Source of the DNA: Eubacteriales bacterium
GTDB lineage: Bacteria > Bacillota > Clostridia > Oscillospirales > CAG-272
Reading direction: 5' to 3'
Length of the DNA stretch: 64,000 nucleotides
NCBI GenBank assembly: GCA_045656745.1
Contig: JAZORT010000023.1
Coordinates: forward strand, 28,901 to 92,900
The stretch's first letter is position 1. The number at the start of each line of letters is the position of its first letter. This document shows, piece after piece, positions 1 to 64,000 of the stretch. The translations under genes and the position numbers were made by a program. Below the pieces are notes generated by a model that had not been told where the DNA came from, made no database searches, and saw only the letters and a list, made by a program, of their open reading frames with translations.

Positions 1-2020
1 TAAGGGAGGTGCCGAATAGGGAAATAAGCTTTGAGGTAACGCCCCCGCGCTCCCTTGCCTTGTATTTTGTGTCCCTTGCCGAATAGGAAAGGGTAAGGCT
101 CTCGGTTGCGTAGGTGTAAGCGCGTGTGAAGATGTAAAGCTCCCTTGCGCCCTTTACCTCAAGCTCGGGAGAAATCGAAAGACCGAGGGAGGAAAGGGTC
201 TGCTTGTCCCTTTCGGTAAAATATGCGTTGTCGCTTACATTACCCGGGAATTCTCCCGCATTAACACCCAAAAGGTAAATGTGTTTTTTGCCGTAAAGGC
301 GTATCATATCCGCGTTTCCAACGGTGACCTCGTGAGCATAAGAGGGGATTTTCGCCATATCAATGTTGCCAAAGCAGACCTTGAGCTGACCGACAAACGC
401 CTCTGTGTCAGCCACCAGGTCGCCCGAAACCTCGGCAAGAATGTCCAACGAGTCGCAAATAACGCGCCAAAGCCGCGCGGTCTCCTCCGCAAAGGAATGC
501 TCGCCCATAGAGCGAAGAACAGCGGCTCTGTCCGCAAGCCTTGCGGGAAGCTCGATTGAGGTAAGGAATGACACGAGCACCCGCGCCTGGTCTGCAACAG
601 TCTTTGCCCCCGAAGCCTCTTTTGCAAGGGTCAAAAGGGGAGAGACGAGCCTGGTTTTTATCTCGTTGATCCTTATGAGCCTTTCGGCAGACCCCTCGCG
701 CCAGATGGTGGTGTAGCCGCCGGGGTTCATATTCCAAAGCTCGCCGTCTGTAAAGCGGGAGCCGTTTATCTGCCACTTTTCTACATAATATTCAAGCTCG
801 TCGCACTCGTCGCGGCTTATTCCGCAAAGCGAGCATTTTGCGTAAGAGATAACCGCCTCGCGGGAAAATCCCGAGTGTATTGCCGCATAAGCGGTGTAAA
901 TAAGCTTTATTGCCTCAAAGGACGAGGAGTCCTTTCTTCTTGACATAAAGGCGGGGATTTCTCGGCTGAAGAGAGCCGCATCAAGAATTCCCGTATATTT
1001 GTCAAGCGAGCGCGCAACAATGGCAAAGTCGGAATAAGATGCCCCCTCGGTCACCCTGCGCTTAATATCCGATGCAATAAATTCGCACTCATCATAAGGC
1101 GTTTCTGCCTCGAAAATACGGATTTCTTCGGGATTTTGTAAACTAATGTTGTCAGAATTATAGCTTGTGCGCCACAAAAGCTCGCTTGACCTAGCAATCG
1201 GGCTCTCGGGATTTTGAGGAGTTGACTCGCAAGAGAGCCTGATGTCCGAGGATGCAAGTCTTGCCGCACGCTTCAGCCGCTCTATTGCCTCTCTCACCTC
1301 GGTAAACTCAAAGGAGTCTTCATTTACCTTTGAAATTCCGAAAAGGACGGTAAGGTTAAGGCGCGCCGAAAGCTCGCCGAGTATAGAATACTGCGGCTCG
1401 GTAAATGAGGTAAAGCCCTCAAGATAAACGAACGCTCCCCGAAGATAGTCGGGATTTATCCTGAGCTTTTCCAGCATCACCTGGCAGTCATCACCGCCGT
1501 CGGCGTATTTTTCGGAAAGTATCCTTTTATAAAGGGAATAAACCGCCCCAAGGTCCCCAAGCTTTGCCTTTAATCTGCCGTCGGTAAGCTCCTCTCGGCT
1601 TGCAGCAAGGGTAAGGTCGTCTGCGCTGATGCTCGCCGCGCTGAGCTGGTTTGCCGCAGCAAGGTATCTGGAAACCAGACCCTCGTTTACCTTTCTTGCG
1701 TTTGCGCTGGAAAGGTGGGGCGAAAGCTCTGTGAGCGTCCGCCACATAATAAGGCTCTTTTTCGTTTTGTCACAGTACTCGCCCGAAAGACCGCCAAGTG
1801 CGCGGGCGGTGGAGTTTGCAAGTCTTGTGAAATTCGTTACCTCAAAGTTGAGAGGCGCCGACGTGGGCAAAAGGTCTGCCATTTCACCCTCGGCAATAAC
1901 CGTCTGCTGCTCGGGAACGATAAGCAAAACCCGCTTTCCCGAAAGCACTCTCTCAAGAATTTCTTTCTTTATTCTCTCGTGTCCGGGAGCGTAAAAGCTG
2001 CTCTTTATAATGTTAAGCAT
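1..2020 (-). CDS. addB: AddB/RexB-like ATP-dependent helicase/nuclease subunit B (3' end runs off the window)
   Basis: Not in the ORF track. Manual translation from the ATG at 2020 gives MLNIIKSSFYAPGHERIKKEILERVLSGKRVLLIVPEQQTVIAEGEM...FEVTNFTRLA. The 'LIVPEQ' and 'V.xF.RLA' motifs are typical of AddB N-termini. Confidence 0.8.
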   Translation of the reverse strand, partial: MLNIIKSSFYAPGHERIKKEILERVLSGKRVLLIVPEQQTVIAEGEMADLLPTSAPLNFEVTNFTRLANSTARALGGLSGEYCDKTKKSLIMWRTLTELSPHLSSANARKVNEGLVSRYLAAANQLSAASISADDLTLAASREELTDGRLKAKLGDLGAVYSLYKRILSEKYADGGDDCQVMLEKLRINPDYLRGAFVYLEGFTSFTEPQYSILGELSARLNLTVLFGISKVNEDSFEFTEVREAIERLKRAARLASSDIRLSCESTPQNPESPIARSSELLWRTSYNSDNISLQNPEEIRIFEAETPYDECEFIASDIKRRVTEGASYSDFAIVARSLDKYTGILDAALFSREIPAFMSRRKDSSSFEAIKLIYTAYAAIHSGFSREAVISYAKCSLCGISRDECDELEYYVEKWQINGSRFTDGELWNMNPGGYTTIWREGSAERLIRINEIKTRLVSPLLTLAKEASGAKTVADQARVLVSFLTSIELPARLADRAAVLRSMGEHSFAEETARLWRVICDSLDILAEVSGDLVADTEAFVGQLKVCFGNIDMAKIPSYAHEVTVGNADMIRLYGKKHIYLLGVNAGEFPGNVSDNAYFTERDKQTLSSLGLSISPELEVKGARELYIFTRAYTYATESLTLSYSARDTKYKARERGGVTSKLISLFGTSL

Positions 2021-2537
2021 TGTTTACACCTCCCAGGAAGCTTTCGTCTATTTTGTAGCCCTGCTTTCTTGATGAAAGTATTATTTTTTCACCCTTTTCA
2101 AGCTTTTCGCGCAGGTAGTGGATATATACGTTGATTATGCCCGCATCCGCTTCGTTGTTCCATATTTCACCGAGTATCTCCTCTCTCGAAACATACTCGC
2201 CGCCCGCCTCTATAAGAAGCCAAAGAAGCCTTGCCTCAAGCTCGGAGAGCTTTATCCTCTCGCCCCTGATAATGCAAATTCTTCCCTCGAGGCGGAGCGC
2301 CTCTTTCTTCAAATCACAATCAAGCACACCGAGGATTTCCTCATAGCTAAGAGGAAAATCAACCGAAATAATGCCCTCGCCCTCGGGAGCATCACCCATA
2401 GTTATCTTGTCCCAAAAGCAGGCGTCAAAGCCGTCTTGATACTCGACGGCATCAAAGGTTTGAGCGCTATTACCCAGCGTAAGCCTTATTTTTTGCCCAA
2501 AATAGCGGTTTTTTGTCACCGCAAGCACTCTTTTCAT
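2013..2537 (-). CDS. OmpR/PhoB-type winged-helix DNA-binding protein with a short, atypical N-terminal domain
   Basis: C-terminal 'LSELEARLLWLL...VSREEILGEIW...INVYIHYLREKL...ILSSRKQGY' is the Trans_reg_C signature. Start placed at MKRVLAV after a GGGGAGG RBS. Its stop overlaps the addB start. Confidence 0.8.
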   Translation of the reverse strand: MKRVLAVTKNRYFGQKIRLTLGNSAQTFDAVEYQDGFDACFWDKITMGDAPEGEGIISVDFPLSYEEILGVLDCDLKKEALRLEGRICIIRGERIKLSELEARLLWLLIEAGGEYVSREEILGEIWNNEADAGIINVYIHYLREKLEKGEKIILSSRKQGYKIDESFLGGVNNA

Positions 2538-2836
2538 AGCACCCTCCCCGAAAAATTCTAATTTATTAAAATTATTATAACCCAAACTTAGAAAAATGTC
2601 AATAAATTTGTTGATTTTTGAAAGAATATTAGCCCCGCTTTTTCTCTCGCCAAAAGTCATTTGCCCACACGCCACGCCTCCAATATCCAAAACCTGACTT
2701 TTTGTACTGAAATTTGCCTTTTTTCTTGGCTTAAAGTCAATAAACGCAATATCAAGGTTAATATTTGCAATTGTTGAAGCAGAGAATATATAGTATAATA
2801 TTCTTGTTAAACTTTTTCATATAAGGAGAAAAAATA

Positions 2837-3805
2837 ATGAACAACGACATGATGAAAGAACTCTATTCCATCGGTCTTATTCCCGTAATCAAGATCGAGA
2901 ATGCAGACGACGCAGTACCTCTTGCAAAGGCTCTTATCGACGGCGGACTTCCCGCAGCAGAGATCACCTTCAGAACCGCTTGCGCCGCTGAAGCTATTAA
3001 AAATATTACCGAGGCGTATCCCGAAATGCTTGTAGGCGCGGGCACCGTTCTCACCACCGAGCAGGTTGACGCGGCTATCGCGGCAGGCTCCAAGTTTATC
3101 GTATCTCCCGGCCTTAACCCCAAGGTTGTTTCCTACTGCCTTTCCAAGGGTGTGCCTATGCTTCCCGGCTGTGCTAACCCCTCCGACGTTGAGGCGGCTC
3201 TCGAGCTTGGTCTCAAGACTGTAAAGTTCTTCCCCGCAGAGGCTGTTGGCGGTCTCAAGATGCTCAAGGCTATGGCTGCTCCCTACGGTCAGCTTACCTT
3301 TATGCCCACCGGCGGTATCAATGCGGACAACCTTCTCGACTATCTTAAGTTTAACAAGATCGTTGCTTGCGGCGGCTCCTTCATGGTAGCAGACCAGCTT
3401 GTTAAGGAGAAGAAGTGGGACGAGATTACCGCTCTCACCAAGGACGCAGTTAAGAAGATGCTCGGCCTTGAATTCCTCCACATGGGTATCAACACCGAGA
3501 ATAAGGAAGAGGCAGAGAAGTCTGCAAAGCTCTTCAATCTTATGTTCGGTATGCCTCTCAAGGAGACCTCCAAGTCCATTTTCGCAGGCGATGCCTTCGA
3601 GTTTATGATGGGCAAGGGCCCCGGCAAGTGCGGCCACATTGCAATCCGCACCAACTTCGTAGACCGAGCAATGGCATACTTCAAGCGCATGGGCTTCGAG
3701 TTTGACGAGTCCACCATTGCATACGATGACAAGACGGGCAAACCCAAGTTCGTATATTTCAAGGATGAAATTGCCGGTTTCGCGATTCACCTCCTTCAAA
3801 AGTAA
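2837..3805 (+). CDS. eda: KDPG/KHG aldolase with C-terminal VOC-like domain
   Basis: AAEITFRT, VGAGTVL, FIVSPG, VKFFPAE and FMPTGGI motifs; AAGGAG RBS. Confidence 0.93.
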   Translation: MNNDMMKELYSIGLIPVIKIENADDAVPLAKALIDGGLPAAEITFRTACAAEAIKNITEAYPEMLVGAGTVLTTEQVDAAIAAGSKFIVSPGLNPKVVSYCLSKGVPMLPGCANPSDVEAALELGLKTVKFFPAEAVGGLKMLKAMAAPYGQLTFMPTGGINADNLLDYLKFNKIVACGGSFMVADQLVKEKKWDEITALTKDAVKKMLGLEFLHMGINTENKEEAEKSAKLFNLMFGMPLKETSKSIFAGDAFEFMMGKGPGKCGHIAIRTNFVDRAMAYFKRMGFEFDESTIAYDDKTGKPKFVYFKDEIAGFAIHLLQK

Positions 3806-4060
3806 AATTTTGGTTATAAGCGGCGTTTTCCCGACTTGTCGTAGGTAACTACGCCTGGCGTCGAGAAGAACACCACTTCTAACTCAAAATTTACAATTTT
3901 GGCTACATTCGGCGCTCGCGTACCTTGCAATAGGTAACTATTGCCGGCGGTACACGAATCACCAAATCTAGCTCAAAATTTGCAATTTTGGCTATATCCG
4001 GCATTTTCCCGACTTGACGTAGGTAACTATTGCCGGCGGTACACGAATCACCAAATCCAA
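3806..4060. repeat. Three tandem ~89-bp REP-like palindromic units centred on TAGGTAACTA
   Basis: Units start AATTTTGG at 3806, 3895 and 3984. Central hairpins CGTAG-GTAA-CTACG and GCAATAG-GTAA-CTATTGC. A 38-bp segment is identical at 3931-3968 and 4020-4057. Confidence 0.8.
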
Positions 4061-4079
4061 ATCTAAATTCAATAAAACG

Positions 4080-4128
4080 CAAAAAAGCAATATCTTGTCC
4101 TGCATACGGCTCGATATTGCTTTTTTAT
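4080..4128 (+). terminator. Probable intrinsic terminator after eda and the repeat array
   Basis: AAAAAAGCAATATC...GATATTGCTTTTTT inverted repeat. Confidence 0.6.
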
Positions 4129-4359
4129 TATCCCGCCTCTGTTTCCGATATAAAAAAGACCCCATAATAAAAGTTTTTGCGGGGTGAGGGGAGCTTTTTT
4201 CAAAAAGCACCCCTCGTAATCCCCTCGTATTCCCCCTCGTACCTCCACCCCGTCTCCCTCGTATCTCCACCTTTTCTTATTATCCCCGCGGCGGTTTTCG
4301 GCATAAAATGGTAATGGCGGCATTTTGCCGCATAACTTAAAAAACAAAGGACGATTTAT

Positions 4360-5085
4360 GTGGAAATAGTTGTTTTAGTTGCTCTCGGAGTTGGCGGAGC
4401 CACTGTTGCGGGGGCGGTGCTTGGCTTTATTTTCAAGGGCTTTTCGTTAAAATACGGCGGGCTTATAATGGCGTTTGCCTCGGGGGTAATGCTGTCATCG
4501 TCAATGATGGGGCTGATTTTGCCGTCTCTTGAGCTTGGCGGAGAGTTTGCGCCTCTTGTGACCATTCCTGCCATATTTCTTGGCGCGGTGCTTCTTGATT
4601 TTATTGAAAAGGCGTTGCCCGAGGAGGGCGATTTTCCGAAGGATGGCGAGCAGAGGCGCGCGGTAATGCTTTTTGTTCTTGCCATAGCTTTACACAATCT
4701 GCCTGAGGGAATGGCGGCAGGAGTTGGCTTTTGGACGGGGGATATGGCTGACGCGCTGTTTATTTCTCTTGGAATTGCGGTACAGAATTTGCCCGAGGGA
4801 ATGGTGCTTATTCCGCCGATGATTTCTGCCGGCATCAGCCCCGCGAGGGCGCTTTTATACGCAGCTCTTACGGGCGTTATAGAGATAATCGGTACATTTA
4901 TCGGTTATTTTGCCGTTGGTGCGGCGAATTTCATGCTTCCCTTTGCCCTCGCCTTTGCTGGCGGCACGATGATTTATGTAATAAGCGAGGATATGATGCG
5001 CGACAAGGGCGGCACCGACCACTTTGGCTACGCGCTTCTTATGGGATTTTCGCTGATGCTGGTATTTAATTTTATTTTGAAGTAA
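4360..5085 (+). CDS. ZIP family divalent metal transporter (ZupT/GufA-like)
   Basis: 'AFASGVML', 'AIALHNLPEGMAAGVGF', 'IAVQNLPEG' and 'LAFAGGTMIYV' motifs; many TM segments. Confidence 0.9.
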   Translation: MEIVVLVALGVGGATVAGAVLGFIFKGFSLKYGGLIMAFASGVMLSSSMMGLILPSLELGGEFAPLVTIPAIFLGAVLLDFIEKALPEEGDFPKDGEQRRAVMLFVLAIALHNLPEGMAAGVGFWTGDMADALFISLGIAVQNLPEGMVLIPPMISAGISPARALLYAALTGVIEIIGTFIGYFAVGAANFMLPFALAFAGGTMIYVISEDMMRDKGGTDHFGYALLMGFSLMLVFNFILK

Positions 5086-5152
5086 AATCTATTGATTTAT
5101 TTTTCGATTTGTGGTAACATAATGGTATAAAAAAACTGATGAGGTAAAACAA

Positions 5153-6949
5153 ATGACCCAAGACAGATCGAAAATAGATCAAAAATACAAATGGGACCTT
5201 AGCGGAATATATAAAACCGCCGAGGACTTTTCGGCAGACTACGCCCTTTGCGAGAAAATGATTGCCGATTACCAAAAGCACGAAAAAACGATGCTTTCTT
5301 CGGCAGAGTCGCTTCTTTCTGCGCTCGCGGATATTGCCAAAATTTCTTCAAAGATTGAAAAGCTTTGGTGCTATGCGTACCTTAATTTTGCAACCGACAC
5401 ATCGAAGAGCGAATACCAGGCAGGCGTTGCAAGAGTGCGCACCCTTGCCGCAGGCGCAGATGCAAAAACCTGGTTCGTTTCTCCCTATATTATAAGACTT
5501 GACGAAAAAACCGTTAGCGAGTGGTACAAGAACTGTCCTGCTCTCCTCAGCTTCAAGCGTATGATTGACAACGGACTTCGCCAGAAGCCCTACACCCTCT
5601 CGGACGATTGCGAAAAGCTTGTTTCAAAGCTCTCCGAGGGACTTGACAGCCACGAAAATATCAGAAGCATTTTTGCAAACTCCGACCTCCGCTTCGGTAA
5701 AATAAGGAACGAAGAGGGCAAGCTCGTTGAGCTCCGCGACACGAATTACGTTACGATGCTCTCCTCCACCGACAGAAAGGTGCGCCGTTCGGCATTCCAG
5801 ACTCTTTACAAAACCTACGGCCAGTTTGCAAACACCTTTGGCACCCTTTATTCGAGCTATATTAAGGAGCAAACCACCCTTTCGGGAATGAGAGGCTATA
5901 AAAATTCCATAACCGCCTCTACCTTCCGCGATGAAGTTACTCCCGTTATCTACAATAATCTTATAAAGTCGGTTAAGGCGTCCTTGCCCACCCTCTACGA
6001 TTATTACGAGCTTAAAAGAGAGGTTCTCGGGCTTGACAGACTTCATATGTACGACCTTTACGCGCCCCTCGTTTCCCAGTGCGAAAAGGAATACACCTAC
6101 GAGCAGGGCGTTGCCGATGTTCTGGATATGGCAAAGGTGTTCGGCGAGGAGTATTACAGCACCTTGAAGGCAGGACTTTTAGAAAAGGGCTGGGTTGACG
6201 TTTATCCCGCAAAGGGCAAGCAGGGCGGTGCATTCAGCGCAGGCTGTCCCGAGACCGAGCCGTATATTCTCCTTAACTTTAACGGCAGACTTGACGACGT
6301 TTCAACCCTTGCCCACGAGGCAGGCCACTCAATGCATTCCTACTTCTCGCGCAAGTATAACGAGCCCCACAATTCCCAATACACGATCTTTGTTGCCGAG
6401 GTTGCCTCTACCGTAAACGAGCTTCTCTTGGCGCACAAAAAGCTCTCCGAGTGCGAAAGTAAGGAAGAAAAGCTTGCTATCCTTGACAGACTTATGGAAA
6501 CCTACAAGGGTACCCTCTACCGCCAGACTATGTTTGCCGAGTTTGAGAGGGATATGCACGCAAAGAGCGAAAAGGGCGAGCCCCTTACCGCCGAGAGCAT
6601 CTCCACTCACTACAAAAAGCTGGTTTGCAAGTACTTTGGCCCCAAGGTTGTAAAGGATAAGCAGATAGCCATCGAATGGATGAGAATTCCTCACTTCTAT
6701 TCCGCCTTTTACGTTTATAAGTACGCAACCTGCATCTCCGCAGCATCCGCAATAGTAAAGCGTATTGAAACCGAGGGAGAAGAGTATATTTCAAAGTATA
6801 TCGACTTCTTAAAGTGCGGTGGCTCTATGTCTCCTCTTGACAGCCTCAAGGTTGCGGGAATAGATATGTCCGACCCCAAGGTGGTCGATGGAGCTATCGA
6901 AGATTTTGCTTCAGCAATTAAGCTCTTCAGAGAGGTTTATTCCTCGTAA
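5153..6949 (+). CDS. pepF: Oligoendopeptidase F (peptidase M3B)
   Basis: KYKWDLSGIY N-terminus, 'TLAHEAGHSMH' zinc motif, 'AEVAST', 'IPHFY...YVYKYA'. Confidence 0.95.
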   Translation: MTQDRSKIDQKYKWDLSGIYKTAEDFSADYALCEKMIADYQKHEKTMLSSAESLLSALADIAKISSKIEKLWCYAYLNFATDTSKSEYQAGVARVRTLAAGADAKTWFVSPYIIRLDEKTVSEWYKNCPALLSFKRMIDNGLRQKPYTLSDDCEKLVSKLSEGLDSHENIRSIFANSDLRFGKIRNEEGKLVELRDTNYVTMLSSTDRKVRRSAFQTLYKTYGQFANTFGTLYSSYIKEQTTLSGMRGYKNSITASTFRDEVTPVIYNNLIKSVKASLPTLYDYYELKREVLGLDRLHMYDLYAPLVSQCEKEYTYEQGVADVLDMAKVFGEEYYSTLKAGLLEKGWVDVYPAKGKQGGAFSAGCPETEPYILLNFNGRLDDVSTLAHEAGHSMHSYFSRKYNEPHNSQYTIFVAEVASTVNELLLAHKKLSECESKEEKLAILDRLMETYKGTLYRQTMFAEFERDMHAKSEKGEPLTAESISTHYKKLVCKYFGPKVVKDKQIAIEWMRIPHFYSAFYVYKYATCISAASAIVKRIETEGEEYISKYIDFLKCGGSMSPLDSLKVAGIDMSDPKVVDGAIEDFASAIKLFREVYSS

Positions 6950-6978
6950 AACGAGAAAAATGTAAATAAATATAGACA

Positions 6979-7027
6979 AAAAGACTATGAAACGCCGATT
7001 TTTCGGACAAATCATAGTCTTTTTTTG
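6979..7027. terminator. Bidirectional terminator between convergent pepF and MFS genes
   Basis: AAAAGACTATGA...TCATAGTCTTTTTTT inverted repeat. Confidence 0.65.
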
Positions 7028-7038
7028 TTGTGGAAAAA

Positions 7039-8274
7039 TTATTTTTTTCTTAAAAATCTTGACCAGATGGGAATGTTTATAAGTGAAATAATAAGTGACA
7101 CCGCCATTATCACTATCCAGGCAATTATCGTCGTTTCCCAGCTAATCTCGGCAAGACCCGTAAAGAGGGTGTTTGAGGCAACGACGCCGAACGAAGCAGA
7201 GCAGTTAAGAAGTCCCGCAACGGTAGCTCCCTTGCCGTAAGCATTAAACCTTGCCGCAATATAAGAGGTGGTAAAGAGGGAAGCCGCGCTCATAGCCGCC
7301 ACCACAAGAGCAAGTAAAATTACGATAACAATAGGGTCGACCCTGCCGATAAGAAGCATTAACGCGGTAAGGGGCAGAGCAACTAAGAAAAAGAGGCTGA
7401 CGATAATCGACTCGTTTCTCAAAAATTTTGGATAAATAAGGCGGGAGATAAACGGCCCGACCGCCCCCGAAACCAGAATAATTATACTCAGTACGGTTGC
7501 GAAAACGGGAGAAATATTTTCGTATGATTCGTTTATCATAGTGGGCGCAACCGCCTTCATTCCAAGGTCGAACATCGTCCTTGTGAAGGAGAGGATAAGA
7601 AGCAGAATAATTCCCGCCCGAAGAGCGGTTTTGAGGAAATTGCCCCCTCCGCGCTCACCCTTTGCTTCAACAGCGGGAAGAGTGGTTACAGTAAGGTGCT
7701 TTTTAACGCTTCGGCAGGTGATTTCCCAAATTATAGCAATAAGGAAAAGTCCCAGCGCGCTGACAAGGAAGTTGAGCCGCCACCTTGAGCCGACAAACGC
7801 CGCAAGAACGTAGCCCAAAACAACGCCTACCGGGTTGCCGAACGTAACCTTAAAGAGCGATGAAATCTGCATCTCGGGGCGGAGCATCGTTGAAACGATC
7901 TTAAAGGTCGCAGGCCACACCGCAAACTGCAAGCAGGCGTTGACAACCCAGGAGACGAGCATTACGGAATAGCTTTGGTCAAAGTAAATTACAAGGTTGC
8001 TGACCCCCGCACCAACAAGACCGACGGTTATAAACCTTTCGGGATTCCACTTGTCGGTAAGAAGTCCGCCGACAACCTGAAGCACCGCGTAAACAAGATA
8101 AAACGCCGCGGTTATCGTTCCCGTCTGGAGCTTTGTGAGGAGTCCCTCGTTAACGATAAATACCATCGAGGAGCCAAAGCAGTTTTTCGACATACAAATA
8201 TAAGCATACGCCAAAAAAAGCACCGAAAGCAGCCTAACGCAGGCGCCCTTGTCATAAATCACCCTCGTTTTCAA
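7039..8274 (-). CDS. MFS transporter
   Basis: About 12 hydrophobic segments, 'GGLLTDKWNPER' MFS motif-A-like loop; divergent from cassette 1; probable TTG start. Confidence 0.85.
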   Translation of the reverse strand: MKTRVIYDKGACVRLLSVLFLAYAYICMSKNCFGSSMVFIVNEGLLTKLQTGTITAAFYLVYAVLQVVGGLLTDKWNPERFITVGLVGAGVSNLVIYFDQSYSVMLVSWVVNACLQFAVWPATFKIVSTMLRPEMQISSLFKVTFGNPVGVVLGYVLAAFVGSRWRLNFLVSALGLFLIAIIWEITCRSVKKHLTVTTLPAVEAKGERGGGNFLKTALRAGIILLLILSFTRTMFDLGMKAVAPTMINESYENISPVFATVLSIIILVSGAVGPFISRLIYPKFLRNESIIVSLFFLVALPLTALMLLIGRVDPIVIVILLALVVAAMSAASLFTTSYIAARFNAYGKGATVAGLLNCSASFGVVASNTLFTGLAEISWETTIIAWIVIMAVSLIISLINIPIWSRFLRKK

Positions 8275-8310
8275 CGAAAGAACCCTCCTTTTTTAAAAAT
8301 TTCCTTGAAT

Positions 8311-8339
8311 ATTGTACCACCCTAAAATGCTTTTGTCAA
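8311..8339 (-). promoter_or_regulatory. Sigma-A-like promoter of the MFS gene
   Basis: On the minus strand TTGACA-17 bp-TACAAT with a TG extension. Confidence 0.6.
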
Positions 8340-8597
8340 CGCCTTGGGTGAAAAAGATGCAATACATGTGAATTTTCGAGAAAAAATGAAGGAATATTTG
8401 CGAAAACCGGTAAATTTCCTCAAAATTAATATATAAATGACGGGTGCGCGAGATGAAGTTTGGAATTTATATGAAAAACAATGGAACTTTTGCGGTTGAG
8501 AAGAAAGGTTGTGTTTTGTTAAAATATTATTAGCCGACAACGGCTTTTTGGACATTTTTTGTCAATAATGCTAAAAGCAATTAGGAAATTCAGTGAT

Positions 8598-10022
8598 ATG
8601 AGAGTAGAAATTAAGAACGAAGAAGTGCTAAAGAAGATAAACGAGCAAAGCATGAAGGATAAGGAATACATATCCGAAAGATGGGCGTATCTTGAAAACG
8701 AGCTCTGTAAGGATGCAGGCAAGGAAGCCTCGCATGAAATCATCGAGGCTTTGAAGGAGATGTTCGCTTTGTTCACTCCGGAGCTTATAGACTGGTTTGC
8801 CAACCTTTACGATTCCGACATAGGAGCTTTCTATTATTCGAATTCTGCAAGAGATAATACTCAATTTCTTCCCGACGTGGAATCCACCGCACAGGCGCTC
8901 GGATTTATAGCCAGCACCGGAATGGCAGGAAAATGCGGCATGAGCATATCCCACGTTTTGCCGGAGAAAATGCGTAAGGCGATCGTTGCTTTTACAAAAG
9001 GGCTTCAGGACGAGAACGGATTCTTTTATCATCCACAATGGGGCAAAGAAAAAACCGATGCCAACCTGTCAAGACGCGGCAGGGACGTTGGAATGGCTTC
9101 AATAGTCTTTAAGCGCGTTGACTCAGCCCCCACCTACGATACTCCGAACGGTGATAAGGGCGACGGTATTTTGGCAGACGGCACGAGGATCGAGACGGTA
9201 GAGAAAAAGGAGCAGAAGGCTCCCGCGGCAGATCTCGTTATGCCCGAGCATCTTTCTACTAAGGAAAAATTTGAGGAATATCTGTCAACTCTTGATATAA
9301 ACGGCTCCTCTTACGTAAACGGCAGTATCCTGGAGGCGCAGGCGTTCCAGATAGCAACGAGAGACCGTCAGCTCGAGGCAGAGGGTGCGGACTATCGCCT
9401 CTCCCCCATTCTTCACAAGTGGTTAAACGAGCATCAAAATCCCAAAACAGGTCTTTGGAAGCTTTGTGACGAGCCCGACTTTGAGGGCGTTAACGGACTT
9501 CTCAAGATCACGAGCGTTTATAATAAGCTTCGTCTTGAACTTCCGAATCCGATAGTGGCTTTGCGATCTGCAATGGCTGCCATAAGCTTTTCGGAAGAGC
9601 CCGAGACGGTGTGCTTCGTGCTGAATCCCTGGTACGCCATCTCCGTTGTGGTTACTAACGCAACGACCTACAAGACCTCCGGGGATAAGGAGACTACCGC
9701 GAGGGAGATTGCCGAATTTAAGGCGGCACTCTTTGAGGAATATCCGAAGCTCGTTCGTACCGCAACCTTTAATATGAACAAGTTCCGCAAGGCAGACGGC
9801 TCCTTCTCTTATCTTCAGCACAGAACTGCCGCTTCCTCTCAGGGAATGCCGGTTGCGCTTATGGGCGAGAACGAGGGAGATATAAACGCAACTATCTGTA
9901 TCAGAAGCGTGCTCGGTCACGTTATGGACATTCTCGGACATTATTCCACCGTTCCCATGTATACCGAAGCGGACGTTATGAGATATATGGCGATAATCGA
10001 ACAAAACACAGGGAAGGAGTAA
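8598..10022 (+). CDS. Cassette 1 cytoplasmic protein, unknown helical-barrel enzyme family
   Basis: No signal peptide. Motifs LYDxxxGAFYYSNSARD, FLPDVEST, FYHPQWG, RRGRD, GVNGLLK, NPW, DGSFSY and EGDINAT are shared with five paralogues in the window. Confidence 0.85.
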   Translation: MRVEIKNEEVLKKINEQSMKDKEYISERWAYLENELCKDAGKEASHEIIEALKEMFALFTPELIDWFANLYDSDIGAFYYSNSARDNTQFLPDVESTAQALGFIASTGMAGKCGMSISHVLPEKMRKAIVAFTKGLQDENGFFYHPQWGKEKTDANLSRRGRDVGMASIVFKRVDSAPTYDTPNGDKGDGILADGTRIETVEKKEQKAPAADLVMPEHLSTKEKFEEYLSTLDINGSSYVNGSILEAQAFQIATRDRQLEAEGADYRLSPILHKWLNEHQNPKTGLWKLCDEPDFEGVNGLLKITSVYNKLRLELPNPIVALRSAMAAISFSEEPETVCFVLNPWYAISVVVTNATTYKTSGDKETTAREIAEFKAALFEEYPKLVRTATFNMNKFRKADGSFSYLQHRTAASSQGMPVALMGENEGDINATICIRSVLGHVMDILGHYSTVPMYTEADVMRYMAIIEQNTGKE

Positions 10023-10025
10023 CAG

Positions 10026-13000
10026 ATGAAGAAAAGAATATTATTCGCTTTACTCGCGCTCTTGCTCGTTTTTGCCCTCGTCGGATGTAAGGGAGATAAA
10101 TCGGCAAGCTCCGATACCTTGCAGGACGGCGGTAACGGCGGCACGGGCGGGGGAGAAAATTCGGGCGAAAGCCTTGCGATAGTAATTCCCGAGGACTTTG
10201 ATACCGACACGGTTTACGACCTTGCTTACTCCCTCTCGGAGTACGAGGTGAAAATAACCAACGATCAGAACGTTCAGGCTGACAGAAAGCTTATAATAGG
10301 CGTTAGCGGCTCAGAGCTTTACAACTCGGCAAAAAGATATTACGACAGACTTGATTTAAAGACTAATACCGATACGGCGTATCTCATTTATTCCGACGGC
10401 AAATCGGTCGTTCTCATTTTTGACGGTGAAAAGTACGGCGTTCGTGCGGCGGAGGCCTGTGCCGTTGAGAAGCTGAAGGAAGCGTATATTTCCGGCGGCA
10501 GATTCAGCGAGCTTAACTCGGGCGTTCTCTGCTCACAAGTCTTTGACGCCATTGAGTATCAGCAGACCTTGGACGAGGCTATGATAGAGGCGAATTGGGC
10601 CGAAGTCGAAAAGCAGCTGAGGGAAGAGATGGGTGATGAGAGAGCAGAGGCAACTCTCGCCGCCTTAAAGAAGCTTTACAGCTCTTACAGTGACGGGGTT
10701 ATCTCCTGGTTCGCTAACCTTTACGACCCCGTGACCGGCGGCTATTATTATTCAAATTCCGCAAGAAATTCCATAGGCTTCCTGCCAGACGTTGAGTCAA
10801 CGGCGCAGGCGCTCGGATTTATACGCTCGTCGGGTATGGCGGCGCACGTTGATAACGACCTTACCCGTCTTTTGCCCGAGGAGATGCAAAGAAGCATCGT
10901 AAACTGGGTAAAGAGCCTTCAAAGTGCTGAAAACGGCTACTTCTATCACCCGCAATGGGGTGTTGCAACCACTAATGCAAACGCCGCAAGACTCGGACGT
11001 GACGTTACTCAGGCAACTGCGGCGCTTGAATATCTTAACGCCCTGCCTACGTACGATGCGCCGAACGGCGTTAAGGGTGACGGCGTAGTAAAGGTGTCGG
11101 AGGTTTACCTTACCGCAACGCTGAAGAAAAGCTCTGCGGTTATGGTGTCAAGGGTCGTTGCGGTCGCATACAGCGGCCCGGCTCACCTTGCAGACAAAGC
11201 AAGCTTTGAAAGATACCTTTCAACCATAGATATAAACGCGAATTCCTACGTTAACGGAAACGTGCTGGAGAGCCAAGCTCCTCAGATCGTAGAGCGTGAT
11301 AAGCAGCTGCGCGAAGCGGGTGCGGACTACAGCCTTGTAGAAATACTCTACAATTGGCTTAATTCAAAGCAAAATCAGACAACGGGTCTTTGGACTACAT
11401 ACGATTACGTTGATTACGAGGGTGTAAACGGTCTTCTTAAAATCTCAAGCGTTTACCGCAAAATAGGAAAGCCTATTCCTAATATTACAAAGGCTGCAAA
11501 TGCGGCTCTTGAGGCTATAAGGTTTGAAGAACCCTACACCGTTTGCTTCTGGCTTAACCCCTGGTACGCTCTGTCCTTGGTGTTTGAAAATGCAAAAAGA
11601 TATTATAAGGACACGGCCGAGAGCGAGAAGATCGACGAGCTTAAAGAGACTCTTTTTGAAAATTATCCAGAGCTCGTTGAGGTAACTATTAAAAACATAG
11701 CTCACTTTGCGAAAAGCGACGGATCATACTCCTTCCAGCTTGAAAGCTCTGCCGCGACCTCTCAGGGAATGCCGGTTGCTCTCAGGCACTGTAACGAGGG
11801 TGACGTAAACGCAACCATAATTTCTATAACGAGTATTACCAACACCATAATGGATATGCTGGGATACGGCGGTGCAGTTCCTCTTTACACAAGATCCGAC
11901 TGGATGAGATATCTTTCAATTCTCGAGGATCTCGGCGCGATCATAAAGGACGAGGAGACCGAGTCCGAGCCTCTTGACTTTGAGGACGAGCTTATTCCCA
12001 CCGAGTTTAATATTTCCTTAAGCACTCCCGATGCGGTAGTCGAGGTTATTGACGACAGCGTTTACGGCGAGCAGAGCAAGGTAGTAAACTTCCTCTCTAA
12101 GCCACACGCCACAGATTCCGACGAGCTTGAGATATTCATTACTTCAAGAAAATCTAACTTTAACGGCTTTGCCTTTGAGGCAGACGTTAAGTTTGTAAAT
12201 TACGGCGAGTCAAACGCGGCGTACGACTTTAACTTCTGCGCCCAGGGCGACCTTGCCTACGTTTTCCAGATATACGCCTTTAACGAGTATTCGGGAGCGG
12301 GCTCTTGGAACTCTGACTCGGTGTATATTTCCCACGCAGGTGATAAGTACCAGAAGAACATCGCTCCGATAGGAGAATACTTCAAGCTCCGTGCGGAATA
12401 TATCGATTCTCCTTACGATTACACGGGTGACGGCGTTGCCGACCTTCTCGTTTGTATTTACGTCAACGGTCAGCTCGTTTCTATCGGAAACACTCCGTAC
12501 AGAGCGGGAACGGTGTATTCGGCGCAGGATATGAACAAGTTTGAGATAAGAGCCTTGAGAGGTACGGACGGCGAGGTGCGTATCGACAACCTTAAGGTTG
12601 AGCAGATACTCGTTGATATGGAGCCCGGCAAGCTTGGCTTCGGTAACAACAAGCTTCCGCTTCAGACCGTGGCGGAAATCGGCTCTGACGGTGACGTCGG
12701 CATAAAGGGCGGCGGCCTTGTAATAGAAAGCACCGATTCGGGCGCAGATACCCTTAAGATCTATCCTACCTTAAAGAACGAGACTCCTACCGCGATAGCC
12801 CTTGAGAGCGATATGGTATTTTACGCTGAGGGCGAGCTGTCCACCTGGGAACTTGCTATAAGAAGCGGAACGGCTACGGTCTACGGATATAAAATAGTCG
12901 TTACGGGCGATAGCTATTCGGCGGGAATTTACGAGCCGGGCTCGGTATATCTTGTTGGAACGAAGGATTCCTTCAAGGTTAGGGCGGCATCGGTTGGCGA

Positions 13001-14138
13001 AACGTTCAATCTTCGCACCGAGTATATGAACCCGGGTCTTGATTACACCGGTGACGGAAACCCCGATATTCTGGTAAAAATCAGCGTTGACGGCGAGAGA
13101 GCCGCAACCGGCTATACACCCATAAGCCTTCTTAATATGCCTGAGGCAAAAGCAGTAAGCGCCTACTACCTGACGGCAACGAAGGAAGCTAAGGGCTCTG
13201 TACGAATAGACAATCTTATTCTCGAGCAGTGCGCTACCCTTTACGACGAGGGCGGCGAAGAGATTGGCGGCGGTGACTCGGAGCTTGAGCCCCCGATAAC
13301 CGATTATACGGGCGGCTACACCTTTGAGGACGGTCTCGTTCCCGCAGGCGTTGCAACCTCGTCCGCAAACACCTCCGGCGTTATCCGCAACAATGTGAAC
13401 GGTGAATACAGCATGGTTTGGGCTGTTGCGATGACAACCGGAAGAGCCGAGACGAAATTTGCTCTCACCAAGATCGGTGACAATGCCGACACGCTGGTGT
13501 TTGACGTTATGATGAAGCTTGATGCAACCATTCAGTCAAACGGAATTGAGTTCTGGCTCGGTGACGAATACCGCTTTGATTTCCTCGTTTACGACGGAGA
13601 CGACGAGAGTAACGCGCAAAAGAACGGAGCAAATGCGGGGCTTGTTAAGATCGGCAGAGCGGGCGGCTCTAAGATAAGCGGCTGCACTCTTGCAGAGGAA
13701 GGCGAATGGTTCAGATTTACCGTTGTATATACCGCTACAGCAGGCGAGCGTATCGTTGATATTTACGTTGACGGCGTAAGAGTTGACGGCGAAAGAAGCG
13801 AGGGCAGCTATTCTGTAGAGAATATTACCGTCGCAAAGTTCTTAAGCTATACCACGGTTTCTACCGACGCTTATTTTGACAACGTTAAGGCCGAGAAGAT
13901 CGCAGCAGACGAGGTTATGCTTCCCGAGCCTTCTCCAAAGCCAACCCCCGACCCAACACCTGAACCCGAACCCGATCCCGAGCCCACCCCCGATCCCGAC
14001 AATCCCTCGGGCAGTGAAAACGGCGGCTTTGATTCCGAGGGCGGAGAGGGAAGCAATCCTTCGTACAATCCTCCCGGGGTTGAAAATTCACCCTTTGACG
14101 AGGGGGACAATGGCGGATGGACTCCCGAGCGTCCATAA
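10026..14138 (+). CDS. Cassette 1 giant lipoprotein (1370 aa): unknown barrel enzyme domain, lectin-like beta-sandwich modules, Pro-rich linker, acidic Trp tail
   Basis: Lipobox LVGC, same conserved motifs, three modules with F-E/D-x-D and terminal 'DN' strands, PEPDPEP linker, ends SPFDEGDNGGWTPERP. Confidence 0.88.
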   Translation: MKKRILFALLALLLVFALVGCKGDKSASSDTLQDGGNGGTGGGENSGESLAIVIPEDFDTDTVYDLAYSLSEYEVKITNDQNVQADRKLIIGVSGSELYNSAKRYYDRLDLKTNTDTAYLIYSDGKSVVLIFDGEKYGVRAAEACAVEKLKEAYISGGRFSELNSGVLCSQVFDAIEYQQTLDEAMIEANWAEVEKQLREEMGDERAEATLAALKKLYSSYSDGVISWFANLYDPVTGGYYYSNSARNSIGFLPDVESTAQALGFIRSSGMAAHVDNDLTRLLPEEMQRSIVNWVKSLQSAENGYFYHPQWGVATTNANAARLGRDVTQATAALEYLNALPTYDAPNGVKGDGVVKVSEVYLTATLKKSSAVMVSRVVAVAYSGPAHLADKASFERYLSTIDINANSYVNGNVLESQAPQIVERDKQLREAGADYSLVEILYNWLNSKQNQTTGLWTTYDYVDYEGVNGLLKISSVYRKIGKPIPNITKAANAALEAIRFEEPYTVCFWLNPWYALSLVFENAKRYYKDTAESEKIDELKETLFENYPELVEVTIKNIAHFAKSDGSYSFQLESSAATSQGMPVALRHCNEGDVNATIISITSITNTIMDMLGYGGAVPLYTRSDWMRYLSILEDLGAIIKDEETESEPLDFEDELIPTEFNISLSTPDAVVEVIDDSVYGEQSKVVNFLSKPHATDSDELEIFITSRKSNFNGFAFEADVKFVNYGESNAAYDFNFCAQGDLAYVFQIYAFNEYSGAGSWNSDSVYISHAGDKYQKNIAPIGEYFKLRAEYIDSPYDYTGDGVADLLVCIYVNGQLVSIGNTPYRAGTVYSAQDMNKFEIRALRGTDGEVRIDNLKVEQILVDMEPGKLGFGNNKLPLQTVAEIGSDGDVGIKGGGLVIESTDSGADTLKIYPTLKNETPTAIALESDMVFYAEGELSTWELAIRSGTATVYGYKIVVTGDSYSAGIYEPGSVYLVGTKDSFKVRAASVGETFNLRTEYMNPGLDYTGDGNPDILVKISVDGERAATGYTPISLLNMPEAKAVSAYYLTATKEAKGSVRIDNLILEQCATLYDEGGEEIGGGDSELEPPITDYTGGYTFEDGLVPAGVATSSANTSGVIRNNVNGEYSMVWAVAMTTGRAETKFALTKIGDNADTLVFDVMMKLDATIQSNGIEFWLGDEYRFDFLVYDGDDESNAQKNGANAGLVKIGRAGGSKISGCTLAEEGEWFRFTVVYTATAGERIVDIYVDGVRVDGERSEGSYSVENITVAKFLSYTTVSTDAYFDNVKAEKIAADEVMLPEPSPKPTPDPTPEPEPDPEPTPDPDNPSGSENGGFDSEGGEGSNPSYNPPGVENSPFDEGDNGGWTPERP

Positions 14139-14188
14139 AATATTTTCAGCAAACATATCTTTATTTTTACAAGAAAGGAGCGTGTAAG

Positions 14189-14323
14189 ATGAAGAAAACA
14201 AAAATCGTCTACGAAAATGCAGAGCTTTGCATTTTGCAGTTTGGTCAGCAGGATGTAATAGCAACATCGACCCCGTATGAAGATGGCGGAGATATGGGCG
14301 ATTGGACTCCCGAAAGAAATTAA
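14189..14323 (+). CDS. Cassette 1 small peptide (44 aa) MKKTKIVYENAELCILQFGQQDVIATSTPYEDGGDMGDWTPERN
   Basis: AAAGGAG RBS at 14174-14180; leader homologous to the peptides at 28373 and 38473. Confidence 0.8.
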   Translation: MKKTKIVYENAELCILQFGQQDVIATSTPYEDGGDMGDWTPERN

Positions 14324-14349
14324 AATAAAACCTGAAAGGAATAAAAACA

Positions 14350-16383
14350 ATGAAAAAAACATCTAAAATTTTAGCGTTGGTGTTTATGCTTGCGCTTGCA
14401 ACAACCTTGCTTTTCAGCATCGGCGCATCTGCCGAGAACGAAGCATCGCCTAAGATCGTATCCAAGAGCGCATACTTCGGCGATCAGACCTATCTCTATT
14501 TTGCAGTAAACAATTCTACTCTTGAAGCAGGTCAGGAGCTTGAGGTTCTTCTTTATACAGAAGACCCCAGAACAAATCCCGATGCAGAAAGCTTTAAAGC
14601 TGCTCTTTCCGAGATGGTTTATCCCTCAAAGCCTACCTATCCCGTGTATAAGTCATTTGGTATTCCGGCAAAGGCGATCGGTGATACCGTTTACGCTCTT
14701 GCACATGTGGTTGGCACAGAGCTTGATTACGATAACATAGTAACGTACAGTGTTCTCGAGTATCTCTACGAGCTTAAGTATATGACCAATCAGTCTACCG
14801 CAAAGGCAGAGCTCGCCGAGGCTCTTATAAACTACGGCGAAAAGTCCCAGAAGGCATTTGGCTATAAGACCGACGCTCTCGTTTCCGAGCTCTATTATGC
14901 ATACGTTTCCGTAGGAAGCTTTGACGGCGTGAATTATTCTGCTCTCGTTGCTCCCGGCGCGGCAAACAACACCGTAACCCCCGTAGCTGACGGCGTTACA
15001 AGATGGGCGGTTTATAAGTATGACGGGGACGGCAAGATGACCAAGACCGTCGTTGACGCAAACACCCCCGTTACCGTTGACGCTCACACCATAATCAAGC
15101 CCAGCGATGTTTACGACTTCGAGGAAAGCACCAATGCAATGAGCTACGTTGCAAGCGGCAAGGGCAAGCCTATCAGACAGAACGGTACTTACTCTGCGCT
15201 CACTATTGCACAGGATGCAGAGCACGGCAACGTTCTCGTACATAACGCGGCTAATAACAGAAACAGCGCAGAAGTTTATTTCGATCTCCTTACCAAGAAG
15301 GCAGGAGCCAACACCTTTGCCTTTGAGGCAGATATGAAGCTTGACGTTGTAAACGCAGCCGGCGATAAGCTCGTTCACTTCCAGCCCTACGGCTCCGTTG
15401 GCGCGGCTTACGACATTTACTTCCAGTTCTCCGAGGGCTCTAACATCAAGATCTTCGGTCAGTACAACAACGGATCTACAACAAACGAATCCAGCGTTGT
15501 AACCGAGGCAAAGGAAGGCGAGTGGTTCAAGTTCAGATTTGAATACAGCCTTACCGACAACGATTACGCACCCAACAACGGCGTTGCAAAAGACCTTTAC
15601 GTTAAGATATTTGTTAACGATGTGCTTGTAACCGTTGGTTATACTCCTTACTATGCAAAGGATACATCCAAGCACTACGCGGCAGATGCAGATCTCTGCG
15701 CATTCTTCCGTAACAGCGGCGATACCACTGCGGTTACCGCATACTTCGACAACGTTGTCGTTGAGCAGTGCAATACCGAGATCCCTGAGATCTACACCTT
15801 CGACGATATTCAGAGCTATCCCGGTGTAAGTGCAGGTACTATCGTAAACGACACAGACAGAGAGTCTAACGTTATTAAGTACACCTCTAACACAACGGCT
15901 ACAACCGATTACAGAACCTATCTCGTAAGCTCCGAGGAAGGCGCTAACGCAGTTGCCTTTGACGCTATGGTTAAGTTTGATGTTGGCGCGGCACAGCAGC
16001 AGAACCTCGAGTTCCTTATCGCAGGCGAAAAGAGCATTAAGGTAGTATTCTACGGATACGACGAAGCTCACACCAGCGCAGACTACAAGGGTAAGCTTCG
16101 TGTTGCAAACGCAGCAAATGCAGGCATCTCGCTCGTGAATAACATTGCTAACGAAAACGAGTGGTTCCACCTTCGTATAGAGTATATTCTTAACGATAAC
16201 GGCACAGCGACCGTAAACGTTATTGTAGACGGCAACGTTGTTGCAACCTCTAACGCAGCTACCGTTATCAATGTTTCCACCGTTAAGTTCGTTGCTACCG
16301 GACTTTACAAGGTTACTGATGCCTCCGTTGCGGCAAACGCATATCTTGACGATATTTCCGTAACCCGCTATGTAGCTGAATAA
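14350..16383 (+). CDS. Cassette 1 secreted protein (677 aa): shared N-terminal domain plus two lectin-like modules
   Basis: Sec signal ending ASA-E. 'GIPAK...YSVLEYLY...LINYG' domain shared with 28544 and 38654. C-terminal modules resemble those of 10026..14138. Confidence 0.85.
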   Translation: MKKTSKILALVFMLALATTLLFSIGASAENEASPKIVSKSAYFGDQTYLYFAVNNSTLEAGQELEVLLYTEDPRTNPDAESFKAALSEMVYPSKPTYPVYKSFGIPAKAIGDTVYALAHVVGTELDYDNIVTYSVLEYLYELKYMTNQSTAKAELAEALINYGEKSQKAFGYKTDALVSELYYAYVSVGSFDGVNYSALVAPGAANNTVTPVADGVTRWAVYKYDGDGKMTKTVVDANTPVTVDAHTIIKPSDVYDFEESTNAMSYVASGKGKPIRQNGTYSALTIAQDAEHGNVLVHNAANNRNSAEVYFDLLTKKAGANTFAFEADMKLDVVNAAGDKLVHFQPYGSVGAAYDIYFQFSEGSNIKIFGQYNNGSTTNESSVVTEAKEGEWFKFRFEYSLTDNDYAPNNGVAKDLYVKIFVNDVLVTVGYTPYYAKDTSKHYAADADLCAFFRNSGDTTAVTAYFDNVVVEQCNTEIPEIYTFDDIQSYPGVSAGTIVNDTDRESNVIKYTSNTTATTDYRTYLVSSEEGANAVAFDAMVKFDVGAAQQQNLEFLIAGEKSIKVVFYGYDEAHTSADYKGKLRVANAANAGISLVNNIANENEWFHLRIEYILNDNGTATVNVIVDGNVVATSNAATVINVSTVKFVATGLYKVTDASVAANAYLDDISVTRYVAE

Positions 16384-16392
16384 CAAAAAAAT

Positions 16393-16418
16393 AAGAGGCT
16401 GTCAGCTGACAGCCTCTT
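16393..16418. terminator. Bidirectional terminator (perfect 26-bp palindrome)
   Basis: AAGAGGCTGTCAGCTGACAGCCTCTT between convergent genes. Confidence 0.7.
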
Positions 16419-16434
16419 CAATTGAAAAATAATA

Positions 16435-17250
16435 TTAGGAATGCTTTGAGGTTTTTCTAAAACGCCCGGGAGTTTTGTCCGTGGCGGATTTAAAAACTCG
16501 GCAAAAAACTTTTGCATCCTGGAAGCCGACCATAATAGCAATATGCTCTAAGGACATAGTGGTTTCGGCGAGGAGATATTTTGCGTTTTCTATACGGTAG
16601 TTGTTAAGGTACTGATGGAAGCTTACTCCCATTACACTCTTGAACACGCGGCAAAAATTGCTTTTGCCGTATCCGCAGGCAAAAGCCGCATCGTCTACTG
16701 TGAGCTGATCGTTGTATCTTTCGTGAACCAAGGATAAAGCCTTGTCTATTTTCGAGAGATCGTTGGTTTTTTCGGCGGTTTCGTTTTGGTCGTCTTTATT
16801 CATATCACGGACCAAAAGCACGAAAAGCTCGTAAATTTTTCCTGCGATCAATAAATGCGATAAGGTGTCCTCGTCATTGAATAGATACTGGAAATTATTA
16901 AGGCAGGAAAGAATCACACTGTTCTCTTCGGAATTGGAGTAATGTTTTGCCTTGAAAGGACGGTTAGACGCAAGGTGGAAGTTTTCCTGCAAGAACACAG
17001 GTCCCATCTCCACCAGAATTGCCTTCGTACCGTCAACGCTCTTTTTGTACGCATGAGAGGAAAGACTGCCGATGGCTATTGCTTCTCCGGGATTGACTCT
17101 GATGTCCTCGTTTTCTATAACCAGATCGAGGAATCCTTCAAGGCAATATATGACCTCGATTTCGTAATGCTTATGATCCGGAAAGCCTTTTCCTGTGATG
17201 AATTTCGCAACGTAAGGGTGAATACCGTTTAACGGATCCTGATATATCAT
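16435..17250 (-). CDS. AraC family regulator (cupin plus double HTH)
   Basis: 'FPDHKHYEIEVIY' cupin; 'FCRVFK...YLNNYRIENAKYLL...IAIMVGFQD...FK...TPGRFR'. Confidence 0.92.
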   Translation of the reverse strand: MIYQDPLNGIHPYVAKFITGKGFPDHKHYEIEVIYCLEGFLDLVIENEDIRVNPGEAIAIGSLSSHAYKKSVDGTKAILVEMGPVFLQENFHLASNRPFKAKHYSNSEENSVILSCLNNFQYLFNDEDTLSHLLIAGKIYELFVLLVRDMNKDDQNETAEKTNDLSKIDKALSLVHERYNDQLTVDDAAFACGYGKSNFCRVFKSVMGVSFHQYLNNYRIENAKYLLAETTMSLEHIAIMVGFQDAKVFCRVFKSATDKTPGRFRKTSKHS

Positions 17251-17387
17251 AAGTACCTCTCATTTTCGTTTTAGTAAATTTTTGCGAATTATTTTTATAT
17301 TTTGTTAACAAATCCATTATAACACAAAGGAATAATCATTTCAATAGCTTTGGAATTTTTAATAATATTTTTGGAAAAAGTGATTAT

Positions 17388-18179
17388 ATGAATATACACG
17401 AATATTTAAATCAAACAGAGGAGAAACCTCTTGAAAACATTGTGGAAAACGGAGGCTATACCTCTATATTCAGAAAAATAGCCTGTATTGGCGACAGCCT
17501 CTCTTCGGGAGAATTTCAAATAATAAATCCAAGAGATAATAAGGCTATGGGAATAGACGATTACGAGCATTCATGGGGAAAATATCTTGGTAGAATGGCG
17601 GGCTCGGAGATTTATAATTTTTCAAGAGGCGGAATGACCGCAAAAGAATATGCGGTATCTTTTTCCAACGAGATGGGGCTGTATCGCTCCTCGCTTGCAG
17701 CAGATGCTTACGTGATAGCTCTTGGCTTCAACGACTTGTTGAACAAAAACATGACCGTGGGATCGGTCGATGATATTAACCGAGAAAAACCGGAGGATCA
17801 TACCGACAGCTTTGCAGGATACCTTGGTGAAATTATATTGAAATACAGAAAAATTTCCCCCGGGGCAAAGTTTTTCCTCGTGACTATACCGCATTCTCCC
17901 AGAGCCGAAGTGCAGCTTAAGGCGGTTGCGGATCACAGAAAATTAATGTATGATCTGGCTGATTTCTTTGATAACACTTATGTTTTGGATATGAATAAGT
18001 ATGCCCCGGAATTTGGCTCGGAATTCAGAGAGAAATATATGATGCGAGGTCATATGACTGCGACGGGTTACAGACTTTTTGCGGTTATGGTGGGTTCGTA
18101 TATTGATTATATCGTAAGAAAATATCCTCGAGAGTTTAAATATGTTGGACTTTCGGGATACGAATATGTTAAGGAATAA
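17388..18179 (+). CDS. SGNH/GDSL hydrolase (possible carbohydrate esterase)
   Basis: Block I 'CIGDSLS', block II 'NFSRGG', block III 'ALGFND', C-terminal 'GHMTATGY'. Confidence 0.85.
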   Translation: MNIHEYLNQTEEKPLENIVENGGYTSIFRKIACIGDSLSSGEFQIINPRDNKAMGIDDYEHSWGKYLGRMAGSEIYNFSRGGMTAKEYAVSFSNEMGLYRSSLAADAYVIALGFNDLLNKNMTVGSVDDINREKPEDHTDSFAGYLGEIILKYRKISPGAKFFLVTIPHSPRAEVQLKAVADHRKLMYDLADFFDNTYVLDMNKYAPEFGSEFREKYMMRGHMTATGYRLFAVMVGSYIDYIVRKYPREFKYVGLSGYEYVKE

Positions 18180-18315
18180 GAGCACAGAAATTTTATAGAA
18201 TAAAAACGGAAGATTTTCCCTTGCAAGCGGGGAAAATATTTGTTAAAATAGATTTAGCGAATAGAATTTTTGCCAATTTGGCGTGAATTTTTGAGAATTT
18301 AAAACGGAGAATATT

Positions 18316-19662
18316 ATGATTACATTTAAGTTACCGGAAGGATTTCTTTTTGGCACGGGCTCGTCGGCTCATCAGGTAGAGGGCGCGCCTTATGCAGACG
18401 GCAAGGGCGAGAACATCTGGGACTATGAGCATAGAGTAAATCCCTCATATTTCCACAACTGCTCTTCTACAAAGGAAGGCGCATTCTTCTACGAAAATTA
18501 CGAAAAAGATATTCTTGATATGAAGGAGCTTGGGCTAAAGAGCTTTCGTTTCTCCATATCCTGGACCCGTATTCTCCCTAAAGGCTACGGAGAGATAAAT
18601 CAGGCGGGCATCGACCACTACAACAGAGTAATAGACTGCCTTCTTGATGCGGGCATTGAGCCGTTTGTGGATATTTTTCACTGGGATTTGCCCCAGGCAC
18701 TTGCGGAGCGGGGCGGTTGGAAAAACAGAGAAATTATCGACCATTTCGTGAATTTTGCCAAAATATGCTTTGAAAACTTCGGTGACAGAGTAAAATATTG
18801 GAGCACAATGAACGAGCCTTCGGTCTTTACCTTTGCGCCCTATTACTGGGGCTCTTGGCCTCCCTTTGAGGAAAAGGTAGAGAGCGGAGTTCTTGCGGCT
18901 TATCACGCAATACTCTGCCATTACAGAACGGTAAGGCTTTATCGTGAAATGGGACTTTCGGGTAAAATCGGCGCGGTTATTGACGTTGTTCCGATGTATC
19001 CCAAAGACCCTGCGGGCAAGGACGTTATCGGAGCGCAAATTCAGCTTGAGCGTCAGTGCGGCTGGTGGCTCGACCCCATTTTCTTAGGCAAATATCCCGA
19101 GCTTATACTCAAGGAATGCTCTGATTTCGGCGAAGCAATGCCCGAGGGATACGAGGAAGAAATGGCGCGGGAGTTTGAGCCGGTGGATATGATAGGAATA
19201 AATTACTATTTCACCGGATGTGTTGAATACCGCGAGGACCTTCCCGAAAAGTCTAACCGAGTCGAGAATTACTATGTTCAGGAGGGACAGCGTTTTGAGC
19301 TTTATCCCGCCGGACTTTACGATGCTATGATGTATGTTACCAAAAAGTATAACCGCCCCGAGATTTACCTTACCGAAAACGGCCTCGGCGTGCTCTATGA
19401 CGGTGACAAGGAAAAGGAAATAAATGACGAAAACCGCATTTCTTATCTCAGAGAGCATCTTCGTATGATTTCCCGTTCTATTGACGCAGGCGCAGATATT
19501 CGCGGATATTACTATTGGTCAAACTTTGATATGTTCGAGGGCGCGGCAGGCTACAGCTACCGCTTCGGACTCAACTTTACCGATTACGAAACCGGAGAAA
19601 GAACACGAAAAAAGAGCTGGTACTATTACCAAAAGCTCATAAAAACCGGAAGCGTAGACTAA
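18316..19662 (+). CDS. Glycoside hydrolase family 1 (copy A)
   Basis: FRFSISWTRI, HWDLPQ, acid/base TMNEP, nucleophile YLTENG. Confidence 0.95.
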   Translation: MITFKLPEGFLFGTGSSAHQVEGAPYADGKGENIWDYEHRVNPSYFHNCSSTKEGAFFYENYEKDILDMKELGLKSFRFSISWTRILPKGYGEINQAGIDHYNRVIDCLLDAGIEPFVDIFHWDLPQALAERGGWKNREIIDHFVNFAKICFENFGDRVKYWSTMNEPSVFTFAPYYWGSWPPFEEKVESGVLAAYHAILCHYRTVRLYREMGLSGKIGAVIDVVPMYPKDPAGKDVIGAQIQLERQCGWWLDPIFLGKYPELILKECSDFGEAMPEGYEEEMAREFEPVDMIGINYYFTGCVEYREDLPEKSNRVENYYVQEGQRFELYPAGLYDAMMYVTKKYNRPEIYLTENGLGVLYDGDKEKEINDENRISYLREHLRMISRSIDAGADIRGYYYWSNFDMFEGAAGYSYRFGLNFTDYETGERTRKKSWYYYQKLIKTGSVD

Positions 19663-19721
19663 ATAAAGCAGACTAAATAAATTCGAAATGCGAAATTCGA
19701 AATTGAAATGAGGAACGGAGA

Positions 19722-21068
19722 ATGGTAACGTTTAAGCTGCCCGAGGGCTTTCTTTTTGGCACAGGCTCGTCGGCTCACCAGGTTGAGGGCGCGCCTTATG
19801 CAGACGGCAAGGGCGAGAACATCTGGGACTATGAGCATAGAGTAAATCCCACGTATTTCCACAACTGCTCTTCTACAAAGGAAGGCGCATTCTTCTACGA
19901 AAATTACGAAAAAGACATTCTTGATATGAAGGAGCTTGGGCTAAAGAGCTTTCGTTTCTCCATATCCTGGACTCGTATTCTCCCTAAAGGCTACGGAGAG
20001 ATAAATCAGGCGGGCATCGACCACTACAACAGGGTGATAGACTGCCTTCTCGATGCGGGTATTGAGCCGTTTGTGGATATTTTTCACTGGGATTTGCCCC
20101 AGGCGCTTGCGGAGAGGGGCGGTTGGAAAAACAGAGAAATTATCGACCATTTCGTGAATTTTGCAAGAATATGCTTTGAAAATTTCGGTGACAGAGTGAA
20201 ATATTGGAGCACCATGAACGAGCCTTCGGTGTTTGCTATGGCTCCATATCTTGAGGGCTATATGCGTCCCTTTGAAAAGAGCCTTGAGGGCGGACTTTTG
20301 GCTGCGCATATAACGCTTATCTGCCATTACAGAACGGTAAGGCTTTACCGAGAAATGGGGCTTTCGGGTAAAATCGGCGCGGTTATTGCGGTAGTACCAA
20401 CCTACCCGAAAACACCTAGCGAAAAGGACATTCTTGCGGCAAAAATACAAATGGACAGAGTTTGCGGCTGGTGGCTTGACCCAATCCTTACGGGCAAATA
20501 TCCCGAAACCATACTTAAAGAATGTCCCGACTACCTTAACGCAATGCCAAAGGGCTATTCCGAGGAGCTTTCACGCGAGTATTCTCCGGTGGATATGATA
20601 GGTCTTAACTATTATTATCCCGCCTTTGTAGAATACCGCGAGGATCTTCCCGAAAAATCCACGCACATGGAAAATTATTACGTTCAAGAGGGGCAGCTTT
20701 TCCAGCTTTATCCGGCAGGACTTTTTGACGCCATGATGTATATGACCGAAAAATACAATCGCCCCGAAATTTATATTGCAGAAAACGGACTCGGCGTGCT
20801 TTACGACGGTAATAAGGAAAAGGAAATAAATGACGAAAACCGCATCTCCTATCTCAGAGAGCATCTTCGTATGGTGGTGCGCTCTATCGAAGCGGGCGCG
20901 GATATTCGCGGATATTACTATTGGTCAAACTTTGATATGTTCGAGGGCGCGGCAGGCTACAGCTACCGCTTCGGACTCAATTTCACCGATTACGAAACCG
21001 GCGAAAGAACACGAAAAAAGAGCTGGTACTATTACCAAAAGCTCATAAAAACCGGAAGCGTAGATTAA
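19722..21068 (+). CDS. Glycoside hydrolase family 1 (copy B, tandem paralogue)
   Basis: Same motifs (TMNEP, YIAENG); ends nearly identical to copy A. Confidence 0.95.
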   Translation: MVTFKLPEGFLFGTGSSAHQVEGAPYADGKGENIWDYEHRVNPTYFHNCSSTKEGAFFYENYEKDILDMKELGLKSFRFSISWTRILPKGYGEINQAGIDHYNRVIDCLLDAGIEPFVDIFHWDLPQALAERGGWKNREIIDHFVNFARICFENFGDRVKYWSTMNEPSVFAMAPYLEGYMRPFEKSLEGGLLAAHITLICHYRTVRLYREMGLSGKIGAVIAVVPTYPKTPSEKDILAAKIQMDRVCGWWLDPILTGKYPETILKECPDYLNAMPKGYSEELSREYSPVDMIGLNYYYPAFVEYREDLPEKSTHMENYYVQEGQLFQLYPAGLFDAMMYMTEKYNRPEIYIAENGLGVLYDGNKEKEINDENRISYLREHLRMVVRSIEAGADIRGYYYWSNFDMFEGAAGYSYRFGLNFTDYETGERTRKKSWYYYQKLIKTGSVD

Positions 21069-21089
21069 TAAATGTAAAGTATTGTTATA

Positions 21090-21125
21090 AAAAACGGCGG
21101 TTTGAAGCTCAAACTGCCGTTTTTA
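21090..21125. terminator. Bidirectional terminator
   Basis: AAAAACGGCGGTTTGA-AGC-TCAAACTGCCGTTTTT. Confidence 0.7.
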
Positions 21126-21130
21126 TTTGG

Positions 21131-22630
21131 TTATATACGATTGCTTTGTTTTACTGCCGTTTTTATTTTTTGCTTCAGGGCGGGGGTCTTGTATCTTGCG
21201 CCGAGCCTAAATGTCCAGTTGCCCTCGGCGGTGGAGGGTGTGTTCATTCTGCCCTCCTCGCTCTTTAACTCGAGGTAGTCCTGGATAGGAATTACGGCAA
21301 TAGCCGCCTTCGAGGAAAGGGTAAGGCCGATAAGGTCAAGGGTGAGGCTTTGCCCTTTTTTGTGTGGGCACTCGTGCTTAAATCTTGCAAGGGTCTCCCC
21401 CTCAAGAGAAAGGCAAAAGCTCCTTGTACATTCCGAGTCGTGGGAGCCGGTGTAGGCAATGCAGTTTTCGTCCTTGTAGCAACGGGGAAGATACTCACTG
21501 TCCTCATCGTAAAAGGCAAATTGCAAAATCTTCATTCCGGGGAAGCCTGTGTCCGAAAGAAGCTCTCTTACATCGTCGGTAATAAAGCCAAGATCCTCGG
21601 CAATTATCTTCGCCTCGGGAAAAGCTCGCTTTATCTCGCGGAAAAGCTCCTTTCCCGGAGCCTCGCGCCATTCACCCTCTCTTGCCGTATCGTGACCGTA
21701 GGGTATGGAATAATAGCCCGCAAAACCGCGGAAATGGTCTATTCGAAGCAGGTCGTAAAGGCGAAATCCCTCGCCTATTCTCTCTTTCCACCAGCCAAAG
21801 CCGTCGTTTTTCATCCTATTCCAATTATATATAGGATTTCCCCAAAGCTGACCGTCGGGCGAAAAGCCGTCGGGAGGACAGCCCGCAACACGCCTCGGCG
21901 CATAATTATCGTCAAGGAGAAATTCATTGGGCGCGCGCCAAACGTCCATACTGTCGTGGGCTACATAAATAGGCATATCTCCTATGATAGAAACGCCCCT
22001 TTTCCTTGCATAAGAGCGAAGGGCGCGCCATTGGGCGTCAAACTCGTACTGTACCCAGCACCAAAATCCCATTTCCGAGGAAAATTCCGCGGTCCTCTCT
22101 CTTGCGGAGTTAATATCGCGGTATTCGGCAGGCCACATTGTCCAAGCAGAGTGGTTAAAACGGCATTTCAGCGCCATAAAGAGGGCGTAATCCGAAAGCC
22201 AAGCCGTATTTTTAAGGAATTTTTCATATTCCTTTTGTTCTTTTTCGGTATTCAAAAATCTCGAGTATGCAAGTCTTAAAAGCGGGTATCTTGTCTCAAA
22301 AAGTCTGCCGTAATCCACCCTCTTTGCACCGGATTTGTGCGCTGAGGACTCGTTTTTTGTGAGAAGGCCCTTTTTTTGCAAAATCTCAAGGTCTATAAAG
22401 TAGGGGTTTCCCGCCATAGAAGCAGGCGATTGATAGGGACTGTCACCGTAAGAGGTGGGATTTAAGGGCAAAACCTGCCAATATTTATTTTTCGTTTCGG
22501 CAAGAAAGTCGGCAAACTCAAAAGCACTTTTGCCAAATCCGCCAATGCCGTAAGGCGAGGGCAGTGCGCTTATGGGCATAAGAATTCCCGCCCCGCGGGG
22601 AAAACTAACGGTTTTTTCTTTTTCGTTCAT
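21131..22630 (-). CDS. malQ: 4-alpha-glucanotransferase (GH77, amylomaltase)
   Basis: GILMPISALP, WQVLPLNP, GDSPYQS, GCPPDGFSPDGQLWGNP, RIDHFRG and AEDLG motifs. Confidence 0.95.
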   Translation of the reverse strand: MNEKEKTVSFPRGAGILMPISALPSPYGIGGFGKSAFEFADFLAETKNKYWQVLPLNPTSYGDSPYQSPASMAGNPYFIDLEILQKKGLLTKNESSAHKSGAKRVDYGRLFETRYPLLRLAYSRFLNTEKEQKEYEKFLKNTAWLSDYALFMALKCRFNHSAWTMWPAEYRDINSARERTAEFSSEMGFWCWVQYEFDAQWRALRSYARKRGVSIIGDMPIYVAHDSMDVWRAPNEFLLDDNYAPRRVAGCPPDGFSPDGQLWGNPIYNWNRMKNDGFGWWKERIGEGFRLYDLLRIDHFRGFAGYYSIPYGHDTAREGEWREAPGKELFREIKRAFPEAKIIAEDLGFITDDVRELLSDTGFPGMKILQFAFYDEDSEYLPRCYKDENCIAYTGSHDSECTRSFCLSLEGETLARFKHECPHKKGQSLTLDLIGLTLSSKAAIAVIPIQDYLELKSEEGRMNTPSTAEGNWTFRLGARYKTPALKQKIKTAVKQSNRI

Positions 22631-22865
22631 AAAATACTCCAAACAGTGGGCAAAAGCCCTATAAAAATTATATCACCGAGTAAAATAAAAGTCAACAAAT
22701 AAAATATGAAAAAAGCCTCGGAAATGTTCATAATCTGTTGACATTTGTCAATCGGTGTGTTAAAATATAAATCAAGGACCAAAATACTGATGAAAGGATT
22801 AAAATTTTCGTTTTCAATGCTATTTTGGTCTGAATTTTTTATAACACTTTTGGAGGAATAAGCAA

Positions 22866-24215
22866 ATGGCAAAAAATCTTGTTTATGACATTCACGACAA
22901 GCCGAAGTTTGGCAGCATGCTTCTCTTCGCGCTTCAGCAGGTTCTGGCGATACTCGCCGCAACCATCCTGGTTCCCGCTATCGTTGGTTACGGTATGAGC
23001 CAGTCCGCCGCTCTCTTCGGAGCAGGCGTAGGTACTCTCGTTTATCAGCTCTTCACTAAGTTTAAGAGCCCCGTTTTCCTTGGCTCATCCTTCGCCTTCA
23101 TCGGCTCTATGTGCGCAGCCTTCGCAGGAGCAGGCTCTGTTGTAGCTCTCGGCTACCTCGGTCTCGTTATCGGTGCGCTCTTCGCAGGTCTTGTTTACGT
23201 TGTTATCGCTATCGTGGTTAAGTTCGCAGGCGTTAAGTGGATAAACAAGCTTATGCCCGCCGTAGTTATCGGCCCCACAGTTGCTCTTATCGGTCTTTCT
23301 CTTGCGGTTAACGCAGTTAACGACCTCAAGGTAGGTAAGGTTACCGATATAACCGGCGCTTCTCTTTGCAGTCCTTATATCGCTCTTCTTTGCGGTATTA
23401 TAACCCTCTTTGCAATCTTTGCTCTTTCGGTTTACGGCAAGAAGATGATAAAGCTTATTCCCTTCGTTCTCGGTATAGTCGTTGGTTACGCAGTTGCTTC
23501 GGTATTCACCGTTATCGGAATTGCTACCGACAACGTTGCTCTTCAGGTTATCAACTTCGCAGCCTTCAAGGACATGCAGATCTTTGCAGTTCCCGACTTC
23601 GCATTCATCGAAGCATTCAAGGGCTTTGAGGCTTTGAGCCCCACCTTCATCGCAACCGTTGCTGTTGCTTACGTTCCCGTTGCATTCGTAGTATTTGCTG
23701 AGCATATCGCAGACCACAAGAACCTTTCCACCATTATTGAAAGAGACCTTCTCGAGGATCCCGGTCTTCACAGAACTCTTCTCGGTGACGGCGTTGGCTC
23801 TATGGCAGGCGCGTTCTTCGGCGGATGCCCCAACACCACCTACGGCGAGAGCGTTGGTTGCGTAGCTATCACCCGTAACGCATCGGTTATCACCATTACC
23901 ACCACCGCTATCATGTGTATGGTAATCTCCTTCTTCGGCCCCTTCGTTACCTTCCTTTCCTCTATTCCCAACTGCGTAATGGGCGGTGTTTGCGTAGCTC
24001 TTTACGGCTTCATTGCAGTTTCGGGTCTCAAGATGATTCAGAAGGTTGACCTTAACGAAAGCAGAAACCTCTTCGTTGTTTCTTCTATTCTTATCCCCGG
24101 TATCGGCGGTCTTAGCGTTACCTTCGGTAAGATTACCCTTACCACCATTGCTTGTTCTCTCATTCTCGGTATAGTAACCAACATCATCCTTAACCTCGGT
24201 AAGAAAAATTCCTAA
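22866..24215 (+). CDS. uraA: Uracil/xanthine permease (NCS2)
   Basis: 'FLGSSFAFI', 'EHIADH', NAT signature 'PNTTYGESVG'; directly upstream of upp. Confidence 0.88.
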   Translation: MAKNLVYDIHDKPKFGSMLLFALQQVLAILAATILVPAIVGYGMSQSAALFGAGVGTLVYQLFTKFKSPVFLGSSFAFIGSMCAAFAGAGSVVALGYLGLVIGALFAGLVYVVIAIVVKFAGVKWINKLMPAVVIGPTVALIGLSLAVNAVNDLKVGKVTDITGASLCSPYIALLCGIITLFAIFALSVYGKKMIKLIPFVLGIVVGYAVASVFTVIGIATDNVALQVINFAAFKDMQIFAVPDFAFIEAFKGFEALSPTFIATVAVAYVPVAFVVFAEHIADHKNLSTIIERDLLEDPGLHRTLLGDGVGSMAGAFFGGCPNTTYGESVGCVAITRNASVITITTTAIMCMVISFFGPFVTFLSSIPNCVMGGVCVALYGFIAVSGLKMIQKVDLNESRNLFVVSSILIPGIGGLSVTFGKITLTTIACSLILGIVTNIILNLGKKNS

Positions 24216-24239
24216 TCCAAATTCGGAGAAAAAATCAAA

Positions 24240-24881
24240 ATGAAAAACTATTCCAACGTAACGATTTTCGACCATCCCCTTATAAGACACAAGATTGCGA
24301 TTCTTCGTAACGAAAAAACCAGTATGAAGGAATTCCGCGAGCTTGTTGAGGAAATCACCACTCTTATGACCTTTGAGTGCTTAAGAGAAGGCGTTCCCAC
24401 AGTAGAGTGCGAGGTTAAAACTCCTCTTGAAACCTGCACCCAGCAGATGGTTAAGGATAATGCAATTGTTATCGTTCCTATTCTTCGCGCAGGACTCGGT
24501 ATGGTAAACGGAATTCACGTTCTTTTCCCCTCTGCAAGAGTTGGACACATCGGACTTTACAGAGACGAGGAAACCCTTGAGCCTAAGGAGTATTACTGTA
24601 AGCTCCCCGCAGGTATTGAGGAAAAGCTCGTGCTTGTCGTTGACCCTATGCTTGCAACCGGCGGCTCTGCCTGCGATGCAATAGATAAGCTCAAGGCAAG
24701 GGGCTGTAAGAACATTAAGTTTATGGCAATTCTCGGCGCTCCCGAGGGTGTAACCAAGGTTGCAGAGTCTCATCCCGACGTTCATATCTACGTTTCCACC
24801 CTTGACCGTTGCCTTAACGAGCATGGATACATTCTCCCCGGTCTTGGTGATGCGGGAGACCGTCTCTTTGGTACCAAATAG
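24240..24881 (+). CDS. upp: Uracil phosphoribosyltransferase
   Basis: HPLIRHK, VPILRAGLGM, VDPMLATGGSA, YILPGLGDAGDRLFGTK. Confidence 0.97.
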   Translation: MKNYSNVTIFDHPLIRHKIAILRNEKTSMKEFRELVEEITTLMTFECLREGVPTVECEVKTPLETCTQQMVKDNAIVIVPILRAGLGMVNGIHVLFPSARVGHIGLYRDEETLEPKEYYCKLPAGIEEKLVLVVDPMLATGGSACDAIDKLKARGCKNIKFMAILGAPEGVTKVAESHPDVHIYVSTLDRCLNEHGYILPGLGDAGDRLFGTK

Positions 24882-24896
24882 TACACTGAAATATAG

Positions 24897-24930
24897 AAAA
24901 ATCTCCTTTCGGTTGAAAGGAGATTTTTTT
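24897..24930. terminator. Bidirectional terminator
   Basis: AAAAATCTCCTTTC-GGTT-GAAAGGAGATTTTTTT. Confidence 0.75.
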
Positions 24931-24935
24931 GTTGA

Positions 24936-26636
24936 TTATTTATCTTTTCTGCTCCTATAAATGTCTTTTACGGCGAAATAGGAGTTTTTCGGGCATCTGT
25001 ATTCGTTAAGAACACCCTTGTTGTTATAGCCTCTTGCGCGGGTGAGACCTGCGTCGGGAGAGGTGCGCATATCGCACATCTGCCAGATGTAAGTTCCCGC
25101 AATTTTCGGGTCGTCAAGGAAGAGGTTAAGGCAGTGGGAAAGGAGCTTTGCCTGATAATCCTCGCTCCACTTAAAGGTCTCAAAGTTGCGGTGGCCGTAA
25201 ACTGCCGCTCCGCCAAATTCGCTCATAATTATAGGCTTGTCGCCAAAGCCGAGGGAGTCGAGCCTTGCGTGTACCTTTTCAATAAAGCCTGCCCAGGAGT
25301 CAATATCCTCGCCGTACCAGCCGTTGTACTGATTTATTGAAACTGTGTCGCAAAATTCGTAAGAAATATCGGTAAGCGCCTTGTTGGTGGCATAGGTAAC
25401 AATGCGGTTGCCTCCAATCTCCTTTAAGAGATTGTAATAGATGCGCGACATTTCGTAGCCTGCCTTTGTCTCGGTCAAAATCTCGTTATGCATACCCCAA
25501 ATAATTATCGAGGGGTGGTTGTAATAGTGCTTTACCATTTCGCGGTGCATATCCGCGCCGCGGTTAACAACATCAGGGTCTGCAAGGCAGCTTTCCGAAA
25601 ATCCTCCGCCCCAAATTGGAATTTCGCTCCAGAAGAGAATACCCTGCTCGTCAAGCATATCTACGAAGTAGGGATCGTTCGGGTAATGAGAGCCGCGCAG
25701 AGTGTTGCAGCCCAGGTCGAGAGCAATATCAAGGTCTCTTTGCATAAGGCACCTCGGGAATGCAAAGCCGAATCCGGGATAGTCCTCGTGGCGGTTGACG
25801 CCGAGCAGGCGTATCTTTTCGCCGTTAAGGAAAATATCGGTCTTTTTTATCTCAACCTTGCGGAAACCGCACCTGTCAAAAAGGTCGTCGGTCGAGGTAG
25901 AAATTTTGATGTCATAGAGCTTCGGGGATTTTGGTGACCAAAGCTCAAAATTGTCGATTTTAAAGCTTTTTGTAAATACTTCTTTACATTCGTGGGGGTT
26001 AAGCTCGATTTTCTCTTCTGTTTCTACCCCTGCAACAGAAGCGGTGAGCGTGTCGCAAACCGCCTTGTTTTCCGCATTGTAAAGCTCTATCGCAAAGCGG
26101 GCGGTGAGAGTTTTCAAATCCTCAGAGAGGGTGTATTCAAGGCGGTTTGAGATGGGACAAATTCCCGAAAGGCGCTCTACCGTAACCGGACGGGTAATTC
26201 CTCCGCAGTGGTACCAGTCAACCACTCTTTGGGGAATGGATTTTTCGTCAAAGGAGTTGTCAACGCGCAGGGTAAGTCTGTGATAACCCTCGACAACCGA
26301 GTTTTCAATAAGCTCAAAGGCGCAAAAGCCGCCGTAATGGGAGCCGATCTCCTTGCCGTCAAGCCAAACTCTGCAATCGGTCATAACCGCGCCGAAAACA
26401 AATCTTACAGTACCACCCTCGGTGTAAAAGTCCTTTTCGTACCAGCAGGCACCCTCGTATTCAAGAAGTCCGAGCTTCTCTGTCCAAACAGAGGGGACAG
26501 TTACCGTCTCAGCACCCGAAAGTCCCGAAAACCAGCCCTCTTCTACTCCCGCATTACCGCCGTCAACCTTGAATTTCCAGGCTCCGTCGAGAGAGCGCAC
26601 ATTTCTTTTTATATGCTCGTCAAAAATTCTAATCAT
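24936..26636 (-). CDS. GH2 glycoside hydrolase, beta-glucuronidase-like
   Basis: GVNRHED, RGSHYP, acid/base WGMHNE, nucleophile SEFG, C-terminal NNKG (the NxKG motif typical of glucuronidases). Confidence 0.85.
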   Translation of the reverse strand: MIRIFDEHIKRNVRSLDGAWKFKVDGGNAGVEEGWFSGLSGAETVTVPSVWTEKLGLLEYEGACWYEKDFYTEGGTVRFVFGAVMTDCRVWLDGKEIGSHYGGFCAFELIENSVVEGYHRLTLRVDNSFDEKSIPQRVVDWYHCGGITRPVTVERLSGICPISNRLEYTLSEDLKTLTARFAIELYNAENKAVCDTLTASVAGVETEEKIELNPHECKEVFTKSFKIDNFELWSPKSPKLYDIKISTSTDDLFDRCGFRKVEIKKTDIFLNGEKIRLLGVNRHEDYPGFGFAFPRCLMQRDLDIALDLGCNTLRGSHYPNDPYFVDMLDEQGILFWSEIPIWGGGFSESCLADPDVVNRGADMHREMVKHYYNHPSIIIWGMHNEILTETKAGYEMSRIYYNLLKEIGGNRIVTYATNKALTDISYEFCDTVSINQYNGWYGEDIDSWAGFIEKVHARLDSLGFGDKPIIMSEFGGAAVYGHRNFETFKWSEDYQAKLLSHCLNLFLDDPKIAGTYIWQMCDMRTSPDAGLTRARGYNNKGVLNEYRCPKNSYFAVKDIYRSRKDK

Positions 26637-26639
26637 AAC

Positions 26640-28151
26640 TTAACCTTTTCTTTTTTTGATGTATTGCTTTGGCGAAACGCCGTAAAATTGCTTAAAGTTC
26701 TTTGAAAATACCGCAGGGTCAACAATTCCGCACTGCTCGGCTATCCTTGAAATGTTTGCATCCTCGCCGAGAATAAGAAGAAGCTCCTTTGCCTTTTTCA
26801 TTCTTATTGTGGTAAGGTACTTTTTCGGGGTCATTTGCGTAACCTCGAAGAACTTTGTTCTAACATAGTCCTTGGCGTAACCGCTGTCGCGAAGAAGCTT
26901 GATGATGCTAAGCTCGCTGTTGCTGTAATTTTTCTTCATCTCGTCTATCATCTTATAGATTACCGCGTTCGTGTCGCTCTTGGGGAAATCTATATTAAGA
27001 AGAACGAACCTTAAATAGGCGTTGCAGAGCGAGTTAAAATATTCCTCGTTGGTATATCTGTTGTAAAGAGTAAGCTCCGCAAGCTTTCTGCCCTCGCCGT
27101 AAACATTGTCGTGAAGAAGGGTAGGGGAGGTAAACCTTGAAAGCTGGTCGAAATCACCCGTTACAGATATAATGTTGTATTTGCCCTCGGAGGTTATTCG
27201 GTGGTTTACTGCGGGAGGAACAATGATAATCGAGCCTTCGTAAATAGAAAATTCGTCCTGCTCGGTAATGAACACCGCATCTCCCGACTGAACGAGCATA
27301 ATCTCGTAGAGCTTGTGGGTGTGGAAAATCTGTGTGCCGTGAAGCTGCACACCCTTTGAGGCACTCCAAAGAGCAGGGTCCATAGAGAGAAAGTCGTCAA
27401 ACTTTTTAAGCCTCATATCTACAAAGAAGTCTTTTTCCGAGGGAATTCCGCCCTCGAAATCATAAACGCGCATAAGCTCGCTCGGAATATGCAGGGGAGA
27501 GGACGTGTCCTTGTAGCTCTCGCGCAAGAGGGTGAATGAAATATCGTCAAGATACTGAATACCCTTAATTTTCGTTGCGTAATGTATCATAAGCGCTCTT
27601 GTGGGGAGCTCGGTCTTTGCATTTATCTTAACATCGCGGAAGATGCGATCGGATCCACCGTCCTCTAAAACAAAGAGCTTCAGCCTTGAGTCTATGCCGT
27701 CAGAGTCAAGGTAGTATTCCGCGCGCAGGGTGTACCAGCTGTCGGAGCAAAGCCGTATTGCCTCGCTCTCGGGCAGGTCGGAAGGAAATACCGAAATCGA
27801 CCTTGCCGAAAGGTTGTTCTCTCCCTCGCTGATGTTAAAGCGCAGAGAAAAGCAGGATGTTCCCGCATTGTTACAAAACTCAATCTTAAAATACTTCTTC
27901 GAGTAATTCCAAACCGGCTCAAAGCGGTAACGCATTTCAAAAACAAAGGCGGTGGGCGAGGAGGACGCCGCGTTGCCCGCAATATTCGTTGTACTGCTGA
28001 TATTATGGGTGGTATTAGCGGTGAAAATCTTTATAACCTTGTTGTTTTTGTCGGTCGGGTCGGTGTCCTGGTAAAACCTGGCACCGTAAAGTCCATTAAA
28101 ACTAGGTGTGAGATCTTCATCATTAGAGATAACTCTGGCGTTGATTTCCAT
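26640..28151 (-). CDS. Extended AraC regulator (503 aa): lectin-like N-terminal domain, cupin, HTH
   Basis: 'HTHKLYEIMLV' cupin and C-terminal AraC HTH. The N-terminal ~260 aa aligns by eye with a module of lipoprotein 31743..37364. Confidence 0.88.
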   Translation of the reverse strand: MEINARVISNDEDLTPSFNGLYGARFYQDTDPTDKNNKVIKIFTANTTHNISSTTNIAGNAASSSPTAFVFEMRYRFEPVWNYSKKYFKIEFCNNAGTSCFSLRFNISEGENNLSARSISVFPSDLPESEAIRLCSDSWYTLRAEYYLDSDGIDSRLKLFVLEDGGSDRIFRDVKINAKTELPTRALMIHYATKIKGIQYLDDISFTLLRESYKDTSSPLHIPSELMRVYDFEGGIPSEKDFFVDMRLKKFDDFLSMDPALWSASKGVQLHGTQIFHTHKLYEIMLVQSGDAVFITEQDEFSIYEGSIIIVPPAVNHRITSEGKYNIISVTGDFDQLSRFTSPTLLHDNVYGEGRKLAELTLYNRYTNEEYFNSLCNAYLRFVLLNIDFPKSDTNAVIYKMIDEMKKNYSNSELSIIKLLRDSGYAKDYVRTKFFEVTQMTPKKYLTTIRMKKAKELLLILGEDANISRIAEQCGIVDPAVFSKNFKQFYGVSPKQYIKKRKG

Positions 28152-28372
28152 AACTTTGCCTCCTTTTGCCGATTTTTACAGTAATATTAGACCATATTTT
28201 GGTCGATTTGTCAATAATTTTTTCGCCCTATTTAGTTTTTTTGCGAAAAAACCTAGCAAAAAGACAAAAAAATCTCCCGTTCCTTATGTTATAATACAAG
28301 TAGAATGTAGAAGTATCTCTATATTCTTCATTTAGCTTATTAAAATTTCATAATAAAGGGAAAGGAGTTCAA

Positions 28373-28501
28373 ATGAAAAAAATCGAATACGTAAGCACAG
28401 AGTGCGAAGTTGTGCTTATCGAAACAAGTGACATTATCGCAACATCAAACGCACCCGGCTCCAGCGGCGGAAATATGGACGATTCCTGGGATGAAGGCTA
28501 A
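28373..28501 (+). CDS. Cassette 2 small peptide (42 aa) MKKIEYVSTECEVVLIETSDIIATSNAPGSSGGNMDDSWDEG
   Basis: Not in the ORF track. AAAGGAG RBS at 28361-28367; homologous leader; first gene of the operon. Confidence 0.82.
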   Translation: MKKIEYVSTECEVVLIETSDIIATSNAPGSSGGNMDDSWDEG

Positions 28502-28543
28502 AAAACAAAAAACAATACATAATTTTTGAAAGGAAAAGAAAAA

Positions 28544-30178
28544 ATGAAAAACACATTTACCAAAATCGCGCTTCTCGTTCTTTCTCTCGCTCTCCTTGCT
28601 TGCGTTCCCTTCGCAGTAAGTGCTGAGGAGACTTCGAACGAGGTTAAGATCCTTGCAAAGAACGTAATTTACGAGGATCAGATCAGATTAGTATTCGCAG
28701 TAGACGCAACCGTTGAGGAAGCTAACAACGTTAAGGTTGTTTACAAGTGGGGCGAGGATGGCGAAGTTAAGAACGCAGTTCTTCTCGATCCTACCGTTTC
28801 AGTCAACCTTTATAATGACCATCCTGCTTTCGCAATTGACGGCGTTCCCGCAAAGGAGCTTGCAGCTACCGTTTACGTAACTGCTTTTACCGGTGACGCT
28901 CCCGCAGACGATGCAGATTGGCTTACCTATTCCGCAGCAGAGTACTTCTATGCGAAGCTCTACAAGGACGGCTTTATTAACATGACCGAGGCAGACGGCG
29001 ATGACTATAACAGAAAGTGCCTCTACCAGACTCAGCTCGAGCTTGGTAAGTACGCACAGCTCGTTCTTAACTACAACGAAAATCAGCTTGCAACCGATTA
29101 TTCCTATATCTTCACCACTAACGAGAGCGTAAGCTTCGGCGGCAAGAGTACCGCTTTCGGCTACGGCGAGCTTAGCCTTACCGCAACCTCCGAGCTTGCT
29201 ATCTCGGGTTGGACTCTCACCGATATGAACGGAGAAGAAACCACTCTTGAAACCGCTATCCTCACTGCTAAAGGCGTTTATAGCGTAGAGCCTATCTTCG
29301 GCGGTCACGATTGCGCTGATGAAAATCCTGTAGACCACCTCTGTGATTCTTGCGGCGACCCTTTAAGCAGCTGTGCTACTAACGATAACAATCACCTCTG
29401 CGATCTTTGCGGCAAGGTAGCTTCCACTTGTGTTGACGCAGACAAGAACGGTCAGTGCGATGTTTGCTTTGTGTACAATTTCAACGTTGAAAGCATGGCG
29501 CAGTCCGAGCAGTTGAACATCTATAACGTTGCTTGGAACGGACAGGATACTACCGTAGAAGATAATTTCTCTTCTACCACGACTCTTACCACGTCTCAGA
29601 ACCGTCCCAGCGGCTTCGACAACGGCGAATGGTTCTGCCTTGCTGCCAATCCCACCGACGCTGCCGACACCGTTCTTAGATTCAATTCGATTTACAAGAA
29701 AGATAATACCGAGAAGTCCCACATAACCTTCGCTCCTAATGTTGAGGTTGAAAACGGCGACCTCGTTGTATTCGAGTTTGACTTCTACCATGTCAGCGGC
29801 GCTTCCTCAAAGAACCCCATTCGTTTCTACGATATTTATGCAGACGGTACGGCTTCTGCCGACTACACACCTACCTATACGAATGCGAATAACGTTGCAG
29901 TTTCCATAGGAACAACCAAACCTACGTTTGCTAAGGAAACTTGGGTAAGATACCGCCTCGTTTATAACAACTCTAACGATACTATTTATTGGTATTACAG
30001 CGTTGACGGCGGTGCAACCTATGCGTTTGCCGGCACAAACGCTTATAAGGCTGCAAGTGATATAGTTGCTGTCGGATTCAGAGGAAACAACGTATGGAAC
30101 GGCAACTCCACGCTTCTGTTCGACAACATTAAGTGTGTAAAGACTACCGCTGAGGCTTACGGTATCACCCTTAACTAA
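28544..30178 (+). CDS. Cassette 2 secreted protein: shared N-terminal domain, Cys/His-rich repeats, lectin-like module
   Basis: Sec signal ending VSA-EE; 'GVPAKEL...YSAAEYFYAKLY'; HLCDxCG repeats. Confidence 0.85.
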   Translation: MKNTFTKIALLVLSLALLACVPFAVSAEETSNEVKILAKNVIYEDQIRLVFAVDATVEEANNVKVVYKWGEDGEVKNAVLLDPTVSVNLYNDHPAFAIDGVPAKELAATVYVTAFTGDAPADDADWLTYSAAEYFYAKLYKDGFINMTEADGDDYNRKCLYQTQLELGKYAQLVLNYNENQLATDYSYIFTTNESVSFGGKSTAFGYGELSLTATSELAISGWTLTDMNGEETTLETAILTAKGVYSVEPIFGGHDCADENPVDHLCDSCGDPLSSCATNDNNHLCDLCGKVASTCVDADKNGQCDVCFVYNFNVESMAQSEQLNIYNVAWNGQDTTVEDNFSSTTTLTTSQNRPSGFDNGEWFCLAANPTDAADTVLRFNSIYKKDNTEKSHITFAPNVEVENGDLVVFEFDFYHVSGASSKNPIRFYDIYADGTASADYTPTYTNANNVAVSIGTTKPTFAKETWVRYRLVYNNSNDTIYWYYSVDGGATYAFAGTNAYKAASDIVAVGFRGNNVWNGNSTLLFDNIKCVKTTAEAYGITLN

Positions 30179-30231
30179 TATCAGTAAATAAGACTTAAAT
30201 TTATTAGGTTTTATCGATAAAATGTAACTTC

Positions 30232-30269
30232 ATCGCGGCTTTTCGGCAAAACCAAAAGCCGCGATTTTT
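30232..30269 (+). terminator. Intra-operon stem-loop or terminator after the cassette 2 secreted gene
   Basis: ATCGCGGCTTTT...AAAAGCCGCGATTTTT. Confidence 0.6.
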
Positions 30270-30426
30270 AACCAAAGACAGCCTTTCCAAAGTGAAAAGG
30301 CAACATCAACAGCTTGACGGATGCGGTGCTCGTTAGCCGAAAAAGCCCAAACGAAAGCCCCCGTCCCTTTGTGACAGTCTCCCCGAGGGAGGCTAGAGTC
30401 AGAAAGATAATAAGAGAATTAAAGAT

Positions 30427-31710
30427 ATGCATAATAAAAACATTTTGACAAAAGAAAGAATAGACTCTCTTCGAGAAATAAGAAACAAAAAGAGAGAAGA
30501 ATCCTTTGCTGCTCTCGTTCCCGCTATGGGCGAGGAAGCGGTGGAGGAGATAAGAAAAATCTACTCAATGTTTGACGAGAGAATGCTCGTTTGGATGGCA
30601 AACCTTTGGGAGCCTAACATTGGCGGATTTTATTATTCCAATTCCGCAAGAGACCACGAGGGCTTTCTTCCCGACCTTGAGTCCACCCATCAGGCGGTGA
30701 TCTTCATTACCGAGCAGTGCGGACTTGTCTCTAAGGATCAAATGCATATAACTGCAATCCCCGAGAGATTTGCTTCAAAAATGGCAGACTTTGCCTATGA
30801 TCTTCAGGACGAGGACGGCAGCTTCTATCACCCACAGTGGGGTAAAAACATAACCGCAACAAGAAAGGGCAGGGACGGTGCCGCGGCCTGGCGTCTTATC
30901 GAGCCTCTTGGCAGAAAGTGCAAGTATCTTCGCCTTTCACAGCGCCCGAAAAACGAGGAAACAAAGGCGGCATTGCCCGAATTCCTTGCCTCTACCGACA
31001 CACTTTTGGAATGGCTTGAGGGTCAGCGCATAGAAGAGCGCTCCTATCAGTTTGGTCATTATATAAACTCCACCTCAACAAACTTCTTTGTGGCGGGTCA
31101 GGAATACGTTGACACCCTGGTCGCTTGGCTTAACTCCAAAAACCGCGCGGATAACGGACTTTGGGAGCCGCAGGTTAACTACTCTTCGGTAAACGGACTT
31201 ATGAAGCTCAGCCTTTGCTACCCCGGCTTTGGCGCAAAGCTCCCCTATCCCGAAAAATCCTATGAGAGCGCAAGAGCCGCAGTGCTTTCCGATGAGCCTC
31301 TTACCTTTGCCTGCGAATATTACAACGCCTGGGCGGCTGTTAACAACTCCATAAAATCTATGGATGGCGAAATGGCAGAGGCCTACCGCGAAAAGCTCAA
31401 GCAGGATGCCCCCGAAATGATAAGAGTTACGGGCGAAAAAATGGCAAAGTGCAGAGTTGACGACGGAAGCTTTGCTTACTTTACCGCCGAGTCGGGAAAA
31501 GCCTGCCCTCGCTCGCAGGGTGCGCTTGTGGGCCTTGAAAATGTGAGAGAGGGAGACATAAACGGCAACGGTTGCTCGACCAGCGCCCCCTTGCGTCACC
31601 TTTTTGCGGCATTCGGTGTTGAAAAACCCACGATGTTTACCTCTGAGGATGCCGAGCTTATCTTCGAGCTTATGGACAATGCGGTCTCTCCTGTTAAAAA
31701 ACCGCTTTAA
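30427..31710 (+). CDS. Cassette 2 cytoplasmic unknown barrel enzyme
   Basis: GGFYYSNSARD, FLPDLEST, FYHPQWG, RKGRD, VNGLMK and EGDING motifs; no signal peptide. Confidence 0.85.
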   Translation: MHNKNILTKERIDSLREIRNKKREESFAALVPAMGEEAVEEIRKIYSMFDERMLVWMANLWEPNIGGFYYSNSARDHEGFLPDLESTHQAVIFITEQCGLVSKDQMHITAIPERFASKMADFAYDLQDEDGSFYHPQWGKNITATRKGRDGAAAWRLIEPLGRKCKYLRLSQRPKNEETKAALPEFLASTDTLLEWLEGQRIEERSYQFGHYINSTSTNFFVAGQEYVDTLVAWLNSKNRADNGLWEPQVNYSSVNGLMKLSLCYPGFGAKLPYPEKSYESARAAVLSDEPLTFACEYYNAWAAVNNSIKSMDGEMAEAYREKLKQDAPEMIRVTGEKMAKCRVDDGSFAYFTAESGKACPRSQGALVGLENVREGDINGNGCSTSAPLRHLFAAFGVEKPTMFTSEDAELIFELMDNAVSPVKKPL

Positions 31711-31742
31711 CATTCCTTTTTAAAATAAAAGCGAGGAAAATT

Positions 31743-34700
31743 ATGAAAAAAATTCTTTTACTTACACTTTCCCTCCTTCTTATTCTTGCGATGTGCGTTT
31801 CGTGCAACAAGAAGGACGGCGAAACAAAGCCCTCGGACGATACAAATGCTCCGAGCGGTGACAATACCGACACACCTCCGTCGGGCAGCCTTGTCTGGTC
31901 TGAAAATACAAGCACCTTGATATTGGTTAGCGACAGCGATAATTACGGAATTCTCGAGGTTTTGTCAACTCATGTTTACGAAACGTCCGGAAAAATACCC
32001 CAAGTCAAGGGTGAGGATGTGGATGGTAATTACGGCAGAATTATAGTTGGTGACAACGGCTCCGATATTGCGAAAAAGGCTTACAAAAAGCTTGACGATT
32101 ACGCAAATCTCCAGGGTCTTTTCGATTCAAAGAGAAGCGCATGGCTGATTTGGTCGGAAAACGGCACTATCGTTATTGCATACAGTGACCTTCTTGCTAA
32201 AAAGGACGCGATAGACTACATTGCCAAAAATTACACCACCGCGGCTTTCGGCCCCGGTAACGGCACTCTCTCAAAGGCAATATTTGATATTGAAGAATAT
32301 CTCACCGTCTTAAGGGAGACCGAGCAGGCTCCTTATATGCAGGAGCTTGGCGCAATTCTCGGCGCAGACGCTCTTGAAGCCTTTAAAAAGCTTTATTCTA
32401 TTTATGACGAGGACCTTTACGTTTGGCTTGCTAACCTTTGGTGTCCCGATAACGGCGGCTTCTATTATTCCGCCTCTGCGAGAAACAACGAGGGCTTCCT
32501 TCCCGACCTTGAATCTACCGGCCAGGCGCTGAAGATAATGGATAACGCAGGACTTTCGGTGGCTCTTGGCGGCAGCTGGCAGAAAATGCTTCCTAAGGAC
32601 ATTGCCGAAAAGCTGGTTAAGTTTGCATACGATATGCAGGCAGAGGACGGATATTTCTATCATCCCCAGTGGGGCACCGGAATTTCCACCACCAGAAGAG
32701 GCCGTGACGCAGGCTGGGCAAAAACCATTCTTTCGGGTCTTGGCGCAACGCCGAAATATCCTTACCTTAGCGGCATAACGACCCCCACCGCATCGCTCCA
32801 CCTTACCACCTCCCTCAAGGGAGGCTCCTCTGCGGAACTTGTTTCTAAGGTGATGCTAACTGCGGCAAGTAACTCAAAGTATGAATCCGAGGCAAGCTTT
32901 ATTGCCTACCTTGATTCGCTTAAATTTAACGAAAACTCCTATTCTGCGGGTAACGTAATAAACTCCACCACCTCCGAAATCAAGAAGGCGGGATATTGGC
33001 AGACTCTCAGAGATTATCTTACCGAGCATCAGAATCCCGAGAACGGTCTTTGGGAGGACGAGGTAACCTATCAGTCTGTTAACGGCTTAATGAAGCTTTG
33101 CACCTGCTTTGGCTCCTCTTATCCCAATGCTGAAAAGGCTCTCGAGTCGGCAATGCAGATACTTATGCGTCCTATTGACGACGAGCTTACGGGTATAACC
33201 TATGTTTACAACCCCTGGGTTGCTATTGCAAACCTTCTCCACGCGGTAAGCGACGAGACTGAGACTACCCTTCGTCAGATGCTTCGCGATAACGCAAAGG
33301 AAATATTCCTTATGACTGCCGAAAAGCTCTCTGCTTTTGCAAAGGATGACGGCGGCTTCTCCTACCTTAGAGATTATTCCTCTCCCTTCTCTCAGGACTC
33401 GCTCGTTGCAGTCAGCGGAAGCGTTGAGAGTGATGTAAATGCTACTACTATCGCTATCTCTACCGTTGTGCGTTATATGGAAGAGGTATTCGACCTTAAA
33501 TTCCCCCCTCTTTACTCAAGATACGAGGGAATCTATTTCGTAGATACCCTTACAAGCATGGGTACTATCATAAAGGACAGCCTTCTTGCCAAGGACCCCG
33601 AGGTTATCACCTTTGACGAATACGAAGATGATGACATTAAGGTCGACGCCAATGTTGTAACCAATCCTCACCCCGCTGTCGAAAACAGAATAGGTGATGC
33701 TGAGACCGACGGCAGCGAATATATCTGGTTTGAGGCAGCCCTTGTTCCCAACCCCAAAAAGGAGGCGGGCAACACCGACTATGTACTCTACGCGGGTGAT
33801 AAGACAAGACCCGAGGACAGCGGATACGATAAGCTTGTTGCAGAAACTGCAAGCTCTACCATATTTAACATTACCAACCTGGGCGCACCCGGAAACTGTT
33901 ACGTTTTCGAGGCAGATATGCTCTTCGGCGGCAGCGAAAGCAGCACAAGCCCCGTAGCTCAGCTTAACTTTGTAAGGGATACCGGCTCTGACCCCCTTAT
34001 CTCTGCTTGGGTAGACTTCTATCAGTACACGAGAGGTGGTCAGAATTACCTCAGAATTCAGGAATACTTCGCAGGTGCTGACGGCGTTAAGGATACCGAG
34101 GTCGTTGCGGGACTTCCCGTTGACGATTGGTTCAAGCTCCGCATCGAGATGTATAAGGATTACTCCGGCGAGGGCGGCGAGCTTAAAATAATGCTCAAAT
34201 TCTTCGTTAACGACAAGTTCGTAGGCATCTCCGACTCGGGTCACTACCAGAAGGGCGCATACAAGGACTTCCTTGTTAACGCAGTTAAGCTCTCTTATTA
34301 CAGACACGCAGCATCTTCCTTCTATCTTGACAACATCTATGTTGCAAAGAAGAATCTTACCTATGAGCTTGGTAAGTATGAGTCTGACGCGGTTGAAAGA
34401 CCCGTTAGCGACAAGAAGGTTTATGACTTTAATGACGGACTTATTCCCAACGGTCCCGACATCTGGACCGAGATGTACTACCGTAACGAGGACGGCGAGC
34501 AGGTTATGATGAACGCTGCCGATTGGACCAACGACCTTGATTCTCAGTTCGGCGGCTCCAAGGGTCCCGGCGCAAAGGTTTATATTGCAGACGACCCCGA
34601 GAGCGCGGCAAATAAGGTGCTTCGCGCATATTCCTTCAACACCAAGACCTCTTCCTATAAGGCAACAATGCATGTTGACGGAATGTTAACGAAGGAGGGA

Positions 34701-37364
34701 GCCGACACTTGGGAGGTAGAGTTTGACTACTACTTTGACAAGATCTCTTGGATCTACTCCAAAAACTTCTTCACCCTCGCATTCTGTAACGAAAACGGCA
34801 GTACGATGACTGCTATTAACTTCAACGGACTTAACTGGGACGATTCTCACAATACCGAGGTTCTCGGCATTGCTCTTAGTGACGGAACTACTCTTGAAAA
34901 CTTCGTTATTTACGATGCAACCTGGTACACCTTCAAGGTGGTTTATCACCACAACGAGACCAATCCCGCCGAGTCTATGCTTCTTATCTACGTTCTCGGT
35001 ACCGACGGATACCAGTGTATCGCAAATACCGCGGTAAGCAGTAAGTTCGGCGCAGTAAGCGGTGTTGACCTTGTGTTCCAGTGCTATGACATCAGAGGAA
35101 CTCAGTATATCGACGACCTTTCGGTTTCTATAACCGATACCGCCTACGTTTACGATAAGCCTATCGAGGGCGAGATAGAAATTCCCGTTCCCGAGGATAA
35201 CAAGATCTACGTTGAAGGCTCTCAGAGAGGAAACGGCGTATATTATGAAAATGCCGAAAGATATACCGCGGCGTCTCACGCCGAGCTTATCAAAAACGGC
35301 ATTATGGCAAAAAACACAAAGCGCGGCGACGGTATTGGCGACGGCAACCGTGAGCTTGAATTCGTTAATGTTGACGGCGGTTACGCCCTCTCTTACACAT
35401 CCACCGGCAGCGGCAACCACGCGCTCAACTTTGTATCAAAGGCTCCCGCAATAGACGGCTTCGTCTTCGAAACCGACATAAAGCTTTCGGGCGTTGATAC
35501 CGAGGAGGGCAGAGACATTCGCTTTACGGGTACTGCGACCAACGGTACTGCTGACTCGGGTCTCTACGCCTTCAACCTTAAATTCCATAAGAACCCCAAT
35601 GACAGAAGCGGCGGTTACATCGTTACTATACAGAACAACGAGCAGAAGGTCGTTATAAAGGACGACGTATGGGTAAACGTTCGCCTCGTTGCAGAGGGAA
35701 CAAAGGAAAACTCTCCTCTCAAGCTTTATATCAACGGCACGATGGTTGTTGAAAGCACTCTTAACGCAGATATTTCTACCATAAAGGGCGTTGAGCTTTA
35801 CACTCCTTCGACCTACAACGGCCACGGCTGGGAGCAGGGTACCGTTTACCTTGATAACACCTATGTTTCGGGTACCGGCGTTTACGTTCCTCCTCCCACC
35901 TTTACCGAGGAATCGAGAGGCGAGGGTAAGAACGCAGGAAGCGCAATCACCTATGAGGGAACAACCTATGACGACCTTGTCAATGGCGGTTATATGGCAA
36001 AGAACACCTCAAGAGGCGACGGAATTGAGGCAGGCAACAGAACACTTGAGCTTAAAGATGTTGACGGCGGTAATGCACTCGTTTATTCGGCTCTTGCCAG
36101 CGGAAACCACTCAATAAACTTCAAGAATGAAAACGATCCTCACTACGGCTTCCTCTTCGAAACCGACATTAAGCTTAACGGTATTAACAACTCGGACTCC
36201 AGAAAAGTAACCTTTGTGGGAACTAACTCAAACGGCACAAATAATGCAGGACTTTGGGGCGTTAACATCGGCTTCTATAAGAATACCGAGACCGAGGACG
36301 GCGGTTATATTGTAACCGTTGGCGGTGCTGAGGACGATTGGAAGGGCATTATCGCGGAGGATACCTGGGTAAATATCCGCTTTGAGTCCACCTCTCTTGC
36401 ACAGGACGGCGCATTCAGCTTCTACATCAACGGTGAAAAGGTTTGCGACGGCGCCCTTACCTCGGCTATCACCTCAATTAAGGGTATCGAGCTTTATACT
36501 CCTTCAACCTCGGGCGGCGAGGGCTTTGTCAGCGGTTCGATAAGCCTTGATAACACCTATGTTACCGGTACAAACGCGCCCGTAGAAGAGATTACCTCCA
36601 CCTCCAGAGGCGAGGGTCTGGGCGTTGATAAGGCTATAAGCTATGACGGCACAACCTACGATGAGCTTCTTGCAGGCGGTAGAATTCTCGAAAACACTTA
36701 TAGAAAAGACGGTGTTTTGGATGGACACAGAACTCTTTCTCTTGTAGATGTTGACGGCAACACAGCTCTCAAGTATTCTTCTATCGGCAGCGGCAACCAC
36801 GCAATCGACTTTGACATTGACGGCAAGGTTGAAGAGGGTCTTGTCTTTGAGACCGATATAATGCTCGAGGGAATTGACGCAAGCTTTGAAAGACCGATCA
36901 CCTTCTACGGCACATCCAACGGCGGCAGCGGAAACGTTGACGTTTGGAGCTTTGCTATCAAGCTTTGCGCTAACCCCGTAAAGACCCAGGGCGGTACATA
37001 TCTTCAGATTGCGGGAAGCTCTTTCCATATAGTTATTCCCGATAACACCTGGATAAACCTCCGCGTTGAGTTCAAGGGAACAAAGATGGGCGACAGATTT
37101 GATATCTATATTAACGGCGAATATGTTGATATGGGACATCTGTCCGGCTCTATCTCGGCAATGACCGCAGTTGAGCTTTACACCCAGTCCACCCTTAATG
37201 GCAATCAGGGTATGGAAAACGGCTCTATCTATCTCGATAACACCTATATCTACGGTATCGAGGCAGAAGGACAGCCCGAAAATCCCACGCCCGACACTCC
37301 TAATCCCGAGCAGGGAACAGGCTCCAGCAGCGGCAATTTGGACGGCGAGGGCTGGGAAGACTAA
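31743..37364 (+). CDS. Cassette 2 giant lipoprotein (1873 aa): barrel enzyme domain, five beta-rich modules, acidic Trp tail
   Basis: Lipobox CVSC, conserved barrel motifs, three ~230-aa C-terminal repeats, ends GSSSGNLDGEGWED. Confidence 0.88.
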   Translation: MKKILLLTLSLLLILAMCVSCNKKDGETKPSDDTNAPSGDNTDTPPSGSLVWSENTSTLILVSDSDNYGILEVLSTHVYETSGKIPQVKGEDVDGNYGRIIVGDNGSDIAKKAYKKLDDYANLQGLFDSKRSAWLIWSENGTIVIAYSDLLAKKDAIDYIAKNYTTAAFGPGNGTLSKAIFDIEEYLTVLRETEQAPYMQELGAILGADALEAFKKLYSIYDEDLYVWLANLWCPDNGGFYYSASARNNEGFLPDLESTGQALKIMDNAGLSVALGGSWQKMLPKDIAEKLVKFAYDMQAEDGYFYHPQWGTGISTTRRGRDAGWAKTILSGLGATPKYPYLSGITTPTASLHLTTSLKGGSSAELVSKVMLTAASNSKYESEASFIAYLDSLKFNENSYSAGNVINSTTSEIKKAGYWQTLRDYLTEHQNPENGLWEDEVTYQSVNGLMKLCTCFGSSYPNAEKALESAMQILMRPIDDELTGITYVYNPWVAIANLLHAVSDETETTLRQMLRDNAKEIFLMTAEKLSAFAKDDGGFSYLRDYSSPFSQDSLVAVSGSVESDVNATTIAISTVVRYMEEVFDLKFPPLYSRYEGIYFVDTLTSMGTIIKDSLLAKDPEVITFDEYEDDDIKVDANVVTNPHPAVENRIGDAETDGSEYIWFEAALVPNPKKEAGNTDYVLYAGDKTRPEDSGYDKLVAETASSTIFNITNLGAPGNCYVFEADMLFGGSESSTSPVAQLNFVRDTGSDPLISAWVDFYQYTRGGQNYLRIQEYFAGADGVKDTEVVAGLPVDDWFKLRIEMYKDYSGEGGELKIMLKFFVNDKFVGISDSGHYQKGAYKDFLVNAVKLSYYRHAASSFYLDNIYVAKKNLTYELGKYESDAVERPVSDKKVYDFNDGLIPNGPDIWTEMYYRNEDGEQVMMNAADWTNDLDSQFGGSKGPGAKVYIADDPESAANKVLRAYSFNTKTSSYKATMHVDGMLTKEGADTWEVEFDYYFDKISWIYSKNFFTLAFCNENGSTMTAINFNGLNWDDSHNTEVLGIALSDGTTLENFVIYDATWYTFKVVYHHNETNPAESMLLIYVLGTDGYQCIANTAVSSKFGAVSGVDLVFQCYDIRGTQYIDDLSVSITDTAYVYDKPIEGEIEIPVPEDNKIYVEGSQRGNGVYYENAERYTAASHAELIKNGIMAKNTKRGDGIGDGNRELEFVNVDGGYALSYTSTGSGNHALNFVSKAPAIDGFVFETDIKLSGVDTEEGRDIRFTGTATNGTADSGLYAFNLKFHKNPNDRSGGYIVTIQNNEQKVVIKDDVWVNVRLVAEGTKENSPLKLYINGTMVVESTLNADISTIKGVELYTPSTYNGHGWEQGTVYLDNTYVSGTGVYVPPPTFTEESRGEGKNAGSAITYEGTTYDDLVNGGYMAKNTSRGDGIEAGNRTLELKDVDGGNALVYSALASGNHSINFKNENDPHYGFLFETDIKLNGINNSDSRKVTFVGTNSNGTNNAGLWGVNIGFYKNTETEDGGYIVTVGGAEDDWKGIIAEDTWVNIRFESTSLAQDGAFSFYINGEKVCDGALTSAITSIKGIELYTPSTSGGEGFVSGSISLDNTYVTGTNAPVEEITSTSRGEGLGVDKAISYDGTTYDELLAGGRILENTYRKDGVLDGHRTLSLVDVDGNTALKYSSIGSGNHAIDFDIDGKVEEGLVFETDIMLEGIDASFERPITFYGTSNGGSGNVDVWSFAIKLCANPVKTQGGTYLQIAGSSFHIVIPDNTWINLRVEFKGTKMGDRFDIYINGEYVDMGHLSGSISAMTAVELYTQSTLNGNQGMENGSIYLDNTYIYGIEAEGQPENPTPDTPNPEQGTGSSSGNLDGEGWED

Positions 37365-37402
37365 CCCTTAAAAAAACAAAAAAACGCCTTCGGGCAAAAA
37401 GG

Positions 37403-37430
37403 GCGAGGATACCGTTTTGCGGTATCCTCG
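37403..37430. terminator. Probable bidirectional terminator
   Basis: CGAGGATACCG-TTTTG-CGGTATCCTCG between convergent genes. Confidence 0.6.
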
Positions 37431-37437
37431 TCTGTCA

Positions 37438-38310
37438 TTATATGTTTTTTTGAAGCCTTTTTTCCCTTGATACACCCGTCATTTTTGCGCGGTATTCGGA
37501 GGGAGATGTGCCGTATTGCTTCTTAAAGGAGCGGTTAAAGTAGGAAATGTTGTTAAATCCGCACTCCAGTGCAATTTCTATTATTCTTTCGTCTGTTTTT
37601 ATCAGCATTTCCTCCGCGCGAATGAGCTTTTGCCTTTGGTTATACTCGGCGTAGCTCATACCAACCTCCTGCTTGAAAAGACGGCCGATATATTTTTCGT
37701 TTTTTTGATAGGTTTTTGCAAATTCGGCAAGAGAGGTCTCGGTTTGGTAAAGCTCGTCGGCGTGGCGCTTCATAAGATAAACCAGCCAGTGCATCTCGTG
37801 CTTTGGCTTAGGCGCGTTTTTGTCAAGATATAAAAGATAGTCCTTAACGAGCTCCCCAATCCTAAAAAGCTCCTCGGGGGTGTCGATATGTTCGCAGTTT
37901 TCAAGCTCCGAGATAAGCATTTTTTCGTCAGCGCCTGAGCGGGAGCAGGTCCTTTTTATAATTTCGACCGATTTTTCCTTGTCTATAACCGCGTTGCCGA
38001 CATAAATAACCGCGCAAACACCTCCGTTTGTTAAAACGGGGACGGCAATCTCAAAAATGCCGTAAATGCAGTGACCGCAAAAGGGCTCCTTTTCCGAAAC
38101 CGCCTTGGCGTTGGCAAAGGTCTTGCATTTTAGGCAGGGTCTGCCCTTTGATGCCGATTTTGCTATGGCGCAGTATTTTTTCGTATGCACGATGTTATCC
38201 AATTCAAGCTTTGTATAAGGGCTGTCGGTAATTCCCGAAAGGTCAAGGACACTAATGTGGATATTGCGCCCCCTTGTCAGCTCGTCAATCAAAAATTGAA
38301 GTGTTTGCAT
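37438..38310 (-). CDS. AraC regulator with PocR-like sensory domain
   Basis: 'YCAIAKS...CLKC...CIYGIFEIAVPV...VIYVG' is PocR-like; C-terminal AraC HTH; divergent from cassette 3. Confidence 0.88.
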   Translation of the reverse strand: MQTLQFLIDELTRGRNIHISVLDLSGITDSPYTKLELDNIVHTKKYCAIAKSASKGRPCLKCKTFANAKAVSEKEPFCGHCIYGIFEIAVPVLTNGGVCAVIYVGNAVIDKEKSVEIIKRTCSRSGADEKMLISELENCEHIDTPEELFRIGELVKDYLLYLDKNAPKPKHEMHWLVYLMKRHADELYQTETSLAEFAKTYQKNEKYIGRLFKQEVGMSYAEYNQRQKLIRAEEMLIKTDERIIEIALECGFNNISYFNRSFKKQYGTSPSEYRAKMTGVSREKRLQKNI

Positions 38311-38472
38311 AAAACCCTCGAAACCTTTTTTAGTATATTATAACATAAAAGTATCCTTTGTGCAAGTATTTTGTGTCTTTTGTGTTAGATAAAGTTTTTT
38401 ATGAGTGATAAAATTATAATGTAAGCTATTTTTAATCAAAATCAACACCCTATGAAAGGAGAATTTCACGAA

Positions 38473-38613
38473 ATGAAAGAAAAAATAAGCTACACCGAAG
38501 CGCTTATCGAAGTTGTAAGCCTTGAAATTTCGGACATCGTAACCTCCTCGTCAAATTCGGGCGGCAGCTGGGGCGGCTCGGGCGGCAACATAGACCCGGA
38601 CGGCTGGGTTTAA
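38473..38613 (+). CDS. Cassette 3 small peptide (46 aa) MKEKISYTEALIEVVSLEISDIVTSSSNSGGSWGGSGGNIDPDGWV
   Basis: Not in the ORF track. AAAGGAG RBS at 38455-38461; homologous leader; first gene of the operon. Confidence 0.82.
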   Translation: MKEKISYTEALIEVVSLEISDIVTSSSNSGGSWGGSGGNIDPDGWV

Positions 38614-38653
38614 AGCAAAACAACCAAATTTTAAAACTTGAAAGGGTAAAAAA

Positions 38654-40120
38654 ATGAAAAAAACAAGACTTATTATTTTCGCATTTACACTTGCCTTGCT
38701 CGTGTCCGCATTCGTTGGATTCAGCGCAAGCGCAGAGGAGGACGGCGCGCTTGAAATCAAGTCGTTGAACCTCGTTTATAATGACAAGGTTGAGCTTCTC
38801 GTTGCTATTGATATTGATAACTCTCAGAGAGATAACGTTGAGGTTACTTACACCCTCGGCGGTGAGAGCTACGAGGCAATGCTTCATCCCACCGAAACCT
38901 ACACGAATGACGGCGTTACATATCCCGTATTCTACACTGTGGGTATAGCTCCCAAGGATATTGACTCGGTTATGACCTTTGAAGCGCACATCAAGGGCAG
39001 CGGAGCAAAGGGCGAGGCATACTCGGCTTCTATTCTCGACTACCTTTACGCAAGACTTTATAAAAACGGCTATATAGATATGACCGAGGGCGATGACCTC
39101 AAGAGAAAAGAGCTTTACATTAACACGATAAACTACGCCTCCAGCGCAAAGGACGTTCTCGTTAACGTTGGGGAGGGCAAAGAGGAGCCTCTCTTCACCG
39201 ACTATCTCTTCGCTTGGTCGAATGATGACGGCTTCAAGGTTGCAGCCGACCGCTTCTTCGGTGCTTTTACTCCCGGCAGCGAGATAACCCCCGTTTTCGT
39301 TGGCGAAGGCTCCGTTTCCGAGTGGAACCTCTTTAATGCAGAGGGCGTGTCTCTCGGCACTGCTGAGCTCGGCTCCGCCGTAGCGCTTAACTGCCACACC
39401 GAGTTTTCTAAAGCCGTGCTCGAGGACAGCGTTACCGTAATGGATTATGAAAACGGCGCATCTAATGCTTTTGTATCCTCCGTTGACGCAAGCGGCAACC
39501 CCGTAAGCGGTGCTTATGCAAGCGGCTCTTCGCTTGCGATGGGTCTTACTACTAAAGGTGACAACACCTATCTCCAGGTTCGTAACCCTGCAAACAGCGG
39601 TAAGACCGGCGTAACTACCGTAAATCTTTCCAACACTATTCAGACAGGTAACTGCTACACCTTCGAGACCAAGATCAATATAGAAGGCGCAACCGGCGGC
39701 AACAACTTCGCTCAGCTCGTGTTCGTTAACAACAACGGCGGTGAGGCTGTAAATCTTTATCTGAAGGCTACAAATAATGCGAACGGAAAGGCTAACTTTG
39801 CTGTTGCAACCACCGGCACAAACTCTAACTTCACCGCGGGTACCGTTCTCTTCGACTATAACGACAAGTCTATCGGCACTACCACCTGGTTCACTCTTCG
39901 CGTTGAGTTCTACTTTGAAGGCGCGGGCGATGCTACTGCGGAGAACACCTACATGAAGCTCTACGTTGACGATATTCTCGCATACGACGGTCTTGCGCAC
40001 TGGGCGCTTGGCGCAAACATCAACCGCGTTGAGATAAGACACGTCTCCGCAGGTAAGACTCACAACACCTGCTACGATGACATCTTCTTCACCAGAACAA
40101 ACAAGGCATACACAGAATAA
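38654..40120 (+). CDS. Cassette 3 secreted protein: shared N-terminal domain plus lectin-like module
   Basis: Sec signal ending ASA-EE; 'YPVFYTVGIAPK...SILDYLYARLYKNGY'. Confidence 0.85.
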   Translation: MKKTRLIIFAFTLALLVSAFVGFSASAEEDGALEIKSLNLVYNDKVELLVAIDIDNSQRDNVEVTYTLGGESYEAMLHPTETYTNDGVTYPVFYTVGIAPKDIDSVMTFEAHIKGSGAKGEAYSASILDYLYARLYKNGYIDMTEGDDLKRKELYINTINYASSAKDVLVNVGEGKEEPLFTDYLFAWSNDDGFKVAADRFFGAFTPGSEITPVFVGEGSVSEWNLFNAEGVSLGTAELGSAVALNCHTEFSKAVLEDSVTVMDYENGASNAFVSSVDASGNPVSGAYASGSSLAMGLTTKGDNTYLQVRNPANSGKTGVTTVNLSNTIQTGNCYTFETKINIEGATGGNNFAQLVFVNNNGGEAVNLYLKATNNANGKANFAVATTGTNSNFTAGTVLFDYNDKSIGTTTWFTLRVEFYFEGAGDATAENTYMKLYVDDILAYDGLAHWALGANINRVEIRHVSAGKTHNTCYDDIFFTRTNKAYTE

Positions 40121-40132
40121 ATAAAAACTGCT

Positions 40133-40168
40133 TCGTGGCTTTCGCTCATTGGTGAAAGCCACGATTTT
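40133..40168 (+). terminator. Intra-operon stem-loop after the cassette 3 secreted gene
   Basis: TCGTGGCTTTCGC...GTGAAAGCCACGATTTT. Confidence 0.6.
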
Positions 40169-40187
40169 GAAAACAAAGGTTTACAAA

Positions 40188-41525
40188 ATGAAAACCAGAG
40201 AAGAAATACTGACAAAAGAGCGGCTTGATTTTGTAAAAGAAAAAAGAGAGGCTATTCGTGAGAAAGCCTTCCTAGCCGCAGAAGAAAAAATAGGCAAAGA
40301 GGGCGCATGTGCCCTAAAGGAGCTTTATTCCTCCTTTGATGAAAAAATATATATTTGGTTTTCGGGGCTTTGGGATAAGGACATAGGCGCGTTCTATTAT
40401 TCCGAGTCGGCAAAAGACACCTCTCCCTATCTTCCCGATATAGAAAGCACTGTGCAAATCCTCCGCTTTCTTAACAACTCGGGTATGATTGCCAAAGGCG
40501 AGGGAAGCTACCTTAACAGAATACCCGCTGCGGTGCGCGAGGGAATAGTGAATTTTGCTCTTTCGCTCCAGGACCCAGACGGCTTCTTTTATCACCCACA
40601 ATGGGGCAAGAATATCTCTCCCTCAAGGCGGGGCAGGGACCTTTCCTGGGCAAAAAACACCCTTGCCGATGCGGGCGTTCAGCCGAAATATATGCTCCCC
40701 ACCGCAAAGACCGCGGACGGAAAACGCTCGGAGCATCTTCCCGATTACCTAAAGGATATAAGCCTTTTTAAGGAATATCTTGAAAAATTCGACATTCGTG
40801 AAAATTCCTATTACATAGGAAACATTATAGAGTCAACAATGTCGCTTATCAGCGCTGCGGGCGAGGAATATACTTCCTATCTTGCCGAGTGGCTCAACCG
40901 CAACAACCGCGCGGATAACGGACTTTGGGAGGAAGAGATAAAATATTCCTCGGTTAACGGACTTATGAAGCTTTCGGGCAATTACCCTGCCTTAAAGACG
41001 GGACTTCCTCACGCAGAGGCATCTCTTCGCAGCGCATTTTTTGCCGCTATGAGTGACGAGAGAATGAAGTTCGTTTGCGAGGTCTATAACCCCTGGGCAA
41101 CCATAGGCAATATCTTCCGCGCAAACAAGGACACCCCCGACAAGGCGGTGCTTGACAGTATGAGAGCAGAGCTTATCGAAAGCGCCCCCCGTCTTATTGA
41201 AAAAACCAAAGAAAAGATAGGCGTTTTCGGAAAGGGTGACGGCTCGTACTCCTATTTTAAACGCATGTCAAGCTCTATTTCTCAGGGCGCTCCCGTTGCG
41301 ATCCCCGGCACAAACGAGGGTGACGTAAATGCAACCACAATATGTGTCGGCTCTACGGCAAGGTGTATATGCGCGGCATTCGGTTTGCCGATGATACCCA
41401 TTTTCGCTCCCGAGGACGGAGAGCTGTTCTTCGAGCTTTTGGAGAACGCCCCCGCCGTAGTAAAAAAGCGCAGTCTTGATGTTTTTCCCGAAAAGCTTTC
41501 CGATAAGGAAGAGCTTGGTGAATAA
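40188..41525 (+). CDS. Cassette 3 cytoplasmic unknown barrel enzyme
   Basis: GAFYYSESAKD, YLPDIEST, FYHPQWG, RRGRD, VNGLMK, YNPW and EGDVNAT motifs. Confidence 0.85.
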   Translation: MKTREEILTKERLDFVKEKREAIREKAFLAAEEKIGKEGACALKELYSSFDEKIYIWFSGLWDKDIGAFYYSESAKDTSPYLPDIESTVQILRFLNNSGMIAKGEGSYLNRIPAAVREGIVNFALSLQDPDGFFYHPQWGKNISPSRRGRDLSWAKNTLADAGVQPKYMLPTAKTADGKRSEHLPDYLKDISLFKEYLEKFDIRENSYYIGNIIESTMSLISAAGEEYTSYLAEWLNRNNRADNGLWEEEIKYSSVNGLMKLSGNYPALKTGLPHAEASLRSAFFAAMSDERMKFVCEVYNPWATIGNIFRANKDTPDKAVLDSMRAELIESAPRLIEKTKEKIGVFGKGDGSYSYFKRMSSSISQGAPVAIPGTNEGDVNATTICVGSTARCICAAFGLPMIPIFAPEDGELFFELLENAPAVVKKRSLDVFPEKLSDKEELGE

Positions 41526-41546
41526 ATACTGCCGAAAGGAAAAGAT

Positions 41547-44500
41547 ATGAAAAAAATATTTTTGTTTTTATGTATAGCGGCTATGTCGGCGCTACTGCTT
41601 GCCTCTTGTGAGAAAAACGAGAGCAAGGCTCCCTCATCGGATACCCCTCCTGCGGACACCGACACAAGCGGCGATAATAGCGAAAACAACACCGACTCAA
41701 GCGAGAAGACCGAGGGTTGGAGCAGTGGAGATAAGGTGTATTACAGAGGTGATACAAACATCTCCGTCGGAACCGTTGCCGATAGCTTTTTGAGCAAAAT
41801 GGAAATTACCCTCTTTACGGATGGGGGTAGCGAGACCGATAAGCTTTTCATTCTTGGAGAATATGACTCTCCCCTTTCGGTGAAGGCATACGAGAAGCTT
41901 GAGAGTGCTGCGGTCGAGGCGGGAAATAAGGACACATTCCTTATTTATTCCAACGGCAAGGATGTTGCCATAGCATACGAAACGCTCGTTGCGCGCTATG
42001 CGGCGCTGGAATACTTCTTCAATAATTTTAAGGATCTTGATATATGCAAGGGCGGCGTGCTTGCCGTCGAGAGCATAGACGCAAGAGATTACGTAAACGA
42101 AATGAGAGCGGCTCTTCGCGGCGAGGATATTTCGGCTCTTGAGAGCGTTATTTCCTCGGGTGCGGTAAACGAGCTTAAAAAGCTTTATTCCCTCTATGAC
42201 GAGAGGGTATATATCTGGCTTGCAAACCTTTACGATCCCGATATAGGCGGATTCTATTACTCCAATTCGGGCAGAAATACTCAGGGCTTCCTCCCCGACC
42301 TTGAATCCACCGCTCAGGCGCTTATGTTTATGGCTGAAAGCGGAATGCTTGAGGATTACGATGGAGTATACGGCGTGGCGGTAACTCCCGAAATGCGCGC
42401 GGCAATTTTAGCCTTCGCAAAAAACAGCCAGGACTCCTCTGACGGATATTTTTACCATCCTCAGTGGGGCAAGAGCATAAGCAACACAAGAAGGGGCAGA
42501 GACCTTAGCTGGGCAACGAGAATAATAGCCGCTTTTGGCGAAAGACCCCTTTGGGATACGCCAAACGGTGTTGAAGGTGAAAAGCCCGGCGAGGGCGCCG
42601 TTCTGACCTCTGTTTTGCGCTCCGGAATGGCAATTTCGGTATCGAAAATAGCTTCCGTATCCAAACTTGAATACCTTCAAAGCGTTGAGCTTTTCCTAAA
42701 GCATCTTGAAGAGGATTTTGATTGGGAAACCGATTCTTACAAGGCGGGTAATTCCATAGAGTCCGACCTTGGTCAGATACAGACGGCAGGTCCCCTTTAC
42801 ACCGAGGCGCTTATCAATTTCCTTAACTCAAAGCAGAAGCAAAACGGACTTTGGGAGGACGAGATAAGCTATAATTCGGTAAACGGCTTAATGAAAATCT
42901 CGGTAGTCTACATTTCCTTAAAACAGGCTATACCCAACGCAGAGCAGGCAATGGACAGCGCGCTGCGAATGCTTAAATCCGAGGACACTCCCTCTCACGT
43001 TTGCTCGGTTTACAACCCCTGGGAGGCGGTAGTAAACGTTTTAAAGAGTATCGAAAAAACCTCGGGCTTTGAGGCAGTTTATCAGCTGAAGAGTCAGTTC
43101 AGAGAAGAGGCAGAGGAGCTGATCAGGGTAACGGTAGAGAAGATTTCGGAATTCAAGAAGAGTGACGGAGGATTTTCATATTACCTAAAGTATTCGGCGC
43201 CCAATTCCCAAGGCTCTGCGGTAGCTCTCGAAAAATCCGCAGAGAGTGATGTAAACGCAACCATGATTTGCACAAACAGTATAGTGGGAGCAATGTTCGA
43301 AGCTTTCGGCATTGATCAGGTCAACCGCTACTATGCGGTAGATTACGCTCTGTTTTCCGACACGCTTTACGACCTCGGCACGATCATAAAGGACAAAATT
43401 CCCGAGCCGGAGGAAATTACCTTTGACGATTATGACGCGGCCTGGGGCGAGAGCGAGGGAGGCGTTGTTAAATACCCCGACGATTATGTTGAAAATATCG
43501 TTGGCGACACCGACTCCTCAAACGGTATCTTTAAGTGGCTGCAGAGCGCAGTCGTTAAAAATCCCGACCCCGATGCTTCAAAGGGAGATAAGGTTCTTTA
43601 CGTAAAATCCAATGTAGACGTTGGCGCGCAAAAGCCCCTTGCCGACAAGCCCTCAAGCACTAGGTTTAAGATTGCATACGCCGACCTTGCAGTGCTTGGA
43701 AACTGCTTCGTTTACGACGCGGATATGTACTTTGTTCCCGGCTACGGAAAGACGAACAGCAGCGGAGCGGCAACCTCCGACCCCATATTGCAGTTGTTCT
43801 TTATGGGAGACAAAGATCCCCAGGCATCCGTCAACTTCTCGGTTTATACCGAAAACAATGTAGATTATATTAAAATCGGCGAAAATCACCAGGGCCTTGA
43901 CGGTAAGCAGAGCAATATTGCAGGTGGAATACCTATGGGCAAATGGGTGAATATCCGCTTTGAATATTACAAAAATTATGAAACAATTGAGGTAGACTCA
44001 AAGACCGTAACCGTCTTTAAACCCGTTCTCAAAATTTTCGTTGACGGAAAGTTTATGGGCGATTGCGATGCAACCATAACGGGACTAAACAGTTCGGGCG
44101 TGATAGATTATTACGACAGAAAAATAAACCAGGTATCGGTATCATACTACCGCTATCTTGCAAGCGAGGTTTATTTCAACAACGTTCTTGTGGAGCGCAC
44201 GAGAAAGGAATACGTCAAGGGCGAAAACCCCGATGCTATGATAGACCCGCCGCTTCCCGATGAGGAAATGCGTGAAAGCTACGGCTTTGAGGACGGGCTT
44301 CTTAACACCTCCAATGTTGTAAATAAGGTAAGAGTTTTAGACTTCGGCGTTAAAAAATACATTAACGCAAGTGAGGGTCAAACCTACAATCCCTATATTT
44401 CTTACAGCATAACCGCCGACCCAAAGGATGCGGCAAACAAGGTTTTAAGGGTTGAAACTTTGAAATCCGAAGAGTTTGACAAGCCCTCGAGAACGGAGGT

Positions 44501-45680
44501 AAATCTCTACAACTCCTCCGCAGACGGCACAGATTATATCTTCGAGAGCAAATTCTACTACGAGTCGGATGCAATCGGAATAAACGGCGACCTGACGCAG
44601 ATTTTGTTCTTAAACGCAAACGAGGGACAGCTTTACGTCCTTCGCATCTCGGCAAAGCAGACAAACGGCGTCTTTAAGCTTTCACTTATCGAGAATAACG
44701 GCGAGGGTAAGACGATTTGCGAGAACATAGCCTGCGACGAGTGGTTCACGCTGAAAATTGTGTTCCACAGAACGGGCAATGCCGAAACAACGGGCGCAGA
44801 TATCTATCTTAACGGCGAGCACGTAGCAACCGACACAAGCTATAAGGAGGCAGCCCTTCAGCAAAGCCCCTTGATCAAGGTTGCTCTCGTTCACCAAAAG
44901 ACCAACAGATCCACCGTTTATCTTGACGATATTTCCTTTAAGAAGAGCGGAAGCATAAACGAGTCTGTAGAGGAAGATAAGCCGATTGCCGACTTTACCG
45001 ACGGCTTTAACACCAAATATGTTCACAGCTTCACCTACCTAGGCTCCGAGTGCCTTAACGTTGCCGACGTTGACCCCGTAAAGATGGAAACCCTTTACAC
45101 AAAGTTCTATCTTTACACCGACCCCAAGGACGGCGCAAATCAGGTCCTGCGCGCGGTAAATAAAAACGGCGGCACTAACGCGGGCTACACTCGTGTTGAT
45201 ATTTCGGGTGATAAAACCAAGGGCGATAAATACACTCTTGAAACGAGAATGTATATCGAAACCGCAAGCACGGGATATAACCTGACGCAGATAAAGTTTG
45301 TTGACAAAAACGGCGGTACAGCCTTTAACGCCTATGTTTCAATCGACTCGGCTACGAATAATCTAAAGATTGCAACAACGGGCAGCGGCAGCTTCCCCGC
45401 GGCAGGTACAAACCTTATAAGCACCGATATTTCGATCAAGAAAGCCGAGTGGTTTACTTTAAGAGTGGAGCTTTACCACAAGGGCAATGACTCTACAAGC
45501 TCTAACACCTACCTGAAGCTCTATCTTAACGATACTCTCGCGTATGACGGAATTGCATACAACTCCCTGGGTGCAGAGATAGACTTTGTTGACCTCGTTC
45601 ATTGTAAAACCGCAAAATCGAGCGGGGTTTACTTTGACGACATCTCCTTGACAAGAGCCGACCTCTCATACGGAAGCTGA
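41547..45680 (+). CDS. Cassette 3 giant lipoprotein (1377 aa): barrel enzyme domain plus three lectin-like modules
   Basis: Lipobox LASC, conserved motifs, last module homologous to the C-terminus of 38654..40120; no acidic Trp tail. Confidence 0.88.
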   Translation: MKKIFLFLCIAAMSALLLASCEKNESKAPSSDTPPADTDTSGDNSENNTDSSEKTEGWSSGDKVYYRGDTNISVGTVADSFLSKMEITLFTDGGSETDKLFILGEYDSPLSVKAYEKLESAAVEAGNKDTFLIYSNGKDVAIAYETLVARYAALEYFFNNFKDLDICKGGVLAVESIDARDYVNEMRAALRGEDISALESVISSGAVNELKKLYSLYDERVYIWLANLYDPDIGGFYYSNSGRNTQGFLPDLESTAQALMFMAESGMLEDYDGVYGVAVTPEMRAAILAFAKNSQDSSDGYFYHPQWGKSISNTRRGRDLSWATRIIAAFGERPLWDTPNGVEGEKPGEGAVLTSVLRSGMAISVSKIASVSKLEYLQSVELFLKHLEEDFDWETDSYKAGNSIESDLGQIQTAGPLYTEALINFLNSKQKQNGLWEDEISYNSVNGLMKISVVYISLKQAIPNAEQAMDSALRMLKSEDTPSHVCSVYNPWEAVVNVLKSIEKTSGFEAVYQLKSQFREEAEELIRVTVEKISEFKKSDGGFSYYLKYSAPNSQGSAVALEKSAESDVNATMICTNSIVGAMFEAFGIDQVNRYYAVDYALFSDTLYDLGTIIKDKIPEPEEITFDDYDAAWGESEGGVVKYPDDYVENIVGDTDSSNGIFKWLQSAVVKNPDPDASKGDKVLYVKSNVDVGAQKPLADKPSSTRFKIAYADLAVLGNCFVYDADMYFVPGYGKTNSSGAATSDPILQLFFMGDKDPQASVNFSVYTENNVDYIKIGENHQGLDGKQSNIAGGIPMGKWVNIRFEYYKNYETIEVDSKTVTVFKPVLKIFVDGKFMGDCDATITGLNSSGVIDYYDRKINQVSVSYYRYLASEVYFNNVLVERTRKEYVKGENPDAMIDPPLPDEEMRESYGFEDGLLNTSNVVNKVRVLDFGVKKYINASEGQTYNPYISYSITADPKDAANKVLRVETLKSEEFDKPSRTEVNLYNSSADGTDYIFESKFYYESDAIGINGDLTQILFLNANEGQLYVLRISAKQTNGVFKLSLIENNGEGKTICENIACDEWFTLKIVFHRTGNAETTGADIYLNGEHVATDTSYKEAALQQSPLIKVALVHQKTNRSTVYLDDISFKKSGSINESVEEDKPIADFTDGFNTKYVHSFTYLGSECLNVADVDPVKMETLYTKFYLYTDPKDGANQVLRAVNKNGGTNAGYTRVDISGDKTKGDKYTLETRMYIETASTGYNLTQIKFVDKNGGTAFNAYVSIDSATNNLKIATTGSGSFPAAGTNLISTDISIKKAEWFTLRVELYHKGNDSTSSNTYLKLYLNDTLAYDGIAYNSLGAEIDFVDLVHCKTAKSSGVYFDDISLTRADLSYGS

Positions 45681-45791
45681 TGCTCTTGAAAAAAAGAGAT
45701 AGCCCCGCTTTTTTGAAAAAATCTATTGAACTTACCGTATATATATGTTATAATTAACTATACAAATTAAAAAATATTTAGGAGACGATTT

Positions 45792-47390
45792 ATGAAGACC
45801 AAAACTCTTGGCGTAATGCTTGACGTTTCGCGAAACGCCGTTATGAATATGGAAAATCTTAAAAGATTTATTACGGTGCTTAAAAAGATGGGATATAACT
45901 GTCTCTTCCTTTACGCCGAGGATACCTATGAGGTAGAGGGCGAGCCGTACTTCGGCTATATGAGAGGAAGATACACCGCTGAGGAAATGCGCGAGATGGA
46001 CGAGTTTGCATCGAGCATCGGCGTTGAGATTATCCCCTGCATACAGACCCTCGCTCACCTTACCCCCATCAGCAGATGGCAGCAGTATCCTATGGATACC
46101 GACGATATTCTTATGGTTGATGACGAAAAGACCTATGAGCTTATCGACAATATGTTCAAAACTCTTTCAAAGAACTTTAAGACAAAGAGAATACACGTTG
46201 GTATGGACGAGGCGCACATGCTCGGCAGAGGAAAGCACCTTGATAAATACGGCTACGAGACGGTTGACGTGCTTATGAAGCGCCACCTTGAAAAGGTTTG
46301 CGAGATAGGCGACAAGTACGGCTACGAAATTATGATTTGGTCGGATATGTACTTCCGTCCCTGGAACAATCACGAGTATTTCATTGACAAGGTTGATATG
46401 CCCGAGGAGTATATTAAGGCTCTGCCCTCTAACGTTATCCCCGTTTATTGGGACTATTATTCCAAGGACCCCAACCGTTACGACAATATGCTCTATAACC
46501 ACAAGCAGATTTCGAACAAAACCTGGTTTGCCGGCGGTGCCTGGACCTGGGGCGGCTTTATGCCCCACAACGCTTGCTCGCTCCAGTGCACACCCCCTGC
46601 AATCGACGCCTGCAAGAAGTATAAGATCGATAATATAATGATCACTCTTTGGGGTGATAACGGCGCAGAATGCTCGAAGTACGGCGTTCTTCCCACACTC
46701 TTCTTTATTGCCCAGCTTGTAAAGGGTAATAAGGATATGGAGCTTGTTAAAGCAAAGTTTAAGAGAATGTTCGGTCTCTCCTTTGAGGATTTCCTCCTTC
46801 TTGATAAGCCTAACGAGATCGCGATGCCCGAAAACAGCGTTGACCCCGTTAACCCCTGTAAGTATATGCTTTATTCCGACCCCTTCGTGGGCTTCCTTGA
46901 CTCAACCGTAAAATTGGGCGAGGGAAAGAAGTATATCGAGTATGCAAAGGAGCTTCGCGCTACCGCAAAAAAGACGAGAAAATACGGTTACCTCTTCAAC
47001 ACCGCATCCACCCTTTGCGACACCCTTGCCGATAAGTACGAGCTTGGCGTAAAAACCAGAGCGGCGTATAAAGCGGGCGATAAGGCAGAGCTTCTCCGCC
47101 TTGCAAAAGAGGAATATACGAGAGTTGAAGCAAATCTCAAGCTGTTTATCAAAGCCTTTGAAAAGCAGTGGCTTTACGAAAACAAGTCCTGCGGCTTTGA
47201 GGTGCAGGAATACCGCCTTGGCGGCCTTCTTTACAGAATCGGAAGCTGTAAAAAGCAGCTTATCGCCTACGCCGAGGGTAAAATCGACCGCATTCCCGAG
47301 CTTGAAGAAGAAATTCTCACCTTCCGCAAAGACGGCGAAAGCATCTACTATAACCTCTTCAGAACTAACATAACCGCAAACGTAATGTAA
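45792..47390 (+). CDS. GH20-family beta-N-acetylhexosaminidase (GcnA-like)
   Basis: GVMLDVSRNAV, LYAEDTY, PCIQTLAH, catalytic HVGMDEAH, TLWGDNG. Confidence 0.88.
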   Translation: MKTKTLGVMLDVSRNAVMNMENLKRFITVLKKMGYNCLFLYAEDTYEVEGEPYFGYMRGRYTAEEMREMDEFASSIGVEIIPCIQTLAHLTPISRWQQYPMDTDDILMVDDEKTYELIDNMFKTLSKNFKTKRIHVGMDEAHMLGRGKHLDKYGYETVDVLMKRHLEKVCEIGDKYGYEIMIWSDMYFRPWNNHEYFIDKVDMPEEYIKALPSNVIPVYWDYYSKDPNRYDNMLYNHKQISNKTWFAGGAWTWGGFMPHNACSLQCTPPAIDACKKYKIDNIMITLWGDNGAECSKYGVLPTLFFIAQLVKGNKDMELVKAKFKRMFGLSFEDFLLLDKPNEIAMPENSVDPVNPCKYMLYSDPFVGFLDSTVKLGEGKKYIEYAKELRATAKKTRKYGYLFNTASTLCDTLADKYELGVKTRAAYKAGDKAELLRLAKEEYTRVEANLKLFIKAFEKQWLYENKSCGFEVQEYRLGGLLYRIGSCKKQLIAYAEGKIDRIPELEEEILTFRKDGESIYYNLFRTNITANVM

Positions 47391-47410
47391 ACTGATGTTT
47401 GCAAAAAAAG

Positions 47411-47441
47411 AAACCGACAGAGGATTTCCTCTGTCGGTTTT
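47411..47441. terminator. Bidirectional terminator
   Basis: AAACCGACAGAGGA-TT-TCCTCTGTCGGTTT. Confidence 0.75.
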
Positions 47442-47451
47442 GTCATTAATA

Positions 47452-47874
47452 TTACTCTTTTGTTTCAAATAAGGGTATAGCGGTAAGGGCAAGAAAACAA
47501 ATGTTTACTGCAAGATAATATACCTTTATGTCTGTGATATGTATAAATAGGCATGATATACATTCGATTAAAAGCAGTATGAACGACAACACAAAACCTA
47601 TTTTTCTTGCTTTTTTGGAAGCAATTCCGATAATTAGGCATACAGCAGCAATGAACCAAAGAGCATAGATAATAAAGATTATCGCACGAATTAAAAATAA
47701 ATGCAAATTTGCGTTCAAGTCTAAATCGCAAAAAGCAAGGCTTACGCCAAAATTCAAAGGGCTGCTAATGGGTATCGGGTCATGCACTGAAGACATCGTA
47801 AAATTGTAGGTGCTGGAAAAATAGGAAAATCGAGTAAAAATTATTTTGATAAAAACAACAAGATATGTCCACAT
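47452..47874 (-). CDS. Hypothetical membrane protein (AT-rich)
   Basis: GGAGG RBS before the ATG; about four hydrophobic segments. Confidence 0.6.
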   Translation of the reverse strand: MWTYLVVFIKIIFTRFSYFSSTYNFTMSSVHDPIPISSPLNFGVSLAFCDLDLNANLHLFLIRAIIFIIYALWFIAAVCLIIGIASKKARKIGFVLSFILLLIECISCLFIHITDIKVYYLAVNICFLALTAIPLFETKE

Positions 47875-47917
47875 TTTATGAGCGCCTCCGCCTTTGTATT
47901 TTGTTTGGTTTTAAAGA

Positions 47918-48016
47918 TTAGTTAGAAACTTCTGCAAAGCTGTATAATTTCACAGAAATAATATTAGCCAATAGGATAAAAACAAACGCGAGTATAATTG
48001 AGAGTGCTTTTTTCAT
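47918..48016 (-). pseudogene. Probable gene remnant encoding only a signal-peptide-like 32 aa (MKKALSIILAFVFILLANIISVKLYSFAEVSN)
   Basis: GGAG RBS and signal-like sequence followed by an early stop. Confidence 0.35.
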
Positions 48017-48078
48017 TAGCAAATTACTCCTTGAAAAATATTTGCAAAGCATTTTGATGTAATATGATGGTTGTTCCG

Positions 48079-48840
48079 CTAAAAATTATCCGAACAGACA
48101 AAAGCTCCTTTTTGCGCTGAATACGTGATATCAAGTGTTTTTGAATCTATGGTAATTTTATACAAAATATTTTCTTGCTCGCTTGCAATGAGTTCGTCTT
48201 TGTTTTTAATAATGATAGTTGTTATATCTCCGTTTGTGATTACCTCGTATTCCGATTTTAAAATAATAGAATTTACATGGTTTTCAAACAAAGCGGGATT
48301 CTTTGTATAATCCATTTTTAATACGGTGCTGTACTCCGAGTATTCAGAATACAAGGGGTAATGTAACCAATATTCATAGGTTGTAACTACACCGCTGTCT
48401 GCGCATTGTTCTATGATTTCTTTGCTTGGGAAAAAATTTGGCAATTCTTCGTTTAACTTGTTGGAATCGGTTTGTAAATAATTGTTTAAATCCTCTGTGC
48501 GACTTTCAAAATCAAAAAACATAGGATTTAAAAATGCTCCAAACAAAAAGCTCGCGCACAGTATAATATGTAAAATAAATCCTACAGCAGATATGATTTT
48601 GCGCTTTGCAAAAAATGCTAAAACCAAAAAAACAACTGCCAATATAAGGAGCAAGTACAAGAACACAAGGCTTTTTATTGCGGATGCAGAATTTCGAAGA
48701 TGCGGATACAAGTATTGTCTGCTTCCGATATTATATCCATCTACAAGAAAGTAAATTGACAGTCCAATTACAATTGGCAATAAGATCAAGCAAAAAATCT
48801 TTGTATAACGTTTAATAAAAGACACCGATAACACCTCCAT
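48079..48840 (-). CDS. Hypothetical membrane protein with three TM segments and a soluble C-terminal domain (AT-rich)
   Basis: 253-aa ORF with hydrophobic N-terminal half; start uncertain. Confidence 0.65.
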   Translation of the reverse strand: MEVLSVSFIKRYTKIFCLILLPIVIGLSIYFLVDGYNIGSRQYLYPHLRNSASAIKSLVFLYLLLILAVVFLVLAFFAKRKIISAVGFILHIILCASFLFGAFLNPMFFDFESRTEDLNNYLQTDSNKLNEELPNFFPSKEIIEQCADSGVVTTYEYWLHYPLYSEYSEYSTVLKMDYTKNPALFENHVNSIILKSEYEVITNGDITTIIIKNKDELIASEQENILYKITIDSKTLDITYSAQKGAFVCSDNF

Positions 48841-49174
48841 ACTTATTATAGATTTCTTTAAATGGATCGTTGTTGTAACAAAAATTCATTAACGAAGGCA
48901 GAGCGAGTGTCGCTAGCGTTTATCCAGCGTATGGCAAGCACTCTATCAATAGTTTCCTTGTTTTTTGTTTCGGGAATGTTGCAGTGCAGAAATAGAAAGC
49001 CCGAGCTTTCTTAATTCCATTTTACCTCTTCGAAATAGGCTTTGTCAAGGAAATTTATGCCATTTTTGGAGCGGAATAAGAGAAAAACCGCGTGTTGCAC
49101 AAAAAACGAGGGGCGGATTGTTGAAAGTTGCTAAAAAAAACAGAGGCGCCTTATGAGTGCCTCTGTTGGGAAAG

Positions 49175-51577
49175 TTATTCCTTTTGTTCCTGCCAAAATT
49201 CGGTTATAACCTCGTTTAGCCTTTTGGGGTTATCAATAAATTTCACGCCCTGCCAGAGCTTTGGCAGGCTTTCTTTATATATCGGGTCGTCAAAGCGGTC
49301 GTCAATAAGGACGATAATTCCTCTGTCGTCCTCTCTGCGAATAACTCTTCCTGCCGCCTGAAAAACTCGGTTCATTCCGGGGTAAATATAGGCGTATTGC
49401 TTGCCTTCCTCGTATTTTTCCTGGTAGTATTCGGCAATAGCCTCTCTCTCATAGGAAAGCGACGGCATTCCGATACCAACGATAATCGCGCCGATAAGCG
49501 AGTCGCCCGCAAGGTCAATACCCTCGGCATAAATACCGCCCATAACGCAAAAACCGATAAGATATGACTTATCCTCCGCCTTAAAGCGGTCGAGAAATTC
49601 CGACTTTTCCGAGGGTGACATATTCTTTTTTTGCACAAGGATGCTGAGCTTTGGATACTTTGCCTCAAAGGCGCGGGCAAGAGCCTCGTTATACTCGAAA
49701 GATGGGGTAAAGACCATATAGTTGCCCCGCTTTGCCGAAACCGCCGCGGCAACAGTCTTAACGATTGCTAAAAGGGTGTCCTCTCTTTCGGAGTATCTGG
49801 TGCTTATCTTGTCCATAATGCTAACCGAGAGCTGCTCGGGCGCAAAGGGCGAGTTTACCTCTAGAACATCGTCACATCTCTCGCCGCCAAGGGTCTCGCG
49901 ATAGTAGCCGAGAGGGGAAAGGGTTGCGGAAAACAGCACCGCGCCCCGACCGAGAGAAAGCCGTTTTTTAATCTCACCGCCCGTATCAAGGCAGAAGAGC
50001 TTTGCTGTAATTTCACCGTCATTGTAAAAGACAAAAAGGCGGTAAGAGGAGTCAAATCTCGCTAAAGTGTCGGCAAATTTCTTTGTTTTGTAATAGAAAT
50101 CGCGCAGAATCTTTATCCTCTGTTCCTTTTCCTCGTCCTTTGCCGTAAGGTTTTGCTTTATCTCCTCGTCAGTAACCGAAACAAGCTCGTCAAAGAGGGT
50201 GTAGAGCCTTGTTGGAATATCCGAAAGACTAGCCGCACCGAGGGTAATCTCGTCCTTGGTTTTTCGAAGCTCGTCTTTAACGAAGGGGAAAAGGGTCTCT
50301 CTAAAGATAGAGGAAGCCGCCGCGGCAAGCTTTTTTACCGCAGAAAATGCCCCCAGTGTTTCGTTTGCCGAAAGCTCTAAAAGCGTGTCTGCCGAAATTT
50401 CTGCCGAGAACATCTCCCGCGCCCGCTCGCCAAGGTTGTGCGCCTCGTCAACAAGGATTGCAAAATCGCCCCCCGCCGTAAAGTAACGGCGAATATAAAC
50501 GATAGGGTCGAAAAGGTAGTTAAAATCGCAGATTATAACGTCGCAAAGCTCGGAATAAGCCAGCTCCAGCTCGTAGGGACAAACGGTAAATTCTCTTGCT
50601 GTTTTAACGACCTCACAGGCTTCAATAACGCAAATTCCCTTGTTGTAAAGGGCGAGAGTTGCCTCGGTCAGCCTCTTGCAGGGAGAGTTTTCGCATCCCC
50701 CGCGGCTTTCCTTGCAGCGGTGAGCGCCGATACAGCACTTGTCCTTGGCGGTAAGAATTATCGCCCGTATTTTCGCGCCGTTTTTTTCAAAAAGCTCGAG
50801 GCATTCCTTCGCCGCTTTTGCGGTGGTGGTTTTCGGGGTGAGGTAAAAGACCTTCTCGCACCTTCCCTCGCCCAGCGTTCTTAAAGCAGGGAAAAGAGCC
50901 GAAACCGTCTTTCCCGTACCCGTTGGAGCAGAGGCGTAAAGGGTGCCCCCGCGTGAAAGCGTGCGGTATGCCTGCCTGACAAAAATGCTCTGTCCCTCGC
51001 GGATTTCCTTGTAAGGGAATTTAAGGGCTTTAAAGGTAGGGAGCCTCTCGGTAACTCTGTCAATTTCGGGTCGGGCATAAACCGCCATAGCTCCAAGGCA
51101 TTTTTTGAAGAAAAACGCAAGCTTGTCTGCTGAAACAACCTCTAAACTTTCGGTAAAACGATCAGAGCCGTCACCGAAATAAACGAACCGCAAGGTTGCG
51201 CTCTTATACCCCATAGTCTCGCAGAGAATATGCCCGAGGATAAAGCCCTCGCCCCGCGCTATTGCCGCCTCGTCACGATTTGGCTTCGCCCTAAGGGAAG
51301 AAACCGTCTTGCCGAGAGTTATTCTGTCGCCGTCAACAGCACCCGCATCAGCGCAAATTTCAAAGTCAAAGCCCGAGGAAGAAAATTCAAAATAAAGGCT
51401 CTCGCCCTCGTGCTTTCCGATAATTTTCTCAAGCTTTCTTTTAGTAATATCTCTAAGGGCGGGGCTGTCCTCGTCCTTTGTCGAATAGGTAGAGAGCGAC
51501 CGCCTTGCAAGGGTAATAAGCTCTCTAAGCTCAACTCTTATTCTACCGCTTTCGGCATTATATTTCACCGCTCTCAC
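49175..51577 (-). CDS. ATP-dependent DNA helicase, DinG/XPD (Rad3) family with Fe-S cluster
   Basis: APTGTGKT Walker A, CPYE Fe-S ligand region, DFNYLFDP, VDEAHNL, FSATL, EGIDL, QAAGRVIR, LIDDRF. Confidence 0.92.
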   Translation of the reverse strand: MRAVKYNAESGRIRVELRELITLARRSLSTYSTKDEDSPALRDITKRKLEKIIGKHEGESLYFEFSSSGFDFEICADAGAVDGDRITLGKTVSSLRAKPNRDEAAIARGEGFILGHILCETMGYKSATLRFVYFGDGSDRFTESLEVVSADKLAFFFKKCLGAMAVYARPEIDRVTERLPTFKALKFPYKEIREGQSIFVRQAYRTLSRGGTLYASAPTGTGKTVSALFPALRTLGEGRCEKVFYLTPKTTTAKAAKECLELFEKNGAKIRAIILTAKDKCCIGAHRCKESRGGCENSPCKRLTEATLALYNKGICVIEACEVVKTAREFTVCPYELELAYSELCDVIICDFNYLFDPIVYIRRYFTAGGDFAILVDEAHNLGERAREMFSAEISADTLLELSANETLGAFSAVKKLAAAASSIFRETLFPFVKDELRKTKDEITLGAASLSDIPTRLYTLFDELVSVTDEEIKQNLTAKDEEKEQRIKILRDFYYKTKKFADTLARFDSSYRLFVFYNDGEITAKLFCLDTGGEIKKRLSLGRGAVLFSATLSPLGYYRETLGGERCDDVLEVNSPFAPEQLSVSIMDKISTRYSEREDTLLAIVKTVAAAVSAKRGNYMVFTPSFEYNEALARAFEAKYPKLSILVQKKNMSPSEKSEFLDRFKAEDKSYLIGFCVMGGIYAEGIDLAGDSLIGAIIVGIGMPSLSYEREAIAEYYQEKYEEGKQYAYIYPGMNRVFQAAGRVIRREDDRGIIVLIDDRFDDPIYKESLPKLWQGVKFIDNPKRLNEVITEFWQEQKE

Positions 51578-51599
51578 CTCCTAAATCTTTTCTAAAATG

Positions 51600-51628
51600 A
51601 TTTTACCATATAAAAAGGGCAAAGTCAA
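51600..51628 (-). promoter_or_regulatory. Sigma-A-like promoter of the helicase gene
   Basis: TTGACT-17 bp-TAAAAT with a TG extension on the minus strand. Confidence 0.55.
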
Positions 51629-51672
51629 TACAGACTCTGCCCAAAGCTTAAAATTCAATAGAATTTTAATAC

Positions 51673-52515
51673 TTAAATTTCCTCGTCCCTTTCTGCCTCC
51701 TCCGCAAAGGTTAAAAGCAGTCTTGCTTTGGTCTCTAACCACGCGGATTTTTTATCCTTAACAAAGGAATATCCCGCGCTGTAACCGCGAAAGCCGATAA
51801 TAGGCAGAGCCGAGAGCTTTATAATGCCGTCAATGATAACCGAGGGGGAAAGGTCGCCTCTTACGGTCAAAATCACCGAAACGGTGAATATCATACAAAC
51901 GCTTGAGGGAATAAGCCTTAAAAAAGCATACAAAAACTTCTTTTTTTCGGGATTTTCAAGCTCGCTTGACCCCGAGGACGAAGCCCCCGAAAGAAGCAGG
52001 GCGGGCGTTAGCTTTACCGCCTTCATCTTCCTTGCTTTAGAGAATATTTTCATCTCCCTGAGGGTGCGTTTTTCGCCTCTCTTAAAGCTCTCGTATTCCT
52101 CCTCGGTGTAGCCCGCCTCGGCAATAAATGTTGACCTGCGAAACTCTAACTCCTCAAGGGCGTATCTCTTGCAAAAGGCGCGGAGCTTTCGTATTCTGTT
52201 TATGCCGACTCTCGCCTTTGCGCTCTTGTATTTTTCGAGCGCTTCCTTATATTCCGGCGTACTCTCGCCAATCTTTTCGCCCGAGTCCTCAAGGGAAAAA
52301 TAGATGATGTAAGAGGAGCAGAGCATAGCCACAAGCATGGTGGTAAATGCCGCGCTTGTAAAGTCGGCAAGAGCAATATCCGCAAAGATAACAAGGGTGC
52401 AGACCGCAAGGGTGATAAGAGCTATTGCCTTGCCTGCGTTTTTTGCAAGAAAGGTGTAGCCGTTTTTCATAGACGAGGAGAGCGAGAGAAGCTCTCTGTC
52501 AAAGCCGTCCTCCAT
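51673..52515 (-). CDS. Hypothetical membrane protein (two TM pairs flanking a soluble domain)
   Basis: Hydrophobic pairs near both ends; start overlaps the upstream stop. Confidence 0.75.
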   Translation of the reverse strand: MEDGFDRELLSLSSSMKNGYTFLAKNAGKAIALITLAVCTLVIFADIALADFTSAAFTTMLVAMLCSSYIIYFSLEDSGEKIGESTPEYKEALEKYKSAKARVGINRIRKLRAFCKRYALEELEFRRSTFIAEAGYTEEEYESFKRGEKRTLREMKIFSKARKMKAVKLTPALLLSGASSSGSSELENPEKKKFLYAFLRLIPSSVCMIFTVSVILTVRGDLSPSVIIDGIIKLSALPIIGFRGYSAGYSFVKDKKSAWLETKARLLLTFAEEAERDEEI

Positions 52516-52874
52516 TACTTTTCACCCCTCTTCGCAATTTTAAAGCAAACGGCACCCAGCACGTTGCCGAGAAAGCCGAAAAAGGATATTACCGTCATCT
52601 GCTCCGCAATGCTCGAAAGGGTAAAGAAGATTGCAAAAAGTATGAGCCACACTGTGTAGGAGGCGGGTGAGGCAATTCTTTTCTTCACTATCTTGTAAAG
52701 GGGAATTGCCGAGATAAGAAGGAGCAAAAGCACTCCGCCGGAGAGCGCCTGAGCGCTCTCCTTCCATACAGGAAAATAGGATGCAGTACAAATAAGCGGA
52801 GGGGCAATACAAAGGGCTAAACCGAGAATTTGTAAAGCATACTTTGCAAAAACACTAGTTTTCTTATCATTCAT
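52515..52874 (-). CDS. Small four-TM membrane protein (holin-like size; function unassigned)
   Basis: About 119 aa, four hydrophobic segments, basic C-terminus. Confidence 0.7.
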   Translation of the reverse strand: MNDKKTSVFAKYALQILGLALCIAPPLICTASYFPVWKESAQALSGGVLLLLLISAIPLYKIVKKRIASPASYTVWLILFAIFFTLSSIAEQMTVISFFGFLGNVLGAVCFKIAKRGEK

Positions 52875-53598
52875 AGCTTTCAAGCTCTTTCCTCATCTCG
52901 TTGATTTTTGAACTCATGGCGTCCTTTTGATACTGAGGGAGCGAAGAGGATATGAAGATGTTGTAGAGCATATCCACCTGAGAATTCAGCAAAAGATTAA
53001 GCCTCTCCTTCTGCTTTTGATACTCCTCGGCAGAAATGAGCCTGCCCTCAAGCGACTCAACCGTCTTTCCCTGACTTTCAATAGCCAAACTAAGCTCTGT
53101 AAGTCTCTCGCCCAGCTTCTCGGAGTCAATTCTCCTTGCCTCAATCTCCTTGTCGGCTGACTCCTTCATTCTGCCAACCGTTCCGCTGATACCGCCCAAA
53201 ACACCCTTAACCGAGGGAATAAGCCCCCTCTTGTAAAAATAGCCTATCACAAGCGTTGCAAGAAGGCTGAGCGCTGAAAGAAGCTCGGAGGCGTGTGAAA
53301 ATAGCGCCTCGTAAATCATCGCAAAGCCGTTCTTTTCCACTTGCGTATCTGTTAATTCGTCCTTTCCGTTCGGGGTATTTGTGTCCTTTGACTCTTCGGC
53401 TTCGGCACCGGTTTTGTCAAGATCGGTCTCCTCGGCATTCGGCTCTGCGGTGTCGTTTTCTGCCGTTTTCGACTCTGTGACGAAGGTATCGTCGCCTTCT
53501 TCCTGGGGTCCCCACTCCTCGGCGTAAGCCACCGCCCCAAAGGAGCAAAGAATGGTAAAAATAAGGGTTATAAGTAAAATTTTAAAGCCTTTTTTCAT
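52867..53598 (-). CDS. Membrane protein with Sec-type signal, acidic region, TM segment and coiled coil
   Basis: MKKGFKILLITLIFTILCSFGAVAYA-EE signal, TM 'LLSALSLLATLVIGYFY', coiled-coil C-terminus. Confidence 0.75.
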   Translation of the reverse strand: MKKGFKILLITLIFTILCSFGAVAYAEEWGPQEEGDDTFVTESKTAENDTAEPNAEETDLDKTGAEAEESKDTNTPNGKDELTDTQVEKNGFAMIYEALFSHASELLSALSLLATLVIGYFYKRGLIPSVKGVLGGISGTVGRMKESADKEIEARRIDSEKLGERLTELSLAIESQGKTVESLEGRLISAEEYQKQKERLNLLLNSQVDMLYNIFISSSLPQYQKDAMSSKINEMRKELESYE

Positions 53599-53611
53599 AG
53601 ATTTTCCTTTC

Positions 53612-54007
53612 TTAAAAAATTTTAGTGTTATAAATTCGTGATTGCATTCCGTCGGCGCGGCTCTCGAGAATATTAAGCCTTTTTTCAAGCTCCTTTACAC
53701 TGTGCCAAAGCAGGGCGCACTCCTCTGCGCTCCTTGGAATAAGCGAAATCCCGCTATCCTCTTTTACAAAGCCCGAAAGCCTTGTTTCGCCCTCTGCGGT
53801 AAAGAGAATGGGGCGGTGCTCGCCCTTATCAAGCTGTGAAAGGTCTACCGTCGCAACTCCGTTAGCGAGCTTGTAAATTCTCGCTCCGATACGGATAAAA
53901 CCCTCAACAGAGCGGGGAAAAGCGAGATAAAGCACTTCCTTTTCGTCAAAGGAGAGGGCAGAAATTGCCGACTCCCTGCCGTAAAGCTGATATTTTATTC
54001 TGCTCAT
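53612..54007 (-). CDS. Hypothetical protein (beta-rich with C-terminal coiled coil)
   Basis: ATGA overlap with the upstream gene; start MSRIKYQ. Confidence 0.65.
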   Translation of the reverse strand: MSRIKYQLYGRESAISALSFDEKEVLYLAFPRSVEGFIRIGARIYKLANGVATVDLSQLDKGEHRPILFTAEGETRLSGFVKEDSGISLIPRSAEECALLWHSVKELEKRLNILESRADGMQSRIYNTKIF

Positions 54008-54363
54008 AGTCCGCACCTTTCCGAAAGCCTTGCAATAATAACGGGCAGGCTCTCGTCCCCGATTTTGATGTAAGAGGCAAAATATCCGTCTCTCAGGTCG
54101 CAAAAGAGGTCGTATAGGGTGTGCCCCTCTCCGAGACCGGTTGGTATTGATGCCGCAACCGACTCCTCGCCCTCTCGCTTTATATCGTCAATAAGGGCGT
54201 TTAGGACATCGACAATGTGCATCGGAAGTCGGTCGAATGCCGCCTTGATTTCCTCTGCGGAATAACCCTCGCCGCCATACACTCTGTCAGAGGCGGGGCG
54301 TGTGGGCAGAGAAGAAACTCTAAGGTGGTCGATTTCTTCTTTTGTAATTTTTGAACTTTGCAT
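54004..54363 (-). CDS. Phage tail fibre/needle N-terminal-like protein
   Basis: 'VSSLPTRP...SAEEIKAAFD' resembles N-termini of tail fibre proteins that follow the hub in Firmicute podoviruses (recalled, not searched). Confidence 0.55.
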   Translation of the reverse strand: MQSSKITKEEIDHLRVSSLPTRPASDRVYGGEGYSAEEIKAAFDRLPMHIVDVLNALIDDIKREGEESVAASIPTGLGEGHTLYDLFCDLRDGYFASYIKIGDESLPVIIARLSERCGL

Positions 54364-54389
54364 TTTTCTTCCTTTCTGTAAACAATTAT

Positions 54390-57020
54390 TTACTTATTCT
54401 TGATTTTTCCCTTGATTTTATAACGGTAGGAAAGGGAATGAATTCCTATCGGAGCGCGAAAATCCTCCGAGGATAAAATGTATTGCTTGTCTATCCAGCC
54501 TCGCTCGTATTCGCCTATTGCCACCGTTGAATAGCCGTGAGGGGCAAGGGATAGGCGTGAAAAATCGGGAGAGCTGAAGTCCAGAGCGCCGCTCTTTATT
54601 CGGCAAAGCTCCTTTTGCCCCCTTTTGTCGGTTTTCACCTTGACGCAAAGCTCCGCATCGGACATACACTTGAATTTTAAAACCGCAGAGGCTCTTACCG
54701 TGCTTTTTTCAAGGTAGGGAATACCGCAGCTGTCGGGCACTGTTGCCAAGAGATATTTCACTCTGTGGCGGTCAAAGGAATAGTAATAGGGGTGTATTGC
54801 ACCGCCCATAGAGCGTATATATTCCTCCTTGTCAATGCCTGTTCCGTTTTCAAGAGCAGGGGGCAGAGTTCCGCGCTTATCTGTGTTGAAAAGGCAGATG
54901 TGACCGCCCTCTGTGCCGAAGAACAAAAGCCCGTTAAGCGAGAAAATTTCGGTAGCGGGGTAAAAGCTTCCGCCCGCAAATTCCTCGGTTGGCTCTACGG
55001 CGTATTTTTCGCCGCCCTCAAGGGTGTAATACTCGAATGTACCCTCGCTGTTTTTCGCGCTGTAAACCGTCATCAGAGTTCTTTCTCCCTGCTTTGGGTG
55101 AAGAGCGTAGCCCTCCTTTGCCCTTGTGGAGTAAGCAAAGACACGCTCGTCATTTTCATAAGCTCCGATGCCATTAAGGTGATACCACTCGCAAAGATAG
55201 CCCTCACCGCTTTTGTATTTTGAGCGGGAGTCGGCAAGGAAAATCCTTGACCCTAAAGCAACCGCAAGGTATCCGCGCCAAAGGCAAAGCTTTGCCTCCT
55301 TTGTGTTTTCCGCAAGGAGCAGTGGCGCAATTTTCTCGGAAAGACGGCTTATTGTCACCTTGTCCGCGCTGTCGCAGTCTGCGGAGTAAATACCCGAGTT
55401 GCAGGCAAAAACCGCCTCGCCCTCAAAAACGCAGGAGTCCCTAGCCTCGCCCGAGGTGCTCTTTATAAGGTTTGCAGGGTAGCTTTTGTTTTCGCCCTTT
55501 GTCTCTCTTGTGTGGTAAAACATACTGTCGCCCGAGAAAACCAGAAGCCTTTCTCCAAGAGGGAGAAGCGAGCCTACGCCCTGACCGCCAGAGCCGTCTA
55601 TAAAGTAGTTATCTGTGCTGAAATAGGGCGGGAATGTGTCGGCGCTCTCAATATCCGCCGAATAAAACACCACACCCGGCAGATTTTCATTACCCGAAAG
55701 GAAAAGCCTTCCGTCAAAGCTGCAGGCAATACTGCACCCGAGAATAGCCTCCTCACCGCTTACCCTTTTTCCAAGCTCGGTAGAGAGAAATCCCTCGCCG
55801 CTCGGCGAAAAATGACCGTAAATTGTAATAGTCCTGCCGAGCACAGTATCTCTGTCGGGGCAGTCGATCTCAAGCTCTTGGGTCGAGTAGTTGAAGAAGT
55901 ATTCCATCGAATTTCCCTCGCAGGTAACCGTCATAATTTTGCGCACTCCCCCATACAAAGGAACGGTGATTTTCGCAGAGCTGTAATGTTGGTTTATCTT
56001 CAGCGTAATGTTGGTTAGCGTGGGCTTGTTTTCAACAGCCTCAAAGTCCTCTGAGGTGAGAGCATAGTTTATCTGTTGCAGGGAGGTGCAACCCGAAAGG
56101 GGGTTGTTGCCGAATTTTTTCAAGCCCTTGCCAATGTAGAGATGTTCGAGAGAGGAGCAGTTGCCGAAGGCTCTTATACCGATATATTCCACCGTATCCG
56201 ACAGCACAACACACCTTAAAGCGGTACAGCCCTCAAAGGCTCGGTTGCCTATTTTCTTCAGACTGTGGCTGGTGTATAAGTAAGAAATGCCGGTCTTGCC
56301 CTCAAAGGCGGAGTCTAAAATTTCAACAACCTTGTATTTTTCGCCACCGAGACTTGCGTAGGCGGGAATGTAAAGCTCGCCACTTAGATTTAACTCTATA
56401 CCGCTTACGGCGCAGAGCTTTTGCTCATAGTCGGTAACAATATAGGTAAGGGTGGGGGTGGCGTAAGAAAGGTCAATAGGCGACCTTACGGTAAACTGCT
56501 GATAAAACTCGCTTGTGAGAAGATTTCTGCCCTCGAACCTCTCGCCGTTTATGTGAGTTGTGGGAACATACGCCGACATACCGCCGTCCCCCGAGCGAAG
56601 AATGCTTCCGTCCTCGGTAACGCAAATAAACCTTTTGCCGTCAAGAATGAAAAGCCTGCCTCCAATGTGCGCACCGCAGCTGCGGGCGTTTTTTAACCCA
56701 TCCGCAATGCATACGGGAGAGGCCTCGGGGGAGCTTGCATCAATTCGGTAAAGCTTGTCTGCCGAGTGAATAATAAGATAGTCCCCTCCGTCGCAGCGGT
56801 GAGAGAAAATGCGGTTGATTTTTCCCCCAAGCCTTGCAATTTTTCGAAAACCCGGTATGCTTTCAAGGCAGCCTCCGCCCTCGTAATCAATATACATATT
56901 TTCAAGATATGCATAGCGCTTTTCGGCATCGGGAGAGTGGTCGGTAAGGTCAACACCGCGCAGGGAGCCGTAGTCCCTTGTGTATTCCGCGTTTGAATTT
57001 ATAATGTTTTTCTCTGCCAT
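54390..57020 (-). CDS. Podovirus-like tail hub/stabilisation protein with inserted BspA-type leucine-rich repeats
   Basis: Position after the adaptor, N-terminal 'LRGVD...ENMY...PGF', beta-propeller-like composition, internal 'IGNRAFEGCTAL...IGIRAFGNCSSL' repeats. Confidence 0.7.
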   Translation of the reverse strand: MAEKNIINSNAEYTRDYGSLRGVDLTDHSPDAEKRYAYLENMYIDYEGGGCLESIPGFRKIARLGGKINRIFSHRCDGGDYLIIHSADKLYRIDASSPEASPVCIADGLKNARSCGAHIGGRLFILDGKRFICVTEDGSILRSGDGGMSAYVPTTHINGERFEGRNLLTSEFYQQFTVRSPIDLSYATPTLTYIVTDYEQKLCAVSGIELNLSGELYIPAYASLGGEKYKVVEILDSAFEGKTGISYLYTSHSLKKIGNRAFEGCTALRCVVLSDTVEYIGIRAFGNCSSLEHLYIGKGLKKFGNNPLSGCTSLQQINYALTSEDFEAVENKPTLTNITLKINQHYSSAKITVPLYGGVRKIMTVTCEGNSMEYFFNYSTQELEIDCPDRDTVLGRTITIYGHFSPSGEGFLSTELGKRVSGEEAILGCSIACSFDGRLFLSGNENLPGVVFYSADIESADTFPPYFSTDNYFIDGSGGQGVGSLLPLGERLLVFSGDSMFYHTRETKGENKSYPANLIKSTSGEARDSCVFEGEAVFACNSGIYSADCDSADKVTISRLSEKIAPLLLAENTKEAKLCLWRGYLAVALGSRIFLADSRSKYKSGEGYLCEWYHLNGIGAYENDERVFAYSTRAKEGYALHPKQGERTLMTVYSAKNSEGTFEYYTLEGGEKYAVEPTEEFAGGSFYPATEIFSLNGLLFFGTEGGHICLFNTDKRGTLPPALENGTGIDKEEYIRSMGGAIHPYYYSFDRHRVKYLLATVPDSCGIPYLEKSTVRASAVLKFKCMSDAELCVKVKTDKRGQKELCRIKSGALDFSSPDFSRLSLAPHGYSTVAIGEYERGWIDKQYILSSEDFRAPIGIHSLSYRYKIKGKIKNK

Positions 57021-57022
57021 AT

Positions 57023-57844
57023 TTACGCCCACCCGTTAGTCCTTACCCGTTTTTGGTCTGCATTTTTTTGAGAGAGGGAAATCTCGCTTACCATACTCTC
57101 ATAGAGCTTCATATATTTTTCGGAAAGCTCGGGGTTGTCGTCACAGAGCATCAGCGCAGAGCAAAGGGGGCTGACAAGAGCCGAAAGACGGCAGGGAATA
57201 TCTATCTCATCCTCGTCGGAGCTTACCTGAAGCGGTCTTTTGCGGTAGGTCACCCTGATACACTCGGGGCAACCCTCGGGCAAAATCAGTCGAGCGCCCT
57301 CGGTGCGCCAGCCCTCAATTTCCGCGCCCCCCTCCTCACATACCGAGACAAAGGAGGAAAAATCGGGAGACCTTGACATATCAACAACCCATCCTCCGCA
57401 CTCGGGAATATCCTTCGGGTCATTCGAAAAGCTGTCGGCATAGCAGATAAATTCCACAAGGGTAAACCTGTAATCTCCCACAAGGCTTATCTCTCCGCCG
57501 TATTTTATAAAGTCGCGGAAAACAACCTCCTCCCCGTTAAAATCCTTTCTTGTGACCAAAGCGCCGTCCCGTATAATTACCGAGCCTCTGCCCGCAAGCT
57601 TCATGGAGTACGCCCTCCCCGCAAGGGGGAGGGTTTTAGTTTCGTATCCTTGGTGAGTAAGACCCTTATAGCGTGACAGTACGGGCAAAGTTTTTTTAAA
57701 AATCCTTTTCTCTGCGACAAGGCCGAGCCTTGAAAAAATCATGAAAAGGGCGCGCCTTGCCGAGCTTAAAAACAATCCCTCGTTTTCATCGGGAGAAATA
57801 AAGCACAGCGAGTAAACTTCGTTTTTTAAATCCCTTAATGTCAT
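57023..57844 (-). CDS. Head-to-tail adaptor-like protein
   Basis: MTLRDLKNEV N-terminus, 'YRKRP...DEIDIP' C-terminal motif, position directly after the capsid gene. Confidence 0.6.
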   Translation of the reverse strand: MTLRDLKNEVYSLCFISPDENEGLFLSSARRALFMIFSRLGLVAEKRIFKKTLPVLSRYKGLTHQGYETKTLPLAGRAYSMKLAGRGSVIIRDGALVTRKDFNGEEVVFRDFIKYGGEISLVGDYRFTLVEFICYADSFSNDPKDIPECGGWVVDMSRSPDFSSFVSVCEEGGAEIEGWRTEGARLILPEGCPECIRVTYRKRPLQVSSDEDEIDIPCRLSALVSPLCSALMLCDDNPELSEKYMKLYESMVSEISLSQKNADQKRVRTNGWA

Positions 57845-57862
57845 TTAACGGTCCTCTCTTTT

Positions 57863-58915
57863 TTAGAAGAGCTCGCTTGCGGTGCCGGGGAAGTCGGGGT
57901 TGTCTACCGCAAGAAGGATATGCTTGTAGCTACCGAAGCCAACGCCGAATCGGCATCTGCCGTTCCAAATGTAATTGCCGGTGTGGTTGTCAACCCAGTT
58001 GGTAACATTGAGGGGAACGCGGTTGAAGAACATATTACCGCAAAGGTTCTTGTTTGCCTCGCTGGACATTAGCATAAGCGCATCGGTGGCAGGAGCCCAG
58101 TTGGGAAGAATAACAATATTCCACTTGCCGTAGTTGAGATTAAGCTCATCCTTGCCGTTAAAGCCGGTAAGGCTTCCGCAAACCTTCTTTACAATGCTCT
58201 CGGCAACGGGTCTGTTACCGGGAAGAATAATGGTGTCTGCGGTGTAACCGAGAGAGTTGCCCTGCTCATCCTTCATATTTCTGAGGTGAATGGTGAGAGC
58301 CGCAAGAGACTCCTCAAATCTTTCTACGCTGGGAGTGCGGACGCCGCCGCTTGTGGTGTAGAAAATATCACCGTAGTAATAGTTAGACTGCTCGGCGGCA
58401 TCGTTGCGGTAGTAGTGAGTGCCCGAGAAGAGAGGTGCGCCGTCATAGGCGGAAAGGTCAAGCATTGCGCCTGCGAAAGTAGCACTGCCTATGGCGCCGT
58501 TGATAAGGGCGGTCTCGCAGATTTTGTTGATAGTCTTGTAGTAAGCGCGGACAAAGCTTTCTGCTCTGCGTCTTGTATCGCTTGCAATACCGTACTGCGC
58601 ATCCTCCATCATCTCTGCGGAGATAACAAACTCCTTGGTATACTGGATATGCTCAATAAACTTTTTGTAAATTTCGGAGACGGTGTCCTGAGCGGCTTCT
58701 GCGCCCTCCTCGGTAGCCTGGAAAACATCAAAGCCTTCCTCTCCTACTATGGTCTCGCCGAAGCGGTTGCTCTTTTCAATATTGAAGAGAGCTCTTGCAA
58801 CTCCTTTCTTTTTCGAGAGAAGATCGCTCTCGTGCTCGATTATCATCTTGATAGGAGTTTCAAGCTTGCCTATCGCTGCGTCGGTGTTGCCCTGGGATTT
58901 AGAATAAATTATCAT
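57863..58915 (-). CDS. Major capsid protein (HK97-fold, Mu gpT-like)
   Basis: 350 aa after the scaffold gene; 'EEGAEA', 'ISAEMMED', 'DGAPLFSGTH', 'FNRVPL', 'RFGVGF' motifs. Confidence 0.75.
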   Translation of the reverse strand: MIIYSKSQGNTDAAIGKLETPIKMIIEHESDLLSKKKGVARALFNIEKSNRFGETIVGEEGFDVFQATEEGAEAAQDTVSEIYKKFIEHIQYTKEFVISAEMMEDAQYGIASDTRRRAESFVRAYYKTINKICETALINGAIGSATFAGAMLDLSAYDGAPLFSGTHYYRNDAAEQSNYYYGDIFYTTSGGVRTPSVERFEESLAALTIHLRNMKDEQGNSLGYTADTIILPGNRPVAESIVKKVCGSLTGFNGKDELNLNYGKWNIVILPNWAPATDALMLMSSEANKNLCGNMFFNRVPLNVTNWVDNHTGNYIWNGRCRFGVGFGSYKHILLAVDNPDFPGTASELF

Positions 58916-58953
58916 TGTTTTTTTCCTTTCTTAATTAAAAAATATTTTTGTTT

Positions 58954-59382
58954 TTATCGGGTGACTCTTTTGTAGAGTCTTTCAATTTCGCTGTCGCTTG
59001 CGTCCTCAAAGAGTGCTCTTGCAATACTCCACTCTCTGCGTGTCATAGAGCTTTTCGGGGATCTTGAAACTGCGGGGACAGCTCCGCGAAGGTGGGAGCG
59101 GTTGTCCTGCGCCCTTTGCGAGGTGGCAAGATATGCCTCCTCGGGAGTCAGACCAAGGTCTCTCAAAGCCGAATATCTTATGGGATTAGGCAGACCGCTG
59201 ACGTCTGAAAGAGCGCAAAGCTCGGGGAATTTGCCTTTGAGAATCGCAAGGTCGTCCGAAAGAAGCTCGCTCACCTCGTCAATTTCCTCGTTATACTGCT
59301 CGTCGGGGCAGATTATCTGATCAGGCTGCGCCTCGGAAATCTCCTCCGCCTCTTTTTCGGGGGTAAGGTTTTCGTTTTCCAC
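58954..59382 (-). CDS. Putative capsid scaffolding protein
   Basis: Acidic N-terminus, 'RSHL...SDSEIERLY' C-terminus, located between portal and capsid. Confidence 0.6.
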   Translation of the reverse strand: MENENLTPEKEAEEISEAQPDQIICPDEQYNEEIDEVSELLSDDLAILKGKFPELCALSDVSGLPNPIRYSALRDLGLTPEEAYLATSQRAQDNRSHLRGAVPAVSRSPKSSMTRREWSIARALFEDASDSEIERLYKRVTR

Positions 59383-59514
59383 TTATCTTGCCTCCTTTGC
59401 TCTCAGGTCACCGCCCTTAATACATCTGATTTTAGGCTCGTTTTTAGGCTTATAAACCTTTATAGGTGCCATCGAAAAGGTTGCGTAGGGGGATTTTGTA
59501 ATTTTCTTTTTCAT
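59383..59514 (-). CDS. Small basic protein (43 aa) MKKKITKSPYATFSMAPIKVYKPKNEPKIRCIKGGDLRAKEAR
   Basis: Not in the ORF track. Fills the portal-scaffold gap; its stop abuts the scaffold GTG. Confidence 0.6.
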   Translation of the reverse strand: MKKKITKSPYATFSMAPIKVYKPKNEPKIRCIKGGDLRAKEAR

Positions 59515-59516
59515 TT

Positions 59517-61211
59517 TTACTCACTTTCTTTGTTTGAATTTTTGTTTTTGATAAGCTCCTTGAAATATTCGGCATTGTCCGAGGCGTAGGGGTAGTGCGC
59601 CTTTGCCTGAGCCTGCCAATATCTGAGGAGTGTTTCGGGGGAGTCTTTATCGCCGAGAGTGCCGGCCTGGAAGCTCTCAAGATTTCTTTGCCAAAGAGAC
59701 TCGCGCCGATATTCGCTCTCCGAGCTTTGGTCAACCGTAAAGATAAAGTCGGGGCAGTATCTGTATTCTCCGCGCTCGTTTTTCTCGATGAAATCCTTTC
59801 TTGAAAATTTCGAGCGGTGGACTCTGCCAAGGGCGTCCATATACCTTAAAGGTCTGTCCTCGTCGGCAAAGGCAAGATAATGCTCGAAAATCAGCGAGTA
59901 TATCTTTGAATAGCAAAGATTTTTAAGCCTCTTTTTCGATTCAAGACGACTGCTCGACTGGCTTATCTTCAGCTGCCTTGCATAGCCCGACTCGTTTTTG
60001 TTGTTATCAAGGCCCTGAAGCGCGTCAGAGATTCCGATAATTCTCTTTGCCTGGTCGTAAAGGCGGTCTGCCTCGGCAATATCCTGAGCAATATCGGGGG
60101 TGGTGTCTATCTTGCCGTAGCTGTCAGCGCTCTCCCCGGGCCGAAGCTTTATAACCTGGCCAAAGACAGAGTTTGTCACCGAAACGGTGGCGTCCTCAGG
60201 CACAACGGGAGTCACTCCCGAGCGCAAAAGCTTTGAGAGAATTCTCGATTCAACCTTGTTTATCGCCTGCTGCTGGGGTCTTATTCTGTCACAGTCGGAC
60301 GAGCCGTAAACCGACCCCTCCTCAAGGGTGTTTTTCCTTATAACGATAGGGAATTTTTTAGGCGAGTAGTAGGGCAGAATGATTTCTGTGCCTCCCTCCT
60401 CGGTGACACTCTCAATAAGAATGTTGCCCTCTGTATATCCCTCGTTGCAGGTACATTTTCCCTCTGTGGCGCCGCAAACGGGGCATAGCTTACCCTTTCG
60501 CATATAGTATGCGGGAGAGTCCTCAAGCAAAAGGTCTCCGGAAAAGAGCAGCTTTCCGATATTTCCGTCCTCGTCGCGGTAAAAGGCGGTGACAAGCCTT
60601 ACGGTGTCGTTTATGGAGAGGGAGCCGTCGTATTCGTATTCACATTCGGCAAGGCAAAGCCTCTCCTCGCCCACCCCGTATCGGCGCATAAGCTCGCCCT
60701 TGGTGGTTGAAAAGCGCAAAAAGCAGTATTCCATATCCTCAACCTCGGCAATTCCCGGCTGCGGCAGAAAGCTTTCGGGGGAAAGGCAGTGGAGTCTTAC
60801 GTCTCCGCCTCCCTCAATTTCGCTGTCCCATTCAACAAACCATACGCTGCCGCCCAAAATATAGGTGTAGCGCTCGTCGGAATCGTTCATAGCCTCGAAG
60901 GGCAGTCTGCTCCGCAGGGCAAGGCAAAGATGCTCGATAGCCTTTGCGCAGCCGTCGTGGGTCTCGCTGAAAGAAAACGGCTCGACTCTCGGCAGGGGAA
61001 TATCGGAAGAAATCTCGCTTTCCACTATTTCATAGGTAATGTTTCTTACGGTGGCGGCAGACTCGCTTGAGCCGTCTATTTCGGCAGAGCCGAGATATTG
61101 CCGCATTCGTCTGCTCATTTTTTCAAGCTCCTCGGCGCGGTATTCCTCCGCCGCAAGGTAAAGCTCCTTAAAAAGCTCAAGACGCGCCGTAGCGGTTAGT
61201 TTTGTATTCAT
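59517..61211 (-). CDS. Portal protein (P22-like)
   Basis: 564 aa directly after the terminase; 'RNITYEIVESEI', 'FPIVIRKN...YGSSD...QQQAIN', 'ESGYARQ' motifs. Confidence 0.8.
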   Translation of the reverse strand: MNTKLTATARLELFKELYLAAEEYRAEELEKMSRRMRQYLGSAEIDGSSESAATVRNITYEIVESEISSDIPLPRVEPFSFSETHDGCAKAIEHLCLALRSRLPFEAMNDSDERYTYILGGSVWFVEWDSEIEGGGDVRLHCLSPESFLPQPGIAEVEDMEYCFLRFSTTKGELMRRYGVGEERLCLAECEYEYDGSLSINDTVRLVTAFYRDEDGNIGKLLFSGDLLLEDSPAYYMRKGKLCPVCGATEGKCTCNEGYTEGNILIESVTEEGGTEIILPYYSPKKFPIVIRKNTLEEGSVYGSSDCDRIRPQQQAINKVESRILSKLLRSGVTPVVPEDATVSVTNSVFGQVIKLRPGESADSYGKIDTTPDIAQDIAEADRLYDQAKRIIGISDALQGLDNNKNESGYARQLKISQSSSRLESKKRLKNLCYSKIYSLIFEHYLAFADEDRPLRYMDALGRVHRSKFSRKDFIEKNERGEYRYCPDFIFTVDQSSESEYRRESLWQRNLESFQAGTLGDKDSPETLLRYWQAQAKAHYPYASDNAEYFKELIKNKNSNKESE

Positions 61212-61215
61212 AATT

Positions 61216-62574
61216 TCAGTTTGGTTCTCCGTATTTTTCTATTAGGTATTTTTTGCCCTCTGCTCCCGCCCGCAAATAATCCTCGCGCATATCCTGCGTC
61301 CAGCTCGTTTTTGCGCCGGGCAGGGAATAGGGCTTTGCCCGAAAGATAGAGTAGCCTCTGAGAGCATCGGGGGCGTGGGTTATTTCGTGAGGCTCGGTGG
61401 AGCAGTCGGTAGGGCGGTTTTTATCCACCTGCAGTGCGGGCAGACAGCGTATCAGCTCTCTTGCAGTAGAGAATATCTGTAAGGACGGCGCGCCCTCGCC
61501 GCCGCAGAGCATCTCCTTCAGAGCAAGCCAGCCGCATTCTCTGTCGTTTGAGGTTTTTGTAAAATTCAAGCCGTATTCCGCAAAGAGTGTAGCCTTTGTT
61601 TTGCCCGTTTCCTGACTGCGTGAAAAGAGGTCGGGAGGCGCCAGGGTAAGGTAAATATCCTCGCCCTTCGGGGTCCTTTCAAGTATAGCCCTTGCCGCCG
61701 CGCTTATGGGCAGGTCGGACTCGCAGTATTCTCTGTAAACAAAGGAGCGTCCGTCGGGTGAGAGAGCTATCCAAAGACAGGCAAGGCGGTCAAGCCCGTA
61801 ATCTATGGTGCGGAATTTTCTCCACGAAGGCGGTATCTCAAACGGCTCGATAATATGGATTTTTCGGTCAAATTCGCAGAAATACTGCCCCTCAAAAATC
61901 TCCCAGTCTCCGTAAAGGAGAGCCTGCCTTTCTCTTTTCGGCAGAGCTAAAAGCCTTTTTTTGTATCCCGGGTCCGAGGAGGTGAGAAAGCTGTTATCGT
62001 CAATGAGGGAGGGAATAAAAATTCTTGTAAGCCCGTCCTCACCCACAAACTCCTTTTCCGAGGCATAGGGGTCAACAAAGCGCCTCTTAACCCAGTTGTG
62101 ACCGACTCCGCCCGGATTTGTCGAGGATTTTACCTGCTTTGGAAAGCCGTTTGCGCCCCTCACTCGCGATATGAGGTATATATATTGGCTTTCGGTAAAG
62201 TGGGTAAGCTCGTCAAAGCGGATAACATCGTATTCGGCGCTCTGATACTGATAAACATCAAATTCTGCCGCACAGTAACCGAAATCGATAACCGAGCCGT
62301 TTTTGAATTTCCCGGTGTGGCTTGATGAATTCATCGAGAATATCTCCCTCGGAAAAAGACCAAGCGCCCCGCGGATAAGCGATTTTTCAAGCTCGGCATA
62401 GGTGCGCCTCAGCACAAGCTGCTTTGAGCCGGGGTAGCTTAAAGCGAAGATAAGCGAGTCAAGGAGCTGCCCGTGAGATTTTCCCCCGCCGGCGGCGCCG
62501 CCGAAGAGGACCTCAAAGCTCTTTGCGTCAATAAACTGCTTTTGCTTTTTGGTGGCAGTGTATTTAAGCTCCAT
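61216..62574 (-). CDS. Terminase large subunit
   Basis: Walker A GGAAGGGKS, Walker B IRFDEL, coupling motif STNPGG, 'LLYGDW', nuclease IDYG and HAPDALR, all intact. Confidence 0.93.
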   Translation of the reverse strand: MELKYTATKKQKQFIDAKSFEVLFGGAAGGGKSHGQLLDSLIFALSYPGSKQLVLRRTYAELEKSLIRGALGLFPREIFSMNSSSHTGKFKNGSVIDFGYCAAEFDVYQYQSAEYDVIRFDELTHFTESQYIYLISRVRGANGFPKQVKSSTNPGGVGHNWVKRRFVDPYASEKEFVGEDGLTRIFIPSLIDDNSFLTSSDPGYKKRLLALPKRERQALLYGDWEIFEGQYFCEFDRKIHIIEPFEIPPSWRKFRTIDYGLDRLACLWIALSPDGRSFVYREYCESDLPISAAARAILERTPKGEDIYLTLAPPDLFSRSQETGKTKATLFAEYGLNFTKTSNDRECGWLALKEMLCGGEGAPSLQIFSTARELIRCLPALQVDKNRPTDCSTEPHEITHAPDALRGYSIFRAKPYSLPGAKTSWTQDMREDYLRAGAEGKKYLIEKYGEPN

Positions 62575-62894
62575 TATATTACCTCAAGATTAAAGCGAAT
62601 TTCCTCTGCGCCTCCACCGCCCTCGCCCTCGCTATCGAGAAGGTATTTTACAAAGGATGGGTCAAAGCGCTTTACCAAGGCGCGGTCTATCAGCATATCT
62701 CGGCGGATTTCAAGGCACTCGGCATAAGCCTTCTCAAAAAGTCTTTTTTTCCTGAAGCTTAAAAGCTCCTCAAGGGTAAGTCCCTTTGTCCTTGCAAATT
62801 TTGAGAAGCTCGGCGCGCCCTGCTCATCATAGCCCGCAAAGAAGAGATACATCTCCTTTTCTATCCCTTGGTAATATCCGTTTTTCTTCTTCAT
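62574..62894 (-). CDS. Terminase small subunit-like protein
   Basis: 106 aa with an HTH-like segment 'PSFSKFARTKGLTLEEL'; stop overlaps the terL start. Confidence 0.65.
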   Translation of the reverse strand: MKKKNGYYQGIEKEMYLFFAGYDEQGAPSFSKFARTKGLTLEELLSFRKKRLFEKAYAECLEIRRDMLIDRALVKRFDPSFVKYLLDSEGEGGGGAEEIRFNLEVI

Positions 62895-62969
62895 CTTTTT
62901 CCTTTCCCGAGGATGAGTCCTCGATTTTTTTCTTTCCCAAGTCAGGGTACCTCTGCTCGGGACAATTAC

Positions 62970-62998
62970 ATTATACACCAAAAAGTTGCGTTTGTAAG
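62970..62998 (-). promoter_or_regulatory. Candidate sigma-A-like promoter of the phage-like operon
   Basis: CTTACA-17 bp-TATAAT on the minus strand, about 75 bp upstream of the small terminase start. Confidence 0.5.
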
Positions 62999-63113
62999 TA
63001 CACTCTTGGGTAGAAGAAGTTACCTAAAAAGTGACAAAAAGTGTACAAAATGCACAAAAAAAGAGCGCAAAACGAAAACGTTTCACGCTCTAGGTGCAAA
63101 ATGGTAAATTTTG

Positions 63114-64000
63114 CTAACGGATTATTCTGTTTATAACGGCCTCTTTTTTCGGTTCTGTTTTTGAGAACGAGTAGGCTGAAAGGAGTATGCTCTCTGCCTC
63201 ATCAAGCAGGCTTTCGTCGTTTGAATAAAGGGTTGCGAGGGTCTCTCCGCGCACTACCCTGTCTCCCCTCTTTTTGTTCAAAATTACAGCCGCAAGAGGG
63301 TCGATTACATCCTCCTTGGTTTTTCTGCCTGCGCCGAGGGTGAGGGAAGAGAGTCCGATTTTTTCGGCATCGGTCGCAAGGACAAAGCCGTCCTTTGGCG
63401 AGTTTACGCAGCGCTCATATTTTGCGGAGCCCACCGATGCGGGGTCGTTTGCCGCCTCGGCACTGCCGCCCTGAGCGGTCAGCCACTCAACGAATTTTTT
63501 GTATGCGCATCCTGAGTCGAGAGCCTCGGTAACTGCCAAAAGAGCCTCGCTATGAGCCATTCCCTTTGCAAGAGAGAGCATTTCGGCAGAAACCGCGAGA
63601 GCAACCTCTCTTAAATCGGCAGGCCCTCTGCCCAAAAGCACCTCGCGCGCCTCGATAACCTCCGAAAGATTGCCTACCGCAAGTCCGAGAGGTGTATCCA
63701 TATCGGTTATAAGGGCACAGACCCGTCTGCCGAGAGATTTGCCGATGTCAACCATATTTTTTGCAAGGACCCCCGCCTCTTCGGGAGTTTTCATAAATGC
63801 TCCGCTTCCGTATTTTACATCAAGAACGATGTTTTTTGTGCCCGAAGCCAGCTTTTTGCCCATTATAGAGGAGGTTATGAGCGGTATAGAGTCTACCGTT
63901 GCCGTAACGTCGCGCAGGGCGTAGAGCTTTTTGTCAGCAGGCGCAAGTCCCTCGCTCTGACCGATAACCGCAATTCCTATATCCTCTACCTGAGAGATAA
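63114..64000 (-). CDS. pdp: Pyrimidine-nucleoside/thymidine phosphorylase (5' part outside the window)
   Basis: 'ADKKLYALRDVTATVDSIPLITSSIMGKKLASG', 'LDVKYGSGAFM', 'LGAGRKTKED'. Confidence 0.93.
   Translation of the reverse strand, partial: ISQVEDIGIAVIGQSEGLAPADKKLYALRDVTATVDSIPLITSSIMGKKLASGTKNIVLDVKYGSGAFMKTPEEAGVLAKNMVDIGKSLGRRVCALITDMDTPLGLAVGNLSEVIEAREVLLGRGPADLREVALAVSAEMLSLAKGMAHSEALLAVTEALDSGCAYKKFVEWLTAQGGSAEAANDPASVGSAKYERCVNSPKDGFVLATDAEKIGLSSLTLGAGRKTKEDVIDPLAAVILNKKRGDRVVRGETLATLYSNDESLLDEAESILLSAYSFSKTEPKKEAVINRIIR

What the first reader, a model, noticed from the sequence alone, without database searches (positions are those of the whole stretch)
14085..14323. Giant lipoproteins end in a tail that copies the core of the neighbouring small peptide
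Seen: the 1370-aa lipoprotein ends, after a Pro-rich linker, in SPFDEGDNGGWTPERP. The 44-aa peptide encoded about 50 bp downstream ends in STPYEDGGDMGDWTPERN. The 1873-aa lipoprotein ends, again after a Pro-rich linker (37320-37364), in GSSSGNLDGEGWED. This matches its own cassette peptide (GSSGGNMDDSWDEG) and the cassette 3 peptide (GGSGGNIDPDGWV). The DNA shares only a short core (TGGACTCCCGA in cassette 1), so the match is kept mainly at protein level, and the WTPER tag is specific to cassette 1. Inference: an acidic Gly/Trp tag is displayed both on a membrane-anchored enzyme and on a free peptide. It could be a docking epitope in a cohesin/dockerin-like surface assembly, a modification or ligation site, or a decoy or signal. 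I do not know a described system with this design.
Basis: partly seen in the sequence, partly recalled or inferred. Interest (0 to 1): 0.9.

Follow-up and report, generated by a model that had tools for sequence, protein, structure and literature searches.

The report
Trp tag shared by lipoprotein and peptide
Giant surface lipoproteins and the small peptides encoded beside them end in the same short acidic tryptophan tag, which co-varies locus by locus and is predicted to plug into the neighbouring secreted protein, so it looks like an undescribed docking system on a gut bacterium's surface.

Summary
The window's genome (1.75 Mb, 60% complete) holds 22 peptides of one family. Each has a conserved leader and a variable acidic Gly/Asp core with Trp near the end. 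Twelve of 22 giant lipoproteins end in the same kind of tag.

Tail and neighbouring peptide core match locus by locus. The cognate score sum is 425 against 286±23 (0 of 100,000 permutations). It repeats in three other species: 417 against 276±25.

Codon use shows no recent gene conversion, so the match is kept at protein level.

Nearly every peptide gene sits just upstream of a secreted protein with a private N-terminal domain (20 of 21 by script). A three-chain model puts the last eight peptide residues into that domain. The score is ipSAE 0.68, against 0.00 in three controls.

The leader resembles Firmicute lasso-peptide leaders. Across the order it co-occurs 12 of 12 with a PqqD / HPr-kinase-like / nucleotidyltransferase cluster, and lies 0.1-1.9 kb from it in four genomes.

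Best reading: a tag-and-receptor docking system. The lipoprotein tail tethers the secreted protein. The exported peptide is a free copy of the tag. Binding and peptide export are not shown. I found no description of such a system.

The parts
8559..10022 (+). Cassette 1: cytoplasmic (alpha/alpha)6 toroid protein, 487 aa, no signal peptide
   Evidence: ORF. It is 48% identical to residues 159-634 of the neighbouring lipoprotein. A paralogue folds as a toroid at pLDDT 94.
10026..14138 (+). Cassette 1: giant lipoprotein, 1370 aa, with lipobox, toroid domain, jelly-roll-like repeats, Pro-rich linker and tag
   Evidence: Pfam finds 0 families.
13920..14084 (+). Pro/Glu/Asp/Thr/Gly-rich flexible linker before the tag
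   Evidence: Read directly. The only NCBIfam hits to this stretch are low-complexity ones.
14085..14135 (+). C-terminal tag of the 1370-aa lipoprotein: acidic Gly run, then W-T-P-E-R-P
   Evidence: It is the best match of 22 peptide cores to peptide 1 (score 52, rank 1).
14189..14269 (+). Peptide 1 leader (27 aa): Y-x-x-A-x-L ... D-V-I-A-T-S
   Evidence: Alignment of 22 paralogues: D22 and S27 are invariant, Y8 and T26 at least 90%. AAGGAG lies upstream.
14270..14323 (+). Peptide 1 core (17 aa plus stop), ending W-T-P-E-R-N
   Evidence: Orthologues in other metagenomes keep W-T-P.
14350..16383 (+). Cassette 1: secreted protein, 677 aa, with signal peptide, private N-terminal domain (about residues 29-252) and two jelly-roll-like domains
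   Evidence: The N-domain HMM hit has E 6.6e-61 and the peptide ends 29 bp upstream.
28373..28501 (+). Peptide 2 (42 aa plus stop), core ending W-D-E-G
28544..30178 (+). Cassette 2: secreted protein (544 aa from the ATG at 28544) with the N-terminal domain
30427..31710 (+). Cassette 2: cytoplasmic toroid protein, 427 aa (the one folded)
   Evidence: pLDDT 94.1. VIA top hit is protein farnesyltransferase beta, Z 14.6, rmsd 4.3, 287 residues aligned. Foldseek has no hit at E<=1e-3.
31743..37364 (+). Cassette 2: giant lipoprotein, 1873 aa
37320..37361 (+). C-terminal tag of the 1873-aa lipoprotein, ending G-W-E-D
   Evidence: It scores 47 against peptide 3 (rank 1) and 40 against peptide 2 (rank 3 of 22).
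38473..38613 (+). Peptide 3 (46 aa plus stop). Its last eight residues (N-I-D-P-D-G-W-V) are the part placed in the complex model
38654..40120 (+). Cassette 3: secreted protein, 488 aa. N-domain residues 37-43, 49, 51, 78, 81, 83, 85, 130, 133-134, 137-138, 147, 151 and 154 form the predicted tag pocket. Residues 256-486 are a ConA-like jelly roll
   Evidence: Complex. Fold. Jelly-roll matches.
40188..41525 (+). Cassette 3: cytoplasmic toroid protein, 445 aa
41547..45680 (+). Cassette 3: giant lipoprotein, 1377 aa, without a tag. It ends at the last strand of a jelly-roll-like domain
   Evidence: It is sister of the tagged 1873-aa protein at 100/99 support.

Best explanation
The shared ending is a docking tag. 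It is about 8-16 residues long, acidic and Gly-rich, with an N-[IV]-D-x-x-G-W type centre and a locus-specific end.

Its receptor is the private N-terminal domain of the secreted jelly-roll protein encoded right after each peptide gene. On the giant lipoprotein the tag hangs from a long flexible linker. There it would hold the otherwise free secreted protein at the cell surface.

The small gene encodes a RiPP-type precursor.
- Its conserved leader has a lasso-like Y-x-x-[AP]-x-[LIV]-E motif. Thr is penultimate, and small residues sit at positions -3 and -1.
- The leader would be read by one trans-acting cluster: a PqqD chaperone, an HPr-kinase-like protein, a signal-peptidase-like protein, an NTP_transf_5 nucleotidyltransferase and an ABC-2 exporter.
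- The cluster would cut off the leader and export the core. It might also tailor a C-terminal Thr or Ser.
- The free core would then occupy the same pocket, as a competitor, a release factor, or the sole ligand where the lipoprotein has no tag.

Because tail and core must fit one pocket, they change together.

Shown: the shared tag, its co-variation at protein level, the gene pairing, and the co-occurrence of leader and cluster.
Modelled only: binding of the core to the N-domain.
Inferred: binding of the tail to that pocket, processing and export of the peptide, and the purpose of the competition.
For: 1. Family size. 22 peptides with one leader and variable cores. 12 of 22 giant lipoproteins are tagged.

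2. Cognate excess. In the own genome the sum is 425 against 286±23, with 0 of 100,000 permutations reaching it. In 11 pairs from three other species it is 417 against 276±25, with 0 of 100,000.

3. Locus-specific endings on both partners.
- W-T-P-E-R in window cassette 1.
- W-T-K on contig C37.
- L-D-F-D-x-D-G-G on C12.
- G-G-W-T-N in another species.
- In orthologous cassettes of three species the pair shifts together: D-D-S-A-W in both partners in one species, and S-D-[IV]-D-x-S-A-W in both in another.

4. Coordinated change on a tree. The cassettes of contig C9 and window cassette 1 are sisters (95/86). Only the latter has the P-E-R extension, and it has it on both tail and peptide.

5. No recent gene conversion.
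- Of 117 identical residues other than Trp and Met, 59 share a codon. Codon usage predicts 47-50.
- Nucleotide identity is 62% over 247 aligned codons.
- Ser AGC/TCN, Arg CGT/AGA and Leu CTT/TTA switches occur.

6. Gene pairing.
- 21 proteins in the genome carry the N-domain. 20 have a peptide within 4 kb upstream and 17 within 330 bp. The 21st is an ORF-start artefact.
- By comparing the coordinates, at least 16, 16 and 11 such adjacent pairs lie in genomes G035, G061 and G105.

7. Complex model. The model supports binding; it does not show it.
- Chains: toroid, mature secreted protein, and peptide 3 as the partner.
- ipSAE 0.68 (runs 0.64, 0.68, 0.68). Best of 3 controls 0.00, including the control with the secreted protein replaced.
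- The mark was reached by 58 of 80 solved complexes and 2 of 110 mismatched pairs.
- Runs agree in at least 36% of contacts. Partner pLDDT is at least 38.
- Only peptide residues 39-46, the tag, touch with low error.

8. The pocket.
- It mixes conserved positions (N39, A51, Y130 and position 133) with variable ones.
- Mean conservation is 0.51 against 0.41 for the rest of the domain, p=0.03.
- Position 133 is Glu in 14 of 17 paralogues. The three without Glu belong to the W-D-E-G and W-D-E-N peptides, and to peptide 3, whose gene lies about 1.1 kb downstream of the lipoprotein gene ending in G-W-E-D.

9. No solved relative. The N-domain profile finds no solved sequence at E<=1, so the pass is unlikely to be memory of a solved complex.

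10. Leader and cluster.
- In 60 other genomes of the order, all 12 with leader peptides have the HPr-kinase-like gene. 7 have the gene only and 41 have neither.
- The peptide lies 0.1-1.9 kb from that gene in 4 genomes of 4 families.

11. Published context. [quoted passage not shown]
Against: - No binding, export, cleavage or expression was measured. No RNA run holds the locus.
- The complex job used my own shallow paralogue alignments and three chains, unlike its calibration. Partner pLDDT is low (38-40). Only one cassette was modelled. The tail itself was never modelled.
- Ten of 22 giant lipoproteins have no tag, so tethering cannot be the general role of the cassette.
- The peptide has no signal peptide. 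Its route out of the cell rests on co-occurrence alone. Within the genus the cluster is nearly universal (100 of 121 genomes), so it does not discriminate there.
- Several genomes have many leader-type peptides but few N-domains: G043 has 27 against 3, and G063 22 against 1. The leader family therefore serves other partners too.
- The HPr-kinase-like and peptidase-like assignments are weak: E 3e-4 and 6e-4, far below the curated cut-offs.
- Codon sharing is slightly above expectation (p=0.017 and 0.050), so some old exchange between tail and core is not excluded.
Confidence: 0.55

Rival explanations
1. Signal reading. The processed peptide is a secreted, cassette-specific signal of pheromone or quorum type. 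The lipoprotein tail is a tethered decoy, or a source of the same signal after proteolysis. The N-domain of the secreted protein acts as a sensor or sink rather than a structural dock.
For: - The architecture is a conserved leader with a hypervariable core, as in exported signalling peptides and RiPPs.
- One trans-acting processing cluster is present.
- One toroid domain is fused to an HTH domain (684 aa, contig C9 5357-7409). This hints that toroid proteins can act as cytoplasmic sensors.
- Each cassette has its own core.
Against: - No histidine kinase or known peptide receptor lies in the cassettes.
- The modelled partner is a secreted, unanchored protein, which cannot pass a signal into the cell by itself.
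- 22 separate signals in a genome of about 2-3 Mb would be without precedent.
Confidence: 0.15
2. Shared-enzyme reading. Tail and core are substrates of one modifying enzyme and co-vary because each cassette's enzyme has its own specificity. The modification could be at Trp or at the C-terminal Thr/Ser, and the enzyme could be the cassette's own toroid protein, which has a cytoplasmic copy and a lipoprotein-borne copy.
For: - The best structural matches of the toroid are protein farnesyltransferase beta (Z 14.6) and GGTase-III beta (Z 13.4). These enzymes act on C-terminal peptide tails. Lanthipeptide cyclase domains also appear at Z about 10.
- Every cassette has a cytoplasmic toroid next to the peptide gene, and a second toroid on the lipoprotein that carries the tail.
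- 12 of 22 peptides end in Thr or Ser. That is the target of the HPr-kinase homologues of lasso clusters (PMC8498205).
Against: - Z of 13-14 for an all-helical toroid is within the range the tool calls a common arrangement. Foldseek has no hit at E<=1e-3.
- No conserved Cys/His metal site stands out among the invariant residues.
- Epimerases and glycoside hydrolases match about as well. The neighbours are sugar enzymes: GH20 and, by my own reading of their termini, GH1-like twins.
- Prenyl donors are not expected outside the cell.
Confidence: 0.15
3. Cytoplasmic reading. The peptide stays in the cell. It binds the N-domain of the not-yet-exported secreted protein, as a chaperone, an anti-folding factor or an inhibitor. 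The tail replaces it after export.
For: - The peptide has no signal peptide.
- Peptide and secreted protein are encoded 30-90 bp apart in most cassettes.
- The model places the core in the N-domain.
Against: - Sec substrates cross unfolded, so a pocket formed by strands and helices would not exist before export.
- A strongly conserved leader tied to a PqqD cluster points to processing and export.
Confidence: 0.1
4. Relic reading. The likeness is a by-product of segmental duplication or gene conversion between the 3' ends of neighbouring genes, and has no function.
For: - Tail and peptide lie 50 bp to 2.7 kb apart in most cassettes.
- Codon sharing is slightly above expectation: 59 against 47-50 of 117.
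Against: - Nucleotide identity is only 62%.
- Ser, Arg and Leu codon-family switches occur at identical residues.
- The pairing persists and shifts together in four species.
- Orthologous peptides keep length and tag.
- The tag is the part that docks in the model.
Confidence: 0.03

Closest known systems
Cohesin-dockerin assembly of cellulosomes (recalled knowledge)
   Same: - A short acidic module sits at the C-terminal end of a flexible Pro/Thr-rich linker and docks into a beta-sandwich receptor on another secreted protein.
- The pairs are type-specific.
- The system assembles glycan-active proteins on a Gram-positive surface.
- A D-x-N-x-D-like run in the tag recalls a calcium loop (my reading, untested).
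   Different: - No dockerin or cohesin family is detected.
- The tag is about 8-16 residues, not a ~70-residue duplicated F-hand module.
- The tag is on the membrane anchor and the receptor on the free protein.
- The predicted pocket uses two helices as well as strands.
- A free peptide twin of the tag is encoded beside the receptor. Cellulosomes have nothing like it.
Firmicute lasso-peptide precursors with HPr-kinase and nucleotidyltransferase tailoring (paeninodin, pseudomycoidin; PMC8498205 and PMC7533575, passages read)
   Same: - The leader has aromatic-x-x-P/A-x-[LIV]-E and a penultimate Thr.
- A PqqD-type chaperone is the best NCBIfam hit (lasso PqqD, 5.6e-9).
- An HPr-kinase-like gene, an NTP_transf_5 nucleotidyltransferase and an ABC exporter sit in one cluster.
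- Many cores end in Thr or Ser.
   Different: - No lasso cyclase and no B2 protease were found (the genome is 60% complete).
- A signal-peptidase-like gene stands where B2 would be.
- Only 4 of 22 cores have Gly1 with Asp/Glu at positions 7-9 (my count).
- The precursors are dispersed 22-fold across glycan-type cassettes.
- The core is mirrored on a 1400-2600-aa lipoprotein.
C-terminal peptide recognition by dedicated domains, for example PDZ domains reading aromatic C-terminal motifs (recalled)
   Same: A few C-terminal residues with an aromatic anchor and the free end are read by a pocket next to a beta-strand.
   Different: No PDZ family is detected. The receptor is an unclassified ~225-residue domain. 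Ligand and receptor are encoded as a diversifying gene pair.
Surface glycan-utilisation machines of Bacteroidota (PUL 'utilisomes', recalled; a levan utilisome chain appears among jelly-roll fold matches)
   Same: - Repeated cassettes combine a surface lipoprotein, a secreted or surface glycan-binding jelly-roll protein and a cytoplasmic partner.
- They sit next to sugar enzymes: GH20 and, by my own reading of their termini, GH1-like twins.
- They are strongly expanded in one gut genome.
   Different: - The host is a Gram-positive type, with no SusC/SusD.
- All core families are unannotated.
- Assembly would rest on a peptide tag.

Membership tests
Cohesin-dockerin | Dockerin module (about 70 aa, duplicated calcium-binding segment; Pfam dockerin family) on the tagged protein | tested here: not met
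   Pfam-A scan of both tagged lipoproteins finds 0 families at E<=0.01. The tag is about 16 residues.
Cohesin-dockerin | Cohesin domain on the receptor | tested here: inconclusive
   Pfam finds 0 families in three secreted proteins. The profile finds no solved sequence at E<=1. The N-domain fold was not searched on its own, and the fold searches were filled by the C-terminal jelly roll.
Cohesin-dockerin | Calcium-dependent binding | not testable with these tools
   Only a D/N-rich run in the tag is seen.
Lasso peptide (RiPP) | Leader with Y-x-x-P-x-L type motif and penultimate Thr | tested here: met
   In the alignment of 22 peptides, Y8 and T26 are at least 90% conserved, position 11 is mostly A/P, and position 13 is mostly L/I/V. 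Compared by eye with the published Firmicute leaders in PMC7533575.
Lasso peptide (RiPP) | PqqD-type RRE chaperone | tested here: met
   PF05402 at 4e-15, over its cut-off. The best NCBIfam hit is lasso PqqD at 5.6e-9, below that model's cut-off. Binding to these leaders was not tested.
Lasso peptide (RiPP) | Lasso cyclase (asparagine-synthetase-like) and B2 transglutaminase-like protease | tested here: not met
   PF00733 gives only two short PP-loop matches, covering 45-59 of 354 model positions. PF13471 gives none. None lies in the fully read cluster. Caveat: the genome is 60% complete.
Lasso peptide (RiPP) | Core starting Gly (or Ala/Ser/Cys) with Asp/Glu at positions 7-9 for the ring | tested here: not met
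   4 of 22 cores fit Gly1 plus Asp/Glu at 7-9 (my count on the cores).
Sortase / exosortase-type C-terminal sorting signals | Motif followed by a hydrophobic helix and a basic end | tested here: not met
   The tails are acidic, have no hydrophobic stretch, and end 0-6 residues after Trp.
RRNPP-type peptide signalling | Cytoplasmic TPR receptor, often HTH-fused, next to the peptide gene | tested here: not met
   The neighbouring cytoplasmic protein is an (alpha/alpha)6 toroid, not a TPR solenoid. One HTH-toroid fusion exists elsewhere in the genome.

The most novel reading that the evidence does not exclude
A diversifying 'tag and socket' code builds surface enzyme complexes in a Gram-positive gut lineage. 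It would work in three parts.

- Each cassette encodes a private ~10-residue Trp tag on a giant lipoprotein and a matching socket on a secreted jelly-roll protein.
- Each cassette also encodes a RiPP-derived free copy of the tag. The cell exports it, perhaps phospho-glycosylated at its last Thr or Ser, to load, release or exchange the docked protein.
- That would make it a peptide-controlled mini-cellulosome, born from a lasso-like RiPP pathway that lost its cyclase.
Probability: 0.3. Interest if true: 0.9.

Novelty: categorically new. Interest (0 to 1): 0.82.

Why it matters
If right, this is a new way for Gram-positive bacteria to assemble secreted proteins on their surface. A very short, evolvable C-terminal tag is read by a dedicated socket domain, and a ribosomal peptide copy of the tag can compete for that socket.

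- It would link RiPP biosynthetic machinery to protein docking rather than to antibiotics. Four large unannotated families would gain a first functional handle: the toroid, the socket domain, the giant lipoproteins and the peptides. By my rough estimate of about 9 kb per cassette, they fill on the order of a tenth of this genome.
- It would also offer dozens of natural, mutually distinct tag/socket pairs. Whether they are truly orthogonal is open, and it is a directly testable question with synthetic peptides and small recombinant domains.

Tried and rejected
**Family and structure look-ups that gave nothing**
- Pfam and NCBIfam on the three window peptides at E<=10 gave no hit.
- Pfam on nine large cassette proteins gave no family.
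- NCBIfam on five of them gave only low-complexity linker hits and lipoprotein signal hits.
- The toroid profile against solved sequences gave nothing meaningful, best E 0.068.
- The ESM Atlas search for the N-domain returned only unnamed clusters at 0.88, below the level the tool treats as more than a lead.
- The fold of the N-domain alone could not be searched.

**Lasso peptide proper: rejected.** No cyclase or B2 protease was found, and most cores lack the ring residues.

**Double-glycine export.** No Peptidase_C39 was found in the 60%-complete genome.

**Toroid as the peptide's partner.** In the three-chain job, the control that kept the toroid and replaced the secreted protein scored 0.00. 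That is no support, and it is not evidence against binding.

**Recent gene conversion.** Not supported by codon use.

**Collecting cassette-1 orthologues**
- With the lipoprotein's last 412 aa in genome contigs, and with the secreted protein's first 300 aa in metagenome contigs, no relative was confirmed.
- Orthologues came instead from the genome search and the fetch from genomes.

**Expression.** No RNA holder is listed.
- Laying DNA contigs of four gut-metagenome runs showed a few variants. One changes Gly34 to Glu in peptide 1 (14289 G>A, runs X1 and X3).
- No listed change falls in the covered W-T-P-E-R codons.
- Cover was patchy and says nothing more.

**Literature.** Three full-text searches found nothing on such a tail/peptide pair, or on a PqqD / HPr-kinase / nucleotidyltransferase cluster without a cyclase. 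This library lacks most subscription journals, so 'not in print' is only as strong as these searches.
- PMC7533575 and PMC8498205: passages read.
- PMC10368454: only the start of the abstract in a listing.
- Supplements are closed and were not seen. Supplementary Figure 2 of PMC7533575, on the distribution of accessory genes, may bear on the cluster.

**Within-genus test.** The HPr-kinase-like gene is in 100 of 121 genomes, so it cannot discriminate there.

Full report
**What is at the coordinates**

The 1370-aa ORF 10026-14138 starts with a signal peptide and lipobox. It runs through a Pro/Glu/Asp/Thr-rich linker from about 13920. It ends in an acidic Gly-rich tag with W-T-P-E-R just before the stop.

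Fifty bases on, behind an AAGGAG-type site, a 44-codon ORF (14189-14323) ends in the same W-T-P-E-R. The two DNA stretches share only TGGACTCCCGA, and Arg is CGT in one and AGA in the other.

Two more peptides of the same build lie at 28373-28498 and 38473-38610. The 1873-aa lipoprotein (31743-37364) ends in a tag like their cores. The third giant lipoprotein (41547-45680) has none.

**The cassette and its scale**

The window lies on contig C23 of a 1.75-Mb assembly in 46 contigs, 60% complete.

A six-frame scan found 22 peptides of one family.
- The leader is about 25 residues: Lys-rich start, Y-x-x-[AP]-x-[LIV]-E-[IV], then D-[VI]-I-x-T-S. D22 and S27 are invariant. Y8 and T26 are at least 90% conserved.
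- The core is 12-25 residues rich in Asp, Gly, Asn and Ser. It mostly ends G-G-W-T or a variant, and often has a second Trp 9-12 residues earlier.

Around the peptides sit three large families that no library names.
- 22 giant lipoproteins of 1278-2615 aa.
- 26 cytoplasmic proteins of 399-504 aa, homologous to residues ~160-650 of the lipoproteins.
- About 20 secreted proteins of 450-700 aa.

The usual order is lipoprotein, cytoplasmic protein, peptide, secreted protein. The window shows circular permutations of that order.

The cytoplasmic protein folds with pLDDT 94 as an (alpha/alpha)6 toroid.
- Foldseek gives no hit at E<=1e-3.
- VIA ranks protein farnesyltransferase beta first (Z 14.6, rmsd 4.3, 287 aligned). 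Sugar epimerases, terpene cyclases, lanthipeptide cyclase domains and glycoside hydrolases follow at Z 8-12. The tool warns this range can be a common arrangement for helical folds.

The secreted protein has a confident N-terminal domain at residues 31-255: a beta-sandwich, two helices and a small beta unit. Its C-terminal ConA-like jelly roll matches PL7/PL36 alginate lyases, GH16 enzymes and sialidase lectin domains (Foldseek down to 2e-7, VIA Z 12-14).

**The tag is shared, and it co-varies**

Twelve of the 22 giant lipoproteins end in the tag. In the scan for acidic Trp ends, the only long ORFs found were these lipoproteins.

I scored each tail (last 20 residues) against all 22 cores.
- The neighbour is the best match for 5 of 11 tails.
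- The cognate sum is 425 against 286±23. 0 of 100,000 random draws reached it, and 2 of 100,000 did when only the 11 cognate peptides were permuted.

Private features recur on both partners: W-T-P-E-R, W-T-K, L-D-F-D-x-D-G-G, G-N-V-x-D and W-[DE]-[DE].

The same holds in other species of the genus.
- One relative has G-G-W-T-N plus a second Trp on both partners.
- In 40 fetched loci of three genomes, a script found 11 further pairs. Their sum is 417 against 276±25 (0 of 100,000), and 7 of 11 rank first. These pairs are not all independent, because some are orthologues of the window genome's cassettes.
- Orthologous cassettes shift together. One species has D-D-S-A-W on both partners. Another has S-D-[IV]-D-x-S-A-W on both. 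The window's genome has a third variant.

On a tree of the toroid domains, the tag needs four gains or losses, of which at least two are forced by starred branches. The tagged 1873-aa and untagged 1377-aa proteins are sisters. Cassette 1 and its sister on contig C9 differ by the P-E-R extension, which is present on both tail and peptide of cassette 1 only.

**Not a copying artefact**

Over 22 pairs and 247 aligned codons, 139 residues are identical but nucleotide identity is 62%. Of 117 identical residues other than Trp and Met, 59 use the same codon, against 47.1 expected from genome usage (p=0.017) and 49.7 from local usage (p=0.050). Ser AGC/TCN, Arg CGT/AGA and Leu CTT/TTA switches occur at identical residues.

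Orthologous peptides from other metagenomes keep their length and tag at 73-91% identity. The likeness is therefore held by selection on the protein, with at most old and minor sequence exchange.

**What reads the tag**

The tightest genomic partner of the peptide is the secreted protein.
- An HMM of its N-domain finds 21 proteins in the genome.
- 20 have a peptide within 4 kb upstream and 17 within 330 bp. The 21st is an artefact of my ORF start.
- The domain does not occur in the lipoproteins or the toroid proteins.
- Two tandem peptides on contig C37 (19461-19708) are the exception.

Across 120 other genomes of the genus, 35 have the domain. By comparing the coordinates, G035, G061 and G105 hold at least 16, 16 and 11 adjacent peptide/N-domain pairs. 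The tool scores at most 21 candidates per genome, so counts saturate.

I then spent the single complex job on a competition design, using paralogue alignments: toroid, mature secreted protein and peptide 3 of cassette 3, with the peptide as the scored partner. The result supports binding; it does not show it.
- ipSAE is 0.68 (runs 0.64, 0.68, 0.68).
- The best of three controls is 0.00, including the control in which the secreted protein was replaced while the toroid stayed.
- The mark was reached by 58 of 80 solved complexes and 2 of 110 mismatched pairs.
- Runs agree in at least 36% of contacts. Partner pLDDT is at least 38.
- The calibration used other alignments and two chains, so these counts hold only roughly.

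Only the last eight peptide residues, the tag, touch with low error. They contact residues 37-43, 49, 51, 78-85, 130-138 and 147-154 of the N-domain.
- That patch joins the most conserved motifs of the domain with variable positions. Mean conservation is 0.51 against 0.41, p=0.03.
- Position 133 is Glu in 14 of 17 paralogues. The three exceptions go with W-D-E-type endings or with the neighbour of the G-W-E-D tail. This is suggestive charge matching on very few cases.
- The domain profile finds no solved sequence at E<=1.

**Where the peptide comes from**

The leader looks like Firmicute lasso-peptide leaders, as listed in PMC7533575. Lasso leaders are known for a penultimate Thr (PMC10368454, start of the abstract in the listing).

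The genome has one PqqD gene outside the SCIFF-type maturase. It sits in a cluster on contig C45 made of:
- an ABC-2 ATPase and permease;
- an HPr-kinase-related protein (weak, 3e-4);
- PqqD (4e-15);
- a signal-peptidase-I-like protein (weak, 6e-4);
- NTP_transf_5 (7e-39).

No precursor gene was seen in the cluster among ORFs of 30 aa or more. No lasso cyclase or B2 protease was found.

In 60 other genomes spread over 30 families of the order, 12 have leader-type peptides and all 12 have the HPr-kinase-like gene. Seven have the gene only and 41 have neither. In four genomes of four families the peptide lies 0.1-1.9 kb from that gene, and in one it is directly followed by the kinase-like gene and PqqD.

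I infer that the window's peptides are dispersed precursors served in trans by this cluster.
- The small residues at -3 and -1 of the T-S site would suit a signal-peptidase-type cut (my reading).
- In published lasso clusters, the HPr-kinase homologue phosphorylates the precursor's C-terminal Ser and the nucleotidyltransferase adds hexose to that phosphate (PMC8498205). Twelve of the 22 peptides here end in Thr or Ser.

None of this processing was tested. Within the genus the cluster is near-universal (100 of 121 genomes), so it does not discriminate there. Some genomes have many leader-type peptides with other cores and few N-domains, so the leader family serves more than this one partner.

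**Synthesis**

The best-supported reading is a tag-and-socket system.
- The socket is the N-domain of the secreted jelly-roll protein.
- The tag exists in a tethered form, on the end of a lipoprotein's flexible linker, and in a free form, the core of a RiPP-type peptide.
- Both are kept matched to the socket by selection.

The tethered form would hold the secreted protein on the cell. The free form would compete with it, or would be the only ligand in the ten cassettes whose lipoprotein lacks a tag.

What the competition is for is open: release, loading, exchange or signalling. What the cassettes act on is also open. The neighbours (GH20, and by my own reading of their sequences GH1-like twins, sugar isomerase-like and AraC-type genes) and the lyase-like jelly rolls point to glycans.

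I put 0.55 on this reading as a whole. The co-evolving tag itself is close to certain. Socket binding is about 0.6-0.65. Processing by the PqqD cluster is about 0.5.

**Novelty**

No component has a family name, and three literature searches found nothing like it. It works like cohesin-dockerin but fails both of its sequence tests. The peptide looks like a lasso precursor but lacks the cyclase, the protease and the ring residues. I know of no system in which the core of a ribosomal peptide is mirrored on the end of a large surface protein.

Noticed in passing
whole genome G000; in the window 8559-10022, 10026-14138, 30427-37364 and 40188-45680: The (alpha/alpha)6 toroid domain occurs in 52 ORFs of a 1.75-Mb, 60%-complete genome: 22 giant lipoproteins, 26 stand-alone cytoplasmic proteins and 4 of other sizes (594, 684, 713 and 829 aa). 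By my rough estimate of about 9 kb each, the cassettes take on the order of a tenth of the assembly. More than 1300 unnamed relatives exist in public data.
   Followed up: partly
G000 contig C9 5357-7409 (locus L002 358-2410): A 684-aa protein joins what looks by eye like an N-terminal XRE-type HTH to a toroid domain (residues 221-678). This suggests that a toroid can serve as a cytoplasmic sensor domain.
   Followed up: no
G000 contig C45 27675-32813 (locus L091): A RiPP-type cluster in which no precursor gene was seen: ABC-2 transporter, HPr-kinase-related protein, PqqD, signal-peptidase-like protein and NTP_transf_5. No lasso cyclase or B2 protease. The HPr-kinase-like gene is present in 100 of 121 genomes of the genus and 19 of 60 elsewhere in the order.
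   Followed up: partly
window 28544-30178 (secreted protein, about residues 255-330); also before the tags of two giant lipoproteins on contigs C3 (minus strand) and C28 (minus strand): Repeated Cys-rich D-x-N/D-x-D-x-x-C-D-x-C-G knuckles, looking like small metal-binding or calcium-binding inserts. Not identified.
   Followed up: no
window 18316-19662 and 19722-21068: Two tandem 448-aa genes with identical printed N- and C-termini (GH1-like by eye). This looks like a recent tandem duplication between cassettes 1 and 2.
   Followed up: no
G000 contig C37 19461-19708 (locus L019 463-709): Two tandem leader-type peptides with atypical cores, one ending G-G-K-W and one with Trp five residues before the end. 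They lie after a 1038-aa secreted protein and have no N-domain protein downstream.
   Followed up: no
genomes G043 and G063 (same genus): 27 and 22 leader-type peptide matches, but only 3 and 1 N-domain matches. Most matches cover the leader only. The leader family carries other cores that presumably have other partners.
   Followed up: no
locus L096 (G139) and locus L102 (G174), other families of the order: Leader-type precursors also end in acidic Gly runs with a terminal or near-terminal Trp. In G139 the precursor lies beside the HPr-kinase-like cluster; in G174 it lies on a different contig from that gene. The Trp-ended core may therefore be older than the giant-lipoprotein cassettes.
   Followed up: no
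window 14289: Contigs of two gut-metagenome runs read A for G, changing Gly34 to Glu in the variable part of the peptide 1 core. No listed change falls in the W-T-P-E-R codons where they are covered.
   Followed up: partly
window 45792-47390: A GH20 family protein (catalytic domain 2e-10, GH20C C-terminal domain 1.2e-55) lies directly after cassette 3. It is the only Pfam-named gene among the ten scanned.
   Followed up: no

Follow-up and report, generated by a model that had tools for sequence, protein, structure and literature searches.

The window analysed here is a 64,000-nt stretch from the genome of an uncultured gut bacterium of the Eubacteriales (GenBank assembly GCA_045656745.1, contig JAZORT010000023.1) in which the gene of an AraC-family regulator lies back to back with an operon containing the gene of a giant lipoprotein. 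Numbered from the first position of the window, the features of the locus are as follows.

24936-26636, minus strand: GH2 glycoside hydrolase, 566 aa (Glyco_hydro_2_C at 4e-37, plus the _N and central domains)
26640-28151, minus strand: AraC-family regulator P0001, 503 aa from its translation (Pfam matches; 20 homologues of 496-504 aa)
28209-28214, minus strand: TTGACA, putative -35 of the regulator's own promoter (TTGACAA invariant in 8/8 loci)
28231-28269, no strand assigned: imperfect inverted repeat TTTAGTTTTTTTGC-N11-GCAAAAAGACAAAA (conserved, with invariant columns in the 8-locus alignment)
28287-28295, plus strand: TGTTATAAT, putative extended -10 of the divergent operon (invariant alignment columns in 8 loci)
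28373-28501, plus strand: 42-aa ORF, first gene of the divergent operon (RBS GGAAAGGAG; homologous ORF in 8/8 loci)
28526-30178, plus strand: secreted 550-aa protein (signal peptide; syntenic in loci L001-L007)
30427-31710, plus strand: cytoplasmic 427-aa protein, paralogue of the lipoprotein N-terminal domain (no signal peptide)
31743-37364, plus strand: giant lipoprotein P0002, 1873 aa (lipobox ...AMCVSC; orthologues in L001-L007)

All seven full-length regulator homologues in reference genomes were divergent from a triad of secreted protein, cytoplasmic paralogue and lipoprotein, and the adjacency of regulator and lipoprotein operon is conserved (7/7 loci). The GH2 gene, whose product is devoid of a signal peptide, follows the regulator gene on the same strand after 3 nt; a GH2 gene lies downstream of the regulator in only four of the eight loci (the window, L001, L003 and L006). 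The glycoside hydrolases of the locus are GH2, GH20 and GH1. No sugar transporter was found in or beside the operon, the nearest transporter in the window being an MFS gene at 7039-8274, which leaves the import route of a putative effector unexplained. The 550-aa protein likely starts at the ATG at 28544; part of it is rich in Cys, and its C-terminus weakly resembles the module. Residues 184-614 of the lipoprotein and the 427-aa protein share 34.5% identity (E=5e-75); the 427-aa protein matched nothing in Pfam, NCBIfam or PDB, nor did it match solved structures as a single sequence, and its 14-row profile recovered only hits at E 1.1 and 3.4. Likewise, NCBIfam held no family for the 550-aa protein, the 427-aa protein or the 42-aa ORF. 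None of the 11 sequencing runs holding the sequence was RNA; all were DNA gut metagenomes, with shares of at most 0.37.

Conserved promoter and repeat elements were present in the intergenic region of all eight loci. The inverted repeat, with arms at 28231-28244 and 28256-28269, would overlap the place of a -35 element in the operon promoter and is a candidate operator. No good -35 was detected upstream of TGTTATAAT, and the promoter roles given to this element and to TTGACA are putative readings of the alignment.

The regulator is composed of the following parts, all on the minus strand.

28092-28151: aa 1-20, degenerate tail of a segment ('INARVISNDEDL' against 'MNAADWTNDLDS' in the lipoprotein, BLASTP alignment)
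27507-28091: aa 21-215, predicted beta-sandwich core, homologue of lipoprotein module B (module HMM, i-E 2.6e-65)
27471-27506: aa 216-227, variable linker (mean top-residue frequency 0.36 in 25 regulators)
27366-27470: aa 228-262, displaced segment 'VYDFEGGIPSEKDFFVDMRLKKFDDFLSMDPALW' (top-residue frequency and profile matches)
27111-27314: aa 280-347, cupin, the AraC-type effector and dimerisation domain (Pfam AraC_binding over 269-332)
26655-26891: aa 421-499, double helix-turn-helix DNA-binding domain (Pfam HTH_18 over 424-499)

Its C-terminal half belongs to the AraC/XylS family, with all Pfam matches over their cut-offs: HTH_18 (1.8e-15; 57.4 bits, cut-off 33.6), HTH_AraC (1.6e-12; 47.7 bits, cut-off 26.6) and, for the cupin, AraC_binding (1.2e-6; 28.7 bits, cut-off 21.1, residues 269-332). 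In the predicted models, the HTH resembled the Rns DNA-binding domain (VIA Z 11.2, rmsd 1.6-1.7 A) and the cupin resembled AraC (2arc/1xja) and the BgaR lactose sensor (6nwo; VIA Z 11.9-12.4). About 265 extra residues precede this cupin. Neither a signal peptide nor a hydrophobic helix was found in the regulator (highest 19-residue Kyte-Doolittle mean 0.79), which by its sequence is a cytoplasmic one-component DNA binder without a membrane segment. Its ATG is preceded by GGAGG, and the start Met-x-Ile-x-Ala was common to 21/21 aligned regulators, one of them displaying six extra residues ahead of it.

On the other side of the intergenic region, the lipoprotein carries a signal peptide of the lipobox type followed by an uncharacterised domain and five modules, all on the plus strand.

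32292-33611: aa 184-623, uncharacterised domain (paralogy with the 427-aa protein)
33825-34367: aa 695-875, module 1, or A (module HMM, i-E 8.9e-43)
34389-34535: aa 883-931, segment 'KVYDFNDGLIP...MNAADW', predicted N-terminal strands of module B (AF2)
34563-35153: aa 941-1137, core of module 2, or B (module HMM, i-E 5.2e-52; trees)
35367-37274: aa 1209-1844, modules 3-5, of a more distant subtype (39-44% mutual identity)

Across 55 sequences, the module HMM detected the module 106 times, five of them in this lipoprotein, and the module is predicted to be a ConA-like beta-sandwich of about 200 aa. Modules A and B displayed no similarity by direct BLASTP (E 4.4) and were linked by profile only. 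Curated families were of little help: Pfam returned no match on regulator residues 1-265 or on module B, which places neither in a curated CBM or LamG family, Laminin_G_3 on modules 3-5 stayed under its cut-off (E 0.015, 15.9 bits against 27.6), and NCBIfam held no family for the regulator N-domain or for the lipoprotein. For the regulator N-domain, the Atlas gave the weak leads DUF6645 (0.91) and Sialidase-like_CBM (0.90, with 142 shared features), and a sequence search of solved structures gave two matches at E 0.054 and 0.67, nothing usable. The 440-aa N-terminal domain of the lipoprotein, of which the genome holds 52 copies in 1.75 Mb, matched no Pfam, NCBIfam or PDB family. Weak indications came from the Atlas for this domain and the 427-aa protein (Prenyltrans on 13% of the members of a rank-16 cluster) and from Pfam (TED_complement at E 0.075 in one of 14 sequences of this type, nothing lower), and an alpha/alpha-toroid fold for residues 184-623 is only a lead.

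The first-pass annotation had aligned the N-terminus of the regulator with a module of the lipoprotein. BLASTP paired regulator residues 3-223 with lipoprotein residues 923-1148 (74.7 bits, E=1e-17, 57/229 identical or 25%) and displayed a second colinear HSP between residues 110-274 and 766-940 (37.4 bits, E=3e-6). The Smith-Waterman score of regulator residues 1-215 against the whole lipoprotein was 202, a value reached by none of 300 shuffles (mean 41.9, SD 5.4, maximum 63; z=29). The alignment and its significance are confirmed, all five quoted peptide pairs were found in the two translations, and the coordinates were right: 27370-28151 corresponds to regulator residues 1-260, and 34410-35150 to the segment plus the second module (34389-35153 as delimited here). 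That chance, composition or an assembly chimera accounts for the match has a negligible probability; the pairwise identity is admittedly only 25%, but the BLASTP and shuffle values above stand against chance, and the identical architecture in 20 proteins from independent assemblies and in seven reference-genome loci stands against a chimera, so that this explanation was rejected.

It had also been claimed that the segment preceding this block in the lipoprotein follows it in the regulator, and BLASTP and profile comparisons agreed on this rotated order ('YDFxxG...DPxxW'). Taken alone, the displaced segment displayed 30.6% identity over 49 aa between regulator residues 217-263 and lipoprotein residues 881-929 (E=0.022 in a six-sequence comparison). 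Its Smith-Waterman score of 49 was not reached by any of 300 shuffles against the whole lipoprotein (mean 30.7, maximum 48) or of 1000 shuffles against residues 876-940 (maximum 46). The homology of the segment is weaker in this one pair and was made solid, at the sequence level, by a profile of 24 regulators, which matched eight lipoproteins in the region separating the first module from the second. Calculated over just 55 sequences, the i-E values were 1.3e-10 for P0030, 1.2e-8 for P0038, 8.7e-8 for P0031, 5.4e-7 for P0032, 2.3e-6 for P0040, 1.6e-5 for residues 883-931 of the window's P0002, and 2e-3 for both P0029 and P0034. Judged by this profile, the homology is specific to the stretch ahead of module B.

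The architecture was kept in 20/20 close homologues of the regulator and in the distant representatives P0023, P0024 and P0025 (32-39% identity, full or nearly full length), so that orthologous regulators lacking the domain, which would have spoken against its recruitment, did not appear among these 23 proteins. The mean top-residue frequency was 0.80 in the displaced segment, comparable to 0.81 in the HTH, against 0.64 in the core and 0.36 and 0.32 in the flanking linkers, and the segment preserves the YDF motif together with the alternating hydrophobic pattern of a strand; such values indicate that it is under strong constraint. Neither module nor segment was found in the 11 other AraC-HTH ORFs of the genome (241-304 aa), and the regulators beside the two other triads of the window are plain cupin-HTH and PocR-HTH proteins. 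As far as these sequences tell, accretion of the module is specific to this regulator type.

A shared ConA-like sandwich, anticipated for both domains, was supported by structure prediction. The AF2 model of lipoprotein residues 870-1149 (mean pLDDT 87.1, pTM 0.86) displayed strands at 907-914 and 920-924, with a pLDDT averaging 84-93 per block between model residues 21 and 60 (lipoprotein 890-929) and 63 between model residues 11 and 20; in this model, module B takes its N-terminal strands from the segment, and solved lectin-like domains aligned with it from model residue 18-20 onwards. Segment plus module B superimposed on 5mqr with Z 16.5 (rmsd 2.8 A, 176 aligned residues) and on 2w68 with Z 13.9, and the regulator core on the BT_1020 sialidase beta-sandwich (5mqr) with a VIA Z of 13.5 (2.5 A, 154 aligned). 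Among 1000 chains compared, 604 reached Z >= 8 with the lipoprotein unit and 510 with the regulator core. Both are therefore predicted members of the ConA-like lectin/glucanase fold, a two-sheet jelly-roll sandwich of about 200 aa, on the strength of models only.

The two models differ at their beginning. In the regulator core, whose pLDDT block means were mostly 70-94, alignments to identical targets began 21-33 target residues later than in the lipoprotein module (residue 437 against 412 in 5mqr, 50 against 22 in 2w68_A, 22 against 1 in 2pel_A, 54 against 21 in 6kcv_A, and 415 against 382 in 8axs_A). As modelled, the regulator core is without those N-terminal strands, and the full copy of the segment sits after it. 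A longer N-terminus supplying the missing strands was ruled out, the ORF being already maximal and the Met-x-Ile-x-Ala start conserved. The displaced segment itself was left unplaced (pLDDT 25-38, in a model built from a 21-row alignment), so that there was no positive sign of its packing on the core. A complex prediction of residues 1-222 with 223-275, run without controls (score 0.01, mark 0.32), counts neither for nor against such packing. The expected structural correspondence stood for the predicted sandwich and is no more than plausible for the displaced segment.

Sequence elements in rotated order around a shared core fold, segment-core in the lipoproteins and core-segment in the regulators, are a feature expected of a circular permutant. 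A clean one-for-one permutation is not present, however, because the regulator keeps an N-terminal copy of the second strand of the segment, modelled as a strand at residues 4-9. The two origins originally opposed to each other, circular permutation and tandem-repeat leftover, would rather be two stages of one path, since a degenerate N-terminal segment tail together with a full copy after the core is what an out-of-phase cut through a tandem array predicts. The rotated order did stand, and a structural circular permutation in the regulator is plausible from the models. Natural circular permutation is known within this fold, where it distinguishes concanavalin A from other legume lectins.

Phylogenetic analyses were consistent with such a history. 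In a quick tree of 130 modules, the regulators formed one clade (98) joining 16 second-position modules at 99; a more careful tree of 57 rows grouped the regulators (99/91), the B modules (99/93), and both together against 31 others (98/96). By these trees, which are unrooted, the regulator domain is the sister group of lipoprotein module B. Moreover, tandem arrays colinear with the core-then-segment order were encountered in P0033 and P0050, which aligned with regulator residues 17-239 and 24-241, respectively, and displayed a YDFE-type start of the next unit right after the matched core. Most simply, the rotated order arose by capture from such an array: an out-of-phase excision from a [segment-core][segment-core] array of B-type units, starting in the middle of one segment and running through the whole of the following one, would have yielded a stretch that was fused ahead of an ordinary cupin-HTH AraC gene, along the route called permutation by duplication. 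This capture would have occurred once, prior to the divergence of present regulators. The proposed recruitment of a surface domain into an intracellular protein fits, because the single regulator clade is sister to B inside a family otherwise found in exported proteins; the lack of a hydrophobic stretch in the regulator is in keeping with it. The direction of transfer is an argument from parsimony. The reverse course, in which the regulator lineage gave rise to the module and lipoproteins acquired it later as their second module, would be compatible with unrooted trees where regulators and B modules are reciprocally monophyletic, but it is very improbable in view of a single regulator clade facing some 100 exported, tandemly arrayed module copies, and of a segment-plus-core unit that is intact in lipoproteins and rearranged in regulators.

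The closest parallel is Btr of Bacillus subtilis, an AraC-type activator fused to a ligand-binding domain that is a homologue of FeuA, the exported binding protein of its target operon feuABC; its DNA site covers the -35 region and the positions immediately ahead of it (PMC3333878). The regulator described here likewise displays a sensor homologous to an exported protein of the adjacent divergent operon (98/96; synteny in 7/7 loci). In Btr, however, the borrowed fold is that of a substrate-binding protein at the C-terminus, and its bacillibactin ligand and transporter are known, whereas here a predicted ConA-like beta-sandwich stands at the N-terminus, ahead of a retained cupin and with its first strands displaced, as known from sequence and models. 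RsgI anti-sigma-I factors of cellulolytic clostridia are also described as having sensor modules (CBM3, PA14 and others) paralogous to modules of the secreted enzymes under their control; yet those sensors sit outside the cell and pass their signal through the membrane by proteolysis, in contrast to a one-component DNA binder without a membrane segment. AraC and BgaR share with the regulator the cupin, helical region and double HTH, but lack a lectin-like domain before the cupin. The same predicted fold is found in the BT_1020 sialidase domain (5mqr), the Akkermansia GH181 sialidase domain (8axs) and the Vibrio cholerae sialidase lectin domain (2w68), as well as in PL7/PL14/PL36 lyases and legume lectins; the likeness described here is one of predicted fold, at sequence identities of 6-15% and with no curated family match. 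Judged by titles and opening lines of abstracts, none of the few papers listed in searches outside subscription journals describes an AraC protein with a lectin-like or ConA-like N-terminal domain.

Taken as a whole, the best explanation, which we regard as rather probable, is that the protein regulates the divergent operon (42-aa peptide, secreted 550-aa, cytoplasmic 427-aa and 1873-aa lipoprotein), with the captured sandwich as effector sensor and the segment in a structural role. The homology suggests that the regulator senses what the lipoprotein binds. The sandwich would bind a cytoplasmic effector related to the outside ligand of module B, most likely an oligosaccharide fragment, and its occupancy would change the action of the HTH pair at the A/T-rich inverted repeat over the operon -35 region. 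The displaced segment would supply the missing strands, to the sandwich of its own chain or to that of the partner chain in an AraC dimer, or alternatively couple the sandwich to the cupin, and the co-transcribed cytoplasmic GH2 might trim an imported sugar shared with the sensor. Carbohydrate binding is suggested by the fold neighbours and the glycoside hydrolases of the locus (GH2, GH20, GH1); fold alone is no proof of sugar binding, and no curated CBM or lectin family recognised either sequence. Six residues were common only to regulators and B modules (G23/G943, N46/N966, Y75/Y996, W81/W1003, Y140/Y1062 and Y146/Y1068), which could be core residues instead of a binding site.

As to the segment, it is possible, though doubtful, that the sandwich of the regulator is a working circular permutant, completed by the strictly conserved YDFEDGIPS...MRLKK strand pair, perhaps by strand swap across the AraC dimer. 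The effector would then be coupled to dimer geometry, and a cytoplasmic mirror of the lipoprotein, with the B module in the regulator and the N-terminal domain in the 427-aa protein, would read the very glycan that the lipoprotein captures at the surface. An equally tentative reading sees in the segment the stub of a lost second unit, re-used as a connector or AraC-style arm, the sandwich being complete without it and no structural permutation having taken place. The model, in which the core folds well without an unplaced segment, and the regulator's own N-terminal copy of the second strand both speak for a leftover. The regulatory N-terminal arm of E. coli AraC occupies the position directly ahead of the cupin, and an arm of this kind is favoured by the segment lying immediately upstream of the cupin. 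A motif and hydrophobic pattern maintained at 0.80 top-residue frequency would nevertheless be unusual for a flexible connector, and on every common structural target the alignment of the regulator core leaves out 21-33 more N-terminal residues than that of the lipoprotein module. As to the effector, a protein might take the place of the sugar: the B-like module of the regulator would bind the 427-aa protein, as the matching domains would touch in the lipoprotein, and read its state. The conservation of both cytoplasmic paralogues together in 7/7 related loci, the kinship of the 427-aa protein to lipoprotein residues 184-614 and the lack of a nearby transporter for a sugar effector are in line with this idea. 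We hold it to be improbable, since other cassettes of the genome pair a cytoplasmic paralogue with an AraC lacking the module, so that the pairing is not general, and the closest folds are sugar-binding or sugar-cleaving sandwiches.

Under the preferred reading of a captured effector sensor, the Btr/FeuA logic, in which a regulator borrows the exported binding domain of its target, would extend from transport binding proteins to lectin-like sandwiches. The copy of the lipoprotein module in the regulator may also serve as a soluble, cytoplasmic and easily expressed stand-in for ligand finding. The regulator, in which the N-terminal remnant of the segment persists beside the newer copy after the core, is a natural candidate intermediate in circular permutation by duplication. 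The lipoproteins, their cytoplasmic paralogues and their secreted partners match no curated family, yet make up a large part of the genome of this gut bacterium; should the sandwich indeed be a working permutant, the system would be the regulated representative of a cassette family that is both very large and uncharacterised.

The N-terminal half of the regulator is homologous to a module of the lipoprotein encoded in the operon across the intergenic region. Four genes are transcribed divergently from the regulator gene, and a cytoplasmic GH2 hydrolase is encoded downstream of the latter on the same strand.

Regulator and divergent operon in the window
26640-28151, minus strand, AraC-family regulator of 503 aa (ORF translation)
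28373-28501, plus strand, small ORF of 42 aa, divergent operon
28526-30178, secreted protein of 550 aa, divergent operon
30427-31710, cytoplasmic protein of 427 aa, divergent operon
31743-37364, surface lipoprotein of 1873 aa, divergent operon

The C-terminal half of this cytoplasmic regulator was that of an ordinary AraC-family member, with a cupin (Pfam AraC_binding, residues 269-332) and a DNA-binding domain (HTH_18/HTH_AraC, 424-499), all above cut-offs. The ~265 residues ahead of the cupin matched no Pfam or NCBIfam model. In the secreted protein, the N-terminal domain and the module-like C-terminus are separated by a Cys-rich stretch in which a 'C-D-x-C' spacing recurs (HDCADENPVDHLCDSCGDPLSSCATNDNNHLCDLCGKVASTCVDADKNGQCDVCF).

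The first-pass annotation had aligned the regulator N-terminus with a lipoprotein module, and this was borne out: regulator residues 3-223 matched lipoprotein residues 923-1148 at E=1e-17 (BLASTP), and the Smith-Waterman score of 202 was 29 SD above 300 shuffles (maximum 63). The swapped order it had described for the 'YDF...DPxxW' segment was found as well, this segment lying ahead of the matched block in the lipoprotein (883-931) and behind it in the regulator (228-262). Taken on its own, this pair gave a borderline segment match (E 0.022 with few sequences compared), whose score none of 300 and none of 1000 shuffles reached. Homology of the segment was settled by a profile built from 24 regulators, since it found the stretch between modules 1 and 2 in eight lipoproteins (best i-E 1.3e-10, relative to a set of 55 sequences).

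An iterated profile of the ~200-aa module recorded 106 copies among 55 collected sequences, five of them in the lipoprotein.

Modules of the lipoprotein (aa, iterated profile)
695-875, first module
941-1137, second module (module B)
1209-1383, third module
1417-1616, fourth module
1667-1844, fifth module

Judged by sequence, the module family is narrow: a phmmer search with regulator residues 1-265 against 1.84 billion representatives returned no more than 29 proteins at E<=1e-3. Of these, six were regulators or regulator fragments; the remaining 23 were 496-2274 aa long, and many of them carried a lipoprotein-type signal peptide. A quick tree of 130 modules placed the regulators in one clade (support 98), which joined the second-position modules at 99. 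A careful tree of 57 rows supported the regulators at 99/91, the B modules at 99/93, and both together against 31 others at 98/96. The clades of both trees indicate a single origin of the regulator domain, with module B as its nearest relative. Seven residues, numbered in regulator/lipoprotein, occurred at >=80% in both clades and at <=24% in the other 97 modules: G23/G943, N46/N966, Y75/Y996, W81/W1003, F105/F1027, Y140/Y1062 and Y146/Y1068.

AlphaFold2, run on a 21-row alignment, predicted a beta-sandwich at regulator ~24-210 (pLDDT block means mostly 70-94), followed by the cupin and the HTH domain. Lipoprotein residues 870-1149 (14-row alignment) were predicted as one compact domain (mean pLDDT 87.1, pTM 0.86), in which most of the segment displayed block means of 84-93, with strands at 907-914 and 920-924 and a helix at 930-937. 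In structure comparison of these predictions, both models matched ConA-like sandwiches, including the BT_1020 sialidase domain 5mqr (Z 16.5 for the lipoprotein unit, 13.5 for the regulator core), an Akkermansia sialidase domain, the Vibrio cholerae sialidase lectin domain 2w68, PL7/PL14/PL36 lyases and legume lectins. Against five shared targets, alignment of the lipoprotein unit began at the targets' first strands and that of the regulator core 21-33 target residues later, the ranges giving first and last aligned residues only. This later start implies that module B of the lipoprotein begins with the segment, and that the corresponding part is missing from the N-terminus of the regulator core.

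A full copy of the segment is present behind the regulator core, and regulator residues 1-12 resemble the segment's tail ('INARVISND' versus 'MNAADWTND'), with a modelled strand at 4-9. This pattern is what an excision from a tandem [segment-core][segment-core] array would leave if it ran from the middle of one segment through the end of the following one. Present-day tandem arrays in two collected proteins are colinear with the core-then-segment order (P0033 on regulator 17-239, P0050 on 24-241); in both, the next unit opens with a YDFE-type sequence directly behind the matched core. Permutation and a tandem-repeat leftover had been proposed as alternatives; since such an out-of-phase cut fits the pattern, the two do not exclude one another but fit as steps along a single route, permutation by duplication. 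The regulator domain is a candidate, unproven, for a natural circular permutant. The displaced copy may still complete the sandwich, and its conservation speaks for this: its top-residue frequency equalled that of the HTH (0.80 versus 0.81), with the core at 0.64 and variable flanking linkers at 0.36 and 0.32, and it kept the YDF motif and a strand-like alternation. Against it, the regulator model left this copy unplaced (pLDDT 25-38 at 233-275), and the second half of the copy would face competition from the remnant at the N-terminus.

A scan of genome contigs gave 11 loci, seven of which (L001-L007) encode a full-length regulator relative (42-73% identity). The regulator was divergent from the triad of secreted protein, cytoplasmic paralogue and lipoprotein in all seven; counting the window, the 42-aa ORF lay upstream of the secreted-protein gene in 8/8 loci, and GH2 followed the regulator in 4/8. 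The intergenic alignment displayed, as putative promoter elements, an invariant TTGACA and extended -10 for the regulator, and an invariant TGTTATAAT without a good -35 for the operon. Among the invariant blocks, an imperfect inverted repeat (28231-28269) covers the operon's -35 position and is a putative operator. A look-up of sequencing runs gave none of RNA. Neither module nor segment was found in the genome's eleven other AraC-HTH ORFs (241-304 aa), at least four of which adjoin other cassettes of the same kind. Because these ORFs lack it, and the regulators beside the window's two other triads are plain cupin-HTH and PocR-HTH proteins, the module is an addition specific to a single lineage of regulators.

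The cassettes form a very large family, in which the giant lipoprotein repeats the domain of a cytoplasmic ~430-490-aa protein and adds beta-sandwich modules to it, next to a secreted module protein. By tblastn over the whole genome, the ~430-aa domain occurred in 52 copies on 19 of 46 contigs and the N-terminal part of the secreted protein in 15. Each of the three window cassettes adjoins a different kind of AraC regulator.

Cassettes and neighbouring features in the window
8559-16383, 28373-37364 and 38452-45680, cassettes
8559-10022, 30427-31710 and 40149-41525, cytoplasmic paralogues of the lipoprotein N-terminal domain (aa 184-623)
16435-17250, plain cupin-HTH regulator beside another triad
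37438-38310, PocR-HTH regulator beside another triad
28373-28501 (+) and 38452 (+), small-ORF family
45792-47390, 18316-21068 and 21131-22642, glycoside hydrolase genes (GH20, two GH1, GH77)
54390-63863, minus strand, probable prophage stretch

No cassette protein had a curated family. The paralogue gene lies directly 5' of each giant lipoprotein gene, its product being 32-36% identical to the lipoprotein N-terminal domain with many invariant residues (e.g. GFYYS, LPDxEST and FYHPQW motifs); a weak lead points to an alpha/alpha-toroid fold, prenyltransferase- or TED-like. The small ORFs (~40-50 aa, M..K.Y..A.(L/I)E(I/V)..F...D(V/I)I(A/T)TS...(N)(I/V)D..GW(T)) had no Pfam or NCBIfam match and only one match in a 5.8-billion-protein index; with a loose pattern, the 1.75-Mb assembly yielded 14 further copies, that at 38452 among them. 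The surrounding cytoplasmic hydrolases (GH20 with a GH20C C-terminal domain, two tandem GH1 and a GH77 4-alpha-glucanotransferase) fit a sugar-harvesting lifestyle without naming a substrate. In the probable prophage stretch, an 880-aa BspA-type leucine-rich-repeat protein is encoded together with portal-like proteins (SU10/P22 portal) and a capsid-like one, whose Phage_capsid_4 score fell just short of the cut-off.

According to passages of PMC3333878, the AraC-type activator Btr of Bacillus subtilis switches on an operon that encodes the exported binding protein FeuA, and its own ligand-binding domain is homologous to FeuA; it is a precedent for a sensor homologous to the target operon's exported protein. 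RsgI anti-sigma factors, in literature excerpts, likewise have CBM-type sensors akin to modules of enzymes, with the difference that these sensors are extracellular. For AraC-type regulators carrying a CBM or ConA-like domain, titles and opening lines of abstracts gave nothing relevant. Several results weaken the ligand-sensing reading: no sequence membership in CBM families was found, no transporter gene lay in or beside the operon, and lipoprotein residues 184-623 and the cytoplasmic paralogue belonged to no recognisable family, hence to none pointing to an enzyme. As a rival to ligand sensing, the regulator module may bind the 427-aa protein of the cytoplasm and so mimic a contact between domains within the lipoprotein. 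We filed the regulator as an AraC/XylS family member with a putative sensor of predicted ConA-like fold, and its arrangement as Btr-type, in a new form. In the proposed mechanism the sandwich would sense an effector, probably an oligosaccharide, akin to whatever module B binds; the segment may play a structural or coupling role, and the regulator would act at the conserved repeat.

Follow-up and report, generated by a model that had tools for sequence, protein, structure and literature searches.

Small peptides with a putative leader and with tails predicted to dock a neighbouring lectin-like surface protein

Organisation of the locus

In this study, we explored three tiny genes in a 64,000-nucleotide stretch of DNA (the window) from an Eubacteriales bacterium (GCA_045656745.1 JAZORT010000023.1:28901-92900), which lies on contig C23 of a genome that is 60% complete, using profile searches, comparative genomics and structure prediction. 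The genes encode peptides of 42 to 46 residues (PEP1 to PEP3) and sit in three cassettes (A to C), together with a signal-peptide protein carrying a domain that we term SN plus lectin-like LG domains, a cytoplasmic protein with an alpha/alpha barrel (BAR), a giant lipoprotein combining BAR and LG domains, and an AraC-family regulator (Table 1). Pfam and NCBIfam returned 0 families for all 9 cassette proteins tested. PDB sequence profiles gave nothing for PEP and SN and one chance-level match for BAR, while the ESM Atlas returned only unnamed clusters.

Table 1. Features of the three cassettes, in coordinates of the window.
Position	Strand	Feature	Description
8559..10022	+	BAR protein, cassette A	Cytoplasmic, alpha/alpha barrel; start codon uncertain
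10026..14138	+	Lipoprotein, cassette A	1370 aa; BAR plus 3 LG domains; last ~13 residues (about 14097-14135) resemble the PEP1 tail, including the residues after Trp
14189..14323	+	PEP1	44 aa; leader-like N-half, residues 1-27, through the invariant Thr-Ser; acidic/Gly-rich tail with Trp near the end
14350..16383	+	SN-LG protein, partner of PEP1	677 aa; signal peptide, SN domain, two lectin-like LG domains
16435..17250	-	AraC-family regulator	Cupin + HTH; beside cassette A
26640..28151	-	AraC-family regulator	N-terminal LG-like domain; divergent from PEP2
28373..28501	+	PEP2	42 aa; leader-like residues 1-25, tail 26-42
28544..30178	+	SN-LG protein, partner of PEP2	544 aa
30427..31710	+	BAR protein, cassette B	427 aa; cytoplasmic; modelled at pLDDT 88.5
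31743..37364	+	Lipoprotein, cassette B	1873 aa; BAR plus 5 LG domains; C-terminal ~13 residues (about 37323-37361) resemble the PEP2 tail
37438..38310	-	AraC-family regulator	PocR sensory domain; divergent from PEP3
38473..38613	+	PEP3	46 aa; leader-like residues 1-26, tail 27-46; residues 39-41 and 43-46 form the predicted interface with the next gene's product
38654..40120	+	SN-LG protein, partner of PEP3	488 aa; predicted SN domain about residues 33-175 (beta-sandwich plus two helices); LG domain 256-485 (concanavalin-like)
40149..41525	+	BAR protein, cassette C	Cytoplasmic
41547..45680	+	Lipoprotein, cassette C	1377 aa; BAR plus 3 LG domains; no Trp tail

A conserved peptide family

The observation from which we started holds: the original prediction described three tiny peptides, two of them absent from an ORF track, with a shared leader-like motif and no maturation enzymes nearby, and all three ORFs are present where it had placed them. 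Each is preceded by an AAAGGAG-type RBS, 8 nt before the ATG for PEP1, 6 nt for PEP2 and about 11 nt for PEP3, and the translations align without gaps over the common motif, with a Tyr-to-Asp spacing of 14 in all three (Y8/D22, Y6/D20 and Y7/D21). However, three was an undercount. An HMM of the three peptides, searched against all 37,204 stop-to-stop segments of the genome, found 19 further members, and after iteration the set was stable at 22, each with E <= 2e-10, a similarity far beyond chance. In the 22-row alignment D22, S27 and W39 are invariant, while Y8 and T26 are at least 90% conserved. Each peptide consists of a conserved N-half followed by a variable, acidic and Gly-rich tail ending in Trp.

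The family extends well beyond this genome, with 59 homologues in a word-indexed library and 4,329 representative clusters at E <= 1e-3 in a whole-library search, nearly all of the best 150 being 37-92 aa long; none carries a source name or a Pfam/NCBIfam match. A search for longer, fused forms returned one 92-aa protein and no fusion, although this is weak evidence. Literature searches by keyword and with leader hexapeptides, which did not reach subscription journals and supplements, found no description of the peptide family. For the 3 orthologue pairs that could be compared, dN/dS is 0.16-0.24. The position of the genes immediately upstream of SN genes, their strong RBSs and the absence of any terminator-like site between PEP and SN in a promoter and terminator scan, whose counts were no higher than in shuffled sequence, could suggest upstream ORFs that act by being translated, the peptide itself having no function. 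We consider this very unlikely, since conservation at the amino-acid level spans 22 paralogues and thousands of clusters, with invariant Asp, Ser and Trp and the dN/dS values given above, and since in several genomes the peptide gene lies after the SN gene, or next to the enzymes described below instead.

Association of the peptides with the SN domain

An SN-domain gene is the next gene downstream for 18 of the 22 PEPs in this genome, and next or next-but-one for 20 of 22. In loci of other MAGs, 33 of 34 distinct PEPs have an SN domain starting within 700 nt downstream, and in distant families SN domains also flank PEP-like genes. Co-folding of the mature SN-LG protein of cassette C with PEP3 placed the C-terminal tail in a conserved groove of the SN domain, with ipSAE of 0.80, 0.80 and 0.81 against 0.00 for the best of 3 controls, a mark that was reached by 58 of 80 solved complexes and 2 of 110 mismatched pairs in calibration. 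The runs agree in at least 65% of contacts. It should be noted that the co-fold used our own unpaired alignments and that the partner's own fold is uncertain, with a pLDDT of 43-44. The predicted interface comprises PEP residues of the conserved tail (Table 1) and SN residues including N39, A51 and Y130, which are 3 of the 5 near-invariant SN columns. We additionally observed charge-matched co-variation at the predicted contact: SN position 133 is acidic in 21 of 28 pairs with one residue after Trp and in 0 of 13 where the tail continues with D/E, while position 137 is K/R in 11 of 13 against 9 of 28. Since related genomes are not independent, these counts, as well as the co-occurrence counts below, overstate the case.

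In the model of the SN-LG protein of cassette C, residues 256-485 adopt a predicted concanavalin-like jelly-roll fold, with a VIA-align Z of 15.7 and an rmsd of 3.2 over 190 residues to 6yp6_A, many further lectins and lyases among the matches and a Foldseek E of 9e-8, although the model pLDDT in this part is only 50-80. Both fold searches of the full SN-LG model were filled by this lectin-like domain, which is not evidence of a new fold for SN.

The same tail at the end of giant lipoproteins

In this genome, 11 proteins of at least 1,300 aa end in a tail of the peptide type. Of 17 PEPs with a lipoprotein partner, 11 partners have a Trp tail, while 6 of the 17 cassettes have a lipoprotein without it. 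Cognate tails score 38.0 against 26.4 for non-cognate ones, which 0 of 20,000 permutations reach, and the cognate tail ranks first in 6 of 11. This similarity could, however, come from gene conversion between neighbouring genes, since all 5 lipoproteins lying within 100 nt of a PEP have the tail, against 6 of the 12 lying farther away.

The original prediction had also suggested processing of the peptides by the barrel enzymes, for which we found no support. The BAR model is an alpha/alpha toroid with only weak matches to terpene cyclases, prenyltransferase beta subunits and GH76/GH15, and the barrel also occurs extracellularly in the lipoproteins. For the same reasons we rejected a ComX-like prenylated Trp pheromone. 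A streptide-like Lys-Trp crosslink was rejected because the tails lack Lys and the only SPASM maturases found are a SCIFF maturase and one other, and sortase or CTERM sorting signals because the tail has no hydrophobic segment.

A candidate maturation cluster encoded in trans

The absence of maturation genes from the cassettes was confirmed, since the PqqD and SPASM matches of the genome are on contigs C45, C10 and C27 and not on C23. The original prediction had named RRE, transglutaminase and S26 peptidase genes as the ones to look for elsewhere in the genome, and for the RRE and the S26 peptidase this was right. Contig C45 holds an orphan cluster of four genes, encoding an HprK-like protein, a PqqD protein (RRE; PF05402, 4e-15), an S26-like peptidase and an NTP_transf_5 protein (7e-39); PF05402 is present in 5 of 5 genomes of the genus. 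The HprK-like and S26-like labels rest on weak scores, the latter including a weak match to NCBIfam TIGR02228. In the S26-like family a G-x-S-M-x-P motif, a His and a Gly-Asp are invariant, and its only PDB sequence matches are signal peptidases, with E of 0.008-0.17. Our literature searches, within the limits given above, found no description of this four-gene cluster.

In other families of the order the same set lies directly beside peptides of this family. The same four genes follow a PEP-like gene in two of these genomes (G057 and G044), SN, PEP and the enzymes are contiguous in 4 further genomes, and 4 of 12 PEP-centred 16-kb loci hold the set, in genomes of about 2 Mb. The HprK-like gene occurs in 22 of 24 PEP-positive genomes against 25 of 126 PEP-negative genomes of the order. 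However, of the 2 PEP-positive genomes lacking an HprK-like match one is 100% complete, and the 25 PEP-negative carriers indicate that the cluster may have other substrates or that our profile may miss divergent peptides. Most enzyme clusters have no peptide beside them, with 3 of 20 HprK-centred loci having one. The peptide carries no export signal, and the cluster in this genome has no adjacent exporter, the nearby ABC genes being separated from it by a gap whose translation looks tRNA-like, whereas an ABC exporter lies within the cluster of G057.

The N-half resembles Firmicutes lasso leaders (PMC7533575, Table 3) in its Y-x-x-[PA]-x-[LIV] motif, in which the Pro position is Ala or Pro and a hydrophobic residue follows two positions later, and in a Thr two residues before the putative cut, while the spacing from Tyr to the putative cut is 3-4 residues longer than in the lasso leaders of that paper. 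PqqD, HprK-like and nucleotidyltransferase genes also accompany Firmicutes lasso clusters (PMC7533575). The lasso comparison made in the original prediction holds for the look of the leader only, and that these are lasso precursors is highly improbable. For the Asn-synthetase-like cyclase, PF00733 gave only short partial matches (30 bits or less) in this genome, which is incomplete, and in G044 (97% complete), while the full-length genes in the three other genomes searched, G057, G037 and G165, lie far from the PEP and enzyme loci. The transglutaminase-like B2 leader protease (Transglut_core3, PF13471) matched in 1 of 5 genomes, G057, about 700 kb from the cluster. Neither of the two clusters viewed, in G057 and G044, contains a cyclase.

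Two further peptide classes did not fit. A C39 peptidase domain transporter (PF03412), as used for double-glycine leaders, was found in 0 of 5 genomes of the genus, three of them at least 93% complete, and the leader has no Gly-Gly. A SCIFF maturase exists on C10 (TIGR03974, 752 bits), but the PEP cores lack the six-Cys pattern and no PEP lies beside the maturase.

Discussion

We propose a model in which the peptides are two-part, RRE-dependent precursors matured in trans, to which we assign a probability of roughly one half. In this view, the N-half is a leader that would be bound by the stand-alone PqqD-type RiPP recognition element encoded elsewhere, at C45:30119-32815, and removed by the S26/SipW-like Ser-His peptidase of the same cluster, probably after the invariant Thr-Ser. 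The HprK/PEPCK-like P-loop protein and the NTP_transf_5 protein may modify the peptide further, before an ABC exporter would carry it out. The C-half, an acidic, Gly-rich tail ending N-x-D-x-x-G-W-x, would be the functional part and is predicted to lie in the SN groove of the secreted lectin-like protein encoded by the next gene. With a matching tail built into the C-terminus of the cassette's membrane-anchored lipoprotein, SN would therefore act as a tail receptor that can hold either the lipoprotein end or the free peptide, which would assemble or regulate a cell-surface glycan-processing complex under an AraC-type regulator. The family, its conservation, the gene order, the tail co-variation and the presence and distribution of the enzyme cluster are shown by sequence, whereas the docking of the tail to SN is predicted by a model, and RRE binding, the cleavage site, modification, export and the physiological role are inferred only. 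As the evidence is entirely computational, nothing in it shows translation, cleavage or binding directly.

The interpretation given in the original prediction is thus partly supported: processing in trans is supported by comparative genomics, and a structural role for the next gene's product is supported in changed form, since co-folding docks the C-terminal tail and not the leader strand into the N-terminal domain of that protein.

Alternatively, the peptide could be an unprocessed small subunit or adaptor of the SN-LG protein, binding SN through its tail while the N-half has some other structural or chaperone role and the PqqD cluster has other substrates. The tight gene adjacency, the co-fold, the many enzyme clusters without a peptide and the 25 PEP-negative genomes with the HprK-like gene are in agreement with this reading. 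We nevertheless consider it unlikely, since SN-LG has a cleavable signal peptide and the peptide has none, so that the two would sit in different compartments unless the peptide is exported, and since the N-half is the most conserved part, yet makes no confident contact with SN-LG. The enzyme sets beside PEP-like genes and the co-occurrence with the HprK-like gene also speak against it. Somewhat less likely still are precursors of a conventional secreted antimicrobial or signalling RiPP made by the PqqD cluster, with proximity to SN genes reflecting co-regulation or immunity and not docking. The variable cores on a conserved leader, the association with the RRE cluster, the exporter in the G057 cluster and one PEP-like gene next to an ORF that, judged by eye, looks like a response regulator fit this view. 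However, twenty-two precursors paired with paralogous SN genes is not what an antimicrobial needs, the tail motif is also hard-wired on lipoprotein C-termini and co-varies by cassette, and the co-fold and the charge-matched co-variation point to SN binding.

A more far-reaching and doubtful reading is a new kind of surface-assembly system, in which the short linear C-terminal tail acts as a mini-dockerin read by a previously undescribed receptor domain, and in which the cell makes the ligand in two forms, one hard-wired on giant lipoproteins and the other a free peptide from a cyclase-less, RRE-dependent, RiPP-type pathway acting in trans on dozens of dispersed precursors. The matured and possibly phosphorylated or glycosylated peptide would anchor, cap or release the SN-LG proteins, which would give RiPP chemistry a structural or regulatory role in polysaccharide-degrading complexes of gut Clostridia.

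Clusters recognised only by an RRE are among the commonest predicted biosynthetic loci in rumen and gut Clostridia and have no known products, being counted as the second most frequent BGC type in a genome-mining survey of rumen isolates, in which we found no precursor or product named (PMC13289728). The cluster described here would be called in that way, and we propose for one such cluster a candidate precursor family, counted in thousands of sequence clusters, and a concrete partner for its product. If the docking of the tail to SN is real, RiPP-type processing extends from antibiotics and signals to the assembly or control of glycan-degrading surface machinery, and a new short-motif docking pair, usable as a protein-assembly tool, would be defined. 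The cassettes make up roughly a tenth of the crude ORFs of this genome and contain three domains with no family assignment, so that the finding opens a substantial unannotated part of uncultured gut Clostridia to experiment.

Comparison with known systems

Among RRE (PqqD)-dependent pathways, the closest are Firmicutes lasso clusters of the paeninodin and pseudomycoidin type with an HPr-kinase homologue and a nucleotidyltransferase (PMC7533575). Shared are a short precursor with what looks like a Tyr-x-x-Pro/Ala-x-Leu-type leader motif and a Thr near the putative cut, a stand-alone PqqD protein encoded together with HprK-like P-loop and NTP_transf_5 proteins, and, in one cluster, an ABC exporter. 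In contrast, the S26/SipW-like peptidase would take the place of a leader peptidase here, and the precursors are dispersed in 22 copies away from the enzymes, each paired with a secreted protein gene.

In the cohesin-dockerin assembly of cell-surface glycan-degrading complexes in Clostridia, a module at the C-terminus of large extracellular carbohydrate-active proteins is held by a receptor domain of another secreted protein, as is proposed here, and specificity appears to vary from pair to pair. The predicted ligand here is a linear tail of 10-15 residues and not a ~70-residue Ca-binding dockerin, SN is a predicted beta-sandwich with two helices and no Pfam match, a free peptide version of the ligand is encoded separately, and Pfam found no dockerin or cohesin in the peptides, the SN-LG proteins or the cassette proteins tested.

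With SipW-type (ER/archaeal-type) signal peptidases, which have dedicated substrates, the S26-like protein shares the conserved Ser motif, His and Asp. It has no N-terminal membrane segment before the putative catalytic Ser, so the domain is probably cytoplasmic, and all scores are below curated cut-offs. The residues before the proposed cut are small (Ala/Thr-Thr-Ser), as the -3/-1 rule would want.

The peptide family

The three ORFs are where the original prediction had placed them, each behind an AAAGGAG-type ribosome-binding site, and their translations fit the gap-free motif that it had proposed, with 14 residues from Tyr to Asp in each, so that the observation itself held. For the third peptide (PEP3), an in-frame ATG lies 21 nt upstream of the annotated start, but no ribosome-binding site precedes it, and the start at 38473 is preferred. 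An HMM built from the three peptides was run against all 37,204 stop-to-stop segments of the source genome (G000; 1.75 Mb, 46 contigs, 60% complete) and returned 19 further members, with iteration giving a stable set of 22, each at E <= 2e-10. Within this genome the window is C23:28901-92900. Sister species of the genus have only 0–6 matches to these peptides (PEP). In the alignment of the 22, Asp22, Ser27 and Trp39 are invariant (numbered on the first peptide, PEP1), while Tyr8 and Thr26 are at least 90% conserved. The family consists of two parts, an N-half with a Lys-rich start followed by Y-E-x-[AP]-x-[LIV]-E-[IV]-[IVL]-x-[FL]-x3-D-[VI]-[IV]-x-T-S, and a variable tail of 15–25 residues, which is rich in Asp, Glu, Gly, Ser and Asn and usually ends N-x-D-x-x-G-W plus one to five residues.

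A search of a word-indexed library gave 59 homologues of 38–92 aa, all of them unnamed and without a Pfam domain, whose sequences keep both halves. A filter-free profile search of 1.84 billion representatives gave 4,329 clusters at E <= 1e-3, and of the 150 best all but one are 37–92 aa. A search for longer, fused forms found only one 92-aa protein, which is weak evidence. Three orthologue pairs from other MAGs gave dN/dS of 0.24, 0.16 and 0.24, although from small counts, and translation is inferred from conservation only. Pfam, NCBIfam, PDB sequence profiles and the ESM Atlas gave no name for the family. Full-text literature searches likewise found no description of the peptide family or of the four-gene enzyme cluster considered below, although prior description cannot be excluded, since subscription journals and supplementary files lay outside these searches. 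A 2026 survey of rumen isolates counts clusters recognised only by an RRE as its second most frequent class (PMC13289728), and these may include this set.

Genomic surroundings

From a crude gene call and three domain profiles of our own making, a repeated cassette became visible, consisting of a cytoplasmic protein of ~430 aa (BAR), a lipoprotein of 1,300–2,600 aa with the same BAR domain plus 2–6 LG domains (LIPO), the peptide, and a signal-peptide protein of 450–690 aa with an N-terminal SN domain and one or two LG domains (SN-LG). The genome holds 51 BAR proteins, 22 SN proteins and 42 LG proteins, and in all 135 of 1,394 crude ORFs fall in one BLAST-connected component, an unusually large paralogous expansion for a genome of about 2 Mb. 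Long antisense ORFs of 577 and 552 aa overlap SN-LG genes and look like shadow ORFs, one of which misled our greedy gene calling.

BAR models as an alpha/alpha barrel (pLDDT 88.5), for which the only Foldseek matches are weak (E about 1e-2), to terpene cyclases, prenyltransferase beta subunits, GH76 and GH15. LG is a concanavalin-like jelly roll (VIA Z 15.7; Foldseek E 9e-8), while SN models as a beta-sandwich plus two helices at pLDDT 80–96. The window also carries three AraC-type regulators beside the cassettes, together with GH1, GH2, GH20, GH77 and a GDSL esterase, and the setting is therefore glycan use. One of these regulators has an N-terminal LG-like domain in front of its AraC_binding and HTH domains, so that a cytoplasmic regulator shares a domain with the secreted cassette proteins. 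The GH1 glycosidase is the first of two tandem ORFs, both of 448 aa. Related contigs are recorded as uncultured Clostridia and Oscillospiraceae from ruminant guts.

Association of the peptides with SN and predicted docking

An SN gene is the next gene downstream for 18 of the 22 PEPs in this genome and next or next-but-one for 20. The two exceptions are a tandem PEP pair on contig C37, which lies downstream of a 1,038-aa signal-peptide protein, has no SN gene after it and comprises the only PEPs in this genome without an SN partner. In 67 loci of other MAGs, found through the BAR protein, there are 34 distinct PEPs, all on the BAR strand with strong ribosome-binding sites, and 33 of them are followed within 700 nt by an SN domain. 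In more distant families of the order, PEP-like genes again lie beside large secreted proteins, several of which have SN-like domains either just before or just after the peptide gene. As judged by eye, a PEP-like gene in other families is also followed by an ORF that looks like an OmpR-type response regulator (locus L129) or by proteins that look like SLH cell-wall anchors with Gly-rich linkers (loci L121 and L127).

We co-folded mature SN-LG (residues 28–488 of the product of the gene starting at 38654) with PEP3, each supplied as an alignment of paralogues. The ipSAE was 0.80, 0.80 and 0.81, while all three controls, two unrelated partners and one unrelated protein in place of SN-LG, scored 0.00. 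In the calibration of the method this mark was reached by 58 of 80 solved complexes and 2 of 110 mismatched pairs, counts which hold only roughly with our own alignments. Runs agree in at least 65% of contacts, with a partner pLDDT of 43–44. Confident contacts involve PEP residues 39–41 and 43–46, that is, the conserved tail, and SN residues 37–43, 49, 51, 81, 83, 85, 130, 133–134, 137–138, 151 and 154, which include three of the five near-invariant SN columns, whereas the leader half makes no confident contact. We additionally compared 52 PEP/SN pairs at SN position 133, which touches the residue after Trp in the model. This position is acidic in 21 of 28 pairs whose tail ends one residue after Trp and in 0 of 13 whose tail continues with Asp or Glu, while position 137 is Lys or Arg in 11 of 13 against 9 of 28. 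This fits the predicted interface, but since the pairs are related by descent it is not an independent test.

A similar tail on the lipoproteins

A crude filter for Trp in the last eight residues and at least 60% D/E/G/N/S/P/T in the last 30 picked 14 of 2,315 segments of at least 150 aa, of which eleven are proteins of at least 1,300 aa. The tail is not confined to the giant lipoproteins, since a short Cys/His-rich protein of 337 aa on contig C20 also ends in the PEP-like tail motif. We examined 21 PEPs, leaving out PEP3 because the nearest-gene rule assigned it the lipoprotein of cassette B. Of these, 17 have a same-strand LIPO within 12 kb, and 11 of those LIPOs carry the tail. Cognate PEP/LIPO tails are more alike than non-cognate ones, with a mean local score of 38.0 against 26.4, which 0 of 20,000 permutations reached, and the cognate tail ranks first in 6 of 11. 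In the window, cassettes A and B show this even in the residues after Trp, while the lipoprotein of cassette C has no tail. Either a shared receptor or gene conversion could produce this pattern.

Candidate maturation genes in trans

No C39 peptidase was found in five genomes of the genus. The radical SAM/SPASM protein on contig C10 is a SCIFF-type thioether maturase (TIGR03974, 752 bits) with an N-terminal weak PqqD-like stretch, and is accounted for as the ordinary clostridial SCIFF system, unrelated to the peptides. A stand-alone PqqD protein, in contrast, is present in all five genomes. In G000 its gene lies on contig C45, in the order of a 255-aa protein with weak HprK-related matches, PqqD (4e-15), a 160-aa protein with a weak signal-peptidase match and NTP_transf_5 (7e-39). 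No small precursor-like ORF lies beside this cluster, and the gap between the ABC-2 transporter genes and the HprK-like gene gives translations that look like tRNA genes read through. Profiles of 12 homologues each sharpened the two weak labels. The kinase-like family has an invariant P-loop and its best PDB match is PEP carboxykinase (E 8e-4), with HprK only at E about 0.8, while the peptidase-like family keeps G-x-S-M-x-P, a His and Gly-Asp invariant and its only four PDB matches are signal peptidases (E 0.008–0.17).

The link between PEP and these enzymes comes from other genomes. The PEP profile matched in 24 of 150 other genomes of the order, often over the leader half only, and twelve PEP-centred loci from them were inspected. 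In the genomes G057 and G044 the PEP-like gene is followed directly by HprK-like, PqqD (3e-17 and 1e-14), S26-like and NTP_transf_5 genes, and G057 also has an ABC exporter within the cluster. In four further genomes (G100, G154, G037 and G165) the SN genes, PEP and the enzymes are contiguous. In all, 4 of 12 PEP-centred loci of about 16 kb hold the set, in genomes of about 2 Mb. Conversely, among 20 HprK-centred loci only 3 hold a PEP, and in the genus of G000 the cluster is always alone. In the 150-genome sample, the HprK-like gene occurs in 22 of 24 PEP-positive genomes and in 25 of 126 PEP-negative ones, the two misses being G099 (75% complete) and G159. The SN profile matched 12 genomes, ten of which are HprK-positive, while the other two matches cover only the signal-peptide end.

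The leader resembles the Firmicutes lasso leaders printed in Table 3 of PMC7533575, and the same paper notes HPr-kinase, PqqD and nucleotidyltransferase genes in such clusters. However, G000 and G044 (97% complete) have no full-length Asn-synthase-like gene, and where such genes exist they are remote from the PEP and enzyme loci. The B2 protease family was found in 1 of 5 genomes, far from the cluster. We therefore do not read the peptides as lasso precursors.

Proposed reading

Taken together, the peptides are best read as RRE-dependent, RiPP-type precursors, whose enzymes would act in trans and whose released core would be a ligand for the SN domain encoded next door, with the lipoprotein tails as a built-in copy of that ligand. 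The interpretation in the original prediction, which had offered processing in trans among its alternatives, is in this view partly supported. While the family, its conservation, the gene order and the distribution of the enzyme cluster are read directly from sequence, docking of the tail is predicted by a model, and recognition by the RRE, cleavage and export are inferred, export being unexplained in this genome. The cut after Thr-Ser is inferred from the invariant small residues at that point and from the signal-peptidase-like enzyme, whereas phosphorylation or further decoration is suggested only by analogy with the lasso accessory enzymes. Within the complex, the free peptide might act as an anchor, cap or competitor.

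Positions of features in the window, in other contigs of the source genome (G000) and in loci of other families
Location	Strand	Feature
window 14653-16386	-	antisense ORF (577 aa) overlapping an SN-LG gene
window 18316-19662	+	GH1 glycosidase, first of two tandem ORFs
window 19722-21068	+	second of the two tandem ORFs
window 26640-28151	-	AraC-family regulator with N-terminal LG-like domain
window 38452-38472		stretch with in-frame ATG upstream of PEP3
window 38504-40162	-	antisense ORF (552 aa) overlapping an SN-LG gene
G000:C10:23382-24761	-	SCIFF-type maturase
G000:C20		337-aa Cys/His-rich ORF with PEP-like tail
G000:C37:19459-19708	-	tandem PEP pair
G000:C45:29530-30119 (locus L116, 7530-8119)		gap between ABC-2 transporter genes and HprK-like gene
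G000:C45:30119-32815		HprK-like, PqqD, S26-like and NTP_transf_5 cluster
L129 8036-9072		PEP-like gene followed by ORF resembling an OmpR-type response regulator
L121 8024-9135		PEP-like gene followed by protein resembling an SLH cell-wall anchor
L127 7140-8185		PEP-like gene followed by protein resembling an SLH cell-wall anchor
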